Origin: Prorocentrum cordatum
Lineage: Eukaryota
NCBI GenBank assembly: GCA_963575745.1
Contig: CAUYUJ010000137.1
Span: 62,001 to 126,000, forward strand
Reading direction: 5' to 3'
Length of the DNA stretch: 64,000 nucleotides
The translations under genes and the position numbers were made by a program. Shown here one piece after another: positions 1 to 64,000 of this stretch. The notes below the pieces were generated by a model. That model saw nothing but the letters and a program-made list of their open reading frames with translations, made no database searches and had not been told where the DNA came from. How positions within the stretch are numbered: the stretch's first letter is position 1; every line of letters starts with the position of its first letter.

Positions 1-3000
1 TCGGTTCCACTGATGCAGCTTCGGTCGATGCTGTTAGATTGCCTCGACCTGCCGTTGGCTTCTTCGTCTCTTCGTGTAGCATCCAGGGCTCGAATTACTG
101 CTTCCAGGGTGTCGCCCCTGTACCCTGACGGGGCAAGGGGCCTTGCTGGGCTGCCAGACCCCTCGCCTACTATCTGCCGGATATCGATATGCCAGGGCGT
201 TGCGGTGTTGCGGGTGCTGTTGTCTGCCTCCGGTGTCGCGCGGGGCCTCCCACGGAGGTTTCCATGCCCGCCGATCTCCCGCGTGGTTCTCCTAGTCGTC
301 CGGGCTCTTTCTCCGTTTTCTGCGGCTCTTCTGTCTCCAATTAGTATGCCCTCCTGTAGCTGGCCCATAGGATCCAGCCAGCCCATCACCCACTCCTGTA
401 GCTCTGGGTGGATGTATCCCCCCGGCAGGGGGGCATCCACCTTCCTTTCTGTCAGCTGGGAAATGGTTTGAGCGTTCCTGGCGAGTTGGGCGCGGGCGCC
501 CTGGCAGGAGACTATCCCTTGTGTGCGCCAACGTGTGGCTGCGTGCTCGATTATACGGGGTGCTATCTCCGCGGCCCTGAAGACCTCTCGCAGCACGTCT
601 CCCCCTCTTTCTGTGGAAGATTCCCAAATAAAGGGGACAAGAATTCTGCCCCATGCCATGTTGCTCGGGGCGCTGTCAGTGGCGACGAGGGTTCGTATCT
701 CTAGGATATCCTGCAGGAGCTTGATGGCGCTGTTTCTGCCTTCCGGCGAGAGCCGTGAACGTTGGTTGCTCGATGGTCCGATTGTCTGGGCCCCCCAAGT
801 GACATTGGTATGCCTGCGAGCTGCCTGGGGTACTGGCACCCCCCTCTCGTGGGGTCGGATTCGAAGCGCCAGCGCTAACCTCATCGCCGCTCCGTGCGGG
901 CTGTTCGGCGAGGTGGTCCGCAATGGGGCCCCCTTCTCGCCCCGCATTGGCGACGATGGCTGCACGCGCTACTTCAACGGCAGCTGCGTCCGCGCCGGGT
1001 GCGCTGGGTGGACGTTCCTCCGTCGGGATCTGTGCCGCGCCCAGGGCCTGCTCAAGAAAACTACCTCGTATTTCAGCCCGAAGCCAGTCGGCATCGCCCG
1101 CAGAGATGGTCCTAAGACTCCCCAGGACTCTCGCCCTTAGGTCATCCACGTCGATGTCGCCCGCCACGGGCTCTAGGGCGCGGCTTCGCACCGCGAAGTT
1201 CCCCGCGCGCGCTAGGCATCCAGGGGCCCAGCCCCGGAGCTGTCGGTTCACCGAAGTTTCGAGAGTGCGATCCCGGATCTGCGCGGAAGCTTCTAGTGCC
1301 CAGCTGCGGGGGGGAGCACCGCAAAGTCTGGCTAGTGCACCAACCGCGGCTCTGAGGGCTGGTTCGTCGCCCAGTTCCGCGTTGGCGCTATCGACCGACC
1401 CGCGCCAGAAGTCAATGGGGTTGTCTGCCATGTGGCGCCATGCGGCAAGCAACTCGGCGACGAGCCAGGAAGGTGTGAAGCTGGTCGTCTCTGGTTGTAG
1501 GTGTGACGGGCATATGCGGCTTGCGATGGGCGCGCACCTGGCTCACACCCTTGCCAATTGGAACGACAGCTGAGGTCCAAGGGCATCGAGGGGGTGTCCC
1601 GGGACCACAGAAGTGTCAGGATAAATTCCGTCCACTGCGAGACACCAGGGCGTGGCTAACCTGTGGCACACGATGCGCATGGGTCCACTGGGGTCCCGCA
1701 TGAGCCACGATCCACAGCATCCGCGCCTCGTGGTGGGGTGAAAGAAGTCCCCAAACATTAACTCGTGAGAAGTGGTGTTCAAGGGCCAGGGCTCACATGG
1801 TTCCTCACTACCCTGCACCCCCACCCCGGGCACGCCCGGTGTGTGGACGTACACCCCAGGAATGCCTGGCTTAGCCCAGCCACTGGGTCCTGTGCCGCAC
1901 TGTCCTTCCGACAGGACGTCGGCGCCTGAGCTGATCCAATCTCCTCTGTCTCTGGCCCATCTTCTTACCTCGCTGTAGTCAGGGAAGCGGACCCTGTTCT
2001 GCCTGTGCTCATGAACGAGAATGCGGCAGACTTTGAATCTGCGCTCGAGGTCTAGAGCCGCGTCCCCGCCGTTTGGCCCCCCCCTCTCCAGGACGGACGG
2101 GATCGTGTCTGCCTCTGGTGGATGTGAGTATGGCGCTCGGGAGGAGGTCGTCCACGGTGTCTGCCGATATCTGAGTAGTGCGCTGCGTATTCTAGCGCGT
2201 CATACTCGAGGTGGGCCGCGAGCATTTCGGCGTCGGCAGGGTTTTCGCAGTCAAGTCTTTCTGCGTCGATGACAGGGCCCTGCGCGACGCTGGTGAAGCG
2301 GAGGGCCAAGACCTGCATCGGGTCTGGCCCTACCCCTCCTTGTCTTGCTTCGTGGTCCGCCCCCGTTATGGACCAGACTAACCAGGATAGGTCAAGGTGC
2401 ACCAGCGCCAGCGCCAGCGCTGGCCCCAGGGCGTAGGAGCGATGATTGGTACTGGAGTCGTTCCAGCGCCCTTCCCCCCGTTCCGGCGAGGACCTAAGCG
2501 GGTTAGGGATATCGCCCAGTGGTCTCTGGCCCCCCAAAGTGTTCGGGTGCAACCCAGGGTGTCCTGGGTGGCGCCGCTCCAGCAGAAGTGCACCAGGAGC
2601 TCCAGCTCAGTACTCATCTCGGTGGTGCGTATCCCATCCTCCGTCGCCGGCGCTCTCCAGGGTCCGTCGCTCGGCTCGCGATGGGCTGCCAGCGCGCTGA
2701 AGGTCCCTCCTCGCCCTGCCCGCCTGGGGCCCGCTACCCGAGGTCCAAAGTTGGGACCGTCGGATGTCCGGCTTCCGCTCCACGCCGCGTCGGCGTGCCC
2801 CGAGCCGTCTAGCCACCTGGCATGGTGGGCGGTCCTGAACTGGAGTCCGCACCTGGGTGGCTCCAGGTCTATGTCGGAGATGTCCGAAGCATCCTGCCAG
2901 TAACCGCGAGGGTCTCTGGCGCTATCTGGAGAGGAGCAGGCCCGAGGTCTTTCCCTTCCTATCGCCCTCTGAGCTCTGTGCTCGCGCGGGCTGGGCCCAC

Positions 3001-4700
3001 TCCGCTCGTGGCGGCTTGAGCCGGAAGTGGCAGGCGATGGAGCGGGGAGGCCAAGAGGGGGGGCGATCGGGGGGCCCCGAGGCGCGGGGGCGGCGCACGC
3101 GGCGATCGGGGCGGGCTCCTGTACGACAGGGCTGCTGCCGCTATCGGGGGCTTCTGGGCCCGCGTCTCCCCCCTCGAATCGATCGTCAAGTGGGCCGCGA
3201 GCCTCTGGACTGGGTTCGACTACCAGCTGCGGCGACCCACGCGGCCCGACTGGGTGGAAGGGAAGAGTTGGCGAGATGGTACTAGGGATAGAGGGTGCCG
3301 GAGGCGGGGTTTGCCTGGGGGCTTCAGCCTCGCCTGGGGTGCGTCCTGGGCTGCTGCATCCTGAAGCTGTCGGTGCAACTGGCGGGGCTCTCGGCCGCCC
3401 CCCCCCCCGTCTGTCCGGGTCAGAGTTGTCCAGCATGGCCGCGCTCTCGCTCATTAAGCGGCCCATGCCCGATGGCCCTGTCATCGCACCGTTTCTGCGA
3501 GCGTCCTCCGCCCCCATTCTCGACGGCATGTTCAACTCGAGGCTGCCAGCTACCGGCTCGCCTGGGATGGCGGGAATGCCGAGAGCGCGGCCGACGGCTG
3601 CCTGCTCGCCAGGTCGGGCCCCATCACCAGAGGTGCAGCTCCGCAGCGCCCCTTGCACGCAGCAGTTGGCCGTCGGCTCTCTTGGTGCCCCGGGCGCGCC
3701 CTCGCGCTCACCCTGTGGCCCAGTGACCCCAGTGGGGCCACCTGCGTCAGCCTGGGCCTCGGCGTCGGACCGGCGCTCGCCTCGCGGCTGACGGCCGCCT
3801 GATCGCTTGGAGGTGGGGGACTGCCAGGGATGCGGCTGACGGCCGCCTGATTCTGTTCGTTTCCGAATCCGCCTACCCCCTCGGGGGCAATCGCAGCAGA
3901 GGAAAGGCCGGGGGGAGTCGGTGAGGGAGGAGGGAAGGCGGGGGCCAGACGATCCCCCAAGGCTGCGAGGACCTTCCCCGCTGCGATTGCTGGACGACGC
4001 GCCTTCTGGAAGGACGGCGTGATCCGAGCTCTCTCTCGGGGGGCCGACTCTGCCCCAGCCGGCGGCTGGCTCTACGGATCCGCTCGGGTAAGGAGTACCT
4101 GGGATGCGGCTGACGGCCGCCTGTGTTCCTCTATCACACTGATTGCCAGGGTGGCCACGGGCCCCCTCCGCTCTGTGCACGGAAGGAACACCGGCGTGAC
4201 GGCTGACGGCCGTCTGAGCTATTATTGATATCGGTTCACCTGGGGTGCGGCTGACGGCCGCCTGGGATCTTGAAGATCTCTCTCCATCAGGGTTACGGCT
4301 CATGGGCGACAACCCTGATTGTCCTCGCGGGGTGCCGGGGTCGCGGCTGACGGCCGTTCTGGTTTGTTCTCATTGCCGTCGTCAGGCCTGGATCCTGATC
4401 TGCAGCGCGAGCCAGGGGGGGGGTTGTCCGGGGGGGATCTGGGTCTGGCTGGGGCCTGGGGGGGGGGATCGGCCTGGGTCAGCGCTTGGGCCCCCAGGCT
4501 CTGCCCTGATCGGCCCCCGCCGCCCTCGATGCCGCCCGAACGACCCCCCGTGAGACTGAGGCCCGCGCTGCCTGCCTGAGCCGCTGACAGGGGGCGGCGC
4601 CGCTGTCGATATGGCCGGGCGGGGCCCGCGACCGCGGGCCCGCCGCGCAGCGCACGGGCGCCCCCTTGAGCGGTGGGAGACTGCCCCGGAGAGGGCAGGC
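1..4700 (-). pseudogene. Degenerate, frameshifted minus-strand coding unit (retrocopy or N-terminal part of a retroelement ORF; runs off the left edge)
   Basis: Chain of minus-strand protein-like ORF pieces (676-1452, 1543-1854, 2052-2552, 2378-4312) broken by stops and frameshifts, headed by an SL-like relic at 4712-4732. No diagnostic catalytic motif seen. Confidence 0.3.
3784..4360. repeat. Six dispersed copies of an 18-bp motif GCGGCTGACGGCCGCCTG (mini-hairpin; peptide QAAVSR on the minus strand)
   Basis: Copies start at 3784, 3832, 4106, 4199, 4247 and 4343. Confidence 0.85.
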
Positions 4701-4711
4701 CCACCAGACGG

Positions 4712-4732
4712 CTTGAGCCAAGGGGGTGCGGA
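4712..4732 (-). other. Degenerate dinoflagellate spliced-leader relic
   Basis: Minus strand TCCGCACCCCCTTGGCTCAAG versus dinoSL (D)CCGTAGCCATTTTGGCTCAAG; located at the 5' end of the minus-strand unit. Confidence 0.5.
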
Positions 4733-6259
4733 CTCAGCTGGGAGGGTTACTTTTTGGGTCGGCGGCTCCGAGGCAGCGGGTAGGGAGCGGCAGGCGTCGC
4801 CTGGGCCAGCAGGCGAAGCGAATCAGCTACAACAGGCAACGCACCTGCAGTAATAAACTGCAAGAATGCGAGGCGCGCACATGCACTGAGCAGAGTGCCC
4901 CGCATTAAGGCGAACGCACCTAGGCGCCAGCCACACCGAGGTGACGCAGATCACGGTGGAATGCAACAGGGAGTCGCCCTGTCGGCGCCAGCCCGCGCAA
5001 GCTTTTTTTTTTGGGGGGGGGGCCAGCCGCAGGCGGAAGCGCCGGCGGCGAGCAGTCACGGTCGGGCTGCGGCCGCGACGAATTCCCGGGCGCGCGCGGG
5101 GGCCGCGGATCAGGCGGCGGGGCAAGCAACAACCCAGGGCGCCTGAGAGGCCCGGCGGTCGTGCAAGCTGCAACCCAGGGAGTCTGAGGGGTCAATCACC
5201 CAGGAAGCAAAGCGGACGCGGCCAAAATGGCGCGCCGAACGTTCCCAGTCATGGTCGTGACAACCGACAACCGCATGGTGGTGGGAACCAGACTCCGCGC
5301 GAGAAAGTCAGCCCAGGGAGTCTGTCGGGTATGAGCAGACCGAAAGCGTAGCTGACGTCGTCCAGCAAGGAGGGGGATTCTGACAGCGCCAGCGAACCGT
5401 CGCAGCTTCAGAAAACGCATCCGCGGCAGATAGGGTGAGCCTGAGGTCAAAGACAACTGAGACAACCTCACAACAACTGCTGAGAGATGCGCCTGCACGC
5501 AGGAGACCAGAGGTTGGTGTGCCGCAGTGCAGAAGTACACGGGTACCCACCAACAGAGGGACGCACAGTCAATCGGAAGTGGGCGTGTCCCAAAGGACTA
5601 AGTGGCAGCCAGCGCCTCGCAACCCAAGCAACGCCAGGCCGAGGAAAGCGCTCGAAGAGGAAGAAACTGCCGTATACCCACGTCAGCAAGCCCTTCACGG
5701 TCACAGAGTCCCAGGGAGTGGTCGCACAACAAGGTGGCGCGTGGGAGCGACGATAAGGATACCGAGTGCCCGTCACACGCCGAGACCGTGCATCGCAGTC
5801 CACAGGGTGGCAAAGCACGGCCAACCGTGGGAGGCGGCACTGAACGGGGTCACGTCAGCGGCGCAGTCAGAGTACGGTGCAAGCGGACCAGGTGGGCATT
5901 CCGCCGCCACGGCGGGGCGACCCACGACGAAGGACTGCCTGAACCTCCGAGCCCAGTGTCGCTCCCAGGAAAGGTAGAAAGCACGGCTGAAGGCCGTCGT
6001 AACTTGGGAAGCCCAGGGAGCAGCGGCGCAGATCTGGGAATGACGGGGCGAAAACCACCAGGTCGTCGGTCTCAGAGCTGCGCGCCAGGCAGAGCCTGGC
6101 AAGGTGAAAACAGCTAATTACAGTGGGGCCAGAGGCCACTATGGCCACGCGCAAAGCGAGATTGCAATGCGGACGGCATTGCTGGCACACACACTTGGAT
6201 CCAAAGGCGGGAAGTGCACGTACCAGGAGGGGCGGCAGGATGCCGCCAGGCGGGTCTGT

Positions 6260-7620
6260 CATCCATGGAGCAGCTGAAGGCCGCTGTTTGATAGAGAAAC
6301 CCAGGGATTGCAAGCGCGTCTCGGGAATGCATAGCAATGCAACCGAGAAGGATGGACCACGCTCAAAGCCAAGAAGGATCGACCCCCTTGCAGCTGAAGG
6401 CTGCTCCTCTCTGTCTAGACGCGCCCTCGTCCACTCCTGCGGTCTCGCACGGTGCTCCCCGGGCTGAAGGGGCGTCTTTGTCGGGAGGAGGCTGGTCTCC
6501 GACCGCGGGCGCTCCCTCAGCAGCCCTCCCACCTGTCGCCGACGATGCCGCTGCCGGGGGGGGAGCAATGGGATATGAGGTGGTGGCCGACAGCCCCGGC
6601 GACAGGCAATGTGATAGCTTGAGCTCGTGCCGCACGCTGAAAGGAATGAGGAACTCTTGCTGCTTCGCTCAGCGTTCCCCGGGCAAAAGGCCAGCCTTCT
6701 GTGTGTACAAAATGACGTGCCCAGGGGAGGCGGCGGGCGGAAGGCGAGAGCCGCTTGGACGTCGGCTCACCTCAGCTGGAGGGGTCGGTGGCGCGACCAG
6801 GACGGAGGCATCCACAGACCACGGGACGACCCCCTCGCAGCTGAAGGCTGCTCCTCTGTGTCTTGCCGCGCCCAAGGGAGGGAGGTCGGCGGAGTGTGGG
6901 CGCAAGCCAATGGGATGTGGATCGTGGACGTGGGCGGACAGCGGTCGGTCCACCCACCCGTCATCACCGCCGCCACCCCACTGGGCAGCCTCAGGCGCAG
7001 GCCATCCACCCTCGTTGGACAGGCCCCTGAGCCGATCTTCGAGAATGCTGCCGCCACTCATGGCCACAGTTTCTGCGGCGCTCTCGGCATCCGTGGGCGT
7101 CGTCTCTGGTTCTCGAGCTGAAGGCCCGTCCCTGCTGCAACTGCCAGATACGCCTTGGCGACTCGAGCTGAAGGCTCGTCCCGCCTGTGACTGCCGAGCT
7201 GAAGGCTCGCCCCGTCTGCGACTGTCAGCGTGGGGGGCGGATGAAAGACGGGAGTCCTCGGGATTGCAGGGATGACCAGGGAGCTGATTGGCAGCCGTGC
7301 CGCCGTCGACGTCCATCTGTCCATTTAGAGAATCTCGAACTACAGGCTCGTCCACTCCTGCTGTCTCGCGCGGTGCCCCCCGGGCTGAAAGCGCGTCTTT
7401 GTCGGGAGGAGGCTGGTCTCCGACCGCGGGCGCCCCCCCGGCGGCCCTCCCACCTGTCGCCACGATACTGTCGCCAGGGGGGGGAGCAATGGGGTATGAG
7501 GTGGTGGCCGACAGCCCCGGCGACTGGCAATGCGATAGCTTGAGCTCGCGCCACACGCTGATAGGAATGAGGAACTCGTAACCCAGACAGGCAGCTGAAG
7601 GCTGCACAGAGTGTGGAAAT
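6260..7620. repeat. Dispersed modular repeat family, copy A (homologous to 47880-50540)
   Basis: Internal duplication 6420-6660 / 7345-7580; ~6720-7230 aligns in direct orientation with ~48575-49080; recurrent (GCA/CGA)GCTGAAGGC(TGC/TCG) motif. Confidence 0.85.
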
Positions 7621-7984
7621 CGGACGCTGCACCTGAAACTCCTGGGGATGAGGGGGGGGCCGGTCGCCCCACCGTAGCCCCTTCTCGCCGCGACCGTCTG
7701 GCCTGCCGCCGCCACGCTTGCCGCCTGGCTGCCGCCAGCCACTCTGCCAGTTGTAGCTCGCACTGGTGGCGCCAACCACGGTTGAAGAGGGCCCAACGCA
7801 TCCAGGGACAGCACCGAGCAAGGAAGACACGAGAGCCCTGCCTGCCAGGCGGGCCGTCCTCACTGCGTGGCAGACACGAGGGCCAGCGACGGGTGGGACC
7901 TTGGTTGCACCTAGGCCCCATCGTATCCGAGAAGACCCAGGGAGCGTCCAGTAAAACAAAGGGAGCAGCTGAAGGCTGGCACGT

Positions 7985-8200
7985 GTGAGGCTGCTGTTGC
8001 TGCGGCAGCGGCCCTGCTGCTGCGTCGCCCCCCTGGGTGCCAGCTGCGGCTGCTGCAGCTGCTGCGGCTGCTGCTGCTGTTGCAGCTGCTGCGCTGCAGC
8101 TGCTGCAGCCGGCTTCCAGGGGCGTCCTGCCGTTGCTGCTGTAGAGGGCGGGCTGCCGGGCAGGCTGCGGGGCAGGCGGCCGCAGGCGGCGCCCGCGGCT
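7985..8200. repeat. (CTG)n-rich low-complexity tract
   Basis: Degenerate CTG/GCA trinucleotide runs. Confidence 0.8.
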
Positions 8201-8202
8201 CC

Positions 8203-8306
8203 CCTGACGTCGGCCGTCTTGAGAAACTCAAGACGCGCCCGCCCGTCTTGATCTTTAGTCAAGACGCTTGAGAAAACTCAAGACACTCCGAAAAACTCAA
8301 GACACC
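8203..8306. repeat. Palindrome CGTCTTGAG-AAA-CTCAAGACG plus AAACTCAAGAC direct repeats (putative element end)
   Basis: 8203-8236 is the reverse complement (1 mismatch) of 45829-45862. Confidence 0.8.
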
Positions 8307-8901
8307 CGTCAAAACAGCGATGCACACTCCAAACCAATCAAGATAATCAAAAATAAGCAAGATAATCAAACATAATCAAGATATTCAATAACAATGTCGC
8401 GCGGCAGTTGGAACAGTTGGAGTAGTTGGAAGGGGGGGAAGGGAGAGGGGGGCGGAGGAGGAGGAGGAGCAGGGCGTTCCAAACATTAACCGAGCAACTT
8501 CATGATATGAGCACTTATGTTGAAGTGTTTTTTCTGCTCTGCGCCGTGCGTTCCCGCTACAGGCCCCCCGTTGCCCCTGGAGCACTGTTGGAGGAATTGC
8601 GTTCCTCCCTGTTGTGGCGGTCTTTTTGGGCCTGTTTCTGGGGGCCTTGGATCGGTCTTTTTGGGCCTGCTTTGGGGGGTCCTGGGAGGCCTTTGGCTTG
8701 CTTGCGTTTCGTTTGGCTCTTTGGAGATATTATTGGCTCTGCTTTGGGATGCAATTTCTGTTTGGTTGTTATTTCCCTTTTTGCTGGGTTGAGCCTTGAG
8801 GGGCCTTGTGGGTCCAGTGGCTGGGCCTTGGGGGTCTTTTTTTGGGCTTGTTTTTCTTGTTTTTCAACGCGCAGAGTTGGCGAGGCCTCGGCCATGCATG
8901 A

Positions 8902-9749
8902 ACGCGTAAAACGTCATTTCTCACGTTCAAACGAAGAACGTGGAAGCGCGTTGTGCACGGGGCAGCACTTGGTGCGCGCCCTGCACAATGAAACAAATGG
9001 GTGAAACGGATGGGTGAAACGGACGGGTGAAACGGATGGGCGAAACATGCGTGGACAACGATTGGGAAAAAACGCCAACATGGACGTTTGTCGATCCGGA
9101 CACCTTACTCAGAATTTCTGGACCGATCCTCCTCCAATCCTTTCAATCCCTCCCCTTTCAATCCCTTCAACCCTGGTCCCGAATCATTTCTCACGTTGAA
9201 AAGAGGTAGGCTCGGGCAAGGTTCGGGCGTTTCTGGGGGCGCTTCTGGCGGCGAGGCGGCGTCCTGGACTGCCGCGCTCTCGTCCGCAGGGGAACCGCGT
9301 AAAACGTCATCTATCACGTTGAATGGAAGAACGCATGGATAGCGGCGGCGGTGACAGGTGCAAATAAAGTGCTCTCAGCACGCCGCGCAGGCGCGCGACC
9401 GAGCCGCGGGTCTCGAAAGTACCCGCGTTCATCCCATGCTTCCCTCTTTCATCCTATGTTTCCCCCTTCTCACTCCTCCTCTCCTCCGCCCGCCATCATT
9501 TCTGGCGTTCAAACGAAGAACACAAACAACCAGAAGCATGCGAAGGGCGGCGTGTCCCTGCAGTGCTGCAGCGAGGGCATCCCCTTCGTCCTCCTCCTCC
9601 TCCTCCTCCTCCTCCCCCTCCTCCCCTGTAAACGTCATTTCTCCCGTTAAAGAGAAGAACTGCGTGCGCGCCGCTCTCGGCGGCAACGGCCGCGCCGCTC
9701 TCGGCGCCGAGCGTTAACAAATTTGGCGGACGTCATTTCTCACGTTGAA
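8902..9749. repeat. Six dispersed copies of AAACGTCATTTCTCACGTTSAA(N)GAAGAAC
   Basis: Copies near 8909, 9184, 9301, 9496, 9630 and 9730; consensus core dyad AACGT-N8-ACGTT. Confidence 0.8.
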
Positions 9750-10022
9750 GCATTCACATCCTCATTTCTCCTCATTCCTTTTTCTCATCATCCCCCTCCT
9801 TGGTCCCGGTTTTACTCCTCCTCCTCCTCCTGGGAGGGGGGGGCGCCCCATGCCTCTACCGCGCGTCCCCCTGTGGCGAAACAAAAACAAGCTACGCGCA
9901 GCATGGGGCCCTCTGCGCGTTTGTCCCAACGCCCCCACGCGTTGATTATGGTGGCAATGGTTTGATGGTGGATGGTCGAGGTGAAGGATGACTTGTTAAG
10001 GGGGATGGGGGAGGAGGGGCAC

Positions 10023-12874
10023 TCAACAGTTCTCAGGGAGAACCTTTTGCAAAAACGTGGAATAGAATGTTGCGCCTGCGTGCGGCGATTTTGCAACAGT
10101 GCCCATGAGGCGGTTCTCGCCCTCGTCGGCGCATGTCCAATAGAACCGCGGGTTGCCATGGGCGGCCGCGAACTCGGCTACACGAAACAGCATGCGGCGT
10201 TTTAAAAACTTCATGGCCGCCAAAGCTTTGCCAGAAATGCAAGAAGCGAAGCGGCGATCCTTGCAGTTTCTGGCACGCAGCGGGCGCCATGCGCCGCGGC
10301 TCCGACTGCGTGACAGCGTGCGCAACACTGAGGGCCTCGACCGCCATAACTAAACGGGCACTGTTCGGGCCGAGAGAAGAACCGCGTTCCCTGCGCAACT
10401 GTGAAATAGAAGGGGTTAAATGTCTTGTTTCGGCGGCTTTCGCCTTTAATCGAGGGCATTTGTTTTCGGTGGGCCAGAACATTTTGAACGCGAGCCTGCG
10501 GATCATCGTTCGTTTGCCCCTGGCCGCGGACGAACCTATATAAAAGGCGCGCAGCCTCCTGGGGTGGGAACGTTCATCATGGGCGACCTTCAGAAAACCA
10601 CCGCTCGAGATAACGGCGCCCCTTCGCCCTCGCCCCTCCCCTTCGAGGGGGGGCGGGCGAAGACGATGAGATACCGATGCCCACCATGTTGTAAAACATG
10701 GTGCCCGTGGTGGTGTTCCGTAGGTGGCGCATAATGAAACGCTCCCATGTCCTGCGCAAGTGCATCAGGTTGGCGCGGGCCCTGAGGGTGGCCGCGGCGC
10801 GCTGTGACCCGCTAAAGTTGCGTTTGCACAATCAATAAAACAATACTCCCACCGCGTACTGCGACACGCCGAAGTATCAGATGCGCATCGCGTCCAGGTG
10901 GAGCAAATTCAATGAAAACCCTTTCACTTGGAAAAGTGGACGTATAAGAGCGGGGCCAACGCCATTCATATTGTTAAAGAATGTGAGTTCCAAGCCTCCT
11001 GGCGGGATGGCCAGTTGAGAAATTGCGTGGATGTCGGTGATATGCCCGGACTCTATCAAGCGGAGCCCGCTATCGAGGCCAAGGCTCGGCATTCTGCGAA
11101 ATGTGGCAAAGCCCCCCAACTCATCATCGAATCTCATTGCTGAAACCAACATGTTCAGATCAGCTGCGTCAGTGATAGTCACTGTTTTAATCGATATTGC
11201 GATCACGTGGTCGTATGCGACGGCGTCGCGCGTCGTCCGCAACGACGAGTCAATCGTGGCAGGGAAGCGAAACATGTTTGCTTTACTGCAGGAACACGTG
11301 AAACACGGGTTGCGAACGTTGCCCCATCGATCAAACCCTAGGGCTGTAATCATCTCGAGAAGATCGGCACGATACTCCGCGAGCGCCCCGACCCATCCGC
11401 AAGCGAGAGGCTTGCCTCTCATCGCCAGAATGTCATCATCGGTGAAAGCCTTGCCCAGATGATCACACAAAAAATGAACGCCAGACGCCATGACATTAAA
11501 CGACCATACAAGAACGCGTAAAAGCTGTCCAAACTTGCAGAACCCTTTGCACCCACATCGGCAAGTGTCGGATGTTCTGGCGCTTGCTATCAGCCATGGC
11601 TGGAGGGACGCACGTGCATTATAACCAATGCCCGCTGCTGGCCCACCAGGGCCATCCCCAGGACCCCCTAGGATATTCACCACCAGGGCCATCCCCAAAC
11701 ATCATCTGTCCCTGCCTTCCCCCCCCGACCGCGCGTGCCCCCTTCTCTACGGGGCATGGTTTCTCATGTGCGCCCCCCCAAGATCGCTTGCCTGTAAGAC
11801 AATTCGAAAGATAATGCGCAAAGAACGAATCTTTCCTTGTGTGAGGCACCGCGTCTGAGAAGCACCCCATCGGAACGCATTTGCCAGGATGTTCAAGCGA
11901 CGCAGGGTGGTCCGCGAATGTCAGCGGCAGTGCGGCGTCATCAAAATTGACACAGGGGGGTGACATGCGAACCCCCCCCCCCCTCTCAGCCCAGCCCCGC
12001 CCCCCTGAGCGCGCTGCGGGAGCGCGCCGATCCGCCGAAGCTCCCTGGGTCGGACGCCGGCAAGACCAGCGCCCAACTCCACGCGCAGCCAGGGCCGATC
12101 GGCTCCCCGATCTGCGCACAGTCCTCAGCGTGCCTGGGTGGGGCAAGAGAGTCCCGAACGAGAAAGTTATCCCCGTCTCTTTGCCTCTCCTCCTCCTCCT
12201 CCTCCTCATCCTCCTCCTCCTCCTCCCATGGCAGCCACTCGTTGCGTCGACGTGGGATTCCCTTTCTCCTCACTCCCCCTCTCCTCCCCTCTCGTTCCCC
12301 CTCCTGACGGCCTGCCCTGGTCCCCTACGCAGCGAGGGTGCGGTAAGGCTGCCGAACTTAACCCTGTCCTTCACATGGTCCCCCTCCTCATCCTCGTCTT
12401 CGCCCTCCCCCCCGATGCTGTTGAGACGTCTTCCCGAAAACGCCTGAACCACGTCACCCCCCACATGGGGTCGAAGTCAGCGGGCTTCTCCTTATATGCC
12501 CTACAAAACTGCTCATGTGGAAGGTTCAGCGGGAAACGCGCAGCCATCCGCGAACCATCCGAAGAATTCCACATCGGAAGATCGATGCAATACAAGCTTT
12601 TCTGTGAACGAGCAGAAACAGCTGCTCGCAGATGCTCGGCAGCATGCGTCGATGCTGGGTGCAGCGCGAGGTCCCCCACCCCCCTCGCCCCAGCATTGCA
12701 GGCGTGGTAACACAGCGCACAGACGGCGGCCGCCGACATCTCACCACGTTTATACAGGCCCAACACGTGCGACCGGAGCCCCGCCCCAGCGTCGAACAGC
12801 ACGCGTTCCTCCGCCTCCGTGGCGGCCTGCGACTTCTCCAGAACCAGACGCGCAGCAACGGCCCTGAACGCCAT
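10023..12874 (-). pseudogene. DDE transposase-like pseudogene (En/Spm-CACTA/Plavaka-like), fragmented
   Basis: Successive fragments: VPMGCFSDAVP; CRCGCKG; YRADLLE...NPCFTC; LHLDAMRI*YFGV (degenerate D-x-M-H...GV); RLKAKAAETRHL; GNPRFYWTCADEGEN. Contains stops, frameshifts and low-complexity insertions. Confidence 0.5.
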
Positions 12875-12949
12875 GCGCGGCGAATGAGCGGGCCGACCCG
12901 TCGAGCACTTGAAATGAGAGAAATCTCGGGCCTGACGGGCGACAGTGTG

Positions 12950-13290
12950 TTGCTGCTGCTGTTGCTGTTGCTGCTGCTGTTGGTTGTTGCTGGTGTGCCT
13001 GTTGCTGTTGGTGGCGTTGATGTGGCTCCCGCGTTTGTTGCTGCGGTTGTTGTTCTCGTTGTTGCCTTTGTCTTTGTCGCTGATGTTGCCGATGTGATCG
13101 TTGTTGGTGCGCTGGTGTTGCTGCAACTGTTTCGGTTATGGTGTTGTTGCTGTTGATGTCTCTGCTGTCGTTGTTGTTGTTGTCGTTGGCGTTGTGGTTG
13201 CTGTTGTGTTGCTGGTGGTGGTACTGGCGAGGCTGTCGCTGCAGTAGTTTGCGGCCTTGCAGTTGCTGCCGTTGCGGATGTTGCTGACGC
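12950..13290. repeat. (GTT/GCT)n low-complexity tract
   Basis: Degenerate trinucleotide runs. Confidence 0.8.
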
Positions 13291-16200
13291 TGCTTCTACT
13301 GAATGGGGGATCTCAGCAAGGATGCCTCGAAGGGGCCGCCCGCGTTCCTCCCAGGGGTAGTCGAGCAGCCACTCGCTCTTGCGAGAACTGCTGGGCCTGC
13401 CACCCCCAAGCTCGGAAGGGGCGCCCCTCCAAGGCAATCCGTTGCGGGGAGAGGGCGAGGCGGAGAGTGGGAGCCGGCAGCAAACCTCGGGCGAGCGCGG
13501 CCCTACGGCCCCATGGCGCGGTCACATCTTCTAGCAGGTTGGGGGAGGTAGTACGTTTCAAGCGTGGCGTGGTCACACCGTCGGAGGTTCGGAGAAGGGG
13601 AGGGCTGGGCGGCGGTGGCGGCGGGGTAAGTTTGAAGCGTTGGGGGCGTTGGGCCGCCGACGTCGACGATCAGAGCGCGTTATCTTCCTTTCCGAAGCAA
13701 GCGGCTGACGCCTCGATCTCGAAATGATCCGCGCGCCGGTCTCTGCGCGCTAATTCGTGCTGGAGCGAGCCGTGAGAATCCATCTTCCTCCACCTCGCCG
13801 AACCTCCTACTCATCCCTCCTTCCCTTCCTACTCCTCCTCATTCTCATCCATCCCCTCTCTATCACTCATTCGCGTTCCGCACCCTAGTCTGACATAAGG
13901 GCATCACTTCTTACGGGCCTGCTTGGCCTGCGGCGCGGAGCTCCCGAACGCGGCCTCTGCTGCCTTGAACGTGGTGCGCATGGGCTCGACCACGTGCCAC
14001 AAGCCCCAGGCCTCGACGACGTTCGCCTTTGCCTCCTCCACGTCGGAGGACCGAAGGGGAGGAGAGCCGATGAGGAATGCTGAAACAGATGGGTAGGGGG
14101 GCCTTGGGTGCCACCACGCGGCACTTCGTCTGGTCACCATTCCCTCCTCCTCCTCCCCCTCCTCCCCCTCCCCCCCCCCTGCTCCTCCTCAGTCTATCCT
14201 CCTCCTGGTCCGCCTCCTTGCCCCGCTGACTTCCCTGCAATGCGGCCCGTGATCAGCCCGAAAGACGCGTCAAGCACAGACGCAGTCTGCTTGATCTGGC
14301 GCGCGAAGGGCTTCAACCACTCCTCGTCATCCACCTTGTATCGAAGCTAACTTACATATGGGCTTTCAGCGATCAACGAAACCACGAAACCCAACGAACA
14401 AAACAACAACAAACGCATGATTTCGGGGGGGGTAAACCTTGTCGGCCCCACGGGCCCTCGTCACCCGATCTGCGGCGCTGCCCGCGCCACCTTGAGCCCG
14501 CCGAAGAGTGCTTTCAGGGTGGAGGCGTGGCCGAGCAACTTTGCGATCTCTGGGTCGAGGTGCGACGCGCTACCGCTGGCCCCCTCGCTCGGACGCTCCT
14601 TCCAGGCTCCGAATTCGGGCGGGAAGGGCCCGAGATGGCAGGAGGAGGAGGGACGAGGTAGAGGAGGAGGAGGGAGGAGCTCCTGCAGGGAGGAGGAGGA
14701 GGAGAAGAAGGGAAAGGGGGAGGAGGAGGAAGAGGAGGAGGAGGAGGACGGATCCGAGAGAGAACGATAAGACAAGGGTGATCGCGCGCACCCTCATCGT
14801 CAACGATCGGGGGGTGAGAGGCTCAAGGGCGAAGCTAGCATCGAGCTGCCCTTGCAGGGCCCGGGCCCCCTGCCCCATCGATCCCGAACTTCCGAAGAGC
14901 ACTTTTGAACGCGGAAACGGAGGTGGATGGGGGAGGAAGAGGGGGAGGAGGAGGATGAGGAGGAGGAGCTGGAGGAGGAGGAGGCTGAGGAGGAGAGAGG
15001 CGCCAAATCACGATCGCGCAGATCGAGAGAAGCAGCTCAAATCGGCGCCAGCGGCAGTCCTTCTCGGACATGTCGCTGTCGCTGTAGTAGCTGCTGTAGC
15101 TGTCGTCGCCCTTCTCCTTCTTCGCCTGCCCCCCTTAATTCTCAATGGTTCGGGGCGGGAAGCAGGAGCAGGGGATGTATTCCTCCTCATCTCCCTGAAC
15201 CTCCTCTCCTGTTCCTCCTCGCCCTCATCCTCCTCGTGCTCCTCATCTGCTTCCTCCTGATTCCCCGTGTCACTCCAACTTCTCATCAATCATCCTCCTA
15301 TCCCCACTTCCCTCAGCCGTCGCTGACTCATCCAACCCCCCTCCAACTATCAACCCTCCCCTCCTTGGTCTCGCAGGGCGCTGGCAACTTCTGCATCTGG
15401 CTCTTGATGTCGGCAGTCTTCCGCATCGGATGGCCCTGCGCTCAATCGGGGCGACCGTCGTTGTCATCGCCGTCGTCGCCATCGCCAACCCGATTCATCG
15501 CTAACAGCACCACCACCTGCCGTCATCGTCATCGCCGCCCTCAGTCGTCAGAGGGAGGAGGAGGAGGAGGAGGGGGAAGAGGAGGAGGAGGACGAGGACG
15601 ACGAGGGGGAGGAGGAGAGGGATGAGGAGGAGGGGGGGGGGGAGGAGGAGGGGGGAGGAAGAGGAGGCGGCAGCAAACCGGAACGAGGTCGGCACGCTCG
15701 AGGTCGCTCAAGCTCAGCTTCTTGAACATATTCTCCTTGTGTTGTGGGTGCTCCTCCCCTGCCGTATATCATGGCTGCTCTTCCATTCCCCAATTCCACG
15801 CCTCGCTCCTGCTCATCCTGGAACTCTCATTCGGGAGGTCTGGAACTCCAGACTCGCATCAATCGATCGCTCGATATCGACGTCAATCGAGATGCACAGC
15901 TCGAGTCTTGCCATGCACCCCTCCCCACCATGGTGTATCCAGTAACTTGTTGCAGAACGCCACGATGGAATCGACCCGCGCTTTCATCCTGCGCAGGTGG
16001 ATGGGGAGCGGTGCCCATGCTCACCTCCTCCGTTCTCCTCCTGGAGGTGATCATCATATCATGCTCGTATCGCTGCCTCGTCGCCCTCGTCTTAGTCCCC
16101 CTCGTCTTTCGTCCCCGTACTCGTCCTCATCAGATCATCCTTCGACCCCCCCCGTCCTCGTCCTTTTCGTTATCCCCCCCCCCCCCCCCGTTCCCCCATC

Positions 16201-16840
16201 GCATCCCTCCTCCCCTTCAGCTTCGCAAGTGGGGCAAAGGGCGCCTGGCCCCGCACTCGGACTTCGAATTCTCGAACGTCCAGCCGCCGTCGCGCAGGAG
16301 GTCGTCGCATGTAAACCCGGGGCAACCCACGCTGGCCCGAAAGAAACCCAGGCGGGAGGAGGAGGGGGGAGGAATTGAACTCTCAAACGTTTGCGAACCC
16401 CTAAGAACCAATTGCCAGTAGTGTCCTGGCGGGTGGCGCGGCCCTTGCTCTCAGATTTCGCGTGCCCGATCTGGAGGTCGCCCAGGCATCCAGTCCCCTT
16501 CCAGATCTTCTCCCATTCGTGCTTCTGCTTGCGCGTGCTGTGCTTGAAGTCGTGGTACATCTCTGGTTTGTCTCTCTTGATGGCCGCCCTTGCGTGGGAT
16601 CCCGCACCCTCGTTGCATCCTGTTCCCCCCCTGGCCTCCTCCGTCCTCCTCCCGTGGGGGTGGTGCGCCCATCAAGCCTGAGGCGCGCCAGTGCGTTCTC
16701 GTGTTCCGCAGCAGCCGGGCGGTCCGCCTTCTGTTCCTCTGTGCGCTCGGTCTTCTTTGGCCCCTGAGCGACGTTCTTCTCTCTGGCAGCAGCCCGCTTC
16801 CCTTTGGGGGGAATCGCCTCCCCACCCCGATCTGGTCACC

Positions 16841-16902
16841 ATATATATATATATATATATATACATATATACATATATACATACATATATAGAGAGAGAG
16901 AG
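16841..16902. repeat. (AT)n/(AG)n microsatellite, left insertion flank
   Basis: Seen directly; the (AG)n continues at 34813-34876. Confidence 0.95.
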
Positions 16903-17098
16903 TGTGTATGGGGTTGAAGTACAACGGTACAGAACCCTTAATCCGTTGGTAGAGAGAAGGAGGGATAGATGGATATCTTTCCCTCCCGCACGATCAAGGT
17001 CTGATCGATCTATCTCAGTACCTGAGCCCAAACGGCCAGGCGCAGGAGAGGTAAGGATAAGGAGTAAATACGAGGGTATTACACGGGTTCCATTCACA
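16903..17098 (-). repeat. 3' LTR (196 bp)
   Basis: TGTG...CACA termini; 5 substitutions relative to 34617-34812. Confidence 0.97.
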
Positions 17099-17109
17099 CC
17101 CCCCGTCCC
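17099..17109 (-). promoter_or_regulatory. Polypurine tract (PPT)
   Basis: Minus strand GGGACGGGGGG immediately precedes the TG of the 3' LTR. Confidence 0.85.
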
Positions 17110-17785
17110 GAATCCCGCCCGTTAAGGCGGGACTCGGGAACAGAGGAAGGAATCCGTAACCTCTGAACTCCTTTAGTCCTTAAGTCAGAAGGCAGCTGGG
17201 CTTAAAATCAGCGAAGCCACAGCTGCCAAGTGAAGTTAGAAGGAGCACCCTAAGTCCCCCTTTCTTCTCCAAGCACGCTTTGGTGCCCCCTCGGTGCGCC
17301 CCCCAAAACGCTTCGGCACTCGAGGGCGGAGAAGAATGAGACAAGGGTGGGCGGAGAAAGAAGATCTGAGCGTTAAAGCAACATGCAAACTGCCTCGCTT
17401 CTGCGAGGCAGGTGTTGCCACCAGCTAGCAGATTATTCTCGACGCAATCAGGTTTAAACTTGTTAAACTATGCATGCTAAGATCGCGTTGACGAACGCGA
17501 TCTTGACATGAAACACATCATTGTGTGAAAGCGAATGTCTGGCCAGACAAAATGTCGCGTTGATGAACACGAAAATCATGTGTAAAAGCTCTGTTTGGCG
17601 ACTCCCGTTGGCGTTGCTCCTTAGGAGGCTGCCTCGGTGATCGCAAAAGGTATTTGTGCGTGTGTGTGTGTGGCCACTTTTGTTATATATTGAAGTGGCC
17701 TAAGATATGAAATAGCCACCGCTCAAGACGAACCTTGGTTATATTGAAGTTCGTGCCTTGAGCGGTGGGCCTTGCGGCCGACGCA

Positions 17786-20398
17786 CTACGCGTTGCCGTT
17801 CTTGTAGAACCTGCGGTCCCACATCCTCTGGCCGTTGTACGTCGCGTAGCTCGTCGCGAATGTCTCCCAAGCCGTTCTCGGGATCCAGTTGCGAAACCAA
17901 TCGTTGTACGTGATGTCCTGGATGTAAACGTACTCATCGTTGTTGATCGCAATGTAGATCGGACAGTTGATGTAGTAACTCCAGTACCTGAGGCCCCAGT
18001 AGCTGTCCTCAAGGTCATCGCGCCAATACGCGGCGTAATCTGATGTACGCGCTCTCTTGGCACGCGGCCCCGCGGGCGTGTAGTCCGTCGCGCCTGAGGC
18101 GCTGGACGCAGCAGCATCGCCAGGAGCAGGGCGCGGCGGCGGCCGCGGATGGCGCGGCGGCTCCATGGCATCATCGGACTGGTGGGATTGTGTATCGGGA
18201 TCGGTTCTCATCCCTGTATCAACCCCCCTCTGGTCGGTATGTGCCGGATCGAGGGAGCCTAACAACTCATTGGCAATCGCGGCAAGCTTACGCTGAGTGA
18301 ACTGTTCACGGGTTCCGTCCCTTCTAGGGAGGGAAACCGTGACCAGTCCGCGGGCCTGCCGCGTCTGCCTGTCGATGCGCCCCTCGTTCAGCCACCATTT
18401 CCTCCGACCAGCCTGTCCTGTCCTAATGCTGACGTCGAGGATGTCCCACGCATCGCGCATGTCCTCCACTGTCCAGGGCTTCTTGCCGACGTTCACGCGG
18501 GCACCTGTCATTTGGTGGTGGAACTTGAGGTCGTTGAGAAAGCGTTGTACGAGATTGGCGAATGGGTAATACAGAGGTCGGTCGTCGTCGGCTTCGCCCA
18601 TCAGTCTGCACTCATGTGCAGGAGGGCTACCTGCTTCGACCCACTTCTGATGCCTCTTTTTGGACACATTGGCCAATCTCCGCAACTGGTCTTTCTCGTT
18701 GCCTGCATGCGATCGCGCACCCGTCATAATGACGTGCGCACCGTCCTTCATGTATCTCGCGATGTGGTCCTCCGAGAGTGTCGTCTTGATCCAATTCGTC
18801 AGCTTCTGGAGGTACGCGAGATCGCTCTGTGTGGCGGTGCTCTTACCCGTGGCACCTACGGCCACGGTATACTGCCAACAGGTATCACAAAGTGCGCCGT
18901 CACCTGTGACAATCCCGAGGGACAGATCTCGACCGCAATTCTGACAGAGCGGTATGGGATGCAAGATCGTCTCGGGGGCCCCTTCCGAAGCGAGGTGATC
19001 GCGGGATCCCCAGCGGGTGTCCTGACCGCGAGCAAGGCTCTGACCGATCTGATTGATCGCCTCACGATTGGTCTCGGTGTTCGGTCGGGAAGCGATCGAT
19101 CTACTTAAACCCTCGATCTCGATCCTAGACAATCTTTCCCCTGGCAGTCCTTTGTACTCTATCTTGGTGTTGTCGGTATCCTCGGCACCGCCATGGCGTA
19201 CGTTCTCCTCGCGAAGACGGCGAGCTTTCTCCTGCAAGGTAGCCTCGTTGTCGCCCTCCTCGCGCTTGAGTCCCGTCTGCTCGGCTATGATACGTACCAT
19301 AGTTTCCTGATCGGGAGCTGCAGACGCAACGCTGCCTGGATCCTGGGGAATATCCTGCTCAGCGCCTTGCTCACGAGGCGCAGCAGATGTTTCCACCAGC
19401 TCTTCCCATACAGGAAAATCTGGATTACCGTATGTCTCAGTACAATTTTTGAATAGGTCACGCAATGCCTGAAGTGCAGGATGGTTCTCATGGATGGCCT
19501 CTTTGGCGAAATCTGGAAGCTCCGCAATACTATCTTTCAAGATGTTCTGGTATACTTTGGAGATCCATTGAAAGATGCCTGTGGTCGACTCCTCGATAGT
19601 CTCTGGGTCGAGGTAGTGTACCAACTTTTTGAAGAAATGATCTGCACTGCAATTTGGTAAGTCACGTGCCCATTTGTGGGTATGATTGTAGTTCAATTGG
19701 TATGACTCCGCATTCCATGCTTTCGATCCAAATCGAATTTCAAATTGTAAATGTGACTGAGTTTTGTCCATTACAATTCTGTCTGCGCCACTGTGTATCT
19801 CGATGATCTGTTTCATCTTGATCATAGGCGAATCCACCAGCAGCTCCGATGTCCAACAATATACACAGCAGTCATCAGACTGTTTAATCCATCTTGAATC
19901 CTCGTCGGGGTCGTAATCTGGATGGTTAAGGAAGTCCGATGGCGGGTCAATGATGTTGTCGAGGATACTTGCCTCAATCTGCTCATCTGCTTGGATGTCT
20001 GCCGAGAGGTCTGCTCTCATGTTGTCGTTCGCAGCTTTCTCTTCAGCAGTGAGCGTTATGATCGATATGTACACGATTACGGCGATCGATGGATCACGCG
20101 ATGATGCTGCAGTCTGTCGAGGATTGTCGCCCGCATGAGCGTTGTCCTCGGCAGGTGTGGCCACCAGCTCGTCTGGATCGGGTGTCCGAGGAGCGGGCCT
20201 TCTTGGCGGTGTACGCGGAATACGTGGTCTAAGAATGCTCGGCATGCCAAGGTATGGTAAACTGCCGTCAGTCTTGTGCTGGAGTATCTTTTCGCTGCAT
20301 GATGTCGGACCTTTCAGGGCGGTCTCCATCCACGTTGGGTCAATGGCGTGTTCTTCGATACGAATCGGTAATGCAAAGACAACGCCCTTGAGGGGCAT
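17786..20398 (-). CDS. Cargo ORF, C-terminal segment (870 aa): unknown domains with a C4 zinc finger
   Basis: Long open frame; CQNC-x13-CDTC at ~18875-18950; joins the upstream segment via a single frameshift near 20420 (WVN/TWYNDKSMPLKG). Confidence 0.75.
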   Translation of the reverse strand: MPLKGVVFALPIRIEEHAIDPTWMETALKGPTSCSEKILQHKTDGSLPYLGMPSILRPRIPRTPPRRPAPRTPDPDELVATPAEDNAHAGDNPRQTAASSRDPSIAVIVYISIITLTAEEKAANDNMRADLSADIQADEQIEASILDNIIDPPSDFLNHPDYDPDEDSRWIKQSDDCCVYCWTSELLVDSPMIKMKQIIEIHSGADRIVMDKTQSHLQFEIRFGSKAWNAESYQLNYNHTHKWARDLPNCSADHFFKKLVHYLDPETIEESTTGIFQWISKVYQNILKDSIAELPDFAKEAIHENHPALQALRDLFKNCTETYGNPDFPVWEELVETSAAPREQGAEQDIPQDPGSVASAAPDQETMVRIIAEQTGLKREEGDNEATLQEKARRLREENVRHGGAEDTDNTKIEYKGLPGERLSRIEIEGLSRSIASRPNTETNREAINQIGQSLARGQDTRWGSRDHLASEGAPETILHPIPLCQNCGRDLSLGIVTGDGALCDTCWQYTVAVGATGKSTATQSDLAYLQKLTNWIKTTLSEDHIARYMKDGAHVIMTGARSHAGNEKDQLRRLANVSKKRHQKWVEAGSPPAHECRLMGEADDDRPLYYPFANLVQRFLNDLKFHHQMTGARVNVGKKPWTVEDMRDAWDILDVSIRTGQAGRRKWWLNEGRIDRQTRQARGLVTVSLPRRDGTREQFTQRKLAAIANELLGSLDPAHTDQRGVDTGMRTDPDTQSHQSDDAMEPPRHPRPPPRPAPGDAAASSASGATDYTPAGPRAKRARTSDYAAYWRDDLEDSYWGLRYWSYYINCPIYIAINNDEYVYIQDITYNDWFRNWIPRTAWETFATSYATYNGQRMWDRRFYKNGNA

Positions 20399-20408
20399 GC
20401 TTTTGTCA

Positions 20409-21530
20409 TTATACCATGTTTACCCATCGTAAACCGTAGTTAAGAATAGGTACTTGCACCGCAAAGAACTTGTCGAAGATGCCGAAATGGATGATTGGAC
20501 AATATATGTGTCCCTTGGTCAAGGCAATCTTGGTATTGTGATTGCCTTTGGGCCAGTGGTTGTCGTAATGAAAGCATGTGGTAGAACCCCAATTCTTGAC
20601 GACAATGAAGTCTCCCATTCGAACATCATTAAATGCAGGGCGACGGTCCCAATCTTTTTGCATGATCTTCGATGTGATCGGTCGAAGAGCTTCGCGACAA
20701 TATGACAATGCGATTAACCATTCTTTATCATCTGCTTTGTGATTGGTCTCCCGAATCATAGCGCGGACTATTTGTTCATCCAAGGCGTCTTCTGCAGACG
20801 TACGACCAGCAGGGGTTTCCCCCAGCTTGGCCGAAGTTGCTGACGCTGACGTCGCCCTTGGAGGCTCCATGTTGTGGTCGGGGTCGATAGGTGCCAATCC
20901 AGGAGGGTCGTCGATGAGCTCTCCAGGAAGGCAGGCGCAAATCTCGTACTTGCTCAATGGCTCTCTTGCTGCCAATGGCGGGTAGTCCCATGGGTCGCCA
21001 TCTGGCCATAACTGCTGGCCATGCATGTGGTGTGGTTTGAGGCGGCGAACTGTAATAATTGCCGCAGCGGGTACCACGTCCCCTGTCATGATAGCGCCCT
21101 GAACACCCAACCAAAATCTGCAACCTGCTTTTGTGGCGATTTCCATGTTGATCACCAGCTCGACCTCGGTCTTGTAGTTATTGAACTTGTATGATTCCAC
21201 TGAAGTGCGTGGAGTATTTTGAACATTGTTCAAATATGTGCTAGAACTAAAGAATGCCTCAGATCGCTGTGATGGTTTATGATATTTGTCTCTCTGAGAA
21301 GTTGGATCAACGTATCCAGGAATGATCCCTGTCTTCAATATGTTCTTCCAAGCGCGGGATGCTGTGCCGTGATGGAGATATTTAACATCTGTCCACTGTA
21401 GGCTCTCCCATCCCATATTCCATGGCTTGGAAGATGGATTGACACAACTGTGACCACCAACGCACCGAATAGCGATGACGCTGTTCCAGTCAAAAGAACT
21501 GGGGTCACCTCCCTCAGGGATCGGCTTGGC
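20409..21530 (-). CDS. Cargo ORF segment: C-terminal part of the Tpt1/KptA-like domain plus downstream unknown region
   Basis: IAIRCVGGHS, YLHHGT..AWKNILKTGIIPG, RSEAFFS, VELVINM, GCRFWLGVQGAIMTGDVVP. Confidence 0.8.
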   Translation of the reverse strand, partial: AKPIPEGGDPSSFDWNSVIAIRCVGGHSCVNPSSKPWNMGWESLQWTDVKYLHHGTASRAWKNILKTGIIPGYVDPTSQRDKYHKPSQRSEAFFSSSTYLNNVQNTPRTSVESYKFNNYKTEVELVINMEIATKAGCRFWLGVQGAIMTGDVVPAAAIITVRRLKPHHMHGQQLWPDGDPWDYPPLAAREPLSKYEICACLPGELIDDPPGLAPIDPDHNMEPPRATSASATSAKLGETPAGRTSAEDALDEQIVRAMIRETNHKADDKEWLIALSYCREALRPITSKIMQKDWDRRPAFNDVRMGDFIVVKNWGSTTCFHYDNHWPKGNHNTKIALTKGHIYCPIIHFGIFDKFFAVQVPILNYGLRWVNMV

Positions 21531-21885
21531 ATATATATATATATATATATATATCGATTCTGTTTTTCTGCGAATCAATATGCTTCTGGAACGCACGAAT
21601 AATGAATATCGGATAGTAGTCGTTCCAATCGGTATATCCATCATGTTCACCATCTTTCTTAAAGTGTGCCACTGCCGCTTCCATGGATGGTCCATTGTGT
21701 TTGTCTTTGCGATCTCTGAATTTCCATTCGACCATCTCTTTAAAGGGTTCCCAATTGCTTGGAATCTTCCATTCAGTCTTTGTTGTTTTCTCCCAGATAT
21801 TGATACGTCTGTCATGAAATTGGTTGATCCAAAACTTTTTGTAGTGAATCTCATGGCGTAACATAGTCGTAATGTCTTTGCTCAT
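21048..21885 (-). other. Tpt1/KptA-family RNA 2'-phosphotransferase-like domain (split by the (AT)12 frameshift)
   Basis: Ordered motifs SKDITTMLRH, DGY, KNRI, IRCVGGHS, HHGT, ILKTG, RSEAFFS, GCRFW..GAIMT match the Tpt1 pattern SK.LS..LRH / DGW / K.RF / IRA.QGHS / HGT / R.H.HF / G..F..S.NGV.LT. Confidence 0.8.
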
Positions 21886-23739
21886 GTATTTGTTTGTTCC
21901 CAGCCATTCTTCCTCAATTAGCTCGGGACCATAACGTACATCGTCGTAATGTGGTAATGATTTCCATTCCCACTCTGGGAAGCAACCAGACTGTGCAATG
22001 TCAGGCGCATGAGCAATCACACTATCATCATGCAATAGCTGCTCGTACCATTCATGGTCTCCCATGCAGGCAAATCCATTGGTCGCACGCGTGCCCCGCA
22101 ACATTGGGCACATGTATGGATGGTCATCTTTGACGCCTGCTTGTAGCTTCCACTCGCGAATAGTGCATGAGTTATCGAAGATCCCGATCTTGCTGGTATC
22201 CTCGTGCATGGAACGCTCGCAGCTGTCCTGCCATGACAATATATTCATCTCATGTGGAGAAGGCTCCTCCTCGGCAGGAGTTGCCTCCAGCTCCATGGCC
22301 TCAAGGTCGGTGCCGTCGTCAGGGATCGGTACCGCCTCAGCTTTTGGGAGCTGATCTGCTGGTTGTTGTTCTGCTTTGGGTTCTGGAGTCGATGGCTGCG
22401 ACACTTTTATCGATTGCGGTCCAGGTTGCAGTGGATCAGGCAATGGGCCTGGTGGGGCTGGCTGTGCTGTGTCAGCGGCTGCCTTCCATACGGATGTAGG
22501 AACATCAGGGTCATGACCCAAAGCAACTCGATCCAGTGCATTCTGCTTGAAGAATGTTTTGCATGCCTCGATGTTCTTCTCGTTTTCGGCAGCTGGGCCG
22601 ATGCGGTGAGAAGACAACCTGTTATCTTCTGCAATGATTCTTGTTTTGGTCGCATTATCATCTCCATCCAAATCTTTGATCTGATGTAAGAATTGCTCGA
22701 ATACAACCCAAGTAACTGCATGTGCATCTTCAACAGTTTTGACGATCTTGGGATGTAGGAGCTCATCTTTCTCAAGAGAATGCCAAGATGCCCAAGCCCC
22801 AGGGTATTCTTTGATCAACAGCATGAGGTACTGGAATAAGTCGTTGTATGCGATAACCCATGGATCATTATCAGGAAGGGTTTGGTCAGGATCGCCAGGG
22901 TCAGGTGCTGGCGTACGTGTCGACATTCCAGGAGTCGGCTCAGTGGTGTCGCCTGTCTCGGCAGGCAGTGATGCCGGCAATGTGCCCTCGGCACATGACG
23001 CCATCCACGCACAATGAGCCATCTCGTTTGCCGTCTGTGTCATCAACGTTGTGAGGCTGAGGTCTCTTGTCCATTCGTTTGTCAACTTTTCTCTGAAACC
23101 GAGGGCTGCCATGATTTCTTTGGCCTGCGTGTAGGCCTGATTATCCGTGACAGCAGTCAGCAATGGCGGCCTGAATGGATATGGCTGAGAAGGCAGAGAC
23201 TGCATCAAAGCGCAGAAATTGCGATAGCATACTGCGTCGCAGAATTGCGTTGTAAACATTGCCATGGTATGGTTATTATGCTTGGCGTGCCAAGCCTGTG
23301 GGGTAATCCTGTCGTACGTATCCACCCAATGGTCGGATGGAAGAACAGTGATACCACGGTTCTGCATGATATTGATCAGGTCGCTCGTGTGGTGATCAAA
23401 GTTCGGATGTACGCCCCATTGCGCTGCTTTTCCAGGTCCCATGACCGTGGGGCAGCGGAAATACTGCATCACGTCGACAAAACGTGACACGTCCACGAGC
23501 ACGTGTACGGGCATGAGCGTCGGGACGCCGCCCTCACATTCCATATTTTGGAGCTCGTATACGTTAGTAGGAGCACGATTCTGATGTCGGCGCATGTCGA
23601 TGGTGTTTTGTCCATGATTGGCACATGCGATGTCGTTCGCGCCCCATACTACCATGGCATTGAGTCCCCTGCAATAGTGTCTTTGTTTTACGTATGATGG
23701 AAAATCATTGGCCCAGTAATCCCAGATAGTCTCATTCAA
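21514..23739 (-). CDS. Cargo ORF middle segment (741 aa): SGNH-like C-terminal half, acidic/Pro linker, Tpt1 N-terminal lobe
   Basis: In frame with 23746-25536 across a single TGA; contains VVWGANDI, D..P.AWH and SKDITTMLRH. Confidence 0.75.
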   Translation of the reverse strand: MNETIWDYWANDFPSYVKQRHYCRGLNAMVVWGANDIACANHGQNTIDMRRHQNRAPTNVYELQNMECEGGVPTLMPVHVLVDVSRFVDVMQYFRCPTVMGPGKAAQWGVHPNFDHHTSDLINIMQNRGITVLPSDHWVDTYDRITPQAWHAKHNNHTMAMFTTQFCDAVCYRNFCALMQSLPSQPYPFRPPLLTAVTDNQAYTQAKEIMAALGFREKLTNEWTRDLSLTTLMTQTANEMAHCAWMASCAEGTLPASLPAETGDTTEPTPGMSTRTPAPDPGDPDQTLPDNDPWVIAYNDLFQYLMLLIKEYPGAWASWHSLEKDELLHPKIVKTVEDAHAVTWVVFEQFLHQIKDLDGDDNATKTRIIAEDNRLSSHRIGPAAENEKNIEACKTFFKQNALDRVALGHDPDVPTSVWKAAADTAQPAPPGPLPDPLQPGPQSIKVSQPSTPEPKAEQQPADQLPKAEAVPIPDDGTDLEAMELEATPAEEEPSPHEMNILSWQDSCERSMHEDTSKIGIFDNSCTIREWKLQAGVKDDHPYMCPMLRGTRATNGFACMGDHEWYEQLLHDDSVIAHAPDIAQSGCFPEWEWKSLPHYDDVRYGPELIEEEWLGTNKYMSKDITTMLRHEIHYKKFWINQFHDRRINIWEKTTKTEWKIPSNWEPFKEMVEWKFRDRKDKHNGPSMEAAVAHFKKDGEHDGYTDWNDYYPIFIIRAFQKHIDSQKNRIDIYIYIYICQADP

Positions 23740-23745
23740 CTCGCG

Positions 23746-25470
23746 TCACTTCTTGATGGAAGCGCTGTCGCTTTGGAACATGAGGCCTCTGGCTTCGCGG
23801 ATCTTCCTGATCATATTGCGCTGCTCGAGAGTGTTCTCGAACTGATTGTTGAGAATAGCGTTGGTACGGCTATCTTCTTTCTCGAAACGTTGTTTGCGTA
23901 GTTCTCCCATACCGTAGCGTATGTCTTCATAACCAGCTTCAGGCAAGAGAACGCAATCTTGACCGATCGGCGTGTCATTCTGTCTGAACCATTCCCTATA
24001 ATTGCCAAAAGAGAATGCCCACATCATGATGTCGTCGCGGATAATGGTCGGCAAATGCTCAAGAGTAGCGCCGCCCCTGTACTCCGCGCGGTTGAGGCAC
24101 GGCATAAATAGAGGTACAAGAGCAGTATGTGATGCATTGGCGAGGTCGGTTCTCTTCTGGGCAGCGTTGAGCTCGTCGATGCCGAAAGTAGGATACTTCT
24201 TGTGTGTTGCACTCTTGGCCCCTTTCTTGGGCTGCATGATCCATGTTGAGTCAGTATACAAGTTGGTCCATTTGTACGCGTGACCCGATGGCCCAAACGC
24301 ATGATGCAATAGTAGTCCCAAGTCCTCTTGTATGAGGGAGTGCCACCCATTGTCTGATAGTAGGGTAGAAACCAAGCGACCACCACAGAAGGCACTGTAT
24401 TTTGCGTGGTCCAGCTCAAATGGGTCAACATCATTACCAGGAGTAAGGCCAGGGTCATTCGAACCGATCTGGCCAGCGGCTTCGCCGAAGAAGTCGTTGC
24501 CCTCGTTGCATGGTGTCCAACGATAGGTACGTTCTGTATCATGTGGATCGTCCACTATCGCCACCCAACCATTCGGATGGTCGGATGGTGTTGCCACCGT
24601 CTTGGAGTTTGATCCGATACTTCCAAAGCCTCCGCGCGCAATCAGCCACGTAGTAAGCTTGCGGCGGAATTTGTTTGTTTGGTTAAGGTCGGAAAATGCT
24701 CTCATGTTGGTGACCAAGTTATCTTCAACAATATGGCCGATGTGTCCAGATGTATCCGATGTCCTGGCGATGCCAGGTGGACGAGTAGGTAACTTGGCCA
24801 TTGCGCGATCCATTTTAGGAGCATAGCATGGCGTTACCAATCCATTCTGGTATACATCGGATGGTGCACACAGACCATTGCTGTAGTATCTTTGCGTATC
24901 CGTAACGCTGTCCTCGGTGTATTGTCCCAGTACTGCACTGCCAATTTTGGACCAATCGTTGTGAATCATCATCCACTCCGTCTTCAGTATCATTGTCGTG
25001 AAGTTTTCTGGTGGACATTTGCGGTGCGATCCTGGGATCACCGCGTTCAAGTGATCATGTAGTCCACGAACACTTTCTTGTGCTGAAGGATTACGATTGA
25101 AAAGGCTGGAAATCATACACATAGCACGCATGAATGATAGCCACGGCGTAGCTGTGAACGTGTTGTGCTCGTAGTTGGCGTTGCCGCCGACGGATCCACT
25201 CTCGGCATTGGCCCATTTCTTAGCCTCGACGGACGCGAAGCGGGCAAGTTCACGAATAGAAGATTCGTCGGGTACGCGAAGATCGAACTCTCCGCTTCGA
25301 TCGGCACGCCGTTGATGTATGCATATGTAACCATCTTCGGGATCACGAGGACGACCAGTTTGAGCGTGGTACGCGAAGCCCACGCGGTCATCGTCCCTGG
25401 CGTTCGGGTCGTACTCCTTGTCGTAGCCGATGGGCCAGCCGACGAGGTTGAGCGGCTGTGCCTGATCCAT
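23746..25470 (-). CDS. Cargo ORF N-terminal segment (first ATG at 25470): unknown domain plus SGNH-like N-terminal half
   Basis: Long open frame; LYTDSTW and YRGGAT motifs; ends at an in-frame TGA (23746-23748). Confidence 0.7.
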   Translation of the reverse strand: MDQAQPLNLVGWPIGYDKEYDPNARDDDRVGFAYHAQTGRPRDPEDGYICIHQRRADRSGEFDLRVPDESSIRELARFASVEAKKWANAESGSVGGNANYEHNTFTATPWLSFMRAMCMISSLFNRNPSAQESVRGLHDHLNAVIPGSHRKCPPENFTTMILKTEWMMIHNDWSKIGSAVLGQYTEDSVTDTQRYYSNGLCAPSDVYQNGLVTPCYAPKMDRAMAKLPTRPPGIARTSDTSGHIGHIVEDNLVTNMRAFSDLNQTNKFRRKLTTWLIARGGFGSIGSNSKTVATPSDHPNGWVAIVDDPHDTERTYRWTPCNEGNDFFGEAAGQIGSNDPGLTPGNDVDPFELDHAKYSAFCGGRLVSTLLSDNGWHSLIQEDLGLLLHHAFGPSGHAYKWTNLYTDSTWIMQPKKGAKSATHKKYPTFGIDELNAAQKRTDLANASHTALVPLFMPCLNRAEYRGGATLEHLPTIIRDDIMMWAFSFGNYREWFRQNDTPIGQDCVLLPEAGYEDIRYGMGELRKQRFEKEDSRTNAILNNQFENTLEQRNMIRKIREARGLMFQSDSASIKK

Positions 25471-25504
25471 CTCGTGGATGGGGGGGTCGGGATTAGAACC
25501 GATC

Positions 25505-26809
25505 TCACTTATATTCGCCTCGCAAGCGGCGAACAAGATGCTTTGTAAGCTTTGCAGCTCGGGTCGTAAAATTGCTGCGGTATGAACGAATAATCAATGT
25601 CCTAACTCTCTCTGCATCTCGTGGAGGTGAGGGAAGATGGCGGGGGTGTCTACCGTGCGGTGAACGTGCGCGTGAACGAGGTGTGCGCGACGCAATATCT
25701 GCGGCTGGTACGCCAATGTGGTGCATGCATGCACATAGTCCCTCGTGGTTAGCTTGCCCAACACACTGAAATCCGCATTCTGATCCTACCTCGCCCCATC
25801 TTTCTTTTTCCGTCAACAATATCTTGCATATGTCTGGGCATCCATTCAATTTAGGAGGTTCCGTTTCATGAGGTAAGCCGTCGGGCCTCCGAGGCCCTCG
25901 TATCGGAGGACATTGTATCGGAGTAACGGGAAAGATAAGCGAGTGTTCCAAGAGATCCTTCCAAAGGTCTGCTTTCTTTGTCTCGAAATGTTTGGTCATC
26001 ATATCTGCGATCTGCTCTTTTGTTCCTACGTATTTAAGCTCGATGTGTTCAAGTTGGCATGTTTCGCATATCCAATCCAGATTGATACGATGAGTACGAT
26101 GAAGATGACGAAGTGCTGGTGTACGTCCCTTGTGGACAATTTTGATAACGGCCTGGTTATCCTCCAGGACGATAAGACGTACTTTGGGTGCACTGATCTC
26201 TGGAGCTGGCTCTGGATCCACGTGTAGTACAGTACCTTCATGGGATATCGTACGTCTCTTTGGAGTCGTAGGTAAATCCGTATTTAGCGGTAGTTGCCTA
26301 CGGCTAGGAGAAGATCCCCGTGTAGGCGGCGCCTTGCGAGGCGATGGTTTACGCTTCTTTTTGGCTGCCAATGTGGGACACATCGCCGGGTCGACGTGTC
26401 GATGGCAGCTCAGGCATGTAGTCTTCTCTTTGCATGTTTTGGCAACTCCCACCACGGCTTCCCAGAATGATAGTAGTGGTAACCCTTCCAGTCGTAGTGC
26501 GGAATCGAGAGCCACGATCTCAGATTCAGTAGATGAATGTGAAACAACCGTTTGTTTCTTACATACAGCGTTGACTGGAAAGAACGTATTGGGTCCAACA
26601 AGCGCAGCAAGAACGCCGGTAGTGGATTTGGATGATGTAATGCAGTCAGCGAACGAGGCGTCGGTAAAGAGCATGATGGATAACTTGTCGGACGAATCGC
26701 CTATCCATCCGTGTAAGCAATGTGTACGCGTCGTTTTGATGTAGCATATCAATCGATGTAGACGTTTGTCACATGTAGTATTCCATTTGGTAAGTTCCCT
26801 GGCCAACAT
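25505..26809 (-). CDS. Pol fragment: Ty1/Copia RNase H with an internal insertion and a Cys/His-rich C-terminal extension
   Basis: FTDASFAD..SSKSTTG, SHSSTESEIVAL, EDNQAVI, VGTKEQIADMMTK. Confidence 0.93.
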   Translation of the reverse strand: MLARELTKWNTTCDKRLHRLICYIKTTRTHCLHGWIGDSSDKLSIMLFTDASFADCITSSKSTTGVLAALVGPNTFFPVNAVCKKQTVVSHSSTESEIVALDSALRLEGLPLLSFWEAVVGVAKTCKEKTTCLSCHRHVDPAMCPTLAAKKKRKPSPRKAPPTRGSSPSRRQLPLNTDLPTTPKRRTISHEGTVLHVDPEPAPEISAPKVRLIVLEDNQAVIKIVHKGRTPALRHLHRTHRINLDWICETCQLEHIELKYVGTKEQIADMMTKHFETKKADLWKDLLEHSLIFPVTPIQCPPIRGPRRPDGLPHETEPPKLNGCPDICKILLTEKERWGEVGSECGFQCVGQANHEGLCACMHHIGVPAADIASRTPRSRARSPHGRHPRHLPSPPRDAERVRTLIIRSYRSNFTTRAAKLTKHLVRRLRGEYK

Positions 26810-28076
26810 ACATACCGGGATGTAGAAGATCGAAACGACAGCAACGTGCCAAGTACAGGATCTTCATTAGTACACTTGCCGCATCCTGGCCGAGGACGCC
26901 CTCGTCTGAATAGTCGGACTCAGTGAAGGAGGTGTCCTCGATGCCAGGGGTCTCTGCGTCGGGTAGGTCATGGTATGTGGCGGGTATGGTATTGGTAGAT
27001 GTCGTGTCGACCGATTTTGCTGGACTGGATGATCGCGGCCGTGCGTTGAGCACACTAGTGGGTCTGGCGACCGACCCGGAGGATGTTGGCGATTTGGATC
27101 GCGAAGCCCTCGGCGAGTCGGATCGTTTCCGACGTGACCCTGTTCCCTGGGCGCGCTTGGAGGCGCATTCCAGGCATCGCTCAATGCACTGATCTGTAAA
27201 ACCAAGCATATCATGTCGAATACCACGAACGTGTTTGGCCGTATTATAATCTTTTTCATTGTGTGCAGGTAGCATAGGGCGTATTGTGGACATTCTTTTG
27301 TCGAAGATGTTCTGCGGTACATCGTATGCTTGTTGTCCACAACCCAAGTATTGTGAGTATGGGGTAGGTGGATCCAAATCGATACCGCTTTTGCGAATAT
27401 AATCCCAACCAGTCTGTAGATTATGAGCTGGGCCGGCCAATTTAAAATCGTCCACATATACTGAAAGTATCAGTCCCAGTTTGTTGTGTCTCCATACGCA
27501 CTCCCATCCTGAAATAGGCTCGAAACCGACGCTTTCCAAGCATGTGCGGCATTTTCGTTCCCAAAAGACACCTGCGAGAGGGTGTCCGTATAGTGCCAAT
27601 CGCAATCGGCACACTGGGTTCTTGTATTTTGACCATGATGTCGGTTGTCGCCATTTGGGTATAGTAATCCAAGTATCAACTGGATCAATTCGTCCGTCGC
27701 CGTATAGTAATGCCTGCGTGTAGGCTCCAGGTGCGTCACTTTGCTCTCCCGCATATTGCGGCAATAACGCAGTAGCATCGCAAAGTTTGGAGGCCTCTAT
27801 ATGCGAAGCACTGGAAGCGGCGTCGGCGAATATGGCGGCCAAACCAGTTTCATCTTTGCCTGTATTGCCCTGAACCACCACTCTGCCCTTGAATTTACGT
27901 AGATCAGGAGGAAGATAACTCCAAGATGTTGAAGGAATGCACCTTTGTTCCATTGCGGATAGCTTGTGGCTCGATATCAGCTTTCTCTGCAACAGTCTCC
28001 AACATCCATGTTTGTTTCTTTTCCAATCTCTCGTATTATTTTCGTAAGGCTTCTTGTGCACGTGGTCATGCGGCAA
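26769..28076 (-). CDS. Pol fragment: Copia-type reverse transcriptase (N-terminus disrupted)
   Basis: KFKGRVVVQGN, QSDAPGAYTQA, LRLALYGHPLAG, LSVYVDDFKLAG, YLGC. Confidence 0.95.
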   Translation of the reverse strand: MPHDHVHKKPYENNTRDWKRNKHGCWRLLQRKLISSHKLSAMEQRCIPSTSWSYLPPDLRKFKGRVVVQGNTGKDETGLAAIFADAASSASHIEASKLCDATALLPQYAGEQSDAPGAYTQALLYGDGRIDPVDTWITIPKWRQPTSWSKYKNPVCRLRLALYGHPLAGVFWERKCRTCLESVGFEPISGWECVWRHNKLGLILSVYVDDFKLAGPAHNLQTGWDYIRKSGIDLDPPTPYSQYLGCGQQAYDVPQNIFDKRMSTIRPMLPAHNEKDYNTAKHVRGIRHDMLGFTDQCIERCLECASKRAQGTGSRRKRSDSPRASRSKSPTSSGSVARPTSVLNARPRSSSPAKSVDTTSTNTIPATYHDLPDAETPGIEDTSFTESDYSDEGVLGQDAASVLMKILYLARCCRFDLLHPGMYVGQGTYQMEYYM

Positions 28077-30453
28077 CTTCTTTCTTACTCAGGTTTCTGG
28101 TAACGAGTGCTGGGCGTGACCATGTCGAATCTGGTATTTTATCTCTGTGTGCCGGCGTGTAGTTGGTCTCACGTGGCATGGTTGGTATTACTACCGACTG
28201 GGTGAACTTGCGTATAAGCGGGTTCAAAGTCCCAAAGTCGGTTCCCTCATTATCCACAAATACCAAAGCACGTTCTTCTCCATCATGCTGTTGTGGTAGT
28301 TGACGGTAGTATAGTACCGTAGTAATGTCACGTGGCCCACCAGGTAATTTGGCATACAGTATTTCTTTGTCTGTCACGCCTTTGACGTTCTCGTCGCGGA
28401 TGACGTCGCCATTGTCAGTGTCGTATGTAATCCGTCGTTCCACAGTATTCCAGGTTGGTCCGCCTGATGTAGTAGTGCGGAAATTGTTGACCTGTTTATC
28501 CTGCCTTGTCCACACTTTTAGTGCGGCGCGATCACGAATTTCTCGAGCTCGTTTAACGTCGTTGGCGCAATCGATCTCTTTCTTTTGCTGTCCACGAGAA
28601 AGTGTTTTCCAATGCTCGGGAAGAACGTGATCAAGACGTGTAGTAGTCTGCATGCGTGTCTCACGTCCACGAACCACCATTTTACCGTCTGGCGTTATTT
28701 TTGGAAGCTCATAGAACTGAATCGTGCCTGTCCATGGCTCACTTAACTCCCTGTGGTCGTTGGCGCTAACACCATCCCAAACGTCTCTGAAGTTACTTTC
28801 TCCCTCAAAAGTAGAAGTCGTTTTGAAATCTCGTGTCACATCGAGTTGGTCAACAGGTACAAGTATGTTCATGACGTCGTCCGTCGGGATGAACAGTTTC
28901 CTTCTTGGAGTACGGATATGTCTGATGACGCAATATCCACGCTGTTCCCAGTAGTCTGGCTCCGGCGCTGGTGCAGCAACTTCAGAGGCCGATGTCTGGA
29001 TATTAACAGCGTTGTCCTCCGTTGTCATCGTAGATGGATCATCCCATTCTTTGGGGTAGGAAAGTGGAGGGTCAGGCATTAAGGGGCGAGAAGTGGATGC
29101 CTTCACCTCGTCGTGTGCCTCAGGGTCATGATGTCGTAGGGTACCATCTTTGACGGGGTAGGTGAACTTGCCATCAGGGATGATGATGTCTTTGACTCTG
29201 TGCACATGACACAGTTCACCATCAGGGTTCTTGGCGTATGTAGCCGTGTCCAAGACAAGGTAGTCTCCTGACCATCGTCCACCGGAGTGTAAGTGGTATC
29301 CCATGAATAACCCTTCCCGAGTATTTTCTTTAAACTTTGCAGTCTCGTTGTTAATCTCGGGGTTGAGGCATTTCCAAAAGATCCGAGCACCGAATGGTAT
29401 GCAGTGCCCAGGAAAGCTTTCGCCAAATCTTATTTCATGAGCTGTCTTTTCTGCATGCTCCTCGTTGAGGGCGGCAACGCCCGTGGATGTATGCACAAAA
29501 TTGTGTCCACAGCAAAAGGCTTGCATGGCCTCTTTCCACCATTCGTGTCCCAGACCAGACATATGTAACACAGCTCTGGTACCGAGAATGTCAATTTTGA
29601 CAACGCGCTCAATCAATCCATTCGTCTGTGGACGATGTGGCGTACTCGTGTCGTGTCTCCATCCCAGTTGGCGGCAAGCTTTCTGAAGCTCTCCAGAGTT
29701 ATCTGTATAGATATGCTTCACCTCATCGTTCGCGGCGATGAACTGTTGAAAGGATGCCTTTGTGGTAGCTGCGTCTTTGCGAAGCGCTGGGTAGGCCGTG
29801 AAGATGCCAGTATATGTGTCAAGGACAACAAGTGCATATTTGTCGCCATGTTTGTCCGCGGCATCGTCTTTGGCCAGTACTACATGGTCGGCAGTTAGAG
29901 CCTCGCCGAACTTCTTCGGGACAAAAGTCTCGTAGGCGTTATCCTCGTCGGTGGGGTCTGCCGGTGGATGTGGTTTGCGCTGTCGTCTACACGGGGCATT
30001 CTGTGCCATCGTACGGGAACAGATCTCACAGTCAGGGTGTTTTGGGCTGTGGGTCATGTAATGCATCGGGTCGATCGGTTTCTTTTGCCTGTTGGGTAGA
30101 ACTCGATCGTTGTCGTGATGCGTTCGTGTATGTGTCTCTGTCGGTATGTCGCTATCTGCTTGAGCTATATCTAACCCCCCGCATTGTGGAAGAGAACACT
30201 GCGTCTGAGACGTAGGCGAGTCGGTGGTTGTGTCCACGTTGGGCTCGTCTGTGCTTGTGTCGGGAGGTTCTTCGACCGTGATGGTCCGTGCTCCTCCTCC
30301 CTCTCCGACATGTGGTCTCTTGGGGCAGGTCCCTATGTGGGGCCGTAGCTCGTCTGCAGTGGTCGGTTGCTCTGTAGTTTTGCAGCACCAACAAGTGTCG
30401 TTACAGCGGGCGGATGAACGCTTTCGCTGACGACGGCGGGGTGCGAAGTGCAT
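28066..30453 (-). CDS. Pol fragment: integrase (HHCC plus DDE core) with a long C-terminal extension
   Basis: HYMTHSPKHPDCEIC, TADHVV, VVLDTYT, YTDNSGEL, STPHRPQTNGLIERVV; ends at a premature TGA. Confidence 0.95.
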   Translation of the reverse strand: MHFAPRRRQRKRSSARCNDTCWCCKTTEQPTTADELRPHIGTCPKRPHVGEGGGARTITVEEPPDTSTDEPNVDTTTDSPTSQTQCSLPQCGGLDIAQADSDIPTETHTRTHHDNDRVLPNRQKKPIDPMHYMTHSPKHPDCEICSRTMAQNAPCRRQRKPHPPADPTDEDNAYETFVPKKFGEALTADHVVLAKDDAADKHGDKYALVVLDTYTGIFTAYPALRKDAATTKASFQQFIAANDEVKHIYTDNSGELQKACRQLGWRHDTSTPHRPQTNGLIERVVKIDILGTRAVLHMSGLGHEWWKEAMQAFCCGHNFVHTSTGVAALNEEHAEKTAHEIRFGESFPGHCIPFGARIFWKCLNPEINNETAKFKENTREGLFMGYHLHSGGRWSGDYLVLDTATYAKNPDGELCHVHRVKDIIIPDGKFTYPVKDGTLRHHDPEAHDEVKASTSRPLMPDPPLSYPKEWDDPSTMTTEDNAVNIQTSASEVAAPAPEPDYWEQRGYCVIRHIRTPRRKLFIPTDDVMNILVPVDQLDVTRDFKTTSTFEGESNFRDVWDGVSANDHRELSEPWTGTIQFYELPKITPDGKMVVRGRETRMQTTTRLDHVLPEHWKTLSRGQQKKEIDCANDVKRAREIRDRAALKVWTRQDKQVNNFRTTTSGGPTWNTVERRITYDTDNGDVIRDENVKGVTDKEILYAKLPGGPRDITTVLYYRQLPQQHDGEERALVFVDNEGTDFGTLNPLIRKFTQSVVIPTMPRETNYTPAHRDKIPDSTWSRPALVTRNLSKKEVAA

Positions 30454-31860
30454 AAACGTGGTGGTGGTATCAGTGTTAAGTCGTCGAGTCGTAACTCTGG
30501 CACTCGATTGTTGACTGGAATATTATACCATTGGCCCCCCGGATCCTGAAGCATGTAGCCCAGCTCAGGATCCCAAAGCTGTCGAAAGCCATCAACCTCA
30601 ATCAATTTTCCAACTGATAGCAATGATGGGCAGTCTGGTAAAGCAAGGGCTGAACTATGCAGTCCAACCTCGGGTAGCCGTATGTCGTAGTGCTCGTTAA
30701 CGGTACGATCACCATTTGCAGTTTCCAGAATATGTTCTTCGCGAATAGATATGCGATCCGACTCGGTCTGCGTAAGTTCATGTTTTCCCTGAATATGATG
30801 GGCAGAACCACTGTCGAGAACCCAAGACCTTGTCAATGCTGCAGTCGAACGTGGAGGGTCAACTTGCTTTGTCGTTGTCGTCGTCTGGTAAGTCTTTGAT
30901 GACTGCTTGACAGTGTCGTCATACTTTCGGATCGCAGTTGGTGTGGCCACCGACTCTTTGTTGTGTCGGTAGTCATATAGTTCGTCGTACCAGAGTTGTG
31001 CCTCCTTTTGACATTCTCGTAAGGCATCTGCACTGTCATCCCACCATTTTTGTGGTAATGGATCTGGTACTTTGACGATGTCACCCTCGTTCGGCAGCTC
31101 TTTCCATCTGTCCAGTCTGGCTCTGCCAGATATGGTATGGAAGTAGTAGTCCACGCTGCGCACGTCGAAGCGTATCCGGCGACGTGTCTTGGTAGATGTC
31201 GCTGTGGCCTTAGTGTTGGCCATGAAGGTCTTGTCACGGATGACGTAACTGCGGTCTGAACGGCGTGAACGTCTAAAGTTGGCAGGAGAACGTGCTCTAG
31301 TGTTGGGAGAACCACGGAACGATCCGCGGCTCGGATACCGTTTGCCACGTCCTTTGTCACTACCATATGATCTATCACGGCCGCGTGGACTGCCGCGTCC
31401 GCCGCCACGATTGTCTCGTCCTCGGGAGGTAGATCTCGAAGATCTGTCGTAACGACTTCTCGATTGGCTGCGAGAGTCTTGGGACCTCCTGGATGTCGAA
31501 CGGGATCGGTCGTATTGGCGTCGGTTGTCACGTCCCTGTCGTGAATCGCTTGCGTAGCGAAACCCCCCGCGTTGTGAAGACCGTTGGCTTCCTGATCCGC
31601 GGGATGGTGATCGGCCACGGCTGTCCTGGCTGGAAGTCCGTGGTCGACTCGGGCTTCGTTCAGGAGTCTTTGCACCAGGTGCAAGATGAGCGTATTTGCA
31701 TGTGTCGCCTTTTGTGCACTTGTTCTGTGCGAAATCTTTGCACTGTGCGACGTGTGGGAAGTTACACTTATCACCTCTGGTACATGTGTTGCGCTTGGCG
31801 AAATCGAAGCAGAATGGTTTCGATGCTGGCTTCTTGTGATTCGCAGGAGTGGACATACTA
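30333..31860 (-). CDS. Gag-Pol fragment: two CCCH zinc fingers, Arg/Ser-rich region, aspartic protease
   Basis: CFDFAKRNTCTRGDKCNFPH, CKDFAQNKCTKGDTCKYAH; WVLDSGSAHHI, LETANG, PSLLSVGKL. Confidence 0.9.
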
Positions 31861-34552
31861 CGGCGGGGGGTTGCCACCAGCCGTTGATGTTCTGGAAGGT
31901 TTGTTGTTCTTCCAACCCCTGGAATATGTATGTAAAGCCTTGCACCGTTCACCGTTGCGACAACTGCCTTTCTTCCATGCAGCGCACACGTTGACCTGAG
32001 ACCGTGTCTCATGTTCGTACCGTAGCTTGTTTTGATTCTTCTCCAATTTTTTAATCTCCAGTATGTCCAGGACACGCTGCCGAAGCCAGCCGTAGGTACG
32101 ATTCGGGTCGCTCATCTTCATGCGCTGGTACTCGTACATGTCTTGTTTCATCCATGCATGTCTACGAATCTGTGTGCGAAATAGCGATTCCAATATCTTT
32201 GGATCGGGTACTTCTCGGCATTCCAAGAGTAAGGCGTCCCAATCGGTAATGAAACGTTGCAAATCTTCATCTCTCATCCTCAGTTCTTTAAGGCGCTCGA
32301 AATCGTGCAGGTCGTCGTCAACGTCTGTCACTTTGTAGGACTGCAGGATATGCCAGTAGATTTGGCGTCCTTTGAGCATGCGTCCTGCTTTGTGCTCTCT
32401 GGTCTCGATGAGCCTGATTTGGTAGCGTAAGTCTGAGAATAAGATGTCGCTCAGAGCGGTTGCGAGTTTGCAATCGATGCTCTCAAAGTCTCCACTGTCT
32501 TGTAAATCCTCGAATGTACATTCGGGCTGTTCTGCCACGCATAGGAAGGCGTATGCTTTGGATGGTCGCCCTGAAGCGGCCCCGAAGTTCTTCCGCACTC
32601 TTTGCTGCCACTCCAGCAGCTGCGTGATCTTAGGCAAGACAGGTACTCGGACGGTGTCTGACTCCTTGATAGGAGTCGTTGTATGGACCGACACCGCAGA
32701 CACTGGTTGTGAGGGTATCGGTGCACCGTCGGTGGTTGGTTCTGTGCGCACAGGAGACACATGACGTGTCTGTGCAGAAGCTGCCGCGGAGGCTGCTCCT
32801 GGGAACGTACGTCGTTGTTGTCCTGCTGAAGCTTGTGGTGCTTCGGCGGACGCTGCCGTCGGCCTGTGCGGAGCGGCTGCAGGTCGAAGGTGGATGTTGG
32901 TGTCGTTAGTGTGGTCGATCAGCTGATTCGTCCAGCTCGTCATGTCTTCTTGTATTTGACCCACCTCTTGGCGTGTATACTCATCAGTATCCCGAGAACG
33001 TTGTGAATACCGATCAAGTCGATGCTCGTATGCTCGGAGACGGGCGCTTTGTGCCTCCATCTCGCTTTCCAGACGTGCGAGGTAACTCTCTACACGTACC
33101 TTCTCAGTATCTCTTTCATGAATAACCTGGGAGAGCTCTAACTGCGTGTGGTCCGCCGCCTTCTCAACCTCCTGCAACCTGTCAGTGAGGCGGGCGAAAT
33201 CGTAAACCGTGGGAGGAGAATCCAGCTGATCAGTCTGGGCTCGTCCGACACGCAACTCTGCCAGGGCGTCCTGTACACCAGGAAAACGCTGCTCTATGTC
33301 AGAGATCCGGTTAGCGAGTGGCTGCACGACAGCGTTGGTCGCATCAAGCCTTTGAGTGATGACTCTCTCAGTACGCTGCAACATGTCGATCAGGTTCGAC
33401 GAGTTGGTGTGTGCTTCGGTACGAAGCGTCGCCGTAGTGTGGTCTAGATAAGATCGAAGATCATTGATCTGAGACTGAACGTCGCCAAGGTCTGTGGCCT
33501 CGGTTGGAGTTGGTCGGTTGCGGAGCTGGTCGTGGATCTCATCATGTAAAATCCTGACTGCTGAAACGCCTGTGTCGCGTACGAGCACAAGCTGTTGCTC
33601 CATCTGCGCGAGGTAGTTGCGCAGGTTCTCGACCATCGCCGTTCGTTCACCTGAGTGTGACACCTCACGATCAACCTGGTACTGCAGTTCTCCTATGATG
33701 CGTCGATCTTCGGCGATCCTGGAATCGATGATCCCTAAGGCGCCGTCAAGATCGCGGCGTATGGCTGCAGTATCGGTGGCGTTCGTCTGAACGCTCTGTA
33801 GTAGTCCAGAGTATTGGCTGGACACGAAGGTTTCAACCTGGTCTCTGAGCTCAGCTATGTCACCTGCGGCGGACGTCTCCGCCAGCTGGTCGTCTGAGAT
33901 GGAGAGGTGGGGAGCGTCAGCTTCCCTGTGTCCCCTGTCGCGGGGAGTACATGGCCTCTGAGAGGCAGTGCGCGGGCTCGACCTGCTTTCGCCGCATGGG
34001 CCTGGGGCTCCACGGCGGTTGCGCGCGGACGAGCTGCGACTCGGACCATGTGTGTGTGGTGTCTCATCCGATGATACCTTGGGGTACCGCGTCTGCGGCT
34101 GTGCCGACACTGGTCTACTGAGTTCCTCGAAGGTAGCTACGTGCTCCGCCACAGGGGCGGTCGCAGGGCTGGGGGTCCCAGCGCCTGAGGTCCATCGGCG
34201 GTTAGCGCGAAAGCGCCCTGGAGTATCGAGACCAGTAAGGCTTTCGCCTGACGCGGTTGGGATTGCTCCCGACGGGGAAGGGGAGGGAGGATCGAAGGTC
34301 GGCGTGTGAAACTCCTTCCTTCCTGTTCCTACTCCTTCTCCTGTCCCCCCGCGGGCGGCGCTGCGGCGAAGTTCAGCAGCTAGTCGCGCCTCGGGTCCTT
34401 CGGGAGCTGGGGGGGTGGGGGGGGTTATCTGGAACACCAACACAGTCCGCATTAATGCTCTCCAACTCGTCACCGAGCCGTCGGGCCGTGGGAGAGCTCG
34501 GACGCGAAGGGCCGATGGAACCCTTGCGGCGCATGCGCCGAAGTGGCTCCAT
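31858..34552 (-). CDS. Gag (long coiled-coil N-terminus, capsid-like core, first CCCH finger); probable start ATG at 34552 with a frameshift in the C-runs near 34410
   Basis: 871-aa open frame directly downstream of the PBS; heptad-rich middle; GRMLKGRQIYW; CAAWKKGSCRNGERCKALH. Confidence 0.85.
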
Positions 34553-34603
34553 CAGGCTCGCATGCGAGGTCACCGCGGGCGAGTCGGTGAGGGTGAGCTT
34601 TAA

Positions 34604-34616
34604 AGGGCTGATAACC
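34604..34616 (-). promoter_or_regulatory. Primer-binding site, half-tRNA(iMet) type
   Basis: GGTTATCAGCCCT abuts the 5' LTR; one mismatch from the GGTTATGAGCCCT anticodon-arm complement used by Ty5-like elements; lacks the TGG of CCA-end priming. Confidence 0.75.
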
Positions 34617-34808
34617 TGTGTATGGGGTTGAAGTACAAGGGTACAGAACCCCTGATCCGTTGGTAGAGAGAAGGAGGGATAGATGGATATCTTTCCCTCC
34701 CGCACGATCAAGGTCTGATCGATCTATCTCAGTACCTGAGCCCAAACGGCCAGGCGCAGGAGAGGTAAGGATAAGGAGTAAATATGAGGGTATGACACGG
34801 GTTCCATT

Positions 34809-34812
<4 letters not shown>
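34617..34812 (-). repeat. 5' LTR (196 bp)
   Basis: Direct repeat of 16903-17098. Confidence 0.97.

Positions 34813-34876
<64 letters not shown>
34813..34876. repeat. (AG)n microsatellite, right insertion flank
   Basis: Seen directly. Confidence 0.95.
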
Positions 34877-35249
34877 ACAAAACAAAAAAAGACGCGGACA
34901 TCGAACGGCGAACCCACGGGCCGCACGGCCGCTCAATCCATCGGTGAGACCATATATACGTGCAGCAACTGATCAACGCAAGAAAGTTCGACTACTCCTC
35001 GGTCCTCGCCTCATGCACCCCCCCTTCCGTCCTCCTCCATTTTTCTTTTTGTGGTGAGCCCATATATATATATATATATATAGAAAGAAAGATCGAAAAC
35101 CCTATTCGCCTGCTGCGAGCGAAGCCGCGTGCGGCACAACGCAAGCACACGCAGGCCGCCCCCCCCCATGGGTCGGCCCCACGATCCATTGTGAAAACTG
35201 AAAACATCAAAATATGATTGCGAGAACCATTATCACAACCACTGTTCAC

Positions 35250-36790
35250 ACAATTCTGGAAACCATTGTGAACATCATGGCGAAAACCACGGTTCCAGTG
35301 TGAAAACCATTGTGAATTCCATTGTGGAAACCATTGGAAATTCCACGATTCCACGATTCCATGATTCCATTGCGAAAACTATTTCGAATTCCACGATTCC
35401 ACGATTCCACGATTCCATTGCGCAAACCCTGGTGAATTCCACGATTCCACGATTCCACGGCGAAAACCATTGTGATTCCACGGTTCCACGATTCCATTGC
35501 GAAAACCATTGCGAATTCCATGGTTCCACGATTCCATGGTTCCATTGCGAAAACCATTGCGAATTCCAGGATTCCACGATTCCGCGATTCCACGATTCCA
35601 TTGCGAAAACCATTGTGAATTCCACGATTCCACGATTCCATTGCGAAAACCATGGTGAATTCCACAATTCCACGATTCCACTGTGAAAACCATTGTGAAT
35701 TCCACGATTCCACGATTCCATGATTCCATTGCGAAAGCCATTGCGAATTCCACGATTCCACGATTCCATGATTCCATTGTGAAAGCCATTTTAAATTCCA
35801 CGATTCCACGATTCCACGATTCCATGATTCCATTGAGAAAACCATTGTGACTTCCACGATTCCACGATTCCATGATTCCATTGCGAAAACCATTGTGAAT
35901 TCCACGATTCCACGATTCCATTGCGAAAGCCATTGTGAATTCCACGATTCCACGATTCCACTGTGAAAGCCATGGTGGGTTCCACGATTCCACGATTCCA
36001 TTGCGAAAACCATTGCGAATTCCATGATTCCACGATTCCACGATTCCATGATTCCATTGCGAAAGCCATTGCGAATTCCAGGATTCCACGATTCCGCGAT
36101 TCCACGATTCCATTGCGAAAACCATTGTGAATTCCACGATTCCACGATTCCATTGCGAAAACCATTGTGAATTCCACAATTCCACGATCCCACGATTCCA
36201 CTGTGAAAACCATGGTGAATTCCACGATTCCACGATTCCATGATTCCATTGCGAATTCTACGAGTCCACGATTCCATGATTCCATTGCGAAAACCATTGT
36301 GAATTCCACGATTCCACGATTCCATGATTCCATTGCGAAAACCATTGTGAATTCCACGATTCTACGATTCCACGATTCCATAGCGAAAACCATTGTGAAT
36401 TCCACGATTCCACGATTCCATTGCGAAAACCACGATGGATTCCACGATTCCATTGCAAAAACCATTGTGGACTCCACGATTCCACGATTCCATGATTCCA
36501 TTACGAAAACCATTGTGAATTCCACGATTCCACGATTCCATTGCGAGAGCCATTGTGAATTCCACGGTTCCACGATTCCATTGCGAAAACCATAGTGAAT
36601 TCCACGGTTCCACGATTCCACGATTCCATTACGAAAACCATGGTGAATTCCACGATTCCACGATCCCACGATTCCACTGTGAAAACCATGGTGAATTCCA
36701 CGATTCCGCGATTCCATTGTGAAAACCATTGTGGAATCCACGATTCCACGATCGAAAACCATTCTGTGGTCATGATTCCACGATTCCACT
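35250..36790. repeat. Minisatellite: (TTCCACGA)n interleaved with CCATTGCGAAAACCATTGTGAA
   Basis: ~1.5 kb of tandem higher-order units built from 8-mers. Confidence 0.95.
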
Positions 36791-39274
36791 GTGGGCCCCC
36801 ACGGCTCATGGAACCATGTGGGGCCCGAGCCGCACTCCCCCCGATCGGGCGGTGAGTGCGGCCCTTAAATTGCGCTTGCAAGTCGAAGTCGTGTATATGA
36901 AAAAACCGCTTGCTGCCCGCGTCCGCGTTTGCCACGATGTGCTCCTGACGGGCGGGAGAGGGGGGGGGGGGCGGCCTGCTCCCCCACCGTTTGCGTTATC
37001 GTCGTCGATCGTCGTCGTGGTCGTAGTCGTTGTTATCGTCGTCGTCGTCTTCGTCGTCTTGTTGCTCGTATCTGCGCTGCCCCCGTCGCCGCCATCGATC
37101 CGCCGCCGCCGATCGCCGACGTCGTCGGCCCGCTCGTATCACCTGTCCAGTCGCAGTCGGTCGTCGTTATCCTCATGGGCTGGGTCCTCATCATCCTCAG
37201 CATCCTCGCCTCGTGCTCCTCAGTTTTATCATCATCATCATCCTCCTCATCACCCTTACTACCATCTTGAAGAAATTCTGACTTCAGAACTTCTTAAGGC
37301 GGAGCAAATTAATATCACCATCTTCGCTCCTAACCTTAACGCTCATGCTATTCCTGCTGCTCCTAGCTTTTCATCGGTCGCATCATCTTTCCTGGCTTTC
37401 ATGTTCTCGCCCCCGCTCCTGACGCCTAATCATCCTCTCCTCGCACCCTGTAGCGGTGCCCTATGCCGCAATTTAGTTACTGCTGCGCCGCGATCCCTAT
37501 TCGCCTGTTGTCGACATCACGCCTGCAACATTCCCCGATTCGCCTGCTGCGCTGTCGCCGATCGGCTCCCCGTGCAGCTATAGCAGGCTCGACCCTGGAA
37601 GCGGCTGAAGCGGCGACTGCCTCAATTGCCCATCTTGGGGAGGAGCACGGGGAGGAGGACGAGGAGGAGGAGAAGGAGCAAGAGAGAGGAGGAAGAGGAG
37701 GGGGAGGAGGAAGAGGGGGGGGAGGAGGCCGAGGAGGGGAGGAAGCATGCTCCGAGGATCCTCTCGAGGAGGGCCCCCCTAGGAGGAGGAGCCTCGAGGA
37801 TCCGAGTGCGATCCTCGCAGACCCCCAGCCACAACTGCTGGTCTGTCCGGCGTCGGCCCCATATGGAAGAGGAGGGGCGGGGGTGGGGGGGGGAAGGACT
37901 AGGATCAGGAGGGGGCGGAGGAGGAGGAGGAGGCGGAAGAGGAGGCGGAGGGGGAGGGGGGGATGGGGGGGGTCGAGAGAGGAGGAGGGCGTGAAAGGGG
38001 ACGAGGGGGAGAGGGAGCGAGGAGGGGGGAGGAGGAAGCAGGACGAAGAGGAGGAGGGGGTGGGGGGAGGATGAGGAGGATCGAGGAGGAGGAGGAGGAG
38101 GAGGAGGAAGGGAGGAGGAGGAAGAGCCTCGATGGGGAGGGGAGAGGGGGTGAGGCGATGAGAAGGTAGGGAAGGAGAGCTCGAGGAGGATCGAGGAGGA
38201 GGACCGAGGAAGGAGACAATTCGGCTGTTCCTGAATCCTCGGGAATTTCTCCTCTTCCTAATCTTCCCAAAGCTTCTCGACCTGTCCTCCTCCCACTCGT
38301 CCTCCTCCTGGCTCGCCCTCGCCGTCCCCCTTTGTCCTGACCCGTCCTCCTCCCGATCACGGCCCAGCCTCCAGCTCCTCGAACTCGTTTCCCCCCGCTT
38401 CCAGCCTCGAAACACCACTTGTGCATCATGTGCCCTATTCCCGCTCCCGCACCACCTCGCTGCGCGGCCCATCCACAGCCGCAATTCTTTGCGCGAGCTC
38501 TCGGGGTAGGCGCCGCCGCCGAGGAAAATGCCGGCCACCGCTCACCTCCCCATCCCGTGCAAACAACATTACTTCTATTAGACGCACACGTAAAGTAACT
38601 ATGCTACCCAAAACGCTCACAAAGCAAGCAGTGTGCAGATGTCCAAGCCCCACCCACGGGATCTTCCAGCCCTCCTCCTCCGCCTCCTCATCATCACGTA
38701 TCCCCTCCTCCTCATCCTCCTCCTGCTCCTCTTCCTCGATCCTCCTCCTCCTTCCGCGCCCTTCCTCTGCCCCCCCTGCTGCTGTCCCTCGTCCTCGAGC
38801 CCGAGCCCCACCTCGGCGACGTGCGCACGCGCCTCGACGAAGCTGACGATGCTGACAGAGTTGCGCAGCATCTTTCGCCTCCCTCGCCCAAGCCCTAGCA
38901 GCGCCCAACGCGAGCTCAATGCCGAAGGGTTCGAGAGCAACTCCCCCGTGATCATGTCAGCTTCCTTCCCGTCTTCGCCATCGATCCTCCGTCTCTTCTC
39001 ATGCCCATCCTCATCCTCATCATCGTCCTCCTCCTAGTCCTCGTTCTCTTCGTCCTCCGCATCGTCCTCCTCGGTATCTTCGCTATCCGCCTGCCCCCAT
39101 CCCCCTGATCCTCGCCATCGCTTCCCCCTCAGGCGCACGTGCTCAACCCTTGCGCCGCCCCGCCAAGGGCAAGCATATAGGTGCTCGTCCATGCCCTGCT
39201 TATTGTAGATCTTCACGAACCTCCCCCCGCGGCGGCGCCCTCCTCCTCCTCCTTCTCCTTAACATCCTCCTCAG

Positions 39275-39328
<54 letters not shown>

Positions 39329-39333
<5 letters not shown>

Positions 39334-40883
39334 CTTGTTTTGTTAGCGACGTAGCTCGATCGGTCGGTTGATCGGTCGACCCCCCCCCCCCCCCCCCCTT
39401 CCCACCATTGCCAGGGCCAGCGCCCAGCTCCTGCAAGACCAGGCCGCGCGCACGGTTGCCCTCCTTGCTTGTGGCGCCGCCGAGCTCCGCGGCCTTCTCG
39501 CGCACGTGCGCGGCGATGGCAGGACTGGTCTCCCTGGCGGTGGCGGTGCCCATGTTCGCCATGCAGCTGGGCGTCCACATCTTGTCAACCAACAGCGTGA
39601 TCTGGCTGGCTTTGCCAGCTGCCTCGCCCATCGCCCACGCCGTCGCGCCCGCGTGCCCCTCCGTCCTGCGCCCCCTCTTCCCTGTGATGTACTCCGCGCC
39701 GTCCACCACGAACGTGCCCTTGAACTGCGCAGCGCCAGCAGCCTCGCCACCCGCCTCGCCAGCAGCCTCGTCAGCAGCCTCGCCAGCCGCCACGGGCTCT
39801 CCTGCAGCCTCGCCAGCAGCCTCGGGTTCTGCAGCCTCGCCAGCAGCCGCGGGCTCTGCAGCCTCGCCAGCCGCCGCGGGCTCTCCGTCCTCATCCTCAT
39901 CCGAAGGCTCCTTCATGCCGAGATCCTCGAGCTCGTCGCTCGCGGCGGGGCCCTGCGCCGTGGCTGGCTTTTTGGCAGGCCCCCCGCCCTGCCTGCTCCT
40001 CTCGTTGGCCTTCTCAGCCTCTGCTGCGCCAGGGTCGAACCACGACGGCGTTGCCCGAGGTTCCTCGAGCCGTGCACCTGGCTGGTATGGCATCTCGACC
40101 GTGCGCGCGGGCGTTTTTTGTCTCTCTCATTTTTTTACGTTTCTTATCTTTCTTGGCGGACTTCTTGTGGCGCCGCTTCCTGCGGCCCTTGCCCGCGAGG
40201 CCACCGTGGAACATCATCGACCCCGCCAGCGCCGCCGCGGCCGCCGCCTTCGGAGTCACTGGTGCAGTCGGCGTCGCAGCCGCATTCGGAGTCACCGATG
40301 CAGTCGGTGTCGCAGCAGCCTTCGTCGGAGTCCTCGATGCAGTCGGTGTCGCAGCAACCGCCTTCGTCGGACTCCTCGATGCAGTCGGTCTCGCAGCAGC
40401 CGCCTTCGGAGTCCTCGATGTCGTCGGTGTCGCAGCCGCCTTCGGAGTCCTCGATGTCGGCGTCGCAGCCGCCTTCGTCGGAGTCACCGACGTCGGTGTC
40501 GCAATCGCCTGCTCTTCGCCGTCGGTGCACATCACCACATCATCGTCAGCATCGCGATCGGCCGCCACTGCCTCCTCTGCTGCCACTGCCCCATCGGCCG
40601 CCACTGCCTCCTCGACGCAATCCTCCTCGCCCTCGATCGCCTCGATCTCCTCTACCTCCCCGCCCTCGGTGGCCACTGCGCCGTCGTCGGCGGCCACCGC
40701 CGCCCCCCCTGCTGCTTCCTGGTCGCTTGCGTCCTCGGAGACGGAACTATCCATCCACACCGTGTCGTCACTGTGAAAATAAGCACCCGTAGATTTGTCG
40801 ACGAGGGTCGATGGGTTGTAGAATGGGTCCTCAAGGATCAACCGCCCCCTCCTACGAGACAGAGGGGGGGGGTACAACCTCAA
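39329..40883 (-). pseudogene. Possible degenerate or spliced coding region with Ala/Thr/Glu tandem peptide repeats
   Basis: Overlapping ORFs 40014-40883 and 39329-40093 with TP(T)KAAATPTAS and EAAEPAAAG repeats; no recognisable domain. Confidence 0.25.
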
Positions 40884-43800
40884 ATCCTCCTCGTCTATAT
40901 CCTCCTCGAGATCATCATCGCATCCTCCTCCTCATCAGGTGCCCATCCTCATCCTCCTGAGGTGCTCATTCCTTCTCTGGCTTCACCCCTCCTCATTCCC
41001 CCCCCCCCCCCCCTCCTCCTCGATCCCCCTCTTGCCCTCGCCCTTCGAATCCGTTTCGTGCCCCGCGTGTCCACGAGAGCGCCCCGAACTCCGTCAGACT
41101 CTGCATCCTGCAGACGCGAAGACGAGTGGGAGAAGAAGGAGTGGGGCAACGAAAGAGAAGGATCTTAAGGCGGGAGGTAAAAGAGGATCAGGAGGAGGAG
41201 TATGATGAGGAGGAGGTGAGCATGACGAGAAGGATATTGACGAGACGGACGACGACTGCCCACGCGACGAGGATCCGCTCTGCGGAGCAGCCGTTCTTCC
41301 GAAGGAACGAGCAGCATTATTTGGCACACGCCTTTCTACGCCTCCCCGAGTGCCCTCCATTCCTCATCGGCGGGGCCCCGGAGGACGCGCTGCACTCAAG
41401 GGGGTGGAGAAAGGAGCACGCGAGGGAACTGGGGATGAGGGGGGGGAGGAGGTCGAGCAGGAGCGGTCGACCACGACGACCGAACCGTGGCTAGGGGATA
41501 TCGCTTAACATCGGGCCGCGCTCCTCGAGGACAGCGTTGCGGAAGAACGACTGCAGCTGCTCGGGGCTGACGCCTTCGTCCTCGCTGCCTTGGTCGCCCT
41601 GCGAGTCGTCCTGCCCGCGCAATTGCTCCTGCTGGTTCTGCTGCGCATGCTGCTGACGAGGATGCCCTTGCTACCGCTCCTGCTTCTGCTGCTGCTCCGT
41701 CCCGCTGCTGCTGCTGCTGCTGCATCTGCAGCTGCTTATCCTGCTTCTGTTCATGCTTGTTGCTCCCGCAACTGATCATTTCTGCGAAAGCGCTTGCGCG
41801 TGCTGCTTGTGGTACTGTAATTGCGTCTGTTACCGCTGCAACTGCTCCTACTGCAACTACAACTGGTGTTCCTGCTCCTGCCCCGTCTCACTGCAGCTCC
41901 TCCTGCTCCTGCTTCTCTCGCTGCCACTGCAACTTCGACTGCGCCCCCCCCCCTCGCCTTCCCCTCGCAATTGGCAAGCCCCTCCTGTGATGGCTTCATC
42001 TTGAGATAGCGCGAGTACATCATCCGCGCAACCCTGGCCTGCAAAAACCTGGCGAGCGGGAGGCGTTGCCCGTCTCCGAGTTCGCCATCGCCGCCGTCGC
42101 CGTCGTCGCCGTCGATCGAGTCCATCGTCAAAGCCGTCGTCGAAGTCGTCGTCGAGGCCGACGCCGCCGTCGAGGCCGCGAGCGTCGACGAGGCCGGGGC
42201 TGTCGGTCAGCGATCGCGGCTCTGGTCGTCGCCGATGCCACCACCGAGGCAGTCGTTGTCGAGGTCGTCGCCTTCGTCGATCGGCGGCGTCGTCGGATCG
42301 TTGTCGATGCCCCCCTCTTCGTCGAGGGCTTCGTCGATGCCGCCGTCGAGGCCGTCTTGGATCCTTCGCTGTCGAGGCCGTCGTCGACGCCGCTGTCGTC
42401 GGGGCAGTCGAGGCCGCGAGGTCGTTGTCGAGGGCGCCGTCGAGGCCGTTGTCGTCGAGGTCGTCGTCGAGGCCGTCGTCAAGGGCTCCTCTTCTCCACC
42501 ACCTCTCATTATTCCCGTTCTTCGCCTCCTTCTTCTCTTTCCTCTCATTCTTCTCATCCCTTTCATTATTCGCAGTCTTCGCGGTCTTCCCATCCGAACC
42601 TCATTCCCCCACTTGCGCGCATTCTCCCTCTCTCTCTACCGCTTCTCTGTCCCTTACACCTCGGCAAAGAGAGCAGCATGGGGAGGGGAACTGGATCCCA
42701 TGCAAGCGTCGCTGCTGCGGCTTGCGCCCGTGCATGCGCTTCCAGCCCGTCGTGCGCGCGTTCAGAAATGCCAGCGACCAAGCCTCCTGAGGATCACTCT
42801 CTCATTGGTCCGTCCCTGCTTCCCGCCCCCCCCTATCTCCATCTCCTCTCTCCTACTCGTCATCTTCGCAAGCGTGGGCGGGTAACGCGTAACACCTCGT
42901 TGAAAGCACGAGTGGCAAGTGTGGTCGTCGTCGAGGCGTCGCCGAGGTCGTCGCTGTCGTCATGGCCGTCGCCCTCGTCGTGATTGGGACCGTCGCCGTT
43001 AATCGTCGATGCTCTCGACGTCGCATGCGCAGTCATGCACTCGTCGACTCGTCGTCGATGCCGTCGCCGGCGCAGTCGTGACGTCGTCGAGGCCCCCCCT
43101 GCTACTTCAAAGCCCCCCTTCTCCTACTTTTGCTCGTCCTGTTCCTGCTGCCCCTCTCATTCTTCCAGCAACTTCTCGCTTCCAGCAACTCCTCTCCATG
43201 CTCTACCCTCAAGGCCCAGCAAAAAGGCTGTCCATCATGAGCTTCTGCGAGAAGCGCTTCCCTAGTGTCAGCGCGTCCAGGGCTATCATCAGCTTCTCCT
43301 CTGCCTGTCGGAGGGGGGATCGTCGTCGTCGAGGCGTCGTCGAATCCACTGTGCCGTCGCGGATGCCGTCGACGTCGGACGCACTCCTCGATCCTGCATG
43401 ATCCTTCTCCTCCTCTCGGCTGCTCCTTCTCTTCGAGCCTCCTCTCCTCTCGGCTGCTCCTTCTCCTCCTCTCGGCTGCCCCTTCTCCTCCCGACGATCT
43501 GCTGCTCCTTCTCCTCGAGGCTACCCTTCCTAACTCCCCTTCCAACTCCTCCCCCTCATCGTGCTCGCTGCCGTCCCGCTCCTCCTCCTCGGCTGGCCCT
43601 CCCGTCGAGCCTTGATCTCATCCGGCCTCGGGCGGTCGCCGAAGGAGTCGCACGTGTATACGAAGTCGGGGATGTTGTCGTATCCTGGCCCGAGCCGTCG
43701 CCGACGTCGCCCCCAGGCCGTCGCCCTCCTGGATCCTCACCTCCTCCTGGATCCTCGCCCTCCTCGAGGCCCCTCGCCCTCCTCCTGCGTGGATCCCCTG

Positions 43801-45680
43801 ATCCCCTCTCCGACCCCCTCAGCCCTGATTCCTTGACCCCTCTGATCCCCTCCTCCTGAATCCTCGCTCTCCTCCCCCTCGCCCTCATCCTTCCCTCGCC
43901 CTCCAATCCCCTGATCCCTCGCCCTCCTCCTGGACCCCCACCCATCTCCGTCTCCCGATCTTTCCAACCCACTCCCCTCACTTTCATTCAGTCCATCCCC
44001 ATCTCATCGATCCCCCACTCCCCAGGGCTCCTTCTAGCATCTCGTGGCCCTCGGGGATGTCCAGCGACGCCTCGCGAGGCGGACGACGACGATGAGCGCG
44101 GCGAGAACTCCGAGGATCTTCCTCAAAGTCCTCGCCACGCCCATCGTTCCTTCCACGTCGCAGTCAATGGAGGCTGCGACGCGGCGGTAGTGGAAGGTGG
44201 GGACGATGACGAGAGGAGGATCGAGCAGGGAAGGGAGGGGGTGCGAGCGGGAGAGAGAGAGAGAGAGGGGGGGGGGACAGGGGGGCGAGGGAAGAGGAGC
44301 AGGAGAAGGATGCAGAAGGACTCCAGACGCAGGAGCGCGCGTCGGCGGCGGGGGGGGAGGTGGAGGGGGCTCGAGAACGAGGGCGCCTGGGCCACCACCA
44401 TCGGATCGATCCGCGTGGTGGCCTCGAATTTGAAGGCTGCCTTCTTCGCCTTGCAACGCCCCGCCATGGCGGCGCCTCAGCGAGGGGCAATCCTCCTATA
44501 CTCCTCATCCTCATCCTCCTCATCGTCCTCGAGGTTCCTCATCCTCAACGTCCTGGCTCACCCCTCGTCCTCCTTCTCCTCCTCCTCATCCTCGCCCTCC
44601 TCCTCATCATCATCAGCATCATCACCACCAACATCATCATAATCGTCATCATCATCATCATCATCAGCATCATCATCACCATCATCACAACCCTCGCCCT
44701 CCCCCCCCTCATCCCCCCCCCTCCTCCCCCCCTGGCCCCCGAGACAAAGAAGACCATATCCATCTCCCTGCCTTCTCTAAAATGCGCGCGACAAAATCCG
44801 ATCATCGACTGACTGCCCCCCTCCTCCTCCTCCTCCCCTCCTCCTCCTCCTCCTCCTATTTCCTCCTCTTCCCCCCTCCCTCCCTCTCGAGCTCCTCATG
44901 TCCTCTTCCCCCCTCATGTCCTCTTCCGTCCTCTTACCTCCTTGTCCTTCTTCCTCCTTGATATTCCCTCACGGTCCCTTCCCTCCATCCCCTATCGCCC
45001 CCCCCCCCCCCCCCCCCCCCCCCCTCTTCCCCCCCTACTTCTGCCCCCCCCCCCCCCACCCCCCCCCCCCCCCCTGCGAGCCTGAGCTCGCGCGCATGGC
45101 GCGCCGCGCGCGCTGGCGCGCGGGCCCTGGGCCTCGCGGGGCCTGGGCCTCGCGCCGCGCGCGCGCGGCGCGAGTTCCTCCTCCTCGTTCTCCTTCTCCT
45201 CCTCCTCCTCCTCCTCCTCCTCCTCCTCCTCCTCCTTTTCCTCCTTTTCCTGTTCCTCCTCCTCCTCCTCCTCCTCCTCCTCCTCTTCCTCCTCCTCCCC
45301 CCTCCTCCTCGTCCTCGAGGAGGGGAGGAGGGGGCCCCTTCTCCCCCCCACCCCCCCCCATCCTCCCTCCACTCAGGGCAGGGCAGCGCTGCAGCATGGA
45401 GCGCGGGGAGCTCCTCCCAAGGGTGGAGGGGGGGAAGGAGGGGGAGGAGGAACAAGAAAAGGAATACGTGGGAGGATTAGAAGGATGAGGAGGATCGAGG
45501 AGGAGGAGGAGAAGGAGGAGGAGTAGTGTCTTTTTTATTCGGACGAGCGCGAGGATATCCACGCCACCCTAACCCAACCTAACCGGACTGACGTTGTGAG
45601 CGTGAAGGCCCAGCGTTAACGTATACTAATAATGTGCGAATGCCGAATGGTGTACGTTGTCCAGGAGATTAGACAAAAAA

Positions 45681-45862
45681 CACAACTCAAGACATCCAAA
45701 CAAAACTCAAGACATCCAAACAAAACTCAAGACAGACAAACAAAACTCAAGACAGTCAAACAAAACTCAAGACAAGCCCAAAAGTTCTTCAAACTCACGC
45801 GATCAAAAAAAAACTCAAGACAAGCCAGGCGTCTTGAGTTTCTCAAGACGGCCGATGTCAGG
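45681..45862. repeat. 20-bp tandem repeat (CAAAACTCAAGACANNNAAA x5) plus palindrome CGTCTTGAG-TTT-CTCAAGACG
   Basis: Seen directly; shares its core with 8203-8306. Confidence 0.9.
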
Positions 45863-46379
45863 GTCCAGCTGCGGCCGCGGAGCCGGCGGCGCCATCGGCG
45901 CCAGCGGCGCCCGCGGCGCAGGGAAGCCCGAGGGAGGGGCCGCGGGCGGCGGCCGCGGCCCCCGCTGCGCCCGCGGCGCCTGCGGCGCCGGCGGCGCCCG
46001 CGGCGCCTGCGGCGCCCGGGCGCTCGCGGCGCCCGCAGCGCAGGGGGGCCCCCAAGGGGGGCGGCCGCCGACAGCGGCCGCGGCACCGGCAGCGCCAGCG
46101 GCGTCGACGGCGCCAGCGGCGCCCGCGGCGCCCGAGGCGCAGGGGAGCACGGGGGGCGGCCGCAGGCGGCGGCCGGCGGCGGCGCCCGCGGCGCACCCGC
46201 CCCGCCGCGGCCGGGGCGCGGCCACACCCAGGAGAGGCCAGAGTGAAATGAGGTGAAGCAAGGGCGGGCGCGCCCGCAGCTTAGGAGACGACCTTCCACT
46301 GTTTCTGTCCTTCCTGGGTGCGCGGCGAACAGCGTGGCCCTTCGCCGCCTGGCGCCCCCTGCCCGCGCCGCCACTTCCA

Positions 46380-46690
46380 CCCAGGTACCGAAGCCGCACC
46401 TGCGCCCAGTCAACGCCGAGGTCCAGCGCGTCGTCCATGGCCCGCACGTCACAGTTATGGCTGCGAAAGGACGACAGGAAGTTGACGCACGTTTGCTGGT
46501 CGTGCCGCCGCGGGTCGAGCGCGCCATTGCAGCTAGGCAAGGCGTGCTGCTGGGCGAACGCGTGCCAGGCGCCTGTGAACCTCGCTCCCAGGGAGGCCTG
46601 AAGCCGCTTTATCGTCTCGCCAGGTGTCTCCCCGGGGAGGTCCCACTGGATGTCGCCGGTCTTAGTTTTATATAGCTGCTGCCCCGCGTC
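46380..46690 (-). pseudogene. Coding fragment with a WW-like motif and an IK.LQ...W..F...G.LDP.RHD module
   Basis: LYKTKTGDIQWDLP followed by IKRLQ..GAWHAFA..GALDPRRHD..CVNFL within ORF 45815-47092. Confidence 0.35.
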
Positions 46691-47879
46691 TGGGTCTAAA
46701 GGTTCTGGACAGTGACGCGCGGCGGGACCCGCTACCAGGGGCGGGGCGGTCAGCGGTTGGTCCTCGGCGCGGCGCCTGCTGCTGCTTCTGCGGCTGCTGC
46801 TGCTGCGTCCGCCGCCTGCCGTCTGCCGCCCACCCGACCCGCCAGCGCGGTCGGCGTCGCTGGCCAGGTTTCGGCCCAGGGGTAGCGGGGAGACTGGAGG
46901 GTGGCCAGTCACAGAGGCTAGGCAGGGCGTCCACCCGCTGCCACGAAGACGCGCTGGGGGAACGTGCCGGCCGCGCTGCCGCTGCTCCTCGGCGCTCGAG
47001 CTCGCGCCCTTGCCTGGGAGGGAAGGGCCGGGGCAAGTGGGGGAGTGAGGCGGTGGGCGGTTGTCTGTTCCTGTTCTCGCCGATGCTCCCATTCCTGCGC
47101 TGGCGCTACTTCCGCGCCCCCCCCGTGGGCGGCCGGCAGCTCCTGCTCATCGGGCTCTTCCGGCTCCTGCTCCGCATGCTGCTCGCGTACGCTGCTCTGC
47201 GACTGTTCCGACCGGTTGGGCCCGCCGCCGGAACCGCCTATGGCTTCGCGGGGCGCGGCGGCAACTGGGGCACGGAAGTCTGGCGGGGACTTGCGGGTTG
47301 GCGCGGGCCGCACGGTTGGCCGCCAGGTACAGGCCGAGTCGCCTCCAGCAGCTGGGGCTGAGAGGACCGCTGCACTGTGGTAAGCGGGGGCAGGCCCCTC
47401 GCGTTGGCGCTCGCGTTGAGACCCGCGCCCGCCTTCGCCCACGAGCGCGCCCCCGTCTGTCGCAGCGTGACTTTCGTCATGTGTGGGAGTGCCGCGGGTC
47501 GCACCTGGCCCAGGCACGCTGTCAGACACCGTTTCTTTCGCCGGGACAGGGGTCGCCTTCCTCAGCGTGGTCCGGCCTTCGGGCGCGAGTGGCTGCGGTT
47601 CGCTGTCCGTTCGGGCGGATTCGCTGACAGGGGAACGAGGGCGAATGGGCGCGAAGGGACTTCTCTCGACAAGCTGGCGGATGGCCTCGATGTCCTGCCT
47701 CTGCAAGGCGTGTTCGTGGTTACCCAGCAAGGGGTCTTCGAGAATACCAGGGGCGGCGGTGGGCGGAGTCACAGCGGGGCGTCGTTGGGTCTCGCCGCCA
47801 ACCAGATGCATCGACAGCCCCAGGCTTTGCAAGTAATGGGCTCCGCATCGACCGTCGGCCACGGGGATGGCCTCGGAGG

Positions 47880-49733
47880 CGCTGGCTCCGACAGCCCCGG
47901 CGACTGGCAATGCGATAACTTGAGTTCGTGCCGCAACAGCTTGAGCCGCAACCGCTCGAGCCTCAACAACGAGACCGCCCCCGGGACGCAGATGCCAGTG
48001 AGGGGCTGTGGGAACGCCAGCATGGTTGTCTCCTGGGCGGGAAGGCACCGGCGCGCTGTGGCTGACGACCACCTGTTCGGTTTGTAGCTCTCCTAGGGGA
48101 CTACTGCAGCTGAAGGCCGCACGTTCCGGCGTGAACTCCTGACTCTCTATGCTGCGAGGAGGCTCGAAATGTCCTCCATCATCCGCACGGGGAGGCGTCG
48201 TGGACCTCCTTTCGGGAGCAGGCCGGTCTCCGAGCGCGGGCGCGCCCTCAGCGGCATCCCCGACTGTCGCCGCGATAGCGTTGCCAGGGGGGCACGCAAT
48301 TTCGGCCGCATCTTCCGCCTCGACAACGAGACCGCCCCCAGGACGCTGATAGGAGTGACGGGTTGTAGGAACGCCTGCTCGGTCGTTTCTAGGAGGGGAA
48401 GGCACGTCCCCGGGATGAACTGCATGCCCAGGGAGCTGATCGGCAGCCGTGCCGCCGTCAACGTCCATCTGCCCATTTAAAGACTCCCGGGCTACAGGCC
48501 CCTCCACTCTCGCTGCTTCGCACGGCGGTCCCCGGGCTCAAGGCCCGTCTTCCGCGTGTGCGACCTGGTCGCGCCCGGGGGGGGCGGCGGGCGGAAGGCG
48601 GGAGCCGTTTTGACGTAGGCTCAGGTCAGCTGGAGGGGTCGGATGCGCGACCAGGACGGAGGCCTCCACGGTCAAGGGATCGGCCCCCTCGCAGCTGAAG
48701 GCTGCCCCTCTCTGTCTGGACGCGTCCAAGGGAGGGTGGTCGGCGGAGTGTGGGCGTGAGCCAATGGGATGTGGATCGGGGACGTGGGCGGTCTGCGCTC
48801 GGTCCACCCACCCATCGTCAACGCTGCCACGCCACTGGGCAGCCTCAAGCACGGGCCGCCCCCCCTCGTTGGACAGGCTCCAGGGCCGATCTTCGAGAAT
48901 GCCGCCGTCGCTCATGACCAAGAGTCTCTGCGGCGCTCTCGGCGTCCGTGGGCGTCGTCTCTGGTTCTCGAGCTGAAGGCTCGTCCCTTCTGAAGCTGTG
49001 AGATACGCCTTGGAGACTCGAGCTGAAGGCTCGTCCCGCCTGTGACTCCCGAGCTGAAGGCTCGTCCCGTCTGCGATTGTCAAGAATTTCCTCTTCCAAC
49101 CCACTATCGTCGTCGTGGTCGTGGTCGTGCTCGTGCTCGTGGTCGAGGTCGTCGTCGTCGTCGTCGAGGCGACGGCGTCCGTGGAGGTCGTCGTCGGCGG
49201 CGTCGGCGTCGTGGTGGTCAGGCTGCCCAGGGAGCTGATTGGCTGAAGTCTCTGGTTCTCTCTGGTTCTCGAGCTGAAGGCTCGTCCCTTCTGAAGCTGT
49301 GACGCGCGCCTGTGGAGGCCCCGCCATCCGCTCGGGGAAACGTCGTGGACCTCCTGTCGGGGGGAAACTGGTCTCCGACCGCGGGCGCTCCCTCAGCAGC
49401 ACTCCCACCTGTCGCCACAAAGCTGTTGCCAGGGGGGGAGCAATGGGGTATGAGGTGGTGGCCGACGGCCCCGGCGACTGGCAATGTGATAGCTTGAGCT
49501 CGTGCCGCCACAGGTTGAGCCCCAACCGCTTGAGCATCAACAGATACGCCATGGAGTCTCGAGCAGAGGGCTCGTCCCGCCTGTGGCTCCCGAGCTGAAG
49601 GCTCGTCTCTTCTGAAGCTGTGAGATGCGCCTTGTAGACTCGAGCTGAAGGCTCGTCCCGCCTGTGACTCCCGAGCTGAAGGCTCGTCCCGTCTGCGACT
49701 GTCAAGAATTTCCTCTTCCAACCCCCTATCGTC

Positions 49734-49766
<33 letters not shown>

Positions 49767-50540
49767 TGCGGCGCTCTCGGCGTCCGTGGGCATCGTCTCT
49801 GATTCTCGAGCTGAAGGCTCGTCCCTTCTGGAGCTGTGAGATGCGCCTTGGAGACTCGAGCTGAAGGCTCGTCCCGCCTGTGACTCCCGAGCTGAAGGCT
49901 CGTCCCGTCTGCGACTGTCAAGAATTTCCTCTTCCAACCCCCTATCGTCGTCGTGATCGTGCTCGTGCTCGTGGTCGTGGTCGTGGTCGTCGTCGAGGCG
50001 ACGGCGTCCGTGGAGGTCGGCGGTGGGGGACGGGGGGGGGGGGCGTCGCGTCGTGGTGGTCAGTGCTGCCAGGAGCTGATTGCTGAAGTCTCTGGTCTCG
50101 AGCTGAAGGCTCGTCCCTTTCTGAAGCTGTGAGATGCCGCTGTGGAGGAACTCCACCATCCGCTCGGCCACGATACTGTTGCCAGGGGGGGAGCAATGGG
50201 ATATGAGGTGGTGGCCGACAGCCCGGGCGACTGGCAATGTGATAGCTTGAGCTCGTGCCGCAACAGCTTGAGCCCCAACCGCTTGAGCATCAACAGATGC
50301 GCCTTGGAGTCCCGAGCAGAAGGCTCGTCCCGCCTGCGACTCCCGAGCTGAAGGCTCGTCTTGGAGTCTCGAGCAGAGGGCTCGTCCCGCCTGTGACTCC
50401 CGAGCTGAAGGCTCATCTCTTCTGAAGCTGTGAGATGCGCCTTGGAGACTCGAGCTGAAGGCTCGTCCCGCCTGTGACTCCCGAGCTGAAGGCTCGTCCC
50501 GTCTGCGACTGTCAAGAATTTCCTCTTCCAACCCCCCATC
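47880..50540. repeat. Dispersed modular repeat family, copy B, with four ~136-bp tandem-dispersed units
   Basis: Units at ~48968, 49590, 49806 and 50400, each with three CGAGCTGAAGGCTC(G) hairpins; shares modules with 6260-7620. Confidence 0.9.
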
Positions 50541-50560
50541 GTCGTCGTGGGCGTGCTCGT

Positions 50561-50659
50561 GCCGTAGGTGATGATGTTGGGCTCCAGCTGCACGTCCGCC
50601 ATCACGCTCAGCAGCGCCACAACCTGCAAACGCTGCCGACGACTGCCCTTCTCGCACGC
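50561..50659 (-). pseudogene. Single degenerate pentatricopeptide (PPR) repeat fragment
   Basis: ACEKGSRRQRLQVVALLSVMADVQLEPNIITYG resembles the dinoflagellate PPR pattern ACEKG.QWQ.AL.LL.EM...LEP..I.Y. Confidence 0.6.
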
Positions 50660-51217
50660 CCAGCTCGCCCAGCTCGCACTCGAAGGCGCGCAGCGGGGAG
50701 ACCGTGATCGGCGCCCGGTCGCCCCGCGCGGGGGCGGCCGCGGCGGGGCAGGCCGCGGCGGGGCCAGCGGCCGCGGGGGCGGCCGCGGCAGGACCGGCGG
50801 CCGCGGCGGCCACTGCCGCGGCCGCCGCGCCTGCGGCGGCCGCGGCCGCCGCGGCGGGCCCGAGGGCGGCAGCGCGAGCCACGGCGGCAGCGGCCGCGGC
50901 GGCGTCGCCGCGGCCAGCCGCCCGCCACGGCCGCGGCGGCCGCGGCGGCGGCGGCGGCCGCGCGCGGGTCGCCGGCCACGCCGAGGCCGCCAGGGGCCGC
51001 GGCAGCCCGCGGCGCCAGCCCCGGGGGCGGCGCCGCGTGGCGGCAGGCGGCCGCGCGCCGCTGGCGGCGGCGGCGGGCCGCATGCGTCTCCGCCGGGGGC
51101 ATGGCCCGGCGGGCGGGGGGGGGGGGGAGGGCGACCTCCGTCCCCACCCCCGCAGGCAGGGAGGCTGGAGGCCAGGGGCGGGCCCCCGGCCGCGGCCGCG
51201 CAGGCGGGCTTGGCCAC

Positions 51218-51253
51218 CTTGAGCCAGAGCGGCCTTGAGCCAGAGGCTACGGA
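51218..51253 (-). other. Two tandem spliced-leader relics
   Basis: Minus strand TCCGTAGCCTCTGGCTCAAG-G-CCGCTCTGGCTCAAG. Confidence 0.75.
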
Positions 51254-52599
51254 CGCTGGGGGGTTTACGCGAAGCCTCTAGAATTTGTTTGACTGCGCTG
51301 CCGTCTGATGTTGCTCGCTTGCTTGTTCAAATGGTTTCCCTGACTCTGCCCCGAAAGGAGACTCTGATTGGGCGGAAGAGCGGTAGTAGGAGGAGGGAGT
51401 AGGCGCAGGAAGGGGGGCAGGAGTAGGAAGAAGAGGAGAGGGAGCAAGAAGAGCAGGAGGCGGGGGAAGAGGGGGGAAAAGACAAGGAGGAAGGATGAAA
51501 CAGAGGAGGGCGAGCAAGGAAAGGGGGCGACATTGCGCCGCGCCCCGACCGAAGTTCAAACAGCCCGCGACGCGCCCGCGCCGCCTGAACCGCCCCGCCC
51601 CCAGCACGGGAAACCCGAAGCCAGGGGCGGAGACAAAACTGCGCTCGAAGATGCGCCAGGGGGTTGTAATAGGACCTGCGGCAAGGTACGTAGTAGACAA
51701 CGTATTAAAATATGTAATGAAAGCTGCCGGAATGACTGCGCGAGGAAGATTATCACGAGATTACCCAAACTGTCGGTGGCACGTGGTGGGAAACATCGAA
51801 CGGAGGCTCAATCAAATCAGTCCGGGCGCATGTGCCAATGCATGTGGTCAGGTTTGCAGAAATAGCTGAACTGCTGCCGGATGTAAAATTGCACCGTCAA
51901 CTGCGCCGTAAGTGCATCAAAACGTGTCGCGGGAGCTGTGCGAGCGGCTATAGCAGGAACGCTTGCATGGGCTGTAGCAAGGGCATTTGAAGGATCTGTT
52001 GCAGAGTTTGTTGCTGGAGTTGCAGCGGGATCTGTCGAGGAGCAGCTGTGAGAAGTGCACGACTGACTGCAGTAAGAACTATTATGTTAAGGAGCTCAAA
52101 TGCGCGCGTGCGTGCCTGGGCGGGGCCCCCGGCGAGCCGCGTTCAGCAGCGCGCCTGAGACTCCGCTACTACTTGCGGCGCAAAAAGAATGCTTAGTACC
52201 CGCCCCTAGGGCCGCCAGGGCCGGTCGCGATCCGCCGGGCCCAGCGCGCGAGCAACTTTGAGCCCGCGCGCAATTCAAGTGCAAACCCGCGCCACAACCA
52301 GAATCCAAGAGCCCACGGGGCCCAGGCGGCCCAGGCGCGAAGCGAGCCAACCGAGGCCCCGAGCCTCCAATATGAGGCGCCGAGGCTCGCGCCAGAGACG
52401 GGGTGGAAATTACTCAGCAGGTGCTCGCGCCGAGCTCGCCTGCCCTTCTGAGCAGGCGCGCGCTCGCTCCAAGGCGGGGAAGGACCAGGGCGCGCCGCGG
52501 CGAGGCTCTTCGCTTCACGCGTGGCTGACGCGCAGGCCCCGCACCCCGTGCGCAGAATGCGCTGGGGGTCGCTGGGCCCGGTGGGCCACTGCCGCCCCC

Positions 52600-53608
52600 T
52601 CGGCCCGGGGCCCCGCGAAGAGCGCCTGCGTCTGCTGGCTAACGGGCTGGCCAGCGCCAGCGGCGCCGAGCAGGGACTCCATCTGATAAATGGAAGCGCC
52701 CGCGGCGTGCTGGAGCTGCCCTGCACCTGCGCCTTGTGGCGCGGGCGGCTGCGGATCCACGCAGGAGGTTTGCTCGCTGCTGTTGAAGCTCCATAAGCTC
52801 CACCTCCAGCTTGGCGTCGATTGTCCCCCGCTCCTCAACGATCGCGATGGCTGCCCTGGTTTGCTCGCGTTTCTCCTCCGCCAACTTCTTGCCTGTGCCA
52901 ATGCTGGTCTGGACCGTTACCGTGGAATCCGAGATGCCCTAGGGCCTCGCGGCCAGCGGCTCGGCCCGCTGCATCTCAGCGCGGGTGCGGTCTCTCTCTC
53001 CTGCTTATCCAGCTCGATATCTTGCTTGGTATGGACACCCCCGCTGGCGCTGCCCGCGGAGAGAAAATCCTCGAGAGTACGGATGCGTTTCTCCGCGTCG
53101 GCGAGTCTTCTCTTCCTCTCTGCGGCGGCTGAATCCGCGCCCAGCCCAGCGTCGCATCCCATGGCGACGCCGGCTGCAACGCCCCAGCTTGGCCGTTCGC
53201 TAGGTGGATCGCCTTGACCACCGCGATCCCGCGGAACGCCTTGTTGCGTTCCCATGGCGTGGGTCCTTCACTCCGTGCTGCGTCAAATCCCGCCTCGCCA
53301 GGCGGCCTGCGCGGTCGCTGCGATGGTGACCGTGGCTGGATTGTTCTCGCCTGGAGCCAGAAGCACTGCGCCCGAGATGTTCCCGTCGCGCTGCACCTCC
53401 ACTCGCGCCTGCACCCCGTCGGCTCGCCATTGCTGCGCCACGTCGATTCAGCCGATGATTGCTGCGCACTCCTGAGCCTGCCAAAGTGAGAAGGCGGCAA
53501 CGCAGGCGACAACACAACACTTGTGAAGAGTCGCATTGGATTCAAAGCGTGGACGCCCTCGCGCTCAGAGGCGCCCGAAAAGGGACTCACGGTCGTGGTG
53601 CGGTTCAT
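52600..53608 (-). pseudogene. SL-headed degenerate coding unit with coiled-coil fragments
   Basis: ATG 3 nt after the SL relic; fragments ERKRRLADAEKRIRTLEDFL and EEKREQTRAAIAIVEERGTIDAKLEVELMELQQQR in different frames. Confidence 0.35.
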
Positions 53609-53611
53609 TGC

Positions 53612-53633
53612 CTTGAGCCACCATGGCTCCGGA
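53612..53633 (-). other. Spliced-leader relic
   Basis: TCCGGAGCCATGGTGGCTCAAG, 19/22 identical to TCCGTAGCCATTTTGGCTCAAG. Confidence 0.8.
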
Positions 53634-54466
53634 TGGATGTTCGGGGGGGGGGGGGGGGGGCGTACTAGGAGCTGCAACGAGAGCTCTACAACTGGGACTG
53701 GTTGCAGTGCAGCGGAAGCTGTATTAGTGGTTGTGCAGAAGAATTGTGGTAGGAGTTGCGTTTCGATATGCAACATGCGATGTATGAGGAGTTACCGTGA
53801 AACCTGTATGATTCGTTGAAGTAGGGGATGCACTGGGGGCCTTAACGATAACCGTAGTAATGCATGACTTGAGAGTTGGATTTGGACATGTACGGCTGTT
53901 GGCCATTTGACGTGCAATAAACACTTCGGTCGGGACCAAAACGGAAACCGTGCTACGTGCTGCATTGGGATGTACAGTAAGAGGTGCACTAGTATATGGA
54001 CTAGGATGTGTGCCATCAACGGGAAGTGGACGACCATGACGACTTGTAGTGAGAGCTATGCGCGTGGCTGTGTTAGGAACTGTTGAAGGACCAGTGCGAA
54101 AAGCTGTAGGCGTTCTAGCTGGAGCTGCTGTGAGAGAAGGAGGAGGAGCGAGGGGATTGTCCTACTGGCTACAATGGAGCTGTCGCACGGATTGTTTTGG
54201 GATCTGGCGCTATCGTAACAGCTGTAGTGAAAGCTGTGCTGCTGCCTGCAGTGGAAGCATTAACTGGAGCTGTTCTTGGGCTGTTACACGAGATGTCGTG
54301 AGAGCTGTACGTTGTAGCAAAAGGTGGTGGTTGTCTTGTTACCCTGTTGTTCCACTGGTTTCCTTGAAGTATCTGCCGCAAGACTCTCAGATCTTTGGTT
54401 GTTGGTTATTGTTCCTTGTGTTCCTGTGGTTTGCCAGCTCCCTCCTGCACCCCAACCTCCTCCTCA

Positions 54467-54868
54467 TTCCTCCTCCTCCGGATCCTCCTCCTCCTACAGA
54501 TCCTCCTACAGATCCTCCTCCTCCTCCTTCTCCTCCTCCTGCTCCTCCTCCTCCTCCTCCTCCTCCTCCCTCTCCTCCTCCTCCTCCTCCTCCTCCTCCT
54601 GCTCTTCCTCCTCCTCCCTCTCCTCCTCCTCCTCCTCCTCCTCCTCCTGCTCCTGCTCCTCCTCCTCCTCCTCCTCCTCCTCCTCCTCCCTCCTCCTCCT
54701 CCTCCTCCTCCTCCTCCTCCTCCTCCTCCTCCTCCTCCTCCTCCTCCTCCTCCTCCTCCTCCTCCTCCTCCTCCTCCTCCTCCTCCTCCTCCTCCTCCTC
54801 CTCCTCCTCCTCCTCCTCCTCCTCCTCCTCCTCCTCCTCCTCCTCCTCCTCCTCCTCCTCCTCCTCTC
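54467..54868. repeat. (CCT)n microsatellite, ~400 bp
   Basis: Seen directly. Confidence 0.97.
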
Positions 54869-55319
54869 GCTCCTCTCACTCTTAGTGAGGACGAGGAGGG
54901 AAATGGTGATGACGAAAAGGAGGCCGAGGCGATAATTCCGCGCGGAAATCATCCCACACCGTTCCATTCAAACCATATGCGGGCTCCTAGGAAGCCTTCA
55001 AAAACCGTGGATGGGGGGGGGGGGACGGCGGCTACGAACCGAAGCCGAAAAGTTGCAACACTGCCCAGAGCCACGAGGTCCAGGCGCTCCTTGATCGGGG
55101 ATCTGCCGACCCGGGCCAATCCAGACCCGGGCCACTCGAGCTTACAGGATCCTGCAAAACCCTGCGGGACCCTGCGGGATTTTGTTGCCGAGCCTGGGTC
55201 AGTGCACCCGTGGCTCTGCAGGATCCTGCACGATCCGGCGCTCTGGCTGACGCTAGTTTGCATTGACCTCCGTCCCGTCGGCCCCGATTGGAACCTCACA
55301 TGTCTCATCCGGAAGCACA

Positions 55320-56680
55320 AGGTCCCCCAGACGGGCAAAGAAGGCCCAAAGAGGTCCCCAAGACGGTCGAAGAGGGCTTCGAGTCACCAGAAGACCGCTC
55401 CATGACGCTGAAGATGGCTTGAAGGCCGGCGGCACAGGAGACCCCCTGGACTAAAATAGGGCCCCGAGAGGCAAACATAATACCATTTTCTTTGATATTT
55501 GCAACATTTCAGTGATCTCGCGTTCCGGAGCTACGGCACTACAAGAAAGCCCCAAAGTGACCTCCAATATCGCCCCAAGACGGCCCAGCATGCCAATCAG
55601 AGTTCCCAGACGGCCCAAGAGGGGCCCGACACGGCCCAAGAGAGGTAAAAAGGCAACAAGAGAGCCTCAAGAGGGAGAACTTGAACTGACATGTCACGCT
55701 CTGCGCTGCACGATGACTCCGAAGACCACCAGCCTTCCGCAAGGGCCCCCCCATAAGCACGATGGGGCCCACAAGAATACAACATCAGGCCGCAAGAGGC
55801 CCCGAATAGGCCCCGAGATACCCCAAGACACACAGGAAACTGCCACAAAGATGCTTCCAATTGGCCTCCCAGGAGGTCCCCACAGGTATCCGAAGGGGCT
55901 TTGACCTAAACCTAGGCACGGTGGCGGCATGGGCCGAAGATCACTTGATTCGCCGGCCCCTGTTGATTCATCAAAGGGGTGCCTGGCGCGCTGGATGTCT
56001 GGTGGTTTCTGGTTTCTTTCTAAAGCACTCCCCCTAAGGCTTTCGGTCCAGCCCGCCGGTCACCTGGAAGGCCCCCCAAAAAGGTCTCCCGTTGCCCAAA
56101 TCAACTCCCAGACGCCCAAGACGGCCCAAGATAGCCTCCAAGATGCTTCGAAGACGGCCAAGATGACCAAGACGACCTCCAAGACGGCCGAGAGACGCCT
56201 CCAAGACGCCCAAGAGTGCCCCAAGACGGTCCAAGATGTCCTCCAGGCGGCCCAAGAGGCTCTTCAGTCCAAGATGACTTCCAGGAGGCCAACAGTGCTT
56301 GATCCCCCTAGCGTGTTTCAATGATTTTATGTAGCTATCTCGCCGTTTCGGGCCTCCGACGCTCGAAGACGGGCCCATAGGCCCAAAGATCGCCCCAAGA
56401 CGGCCCAGGAAGCCCCCAAGAAGCCCGCAAGACGACCCAGGAGGGTCCCAAGACAGCCCAAGGGGCGCTCAAGATGGCCCTGAAGTGCCGAAAGATGGAC
56501 CCACGACTGCCCAGGAAGGGCTCAAGACAGCCTCCGAAGGCCAGGAGGCCCCCAGGAGGCCCACAAGAGGTCCACAAGGGGTCCCCACGAGGCCCCAGGA
56601 GGCCCCCAAGATTCCCCTCAGAGCCCCCTCGAAGGTTGCCAGAAAGTCCCCAAGAGCCCCAAGACTGCCTCAGGAGACCT
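55320..56680. repeat. Degenerate CCAAGACGGC/CCCAAGAGG-type interspersed repeat
   Basis: Recurrent CCAAGA(C/T/G)G units; related tract at 63625-64000. Confidence 0.65.
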
Positions 56681-57030
56681 CTTCCTGTTCTTCTTCTCAT
56701 TCTTCTTCTTCTTCCACTTCCGCATTCTCCTCCTTTCTCTTCATCTCCCCAATGTTCCCCCAACGAGTTCCACAACGGCTGCGGGAACACTTGGACAAAA
56801 ACCTCTGCCTGACGTCGGCCCAACATTTGGCCGTACTGGCGTTACAAAACGAAAGGGGCGGCGGTGATTCGCCGTAGGCGTCTCCGCGAAGGGAACTGAA
56901 CGTGGCATGATCGAAACATACGTGTATAGTGATATCGACTGTTCGTAAGATCGGTAGGTAGTCAAACCGATCGATCGAAAGACAACGATACCGATATCTA
57001 TATGGCGAGGTATGTGTATTTACATGTATG

Positions 57031-57061
<31 letters not shown>

Positions 57062-59543
57062 TGTCAATCTGCCCCCACCCCGCACCCCCAACCTCCTAAT
57101 CACCCGAAGGGAGATCCAATCTGTGTATGTGCAGTGGGTGTTTCAACATGGACACACACATTCGTGTCAACTGCAACCATACACCGAACCAAACACACGG
57201 CCAATCTCCAAAGCAATCATGCGCAGAAAAACGGGTGTGCCCATTTCGCGGTTACTAAAAAGACCCGACGCAGGCTGGAACTCGCTGAACTAGGCTCAGA
57301 ACTTATTACAAGATGCAATGTCATTATTTCGGGTGTGCCTACCGTCCATACAGGGAAAGTTGTTTTTCGGAGTCCAGGAGGCCTGCACGTGCACGCGCAT
57401 GCTGCACAGTCGGACGCACAGCACATCCAGGGGCAACTACGGAAAGGCCAAGCTTCATGTAATGCCACGGCCCGCACGCGCACACACAAATCCATAGGAC
57501 AGAGCTCGCAGATACCCCGCACGTGCCCGCGAAACCTAGCAAGGTAAGAAGGGGTAAGAAAGCATGCCGGCATACATGTTGGCAATCGGGAGCAAACTCA
57601 TGTTGATGGCGTGTCCTAAAGAGTTGGTGGCGCCGGGACAATGGTGAGCTGTGATATTCTGGGACTTGGAAGCCTGAGCAAGACAAGACAAGGTATCTCA
57701 ATAGGCCAACCGCCTAGCTGCCAGGATAAGAAGAGATGGCGCACCACAACTGGGACTGACACACATTCTAGTATGATGATTGGATGCTTACTACCATATC
57801 TAATCAGCACCTTTACTTCGTGAACTTCTCCAACCAGAGAAAGAGGAGCTTGGGGACGTGTACACGCCGCCTGGTGCAGGACCCCATCCAGCACACAAGA
57901 GCGTCCTGTGCATGCGGGTAAACATGAATTGCTGTGGACATCCAGAAAAACCTTCCAGACACTCCTTTCACTCCTCTTCCCTCCTTATCAACCCCCGAAT
58001 CGTATGTGTTTCATCCTCCTCCTCCAACGCATCCCCATCCGTATTCATCCTGGTCATCTCCTCCTGGCCTCCTCCTCCTCCTCCTCCTCCTCCTCCTTAT
58101 CATCACCATCATCAACGCAATCTGCGCTCAGGCTGCCGCTTCTACCTTCTCTGCCCCTCTTCTCTGCGGACGCTGCTGCCGACACCACCGCTCGACATCG
58201 ACGTTGTCGTCGTCGTCGTCGGTCACACCCTCCTCATCATCATTCAGGCGGAGCTCGACCTTCCACAAGAAACCCAACCCTGAGACCCCATGACGTCCAT
58301 TGCTTTTTGGCGTGGGAACGTCACGCCTCCCATATAGCAAAACCGACGAAACCCAAGAAACCCAGGAAACGCTGGAAACATGCAAGGTGATTCTTGGCAT
58401 GGGTGTTCACTGTACTCGTGCAAGTCCACTTCCTTGCCCCCTTCCTCGACCAACTGGGCCAACTAACTTCGCGCCTCACGCCCCACATCATGGCAACGAT
58501 CCCTGCATCCGTTATTCCTGGAGGAATATGTCGCCTGCCTAGAGTCCCGCCGAGCGCACGGCGGTCTGGTTAAGAGCGAACAGATGTCGTAAGTCTCCGC
58601 GCACGGCAGAATCCTGTCGAGATCCGCGATGCACTTCTGATGCAGTCTTGCCTCTCGGCACAGAACTCAAGGGATATTAATGTACAGTGTTGTGTATGCA
58701 GCAGTCGTGTAGACGGACGCTCGACTTACCACGTCCATGACAACCTCAAGTGCCCAAGACACTCTAATGTTTGGCCCCCTCGAAAAGAAAAGCACCTGCG
58801 CTGCCACCTACGGCATATGGCCTCCAAATGCAGCGCGTTGAAACGCATCCAGCGGTCCACTAGATGACGGCGTACAATCAAAACGTGTACTAAGGTTGGG
58901 TGGTAGGGACGCAAAGCCCCTGAAGGCCGAAATCGGGATGTTTTTGAACGGCGGGCGCCCCGTGAGAAAAACGGGAAAAAAGGGCGGGGTGCAGAGGCTA
59001 GGACACAAGGGTACTCAGGCCCTCCCCCTCCTCCTCCTCCTCCTCCTCCTCCTCCTCCCCCTCCCCCTCCCCCTCCTCCTCCCCCTCCTCCTCCCCCTCC
59101 TCCTTCTCCTCGTCCTCCTCTTCTTCCTTCTCCTCCTTCTCCTCCCCCTAGAAGCCGCGCGTCCTCGCTAGGCGCGTTGACTGTGTCAATCATGAACGCC
59201 CACATCGGCGGCATCCCCAGGCGAGACACCCTGCTGCTTGCCAGAGCAGTCCACTCCAGACGTCATTCTGAGCTGGGCCGCTGGTTCTGCTCCTGAAGGC
59301 CCTCAAGGCATCCGCTCTAGGGAGCCCACAAGAGACGTACGCGCCCAACCGCTTGCATGAATACGGCCCCCCCGTTCGCGAGCCCAGCCTCGTGACACGA
59401 ACGCTCTCTCGATGCGAACTCTCGAAACCAACGTGGATTCATGTACGTGTGCGTCCTTCGCTCCTTCGTCCTTCCTGCGTCCTTCGCTCCTGCATGTACG
59501 TGTGCTCCGAGAGGCCCCCGCGTCCCCGTGGGGCCCTTCCTCT

Positions 59544-59718
59544 TGACGAACGAACAACACGCACCCATACCGATAGGTGGTAGGTGCGTGTTGTCGGATG
59601 GGGGCCCCCGCTCGTAAGGAAGCGCCCCCCAGAATCCGACAGCCCGCACCCATACCCATAGCCAATCCTCCTCTCACCGTTCCCCCTATGGGTATGGGTG
59701 TGTGTTGTTCGTGCGTCA
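59544..59718. mobile_element. MITE-like element, 175 bp
   Basis: 34-bp terminal inverted repeats (59544-59577 / 59685-59718, 3 mismatches) flanked by a 6-bp direct repeat TCCTCT. Confidence 0.75.
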
Positions 59719-62700
59719 TCCTCTGGGGAAACTGCGCGGCACCAACACCGCTACTCCGTAGACCTCTCCGGGGGTGCGCTGTGGCCAGAATTTCGGGGCG
59801 AATCCAGCGGCGGCCACGGGGGCCGCCCAGGAGGCCCCAAAAAGAGGGAAGACGATGTCGGTGTGGGTACTCTGCTCTCTTCCGATTCTCGCTCTTCTCC
59901 ACGAGCCTCGCGAGTTCTAGCTCCTGGTCCTGCGCGTCCCTCCAACCCGGTGGCGTCTCCCCACAGGCGATACGCCGCTCATCGGCCCGCCCAGGATATC
60001 CGTTCTCATCCTCCTCGTTCTCCTTACACGACGAGGTGGATCGGCGGCGAGCGAGGAAAGGGCCCGAGAAGAAAAAGTCCTGGGCCATGGTTTGAAAGCA
60101 ATTCACGGAAGCCCTATGGCGCCCACTAGTGCGCCCAATCGACGCCAAAAAGTCGCCATGTGAGCGCTCTTCGACGCAATTTGGCGCCAGTGAGCGCTAT
60201 CGGAAACAATTCGCAAATACACCTTCAATCCAAAACGAGCGGAAACCTCAGTGATTAATTACCTAACAATGGGGCTTCCCACAGGACCAGCTTCTCATCC
60301 CGAGCCGATCAGCGAGGGCTCAGGGGCCTGGAGAAGGCCCCAGGAGACCGAAAACGGGGAAACCTGTGGAAGCCCTTCCATCAGGACCCCCTTCATCAGC
60401 ATCAATTAACAAATGGCCATCCACATCCGATAAACGTTTCCCTGCTAGCCCAACTACCTTCCAAATGGGGGGATCCGTTTCAGTCGGGTTCTGTGACATG
60501 CATCCCCACCAAGAGGCGGCAAGCTGGTGGCGTTGAAGAACCATGGCTGCCTGCTGACTGGGAGAGGTATACCCGCATACCGATCCTAATTCCTTCGTGC
60601 TGAACGGAGGAGAAGCAACAAAGAGAACGTGGACAGTCTAACCCCTGATGCAAACTGAGGCCCCCTCCCAAACGGGAACATTGGTGAATCAGGCCCATGC
60701 CCGCACAGAGAACTGCAGCTGTGGGTCAGATATCCTCCATGAGTCCACTGAAGGAAGAACGAGCGGCAAAAACATAAACTTGCGACGGTCCGCGCGGATG
60801 TCTTGCATCTGCGTGGGGCCCCCACTCTCCGGCGCGCTGAGCGCGCCAGGGGCAGCGCCAGAGGCGCCGCCGCGCGGGGCGCTAGCGCAGACCCAAGAAA
60901 TACGCGCGGACCGTCGCAAATCGTCTGCCGTATGTGTATAGCATGCTTTAATATTCGTCTTGGATCCTCTGCATGTATTCGGAGGCAACTCCTGGGGGGT
61001 CTTCTTTGGAACGATGAGGGGCGATTATGAAGCCCGGCAGAGGGCCAGTTCACCGGAAAATGCCAGATTGAGTCCAGAAGTAAGCTGCAAGCCGGTGATC
61101 GACCGCGAGGTTGCCAGCGCCAACACAGAATTCAGCCTCCCAGGAGTTGGATCCTCTCCAGGTCGACCTTTCAATGCCCCTGGTTAGCGATGTCCTGGTT
61201 AATAGGGGCGCAGCCGAGTTCAGAGAGGGGCCGCTGTCCGGATGGCCCGCGACGGCGCCGCTTGGAGCATTGCCCGCGCCCGCGCGGTTGAGAGGCTGCT
61301 GCTCGCGAGGCGAAAGACGGCAGGGAAGAGGCGCGGGAGGGGCCAGCGTTGGGTGACAACTCATGGGAGCCTCCCGCCGCTGACCGACGCAAATCGATGC
61401 TGATCGGCGCTGTTTATTCGAATGCCCAACGCTGGCGCACACTGCTGCACGCAAGAAACGGAAGTACGACGAAGGCTGATGGGCAACGATAAGGGGGGAC
61501 TGGCCCAGGAGGGGAATTATCGACCTGGAATCAGTGGCACGTCGCCGACCATTACCCGACAGGCCCCTGAGAGCCAAACCGCCTGCTCCTGGGCGGGGTG
61601 GGCTATCGGGGCCGTGCCGGTCGCAACTCCCATCCCCTCTCTGAGCCTGCCCCCCCTCCCACCGCTGCCCCTGAAGCCTGAACAGGCGTGGGAGCGGCCA
61701 GCAAAAAGGCCCGTCGGCACCTCCTCCTCCTCCTCCTCCTCCTCCTCCTCCTAATCGGGAAATCGGATCGCACCGACGTGTGCGCCGGATGGGGCCGCGT
61801 CGGCACGGCGTCGGGTTGGCCGCGCCAGGACGCACAGTGGCTCCCATGCAAACCTCGGGGTCGAACCGGACCGGCCGAAACCGAGATTGGATACTATCGG
61901 TCGGACCGGTGTGGGACCTGCGATCGGACCGGTATGGGCCCTGAGATGGTGTTGATGCTGCAGATGGTGACGCCCATCATCACAAAAACGGCGGAAGCTG
62001 GCAAAATCCGTCCTCCCACTGCTAGTGGGAGGGTTGATCACCGTCTCATATCTATGTACACCCCCTTTCCCCAAGCGACCGGCGGCCAACCAGTCGAGAA
62101 CCCATGCAAAACGCACTCTGCTTCAAATTCAGAGCATGCGCAACCAACCCGATGCGGCCCCCCCCCCGCCCCCCACCCCCCACCATCCCTGTTAAAAAAC
62201 AATGCAAACGACACTTCGGGGCAAGGACTTGTTGAGTCACTCTCGTGAGGCCCGCGAACACTTCGTCTTGTTTTTATTCCCGGGCGGCGGGGGGGTCAGC
62301 ATAATGCCTGCTCTGCGCGGGGCTACCGCCCGTGAAAAACGTAATACCAAAAGCACCCCGCGGCAAAATCGGGAAAAATGCGCGGCCGCCCCGCGATCAC
62401 AGCCAAGTTGTTCTTGACAGGGACGGCCTGGGTGGTGGCGTATGGCCCGCTGTGCGCAGGCCCACCAGACACAGACACAGTTTTATCAGCGCGAAGGAGC
62501 CCCTGTGGCACGGAGGGAAGGGAAGGGAGGCGGAGGGCGGGAATGGGCGGGGGGCCAGGGATGGCGCGCGCCCGAGCGCGACGCCCCGAATTCACTACTT
62601 AATCGGGCCCCCCAGGCCGCTCGGCCAGGCGCAAAACGCAGAACGACCCGTCGCTCGGCGTCGGTGCCCCCTGCGCACGCCGCCGGGAGCAACATGAGCG

Positions 62701-63624
62701 CGGCTGCCCGCGGCGGGGGGTCTGGGACGCGCCCGCCACGAAATCAGCTCGCGAGGCGGTCCCACCGCGGGGCCCAACAACCGCAGCGCAGGCAGGCGAC
62801 CCAGCGGGGCCCCTGCGAGGCCACGAGCGCGCGCCACGCGCCACGGGCGAACAGCGCCTGGCCTCTGCGGCCCCTCCCCTCCTCTGGCAGGGAGGCGAAG
62901 GCAGGGCCCCCTTCGGGGCCGCTGGCACGGACAGCCCCAGTTGCTCCGGAGGCGCAGAGAGAAAACCCCGGCGCGGCGCGCCCGTTCCCGGGCTCGAGCC
63001 GCGGCGCGGGAGCCGCGGCACGGCCTTGGCGGCGGGGGTCCGCAGCGGCGGCCACGGCGGCGGTCACGACGGCCGCATCATCCGCCGCCTGGGGATTCCG
63101 CCTCCCTGCCCCTCTCGGGGGCGCGGCCGCCGCTGCCGTGGGCAGGCCCACCAGACACGATGATGGGCATTGGCTTTCGACAAGGACGGTCGGGGCCGAC
63201 ATGTTTCCCGATGTGTGCTGTCACGTGCGCAAGCGCACTTGACACACTCTGCACGTGCCCCGAACGTGGCGCATCTGGCGCGGCTAGAGTATGCGGCGCA
63301 CCTGGCGCACGCGGAGGCACGTGGCGCATCTGGCGCACCAGGAGTGCCTGGCACGCTCGGGCCCCAGGTTTGCCTGGCGCGCGTGGCGCGCCTGGCACGC
63401 GTGCGCACCTCGCCCAGCGTCGCACACATGGGCTCGGTTTGAGTTCCCAGTAGCTGCGCATCCAAAGACGACCGCTGAACATGGTGAGGCTCGGGTGGCA
63501 CATATGTGTTGTGAAGGCGGGTGGGAATGAGCTAGACGGCTTACTATCTGGAGGGTGGCTTGACCCCTCCCCCTTAACTCCTCCCCTGGGCCAACAAAAA
63601 GCGGTTGCCGCGACCCGCCGGAAA

Positions 63625-64000
63625 GTCCAAGATGGCCCAGGATGGCTCTAAGAGGGCCTCAGAGAGCTCAAGATGGCCTCCACGATGGTCCAAGACACGT
63701 CAAGATGGATCGAGATAGACTCCGACAGATGCCCAAGAGGCACCACGACAGCCCCAAGGCGGTTCCAAGTGCCCTTCGAACCGCCCAAGGAAGCCTCACT
63801 GATACCCAAATCCTTCAAACACTGAGTGCAACAGGACATCAATATTGTCTGCGTTTTCGCCTGTTCGCTTCCGATTGGCATCGCAGGCCTCAAAATGGCC
63901 CCTACATGGCCCAAGTGAGCCCCAAGAGGTGCCCAAAAGGGACCCCCAGAGGGCCCCAAGCAAGCCCAAAAGCGCCCCAAGACCGGCTCGAGAAGGCCCC
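63625..64000. repeat. CCAAGA-type interspersed repeat (continues past the edge)
   Basis: Same motif vocabulary as 55320-56680. Confidence 0.6.

Follow-up and report, generated by a model that had tools for sequence, protein, structure and literature searches.

LTR retrotransposons seldom encode enzymes besides protease, integrase (IN) and reverse transcriptase (RT)/RNase H, and each extra enzyme (dUTPase, chromodomain, DNMT) has exposed a pressure on the element. The hemivirus-type Ty1/copia elements, which are roughly 5-6 kb long, encode IN before RT. A precedent for RNA end-healing encoded by a mobile element comes from phage T4, whose Pnkp and Rnl1 heal cleaved tRNA and counter anticodon nuclease. 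This serves as an analogy only, as the T4 enzymes are unrelated to those considered here, act in the repair of host tRNA against the nuclease, and do so without reverse transcription. Proteins of the Tpt1/KptA/TRPT1 family (PF01885) are known as free proteins of ~180-230 aa. Half-tRNA (hemivirus) priming, which the original prediction for this locus took as established for Ty5 and copia, is indeed described for both, and for 1731 and Osser of Volvox, a member from a green alga (PMC1181622). In these elements the primer binding site (PBS) adjoins the LTR and is described as complementary to the initiator tRNA-Met anticodon stem-loop, with a primer end near nucleotide 40 (PMC1181622, PMC5371799). 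For the capture and spread of a nucleic-acid-modifying enzyme, the DNMT-carrying retrotransposons of dinoflagellates and charophytes provide a precedent, and the same source describes Symbiodinium Copia elements as lacking DNMT (PMC5890265). The locus we describe here differs from the DNMT retrotransposons in that its cargo is a Tpt1-like ART rather than a methyltransferase, and in that its carrier is a Copia element.

The element is a minus-strand Ty1/copia-type LTR retrotransposon of 17,910 bp (16903-34812) lying in the window, by which we mean the whole 64-kb stretch of DNA that was analysed, and at 17.9 kb it far exceeds the known hemivirus-type elements. Its 5' LTR (34617..34812, minus strand; 196 bp, TGTGAATGG...CCCCATACACA) and 3' LTR (16903..17098, minus strand) were delimited by self-BLAST and alignment, and the pair is 97.4% identical by self-BLAST, with 191/196 positions identical in the alignment and TG..CA ends (TGTG...ACA). 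A polypurine tract, GGGACGGGGGG (17099..17109, minus strand), is found directly 5' of the 3' LTR. CTCTC occurs on both sides of the element, which sits within a (CT)n microsatellite, so the signal of a 5-bp target-site duplication is ambiguous. The original prediction had assigned its system to 21048..34616, a range that does enclose the PBS and the Tpt1-like domain; the element is wider than this, and 21048 marks the C-terminal end of that domain. No flanking host genes were recognized, as the 15 long ORFs in the flanks gave 0 Pfam matches. A search for the dinoflagellate spliced-leader motif returned one match with 2 mismatches, and such a match likewise arose in 13/100 shuffles.

The 13-mer GGTTATCAGCCCT (34604..34616, minus strand) adjoins the 5' LTR, and holds the position of a primer binding site because it starts right after the LTR end, at the first base beyond the terminal ...ACACA. 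The exact 13-mer has one occurrence in the window, and the LTR is not followed by the TGG that a PBS of the CCA-end type would show. Twelve of its 13 bases agree with GGTTATGAGCCC(T), a reference that is a yeast string rather than a host tRNA; by our own arithmetic, the chance of a 12/13 match at one fixed position is ~6e-7. GGTTATGAGCCC forms part of a yeast oligo published in a study of Met-tRNAiMet binding (PMC11230868), and we take this oligo to be the tRNAiMet probe. The claim that the PBS is complementary to a tRNA anticodon arm and not to the CCA end is thus borne out. Judged by its sequence, the PBS is of the hemivirus type: its predicted pairing covers the 5' portion of the anticodon arm of the initiator tRNA and stops near nucleotide 40, like that of Ty5. 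Minus-strand synthesis would then start from a 5' fragment of the host's tRNAiMet. No tRNA gene was found within the window, and a pattern composed of the LTR end, the PBS (with N at position 7) and the leader gave 0 matches in metagenome contigs and 0 in genome contigs.

The sole mismatch falls at PBS position 7 (34610), where a C stands for G opposite anticodon C34, setting this PBS apart from those of the known hemivirus-type elements. It could be a post-insertion mutation of a dead copy or a tolerated mismatch, and we give the two about even odds. Inosine pairs with C, and we considered a tRNA-Ile primer with a GAU anticodon or I34. Initiators typically have a GGG/CC stem, and since the PBS pairs with such a stem, we rate a G34/I34 tRNA as less likely.

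Between the LTRs runs a chain of open frames that totals ~5,590 codons and is interrupted by 7 frameshifts and 1 TGA; it reads gag(CCCH)-IN-RT and then extends for ~3,400 more codons that include the Tpt1-like domain and are extra relative to hemivirus-type elements. The gag-like region (30336..34551, minus strand), defined from the ORF chain and Pfam, combines an N-terminal part resembling a coiled coil with CCCH zinc fingers at about 31686-31817 and about 31940-31990 (Pfam zf_CCCH_4 38.8 bits, zf-CCCH 31.7 bits) in place of the usual CCHC zinc knuckles; it has one frameshift inside 31861-32111, and the protease presumably lies downstream. As in the hemivirus-type elements, IN is encoded 5' of an RVT_2-type RT on the element strand, with both domains scoring slightly below their cut-offs: the integrase core (rve; 29629..29859, minus strand) matches PF00665 at E 2.8e-7 and 31.1 bits (cut-off 32.6), and the Copia-type RT (RVT_2; 27339..27899, minus strand) matches PF07727 at E 4.5e-7 and 30.1 bits (cut-off 31.6). 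A search with the IN ORF gave 3 matches only, none of them named; the relative P0054, which shares 35% identity, is an IN-RT polyprotein.

Past the RT, the chain continues as an open frame of ~1,800 codons (21886..27338, minus strand; from the ORF chain) that belongs to no recognised family, at the start of which RNase H is expected. This stretch has an in-frame TGA at 23746-23748 and frameshifts inside 26772-26863 and 25508-25593. The C-terminal ~1,080 codons of the chain (17789..21047, minus strand) likewise match no recognised family and have a frameshift inside 20412-20419; protein fragments of relatives cover this stretch. Searches for further cargo with Pfam, NCBIfam and PADLOC yielded only noise or coiled-coil matches. 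The scan of the element also returned a weak Tox-ART-HYE1 match (E 0.095), and Atlas scores were 0.89 or lower, to bacterial clusters, and uninformative.

The Tpt1/KptA-like domain occupies ~21048-21885 on the minus strand, inside the LTR pair and on the open-frame chain that also encodes IN and RT, in agreement with the original prediction that the element carries Tpt1 cargo. Its C-terminal (NAD+) lobe (21048..21476, minus strand), which contains IAIRCVGGHS, YLHHGT, QRSEAFFSS and GCRFWLGVQGAIMT, was identified through PF01885, a PDB profile, Foldseek and VIA. Against PF01885 the lobe scores 25.3 bits (E 1.8e-5), 0.7 bit below the cut-off of 26, and among 10 relatives scanned, 6 match at E<=0.1 and 3 exceed the cut-off (P0045 27.0, P0052 42.2, P0041 43.5). 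All 7 matches from a profile search of PDB with the C-lobe were Tpt1 (best E 0.0068). With an AF2 model of the lobe (pLDDT 68.8), Foldseek ranks 1-22 were all Tpt1/KptA (best E 2.9e-4), including 11/11 matches at E<=0.001, and VIA placed Tpt1 chains at Z 13.5 (137 aligned residues, rmsd 3.7), 10.6 and 9.7, while the top-scoring ART outside Tpt1 reached 8.5. As modelled, then, the C-lobe has the NAD+ lobe of the Tpt1 fold, and its nearest solved structures are those of Tpt1. The N-terminal (RNA) lobe (21547..21885, minus strand) was placed at the level of motifs only, by MSKDITTMLRHE (SK, RH) and QKNRIDIY (K-x-R); it had no match in Pfam or PDB searches, its AF2 model (pLDDT 35.9) was unusable, and phmmer searches started from P0052 and P0045 retrieved no Tpt1. 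In the window copy an (AT)12 microsatellite (21531..21554, minus strand) shifts the frame between the two lobes, and the relative P0014 crosses the junction in a single frame (...NRIEIYGKPLS...IAIRCVGGHS).

The Arg-His-Arg-Arg tetrad is found in order as LRH, K-N-R and Q-R-SEAFFS. For mapping we used the CthTpt1 residues S10, K11, R18, H19, K66, R68 and R121 as given in PMC6333775, with the fourth Arg and HGT placed via a HMMER alignment to 6e3a, and RH and K-x-R by motif and MAFFT alignment only; the Arg of QRSEAFFSS is the equivalent of R121. The SK, RH, K-x-R, HGT and R motifs follow the canonical order of the Tpt1/KptA/TRPT1 family, yet the distance from RH to K-x-R is ~85 residues here and ~47 in CthTpt1 (PMC6333775 numbering). 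The N-lobe motif is conserved between the window and 4/4 close fragments, and takes the form FLSKVCRH in P0045. Relatives at 40-74% identity retain the SK, RH, K-x-R, HGT and R motifs. The ART H-H-h triad, as defined in PMC8120803, is incomplete: the first His (HGT) is there, and the second His position is Phe in 7/8 covering sequences and Val in 1/8. The chemistry of the domain may differ because this second triad His is replaced by Phe. The tail of the polyprotein carries a divergent Tpt1/KptA-like domain, one that differs from described family members in being embedded in a retrotransposon polyprotein, in its Phe, and in scoring under the Pfam cut-off.

The closest protein fragments bear the label Pyramimonas, which is a green alga and no dinoflagellate, and no result here points to a dinoflagellate host. 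More distant Tpt1-like relatives, such as P0045, have the domain in common with the element and not the flanks; because these relatives share the domain alone, it is not confined to this polyprotein. A scan of viral, metagenome and genome contigs with the Tpt1 alignment found no relative, and no protein of greater length that contains this Tpt1 region scored, which is weak evidence. No relative came to light that spans both the PBS and the Tpt1 region. Sequencing runs had many contigs lying on the element (18,804 in X1, 9,264 in X2, 334 in X9 and 2,201 in X3), with all 30 element bins, Tpt1 bins included, covered in 4/4 runs and 2,158 places at which the sequences vary. Among the 40 of these places that were listed, which do not include PBS position 34610, indels set other copies apart at 20415 (2 additional bases), 26817, 30443 and 31865, positions inside 4/7 frameshift intervals. 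At least four frameshifts of the window copy are repaired in other family members, and the element is a decayed copy of a giant high-copy Ty1/copia-type family, of which no intact full-length copy was seen. The window copy itself is unable to make the protein because of its 7 frameshifts and 1 stop, with one frameshift inside the Tpt1 domain.

The cargo might instead be a passenger or a capture in decay, derived from part of a host or viral gene and without a role in transposition, or it might now act as a non-catalytic or protein-directed ART module. The loss of the second triad His to Phe would fit this, as would an expanded N-lobe that profiles do not recognise and distant relatives that share the domain alone; in X1 and X2 the cargo half also receives only about half the summed depth of gag-RT, though depth is not copy number. 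Set against this are the catalytic motifs retained in fragments of 40-74% identity while their surroundings diverge, the position of the domain within a Pol frame chain covered in 4/4 runs, and the spread of so large a family with the cargo on board, and we consider a passenger unlikely. The explanation that we favor overall, at a probability of roughly 45%, is a giant Copia element with a hemivirus PBS and a Pol-borne Tpt1-like enzyme that modifies phosphate termini. The domain would be made as part of Pol and hence packaged with RT, and it would be an active NAD+-dependent enzyme that moves ADP-ribose onto RNA or DNA phosphate. RNA and DNA 5'-phosphate ADP-ribosylation is described as widespread among Tpt1 enzymes (PMC8120803, PMC12678800). 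We tentatively propose, inferring both target and role entirely, that the domain modifies the phosphate termini of element-associated nucleic acid, through 5'-phosphate ADP-ribose capping or 2'-phosphate removal, to the benefit of the element. It is more doubtful that the domain is a working part of retrotransposition that, as a Pol tail in particles, carries out NAD+-dependent editing of nucleic-acid phosphate ends. If it were, one option would be ADP-ribose capping of cDNA or element RNA at the 5'-phosphate, which would guard these ends from exonucleases or end-joining while 3'-OH ends stay free for integrase; the other would be the clearing of 2'/3' phosphates off the tRNA-fragment primer.

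A further alternative is a role in RNA repair or counter-defence: through canonical removal of an internal 2'-PO4, the domain would complete the mending of element RNA or host tRNA that has been cut and then rejoined by a Trl1-like ligase of the plant/fungal type, with host Tpt1 limiting. Phage T4 Pnkp/Rnl1 would be the mobile-element precedent, and the green-alga label of the closest relatives is in keeping with such a role. The intact RH-R-R tetrad is described as a signature of 2'-PO4/3'-PO4 junction recognition (PMC6333775), and a 2'-PO4 is the product left by plant- and fungal-type ligases (PMC10622864). However, Pfam, NCBIfam and PADLOC found no ligase, kinase or CPDase domain anywhere in the element, the host is expected to have its own Tpt1, and there is no sign that element RNA is cut and religated, which leaves this scenario rather improbable.

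The original prediction builds on an element that combines a PBS of the half-tRNA type with a Tpt1-like domain: the domain would heal the primer by stripping a terminal 2'/3' phosphate that an endonuclease has left behind, which would give RT a 3'-OH to extend. Being part of Pol, it would be packaged along with RT and primer. However, 2',3'-cyclic phosphates are not opened by Tpt1, and the predicted primer end, within the stem at ~nucleotide 40, is not a usual cutting site of the stress RNases whose products end in cyclic phosphates. The elements Ty5, copia, 1731 and Osser prime from a half-tRNA and, to our knowledge, do not encode Tpt1. RNase P cleavage yields a 3'-OH. It is to RNase P cleavage that a review assigns the Ty5 primer end (PMC5371799). 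The premise that a subset of Tpt1 enzymes strips terminal phosphates does hold, as Clostridium and Aeropyrum Tpt1 are described as removing terminal 2'- and 3'-PO4 and Chaetomium Tpt1 terminal 2'-PO4, but human and Runella Tpt1 are described in the same source as lacking terminal phosphatase activity (PMC6573784). Nothing here speaks in favor of the link between priming and healing itself and some evidence speaks against it, so it is disfavoured, and we regard it as a long shot; the earlier interpretation, half-tRNA priming together with primer healing by Tpt1, is partly supported.

Literature searches found no Tpt1/KptA-type enzyme in a Copia polyprotein, and Tpt1-like cargo in an LTR retrotransposon is apparently unreported. 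Copia elements can attain ~18 kb with a single frame of ~5,600 codons, and hemivirus-type priming reaches to this giant Copia family. Roles of Tpt1 outside fungal and plant tRNA splicing are described as an open question (PMC6573784), and a high-copy element that retains its catalytic motifs is a natural place to look for a physiological Tpt1 substrate. If the domain does work on phosphate ends in particles, by either option, this would be the first known retroelement with its own NAD+-dependent nucleic-acid end-modifying enzyme.

A direct repeat emerges from self-comparison of the window, at 16903-17098 and 34617-34812 (97.4% identity). Alignment of the pair gives a minus-strand LTR of 196 bp, identical at 191 of 196 positions, that starts with TGTG and ends with ACACA. 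Read on the minus strand, the 13-mer GGTTATCAGCCCT (34604-34616, an exact match that occurs once in the window) begins at the first base past the upstream repeat, and the last base of the purine run GGGACGGGGGG directly precedes the downstream repeat. Direct repeats, an abutting primer binding site (PBS) and an abutting purine run together identify 16903-34812 on the minus strand as a 17,910-bp LTR retrotransposon. The range first given was 21048-34616; the element is bigger, and 21048 is the C-terminal end of its Tpt1-like domain. CTCTC is present at both element ends, and because the insertion site lies within a (CT)n microsatellite, this 5-bp duplication is not diagnostic. On the 5' flank (34812-34876) the microsatellite, (CT/AG)n, runs to 32.5 AG units; on the 3' flank (16841-16902) a (TA/TATG)n tract comes after CTCTCTCTCTCT. 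A satellite array of ~1.5 kb (35210-36804) lies ~400 bp beyond the 5' LTR, on its upstream side; in it the 8-nt unit ATTCCACG is interleaved with ATTCCATTGCGAAAACCATTG, and higher-order periods of 40, 48, 88 and 96 bp are found. Other repeats in the window include dispersed, locally reiterated repeats of 86-97% identity in two GC-rich regions ~42 kb apart (6426-7577 and 48506-50569), and a short-period tandem array at ~54.4-54.9 kb (54434-54900) with relatives at 45176-45332, 37865-38215 and 59020-59149, one of them inverted.

Open frames tile element-strand positions 262-17024 without gaps, giving a chain of ~5,590 codons that changes frame seven times and has a single in-frame TGA (23746-23748). 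Along the minus strand, Pfam places CCCH zinc fingers first (gag region, 38.8 bits); the integrase core (E 2.8e-7) comes next, then the Copia-type reverse transcriptase RVT_2 (E 4.5e-7) and, ~6 kb past RVT_2, PF01885 (Tpt1/KptA). Integrase precedes reverse transcriptase, which is the Copia order. The other ~3,000 post-RT codons have no match in Pfam, NCBIfam or PADLOC. The gag fingers (30336-32111 and 31861-33300) are of the CCCH type, zf_CCCH_4, instead of the CCHC knuckles typical of LTR retrotransposons, and two distant relatives, P0055 and P0056, likewise combine CCCH fingers with protease or integrase. Another ADP-ribosyltransferase family, Tox-ART-HYE1, gives a weak Pfam match (E 0.095, 12.5 bits) at residues 211-303 of the piece 23749-24669, ~2 kb upstream of the Tpt1-like domain, and this match is probably noise. 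Around the element, 15 long flanking ORFs yielded no Pfam matches, and a search for spliced-leader motifs found them at chance level only.

This copy is dead, and its family is large. When contigs of four public sequencing runs were placed on the element at ≥85% identity, 18,804 came from X1, 9,264 from X2, 334 from X9 and 2,201 from X3, and each run covered all 30 element bins, those of the Tpt1-like domain included. The Tpt1-like cargo belongs to the family. Among the 12 indels listed of 68 are insertions of two bases at 20415 and of four at 30443 in other copies, and single-base losses at 26817 and 31865, each within one of the seven frame-change intervals. Of the seven frameshifts, at least four are therefore lesions that other copies do not share, and across those four the reading frame of the family presumably runs on unbroken. 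In X1 and X2 the summed depth of the 3' half is about half that of gag-RT, a depth that does not equate to copy number. Runs X3-X8 and X10-X20, which are marine, freshwater, estuary and urban metagenomes from 14 studies, contain 9-40% of the element's sampled 31-mers; the family, or the organism that carries it, may have a wide distribution.

The Tpt1-like domain occupies 21048-21885 on the minus strand. Its C-lobe, the NAD+ lobe (20982-21524), scores 25.3 bits against PF01885 (E 1.8e-5; cut-off 26) over profile positions 73-175 of 177. When 1.84 billion representatives were searched exhaustively with HMMER, 49 matched at E≤0.001, most of them short fragments. Pfam detects PF01885 at E≤0.1 in six of the ten relatives scanned, three of which exceed the cut-off (P0045, 27.0; P0052, 42.2; P0041, 43.5 bits). 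Against all PDB sequences, an 11-sequence profile finds seven matches at E≤1, every one an RNA 2'-phosphotransferase (best E 0.0068). The AlphaFold model of the C-lobe (mean pLDDT 68.8) agrees: all 11 Foldseek matches at E≤0.001 are Tpt1/KptA/TRPT1, as are all the matches listed at ranks 1-22, after which come DarT and other ADP-ribosyltransferases. TkoKptA structures with 5'-p-ADPR-DNA are among these fold matches. An independent all-against-all structural alignment of the model ranks mouse TRPT1 (Z 13.5; 137 residues aligned, rmsd 3.7), TkoKptA (Z 10.6) and yeast Tpt1 (Z 9.7) ahead of the best non-Tpt1 ADP-ribosyltransferase, Scabin (Z 8.5). The N-lobe, or RNA lobe, had no matches in Pfam, phmmer and profile searches, and its model (pLDDT 35.9) is unusable; we assign it provisionally, from its motifs. 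Cluster look-ups of relatives led in four of ten cases to EukProt Pyramimonas sp. CCMP1952, a prasinophyte green alga, and otherwise to ENA metagenome proteins. The same Pyramimonas label is carried by all four protein matches of the N-lobe, and fragments so labelled show 56-89% identity. Nothing in these analyses supports the dinoflagellate host first assumed, and the host is possibly a Pyramimonas-like green alga.

In Clostridium thermocellum Tpt1 the phosphate-binding set comprises Ser10, Lys11, Arg18, His19, Lys66, Arg68 and Arg121, as described in PMC6333775. The motifs of the element run in the order MSKDITTMLRHE (SK, RH), QKNRIDIY (K-x-R), IAIRCVGGHS, YLHHGT and QRSEAFFSS, and in the HMMER alignment to 6e3a the two HGT motifs coincide, while RSEAFFS has its R next to R121 of GRQYVHLS. 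The window copy and all four close fragments retain RH, which appears as FLSKVCRH in the distant P0045. K-x-R is likewise present in the window copy and in P0023, P0010, P0045, P0050, P0052 and P0053, and P0014 has N-N-R at this place. An (AT)12 tract (21531-21554, minus strand) separates the N-lobe from the C-lobe frame, and because its length shifts the frame, the lobes are in different frames in this copy. The relative P0014 reads ...NRIEIYGKPLS...IAIRCVGGHS... in one frame. The domain departs from known enzymes in two respects: RH and K-x-R are ~85 residues apart, versus ~47 in the Clostridium thermocellum protein, and the second His of the H-H-h triad of ADP-ribosyltransferases (as defined in PMC8120803) is Phe in seven of eight covering sequences and Val in one. 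A wider clade of ENA metagenome proteins (P0045, P0050, P0052, P0041/P0053) has the variant motif RSE.FFS, in which Phe replaces that His, and these proteins have the domain, and not its flanks, in common with the element. We conclude that the domain is a divergent Tpt1/KptA-like one and that it probably binds NAD+ and a nucleic-acid phosphate. That it is a passenger, or non-catalytic, strikes us as rather doubtful.

At position 7, opposite anticodon base C34, the PBS has C where the initiator-type GGTTATGAGCCC(T) has G; at every other position the two are equal. The original description of the site as complementary to a tRNA anticodon arm was therefore right. A yeast oligonucleotide that we take to be a tRNAiMet probe includes ...CAGGGTTATGAGCCC. 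It appears in the oligo table of a paper on Met-tRNAiMet binding (PMC11230868). The hemiviruses Ty5, copia, 1731 and Osser are described as using a half-tRNA primer (PMC1181622), with synthesis starting from the 3'-OH at nucleotide 40, within the anticodon stem-loop that initiator tRNA-Met contributes (PMC1181622, PMC5371799). The PBS pairs with the GGG run of the anticodon stem and the adjoining CC, and three successive G-C pairs in this stem are given as an initiator hallmark in PMC3017606. This pairing makes an initiator tRNA a better candidate than a G34 tRNA-Ile: the C lies opposite the wobble base, as first noted, and the GAU anticodon then suggested is less likely. We infer that C could also be paired by a tRNA-Ile carrying inosine-34, provided that its stem were initiator-like. 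At 2.6% LTR divergence, we calculate a ~15% chance that a 13-base site has been hit since insertion, and G-to-C changes are a minor share of the variable places listed among other copies; the C may be a mutation private to this copy or a family-wide mismatch. No other copies with the LTR-end plus PBS pattern were found in metagenome and genome contigs.

The element thus joins a Copia-type organization and a hemivirus-type PBS to a Tpt1-like domain in the frame chain of Pol. A 5' fragment of tRNAiMet would prime minus-strand synthesis, and the domain would be made as a tail of Pol and hence be co-packaged with reverse transcriptase. Healing of the cleaved tRNA-half primer by the domain, as originally proposed, is very unlikely on four grounds. 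Hemiviruses prime without any known Tpt1 of their own. Cyclic phosphates are not Tpt1 substrates. RNase P cleavage leaves a 3'-OH. It is to RNase P that the Ty5 primer end is attributed in PMC5371799, and PMC6573784 describes terminal phosphatase activity as patchy across Tpt1 enzymes. A part in RNA repair or counter-defence, by the canonical removal of 2'-PO4, also seems unlikely, a reading weakened by the absence of ligase, kinase or CPDase domains from the element in Pfam, NCBIfam and PADLOC searches. The Tpt1 side activity reported as most widely conserved is 5'-phosphate ADP-ribosylation of RNA and DNA (PMC8120803, PMC12678800), and the domain may transfer ADP-ribosyl from NAD+ to a nucleic-acid phosphate. 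Our leading guess, to which we give a probability of roughly 35%, is modification by the domain of the ends of nucleic acid associated with the element.

Full-text searches, with the broadest of them covered at its top-ranked matches, gave no description of a Tpt1/KptA domain in a retrotransposon. Enzymatic cargo has a precedent in the DNMT-carrying retrotransposons of dinoflagellates, and the Symbiodinium Copia elements described in the same paper are without DNMT (PMC5890265). The family represented by this copy is one of giant hemivirus-like Copia elements with Tpt1-like cargo.
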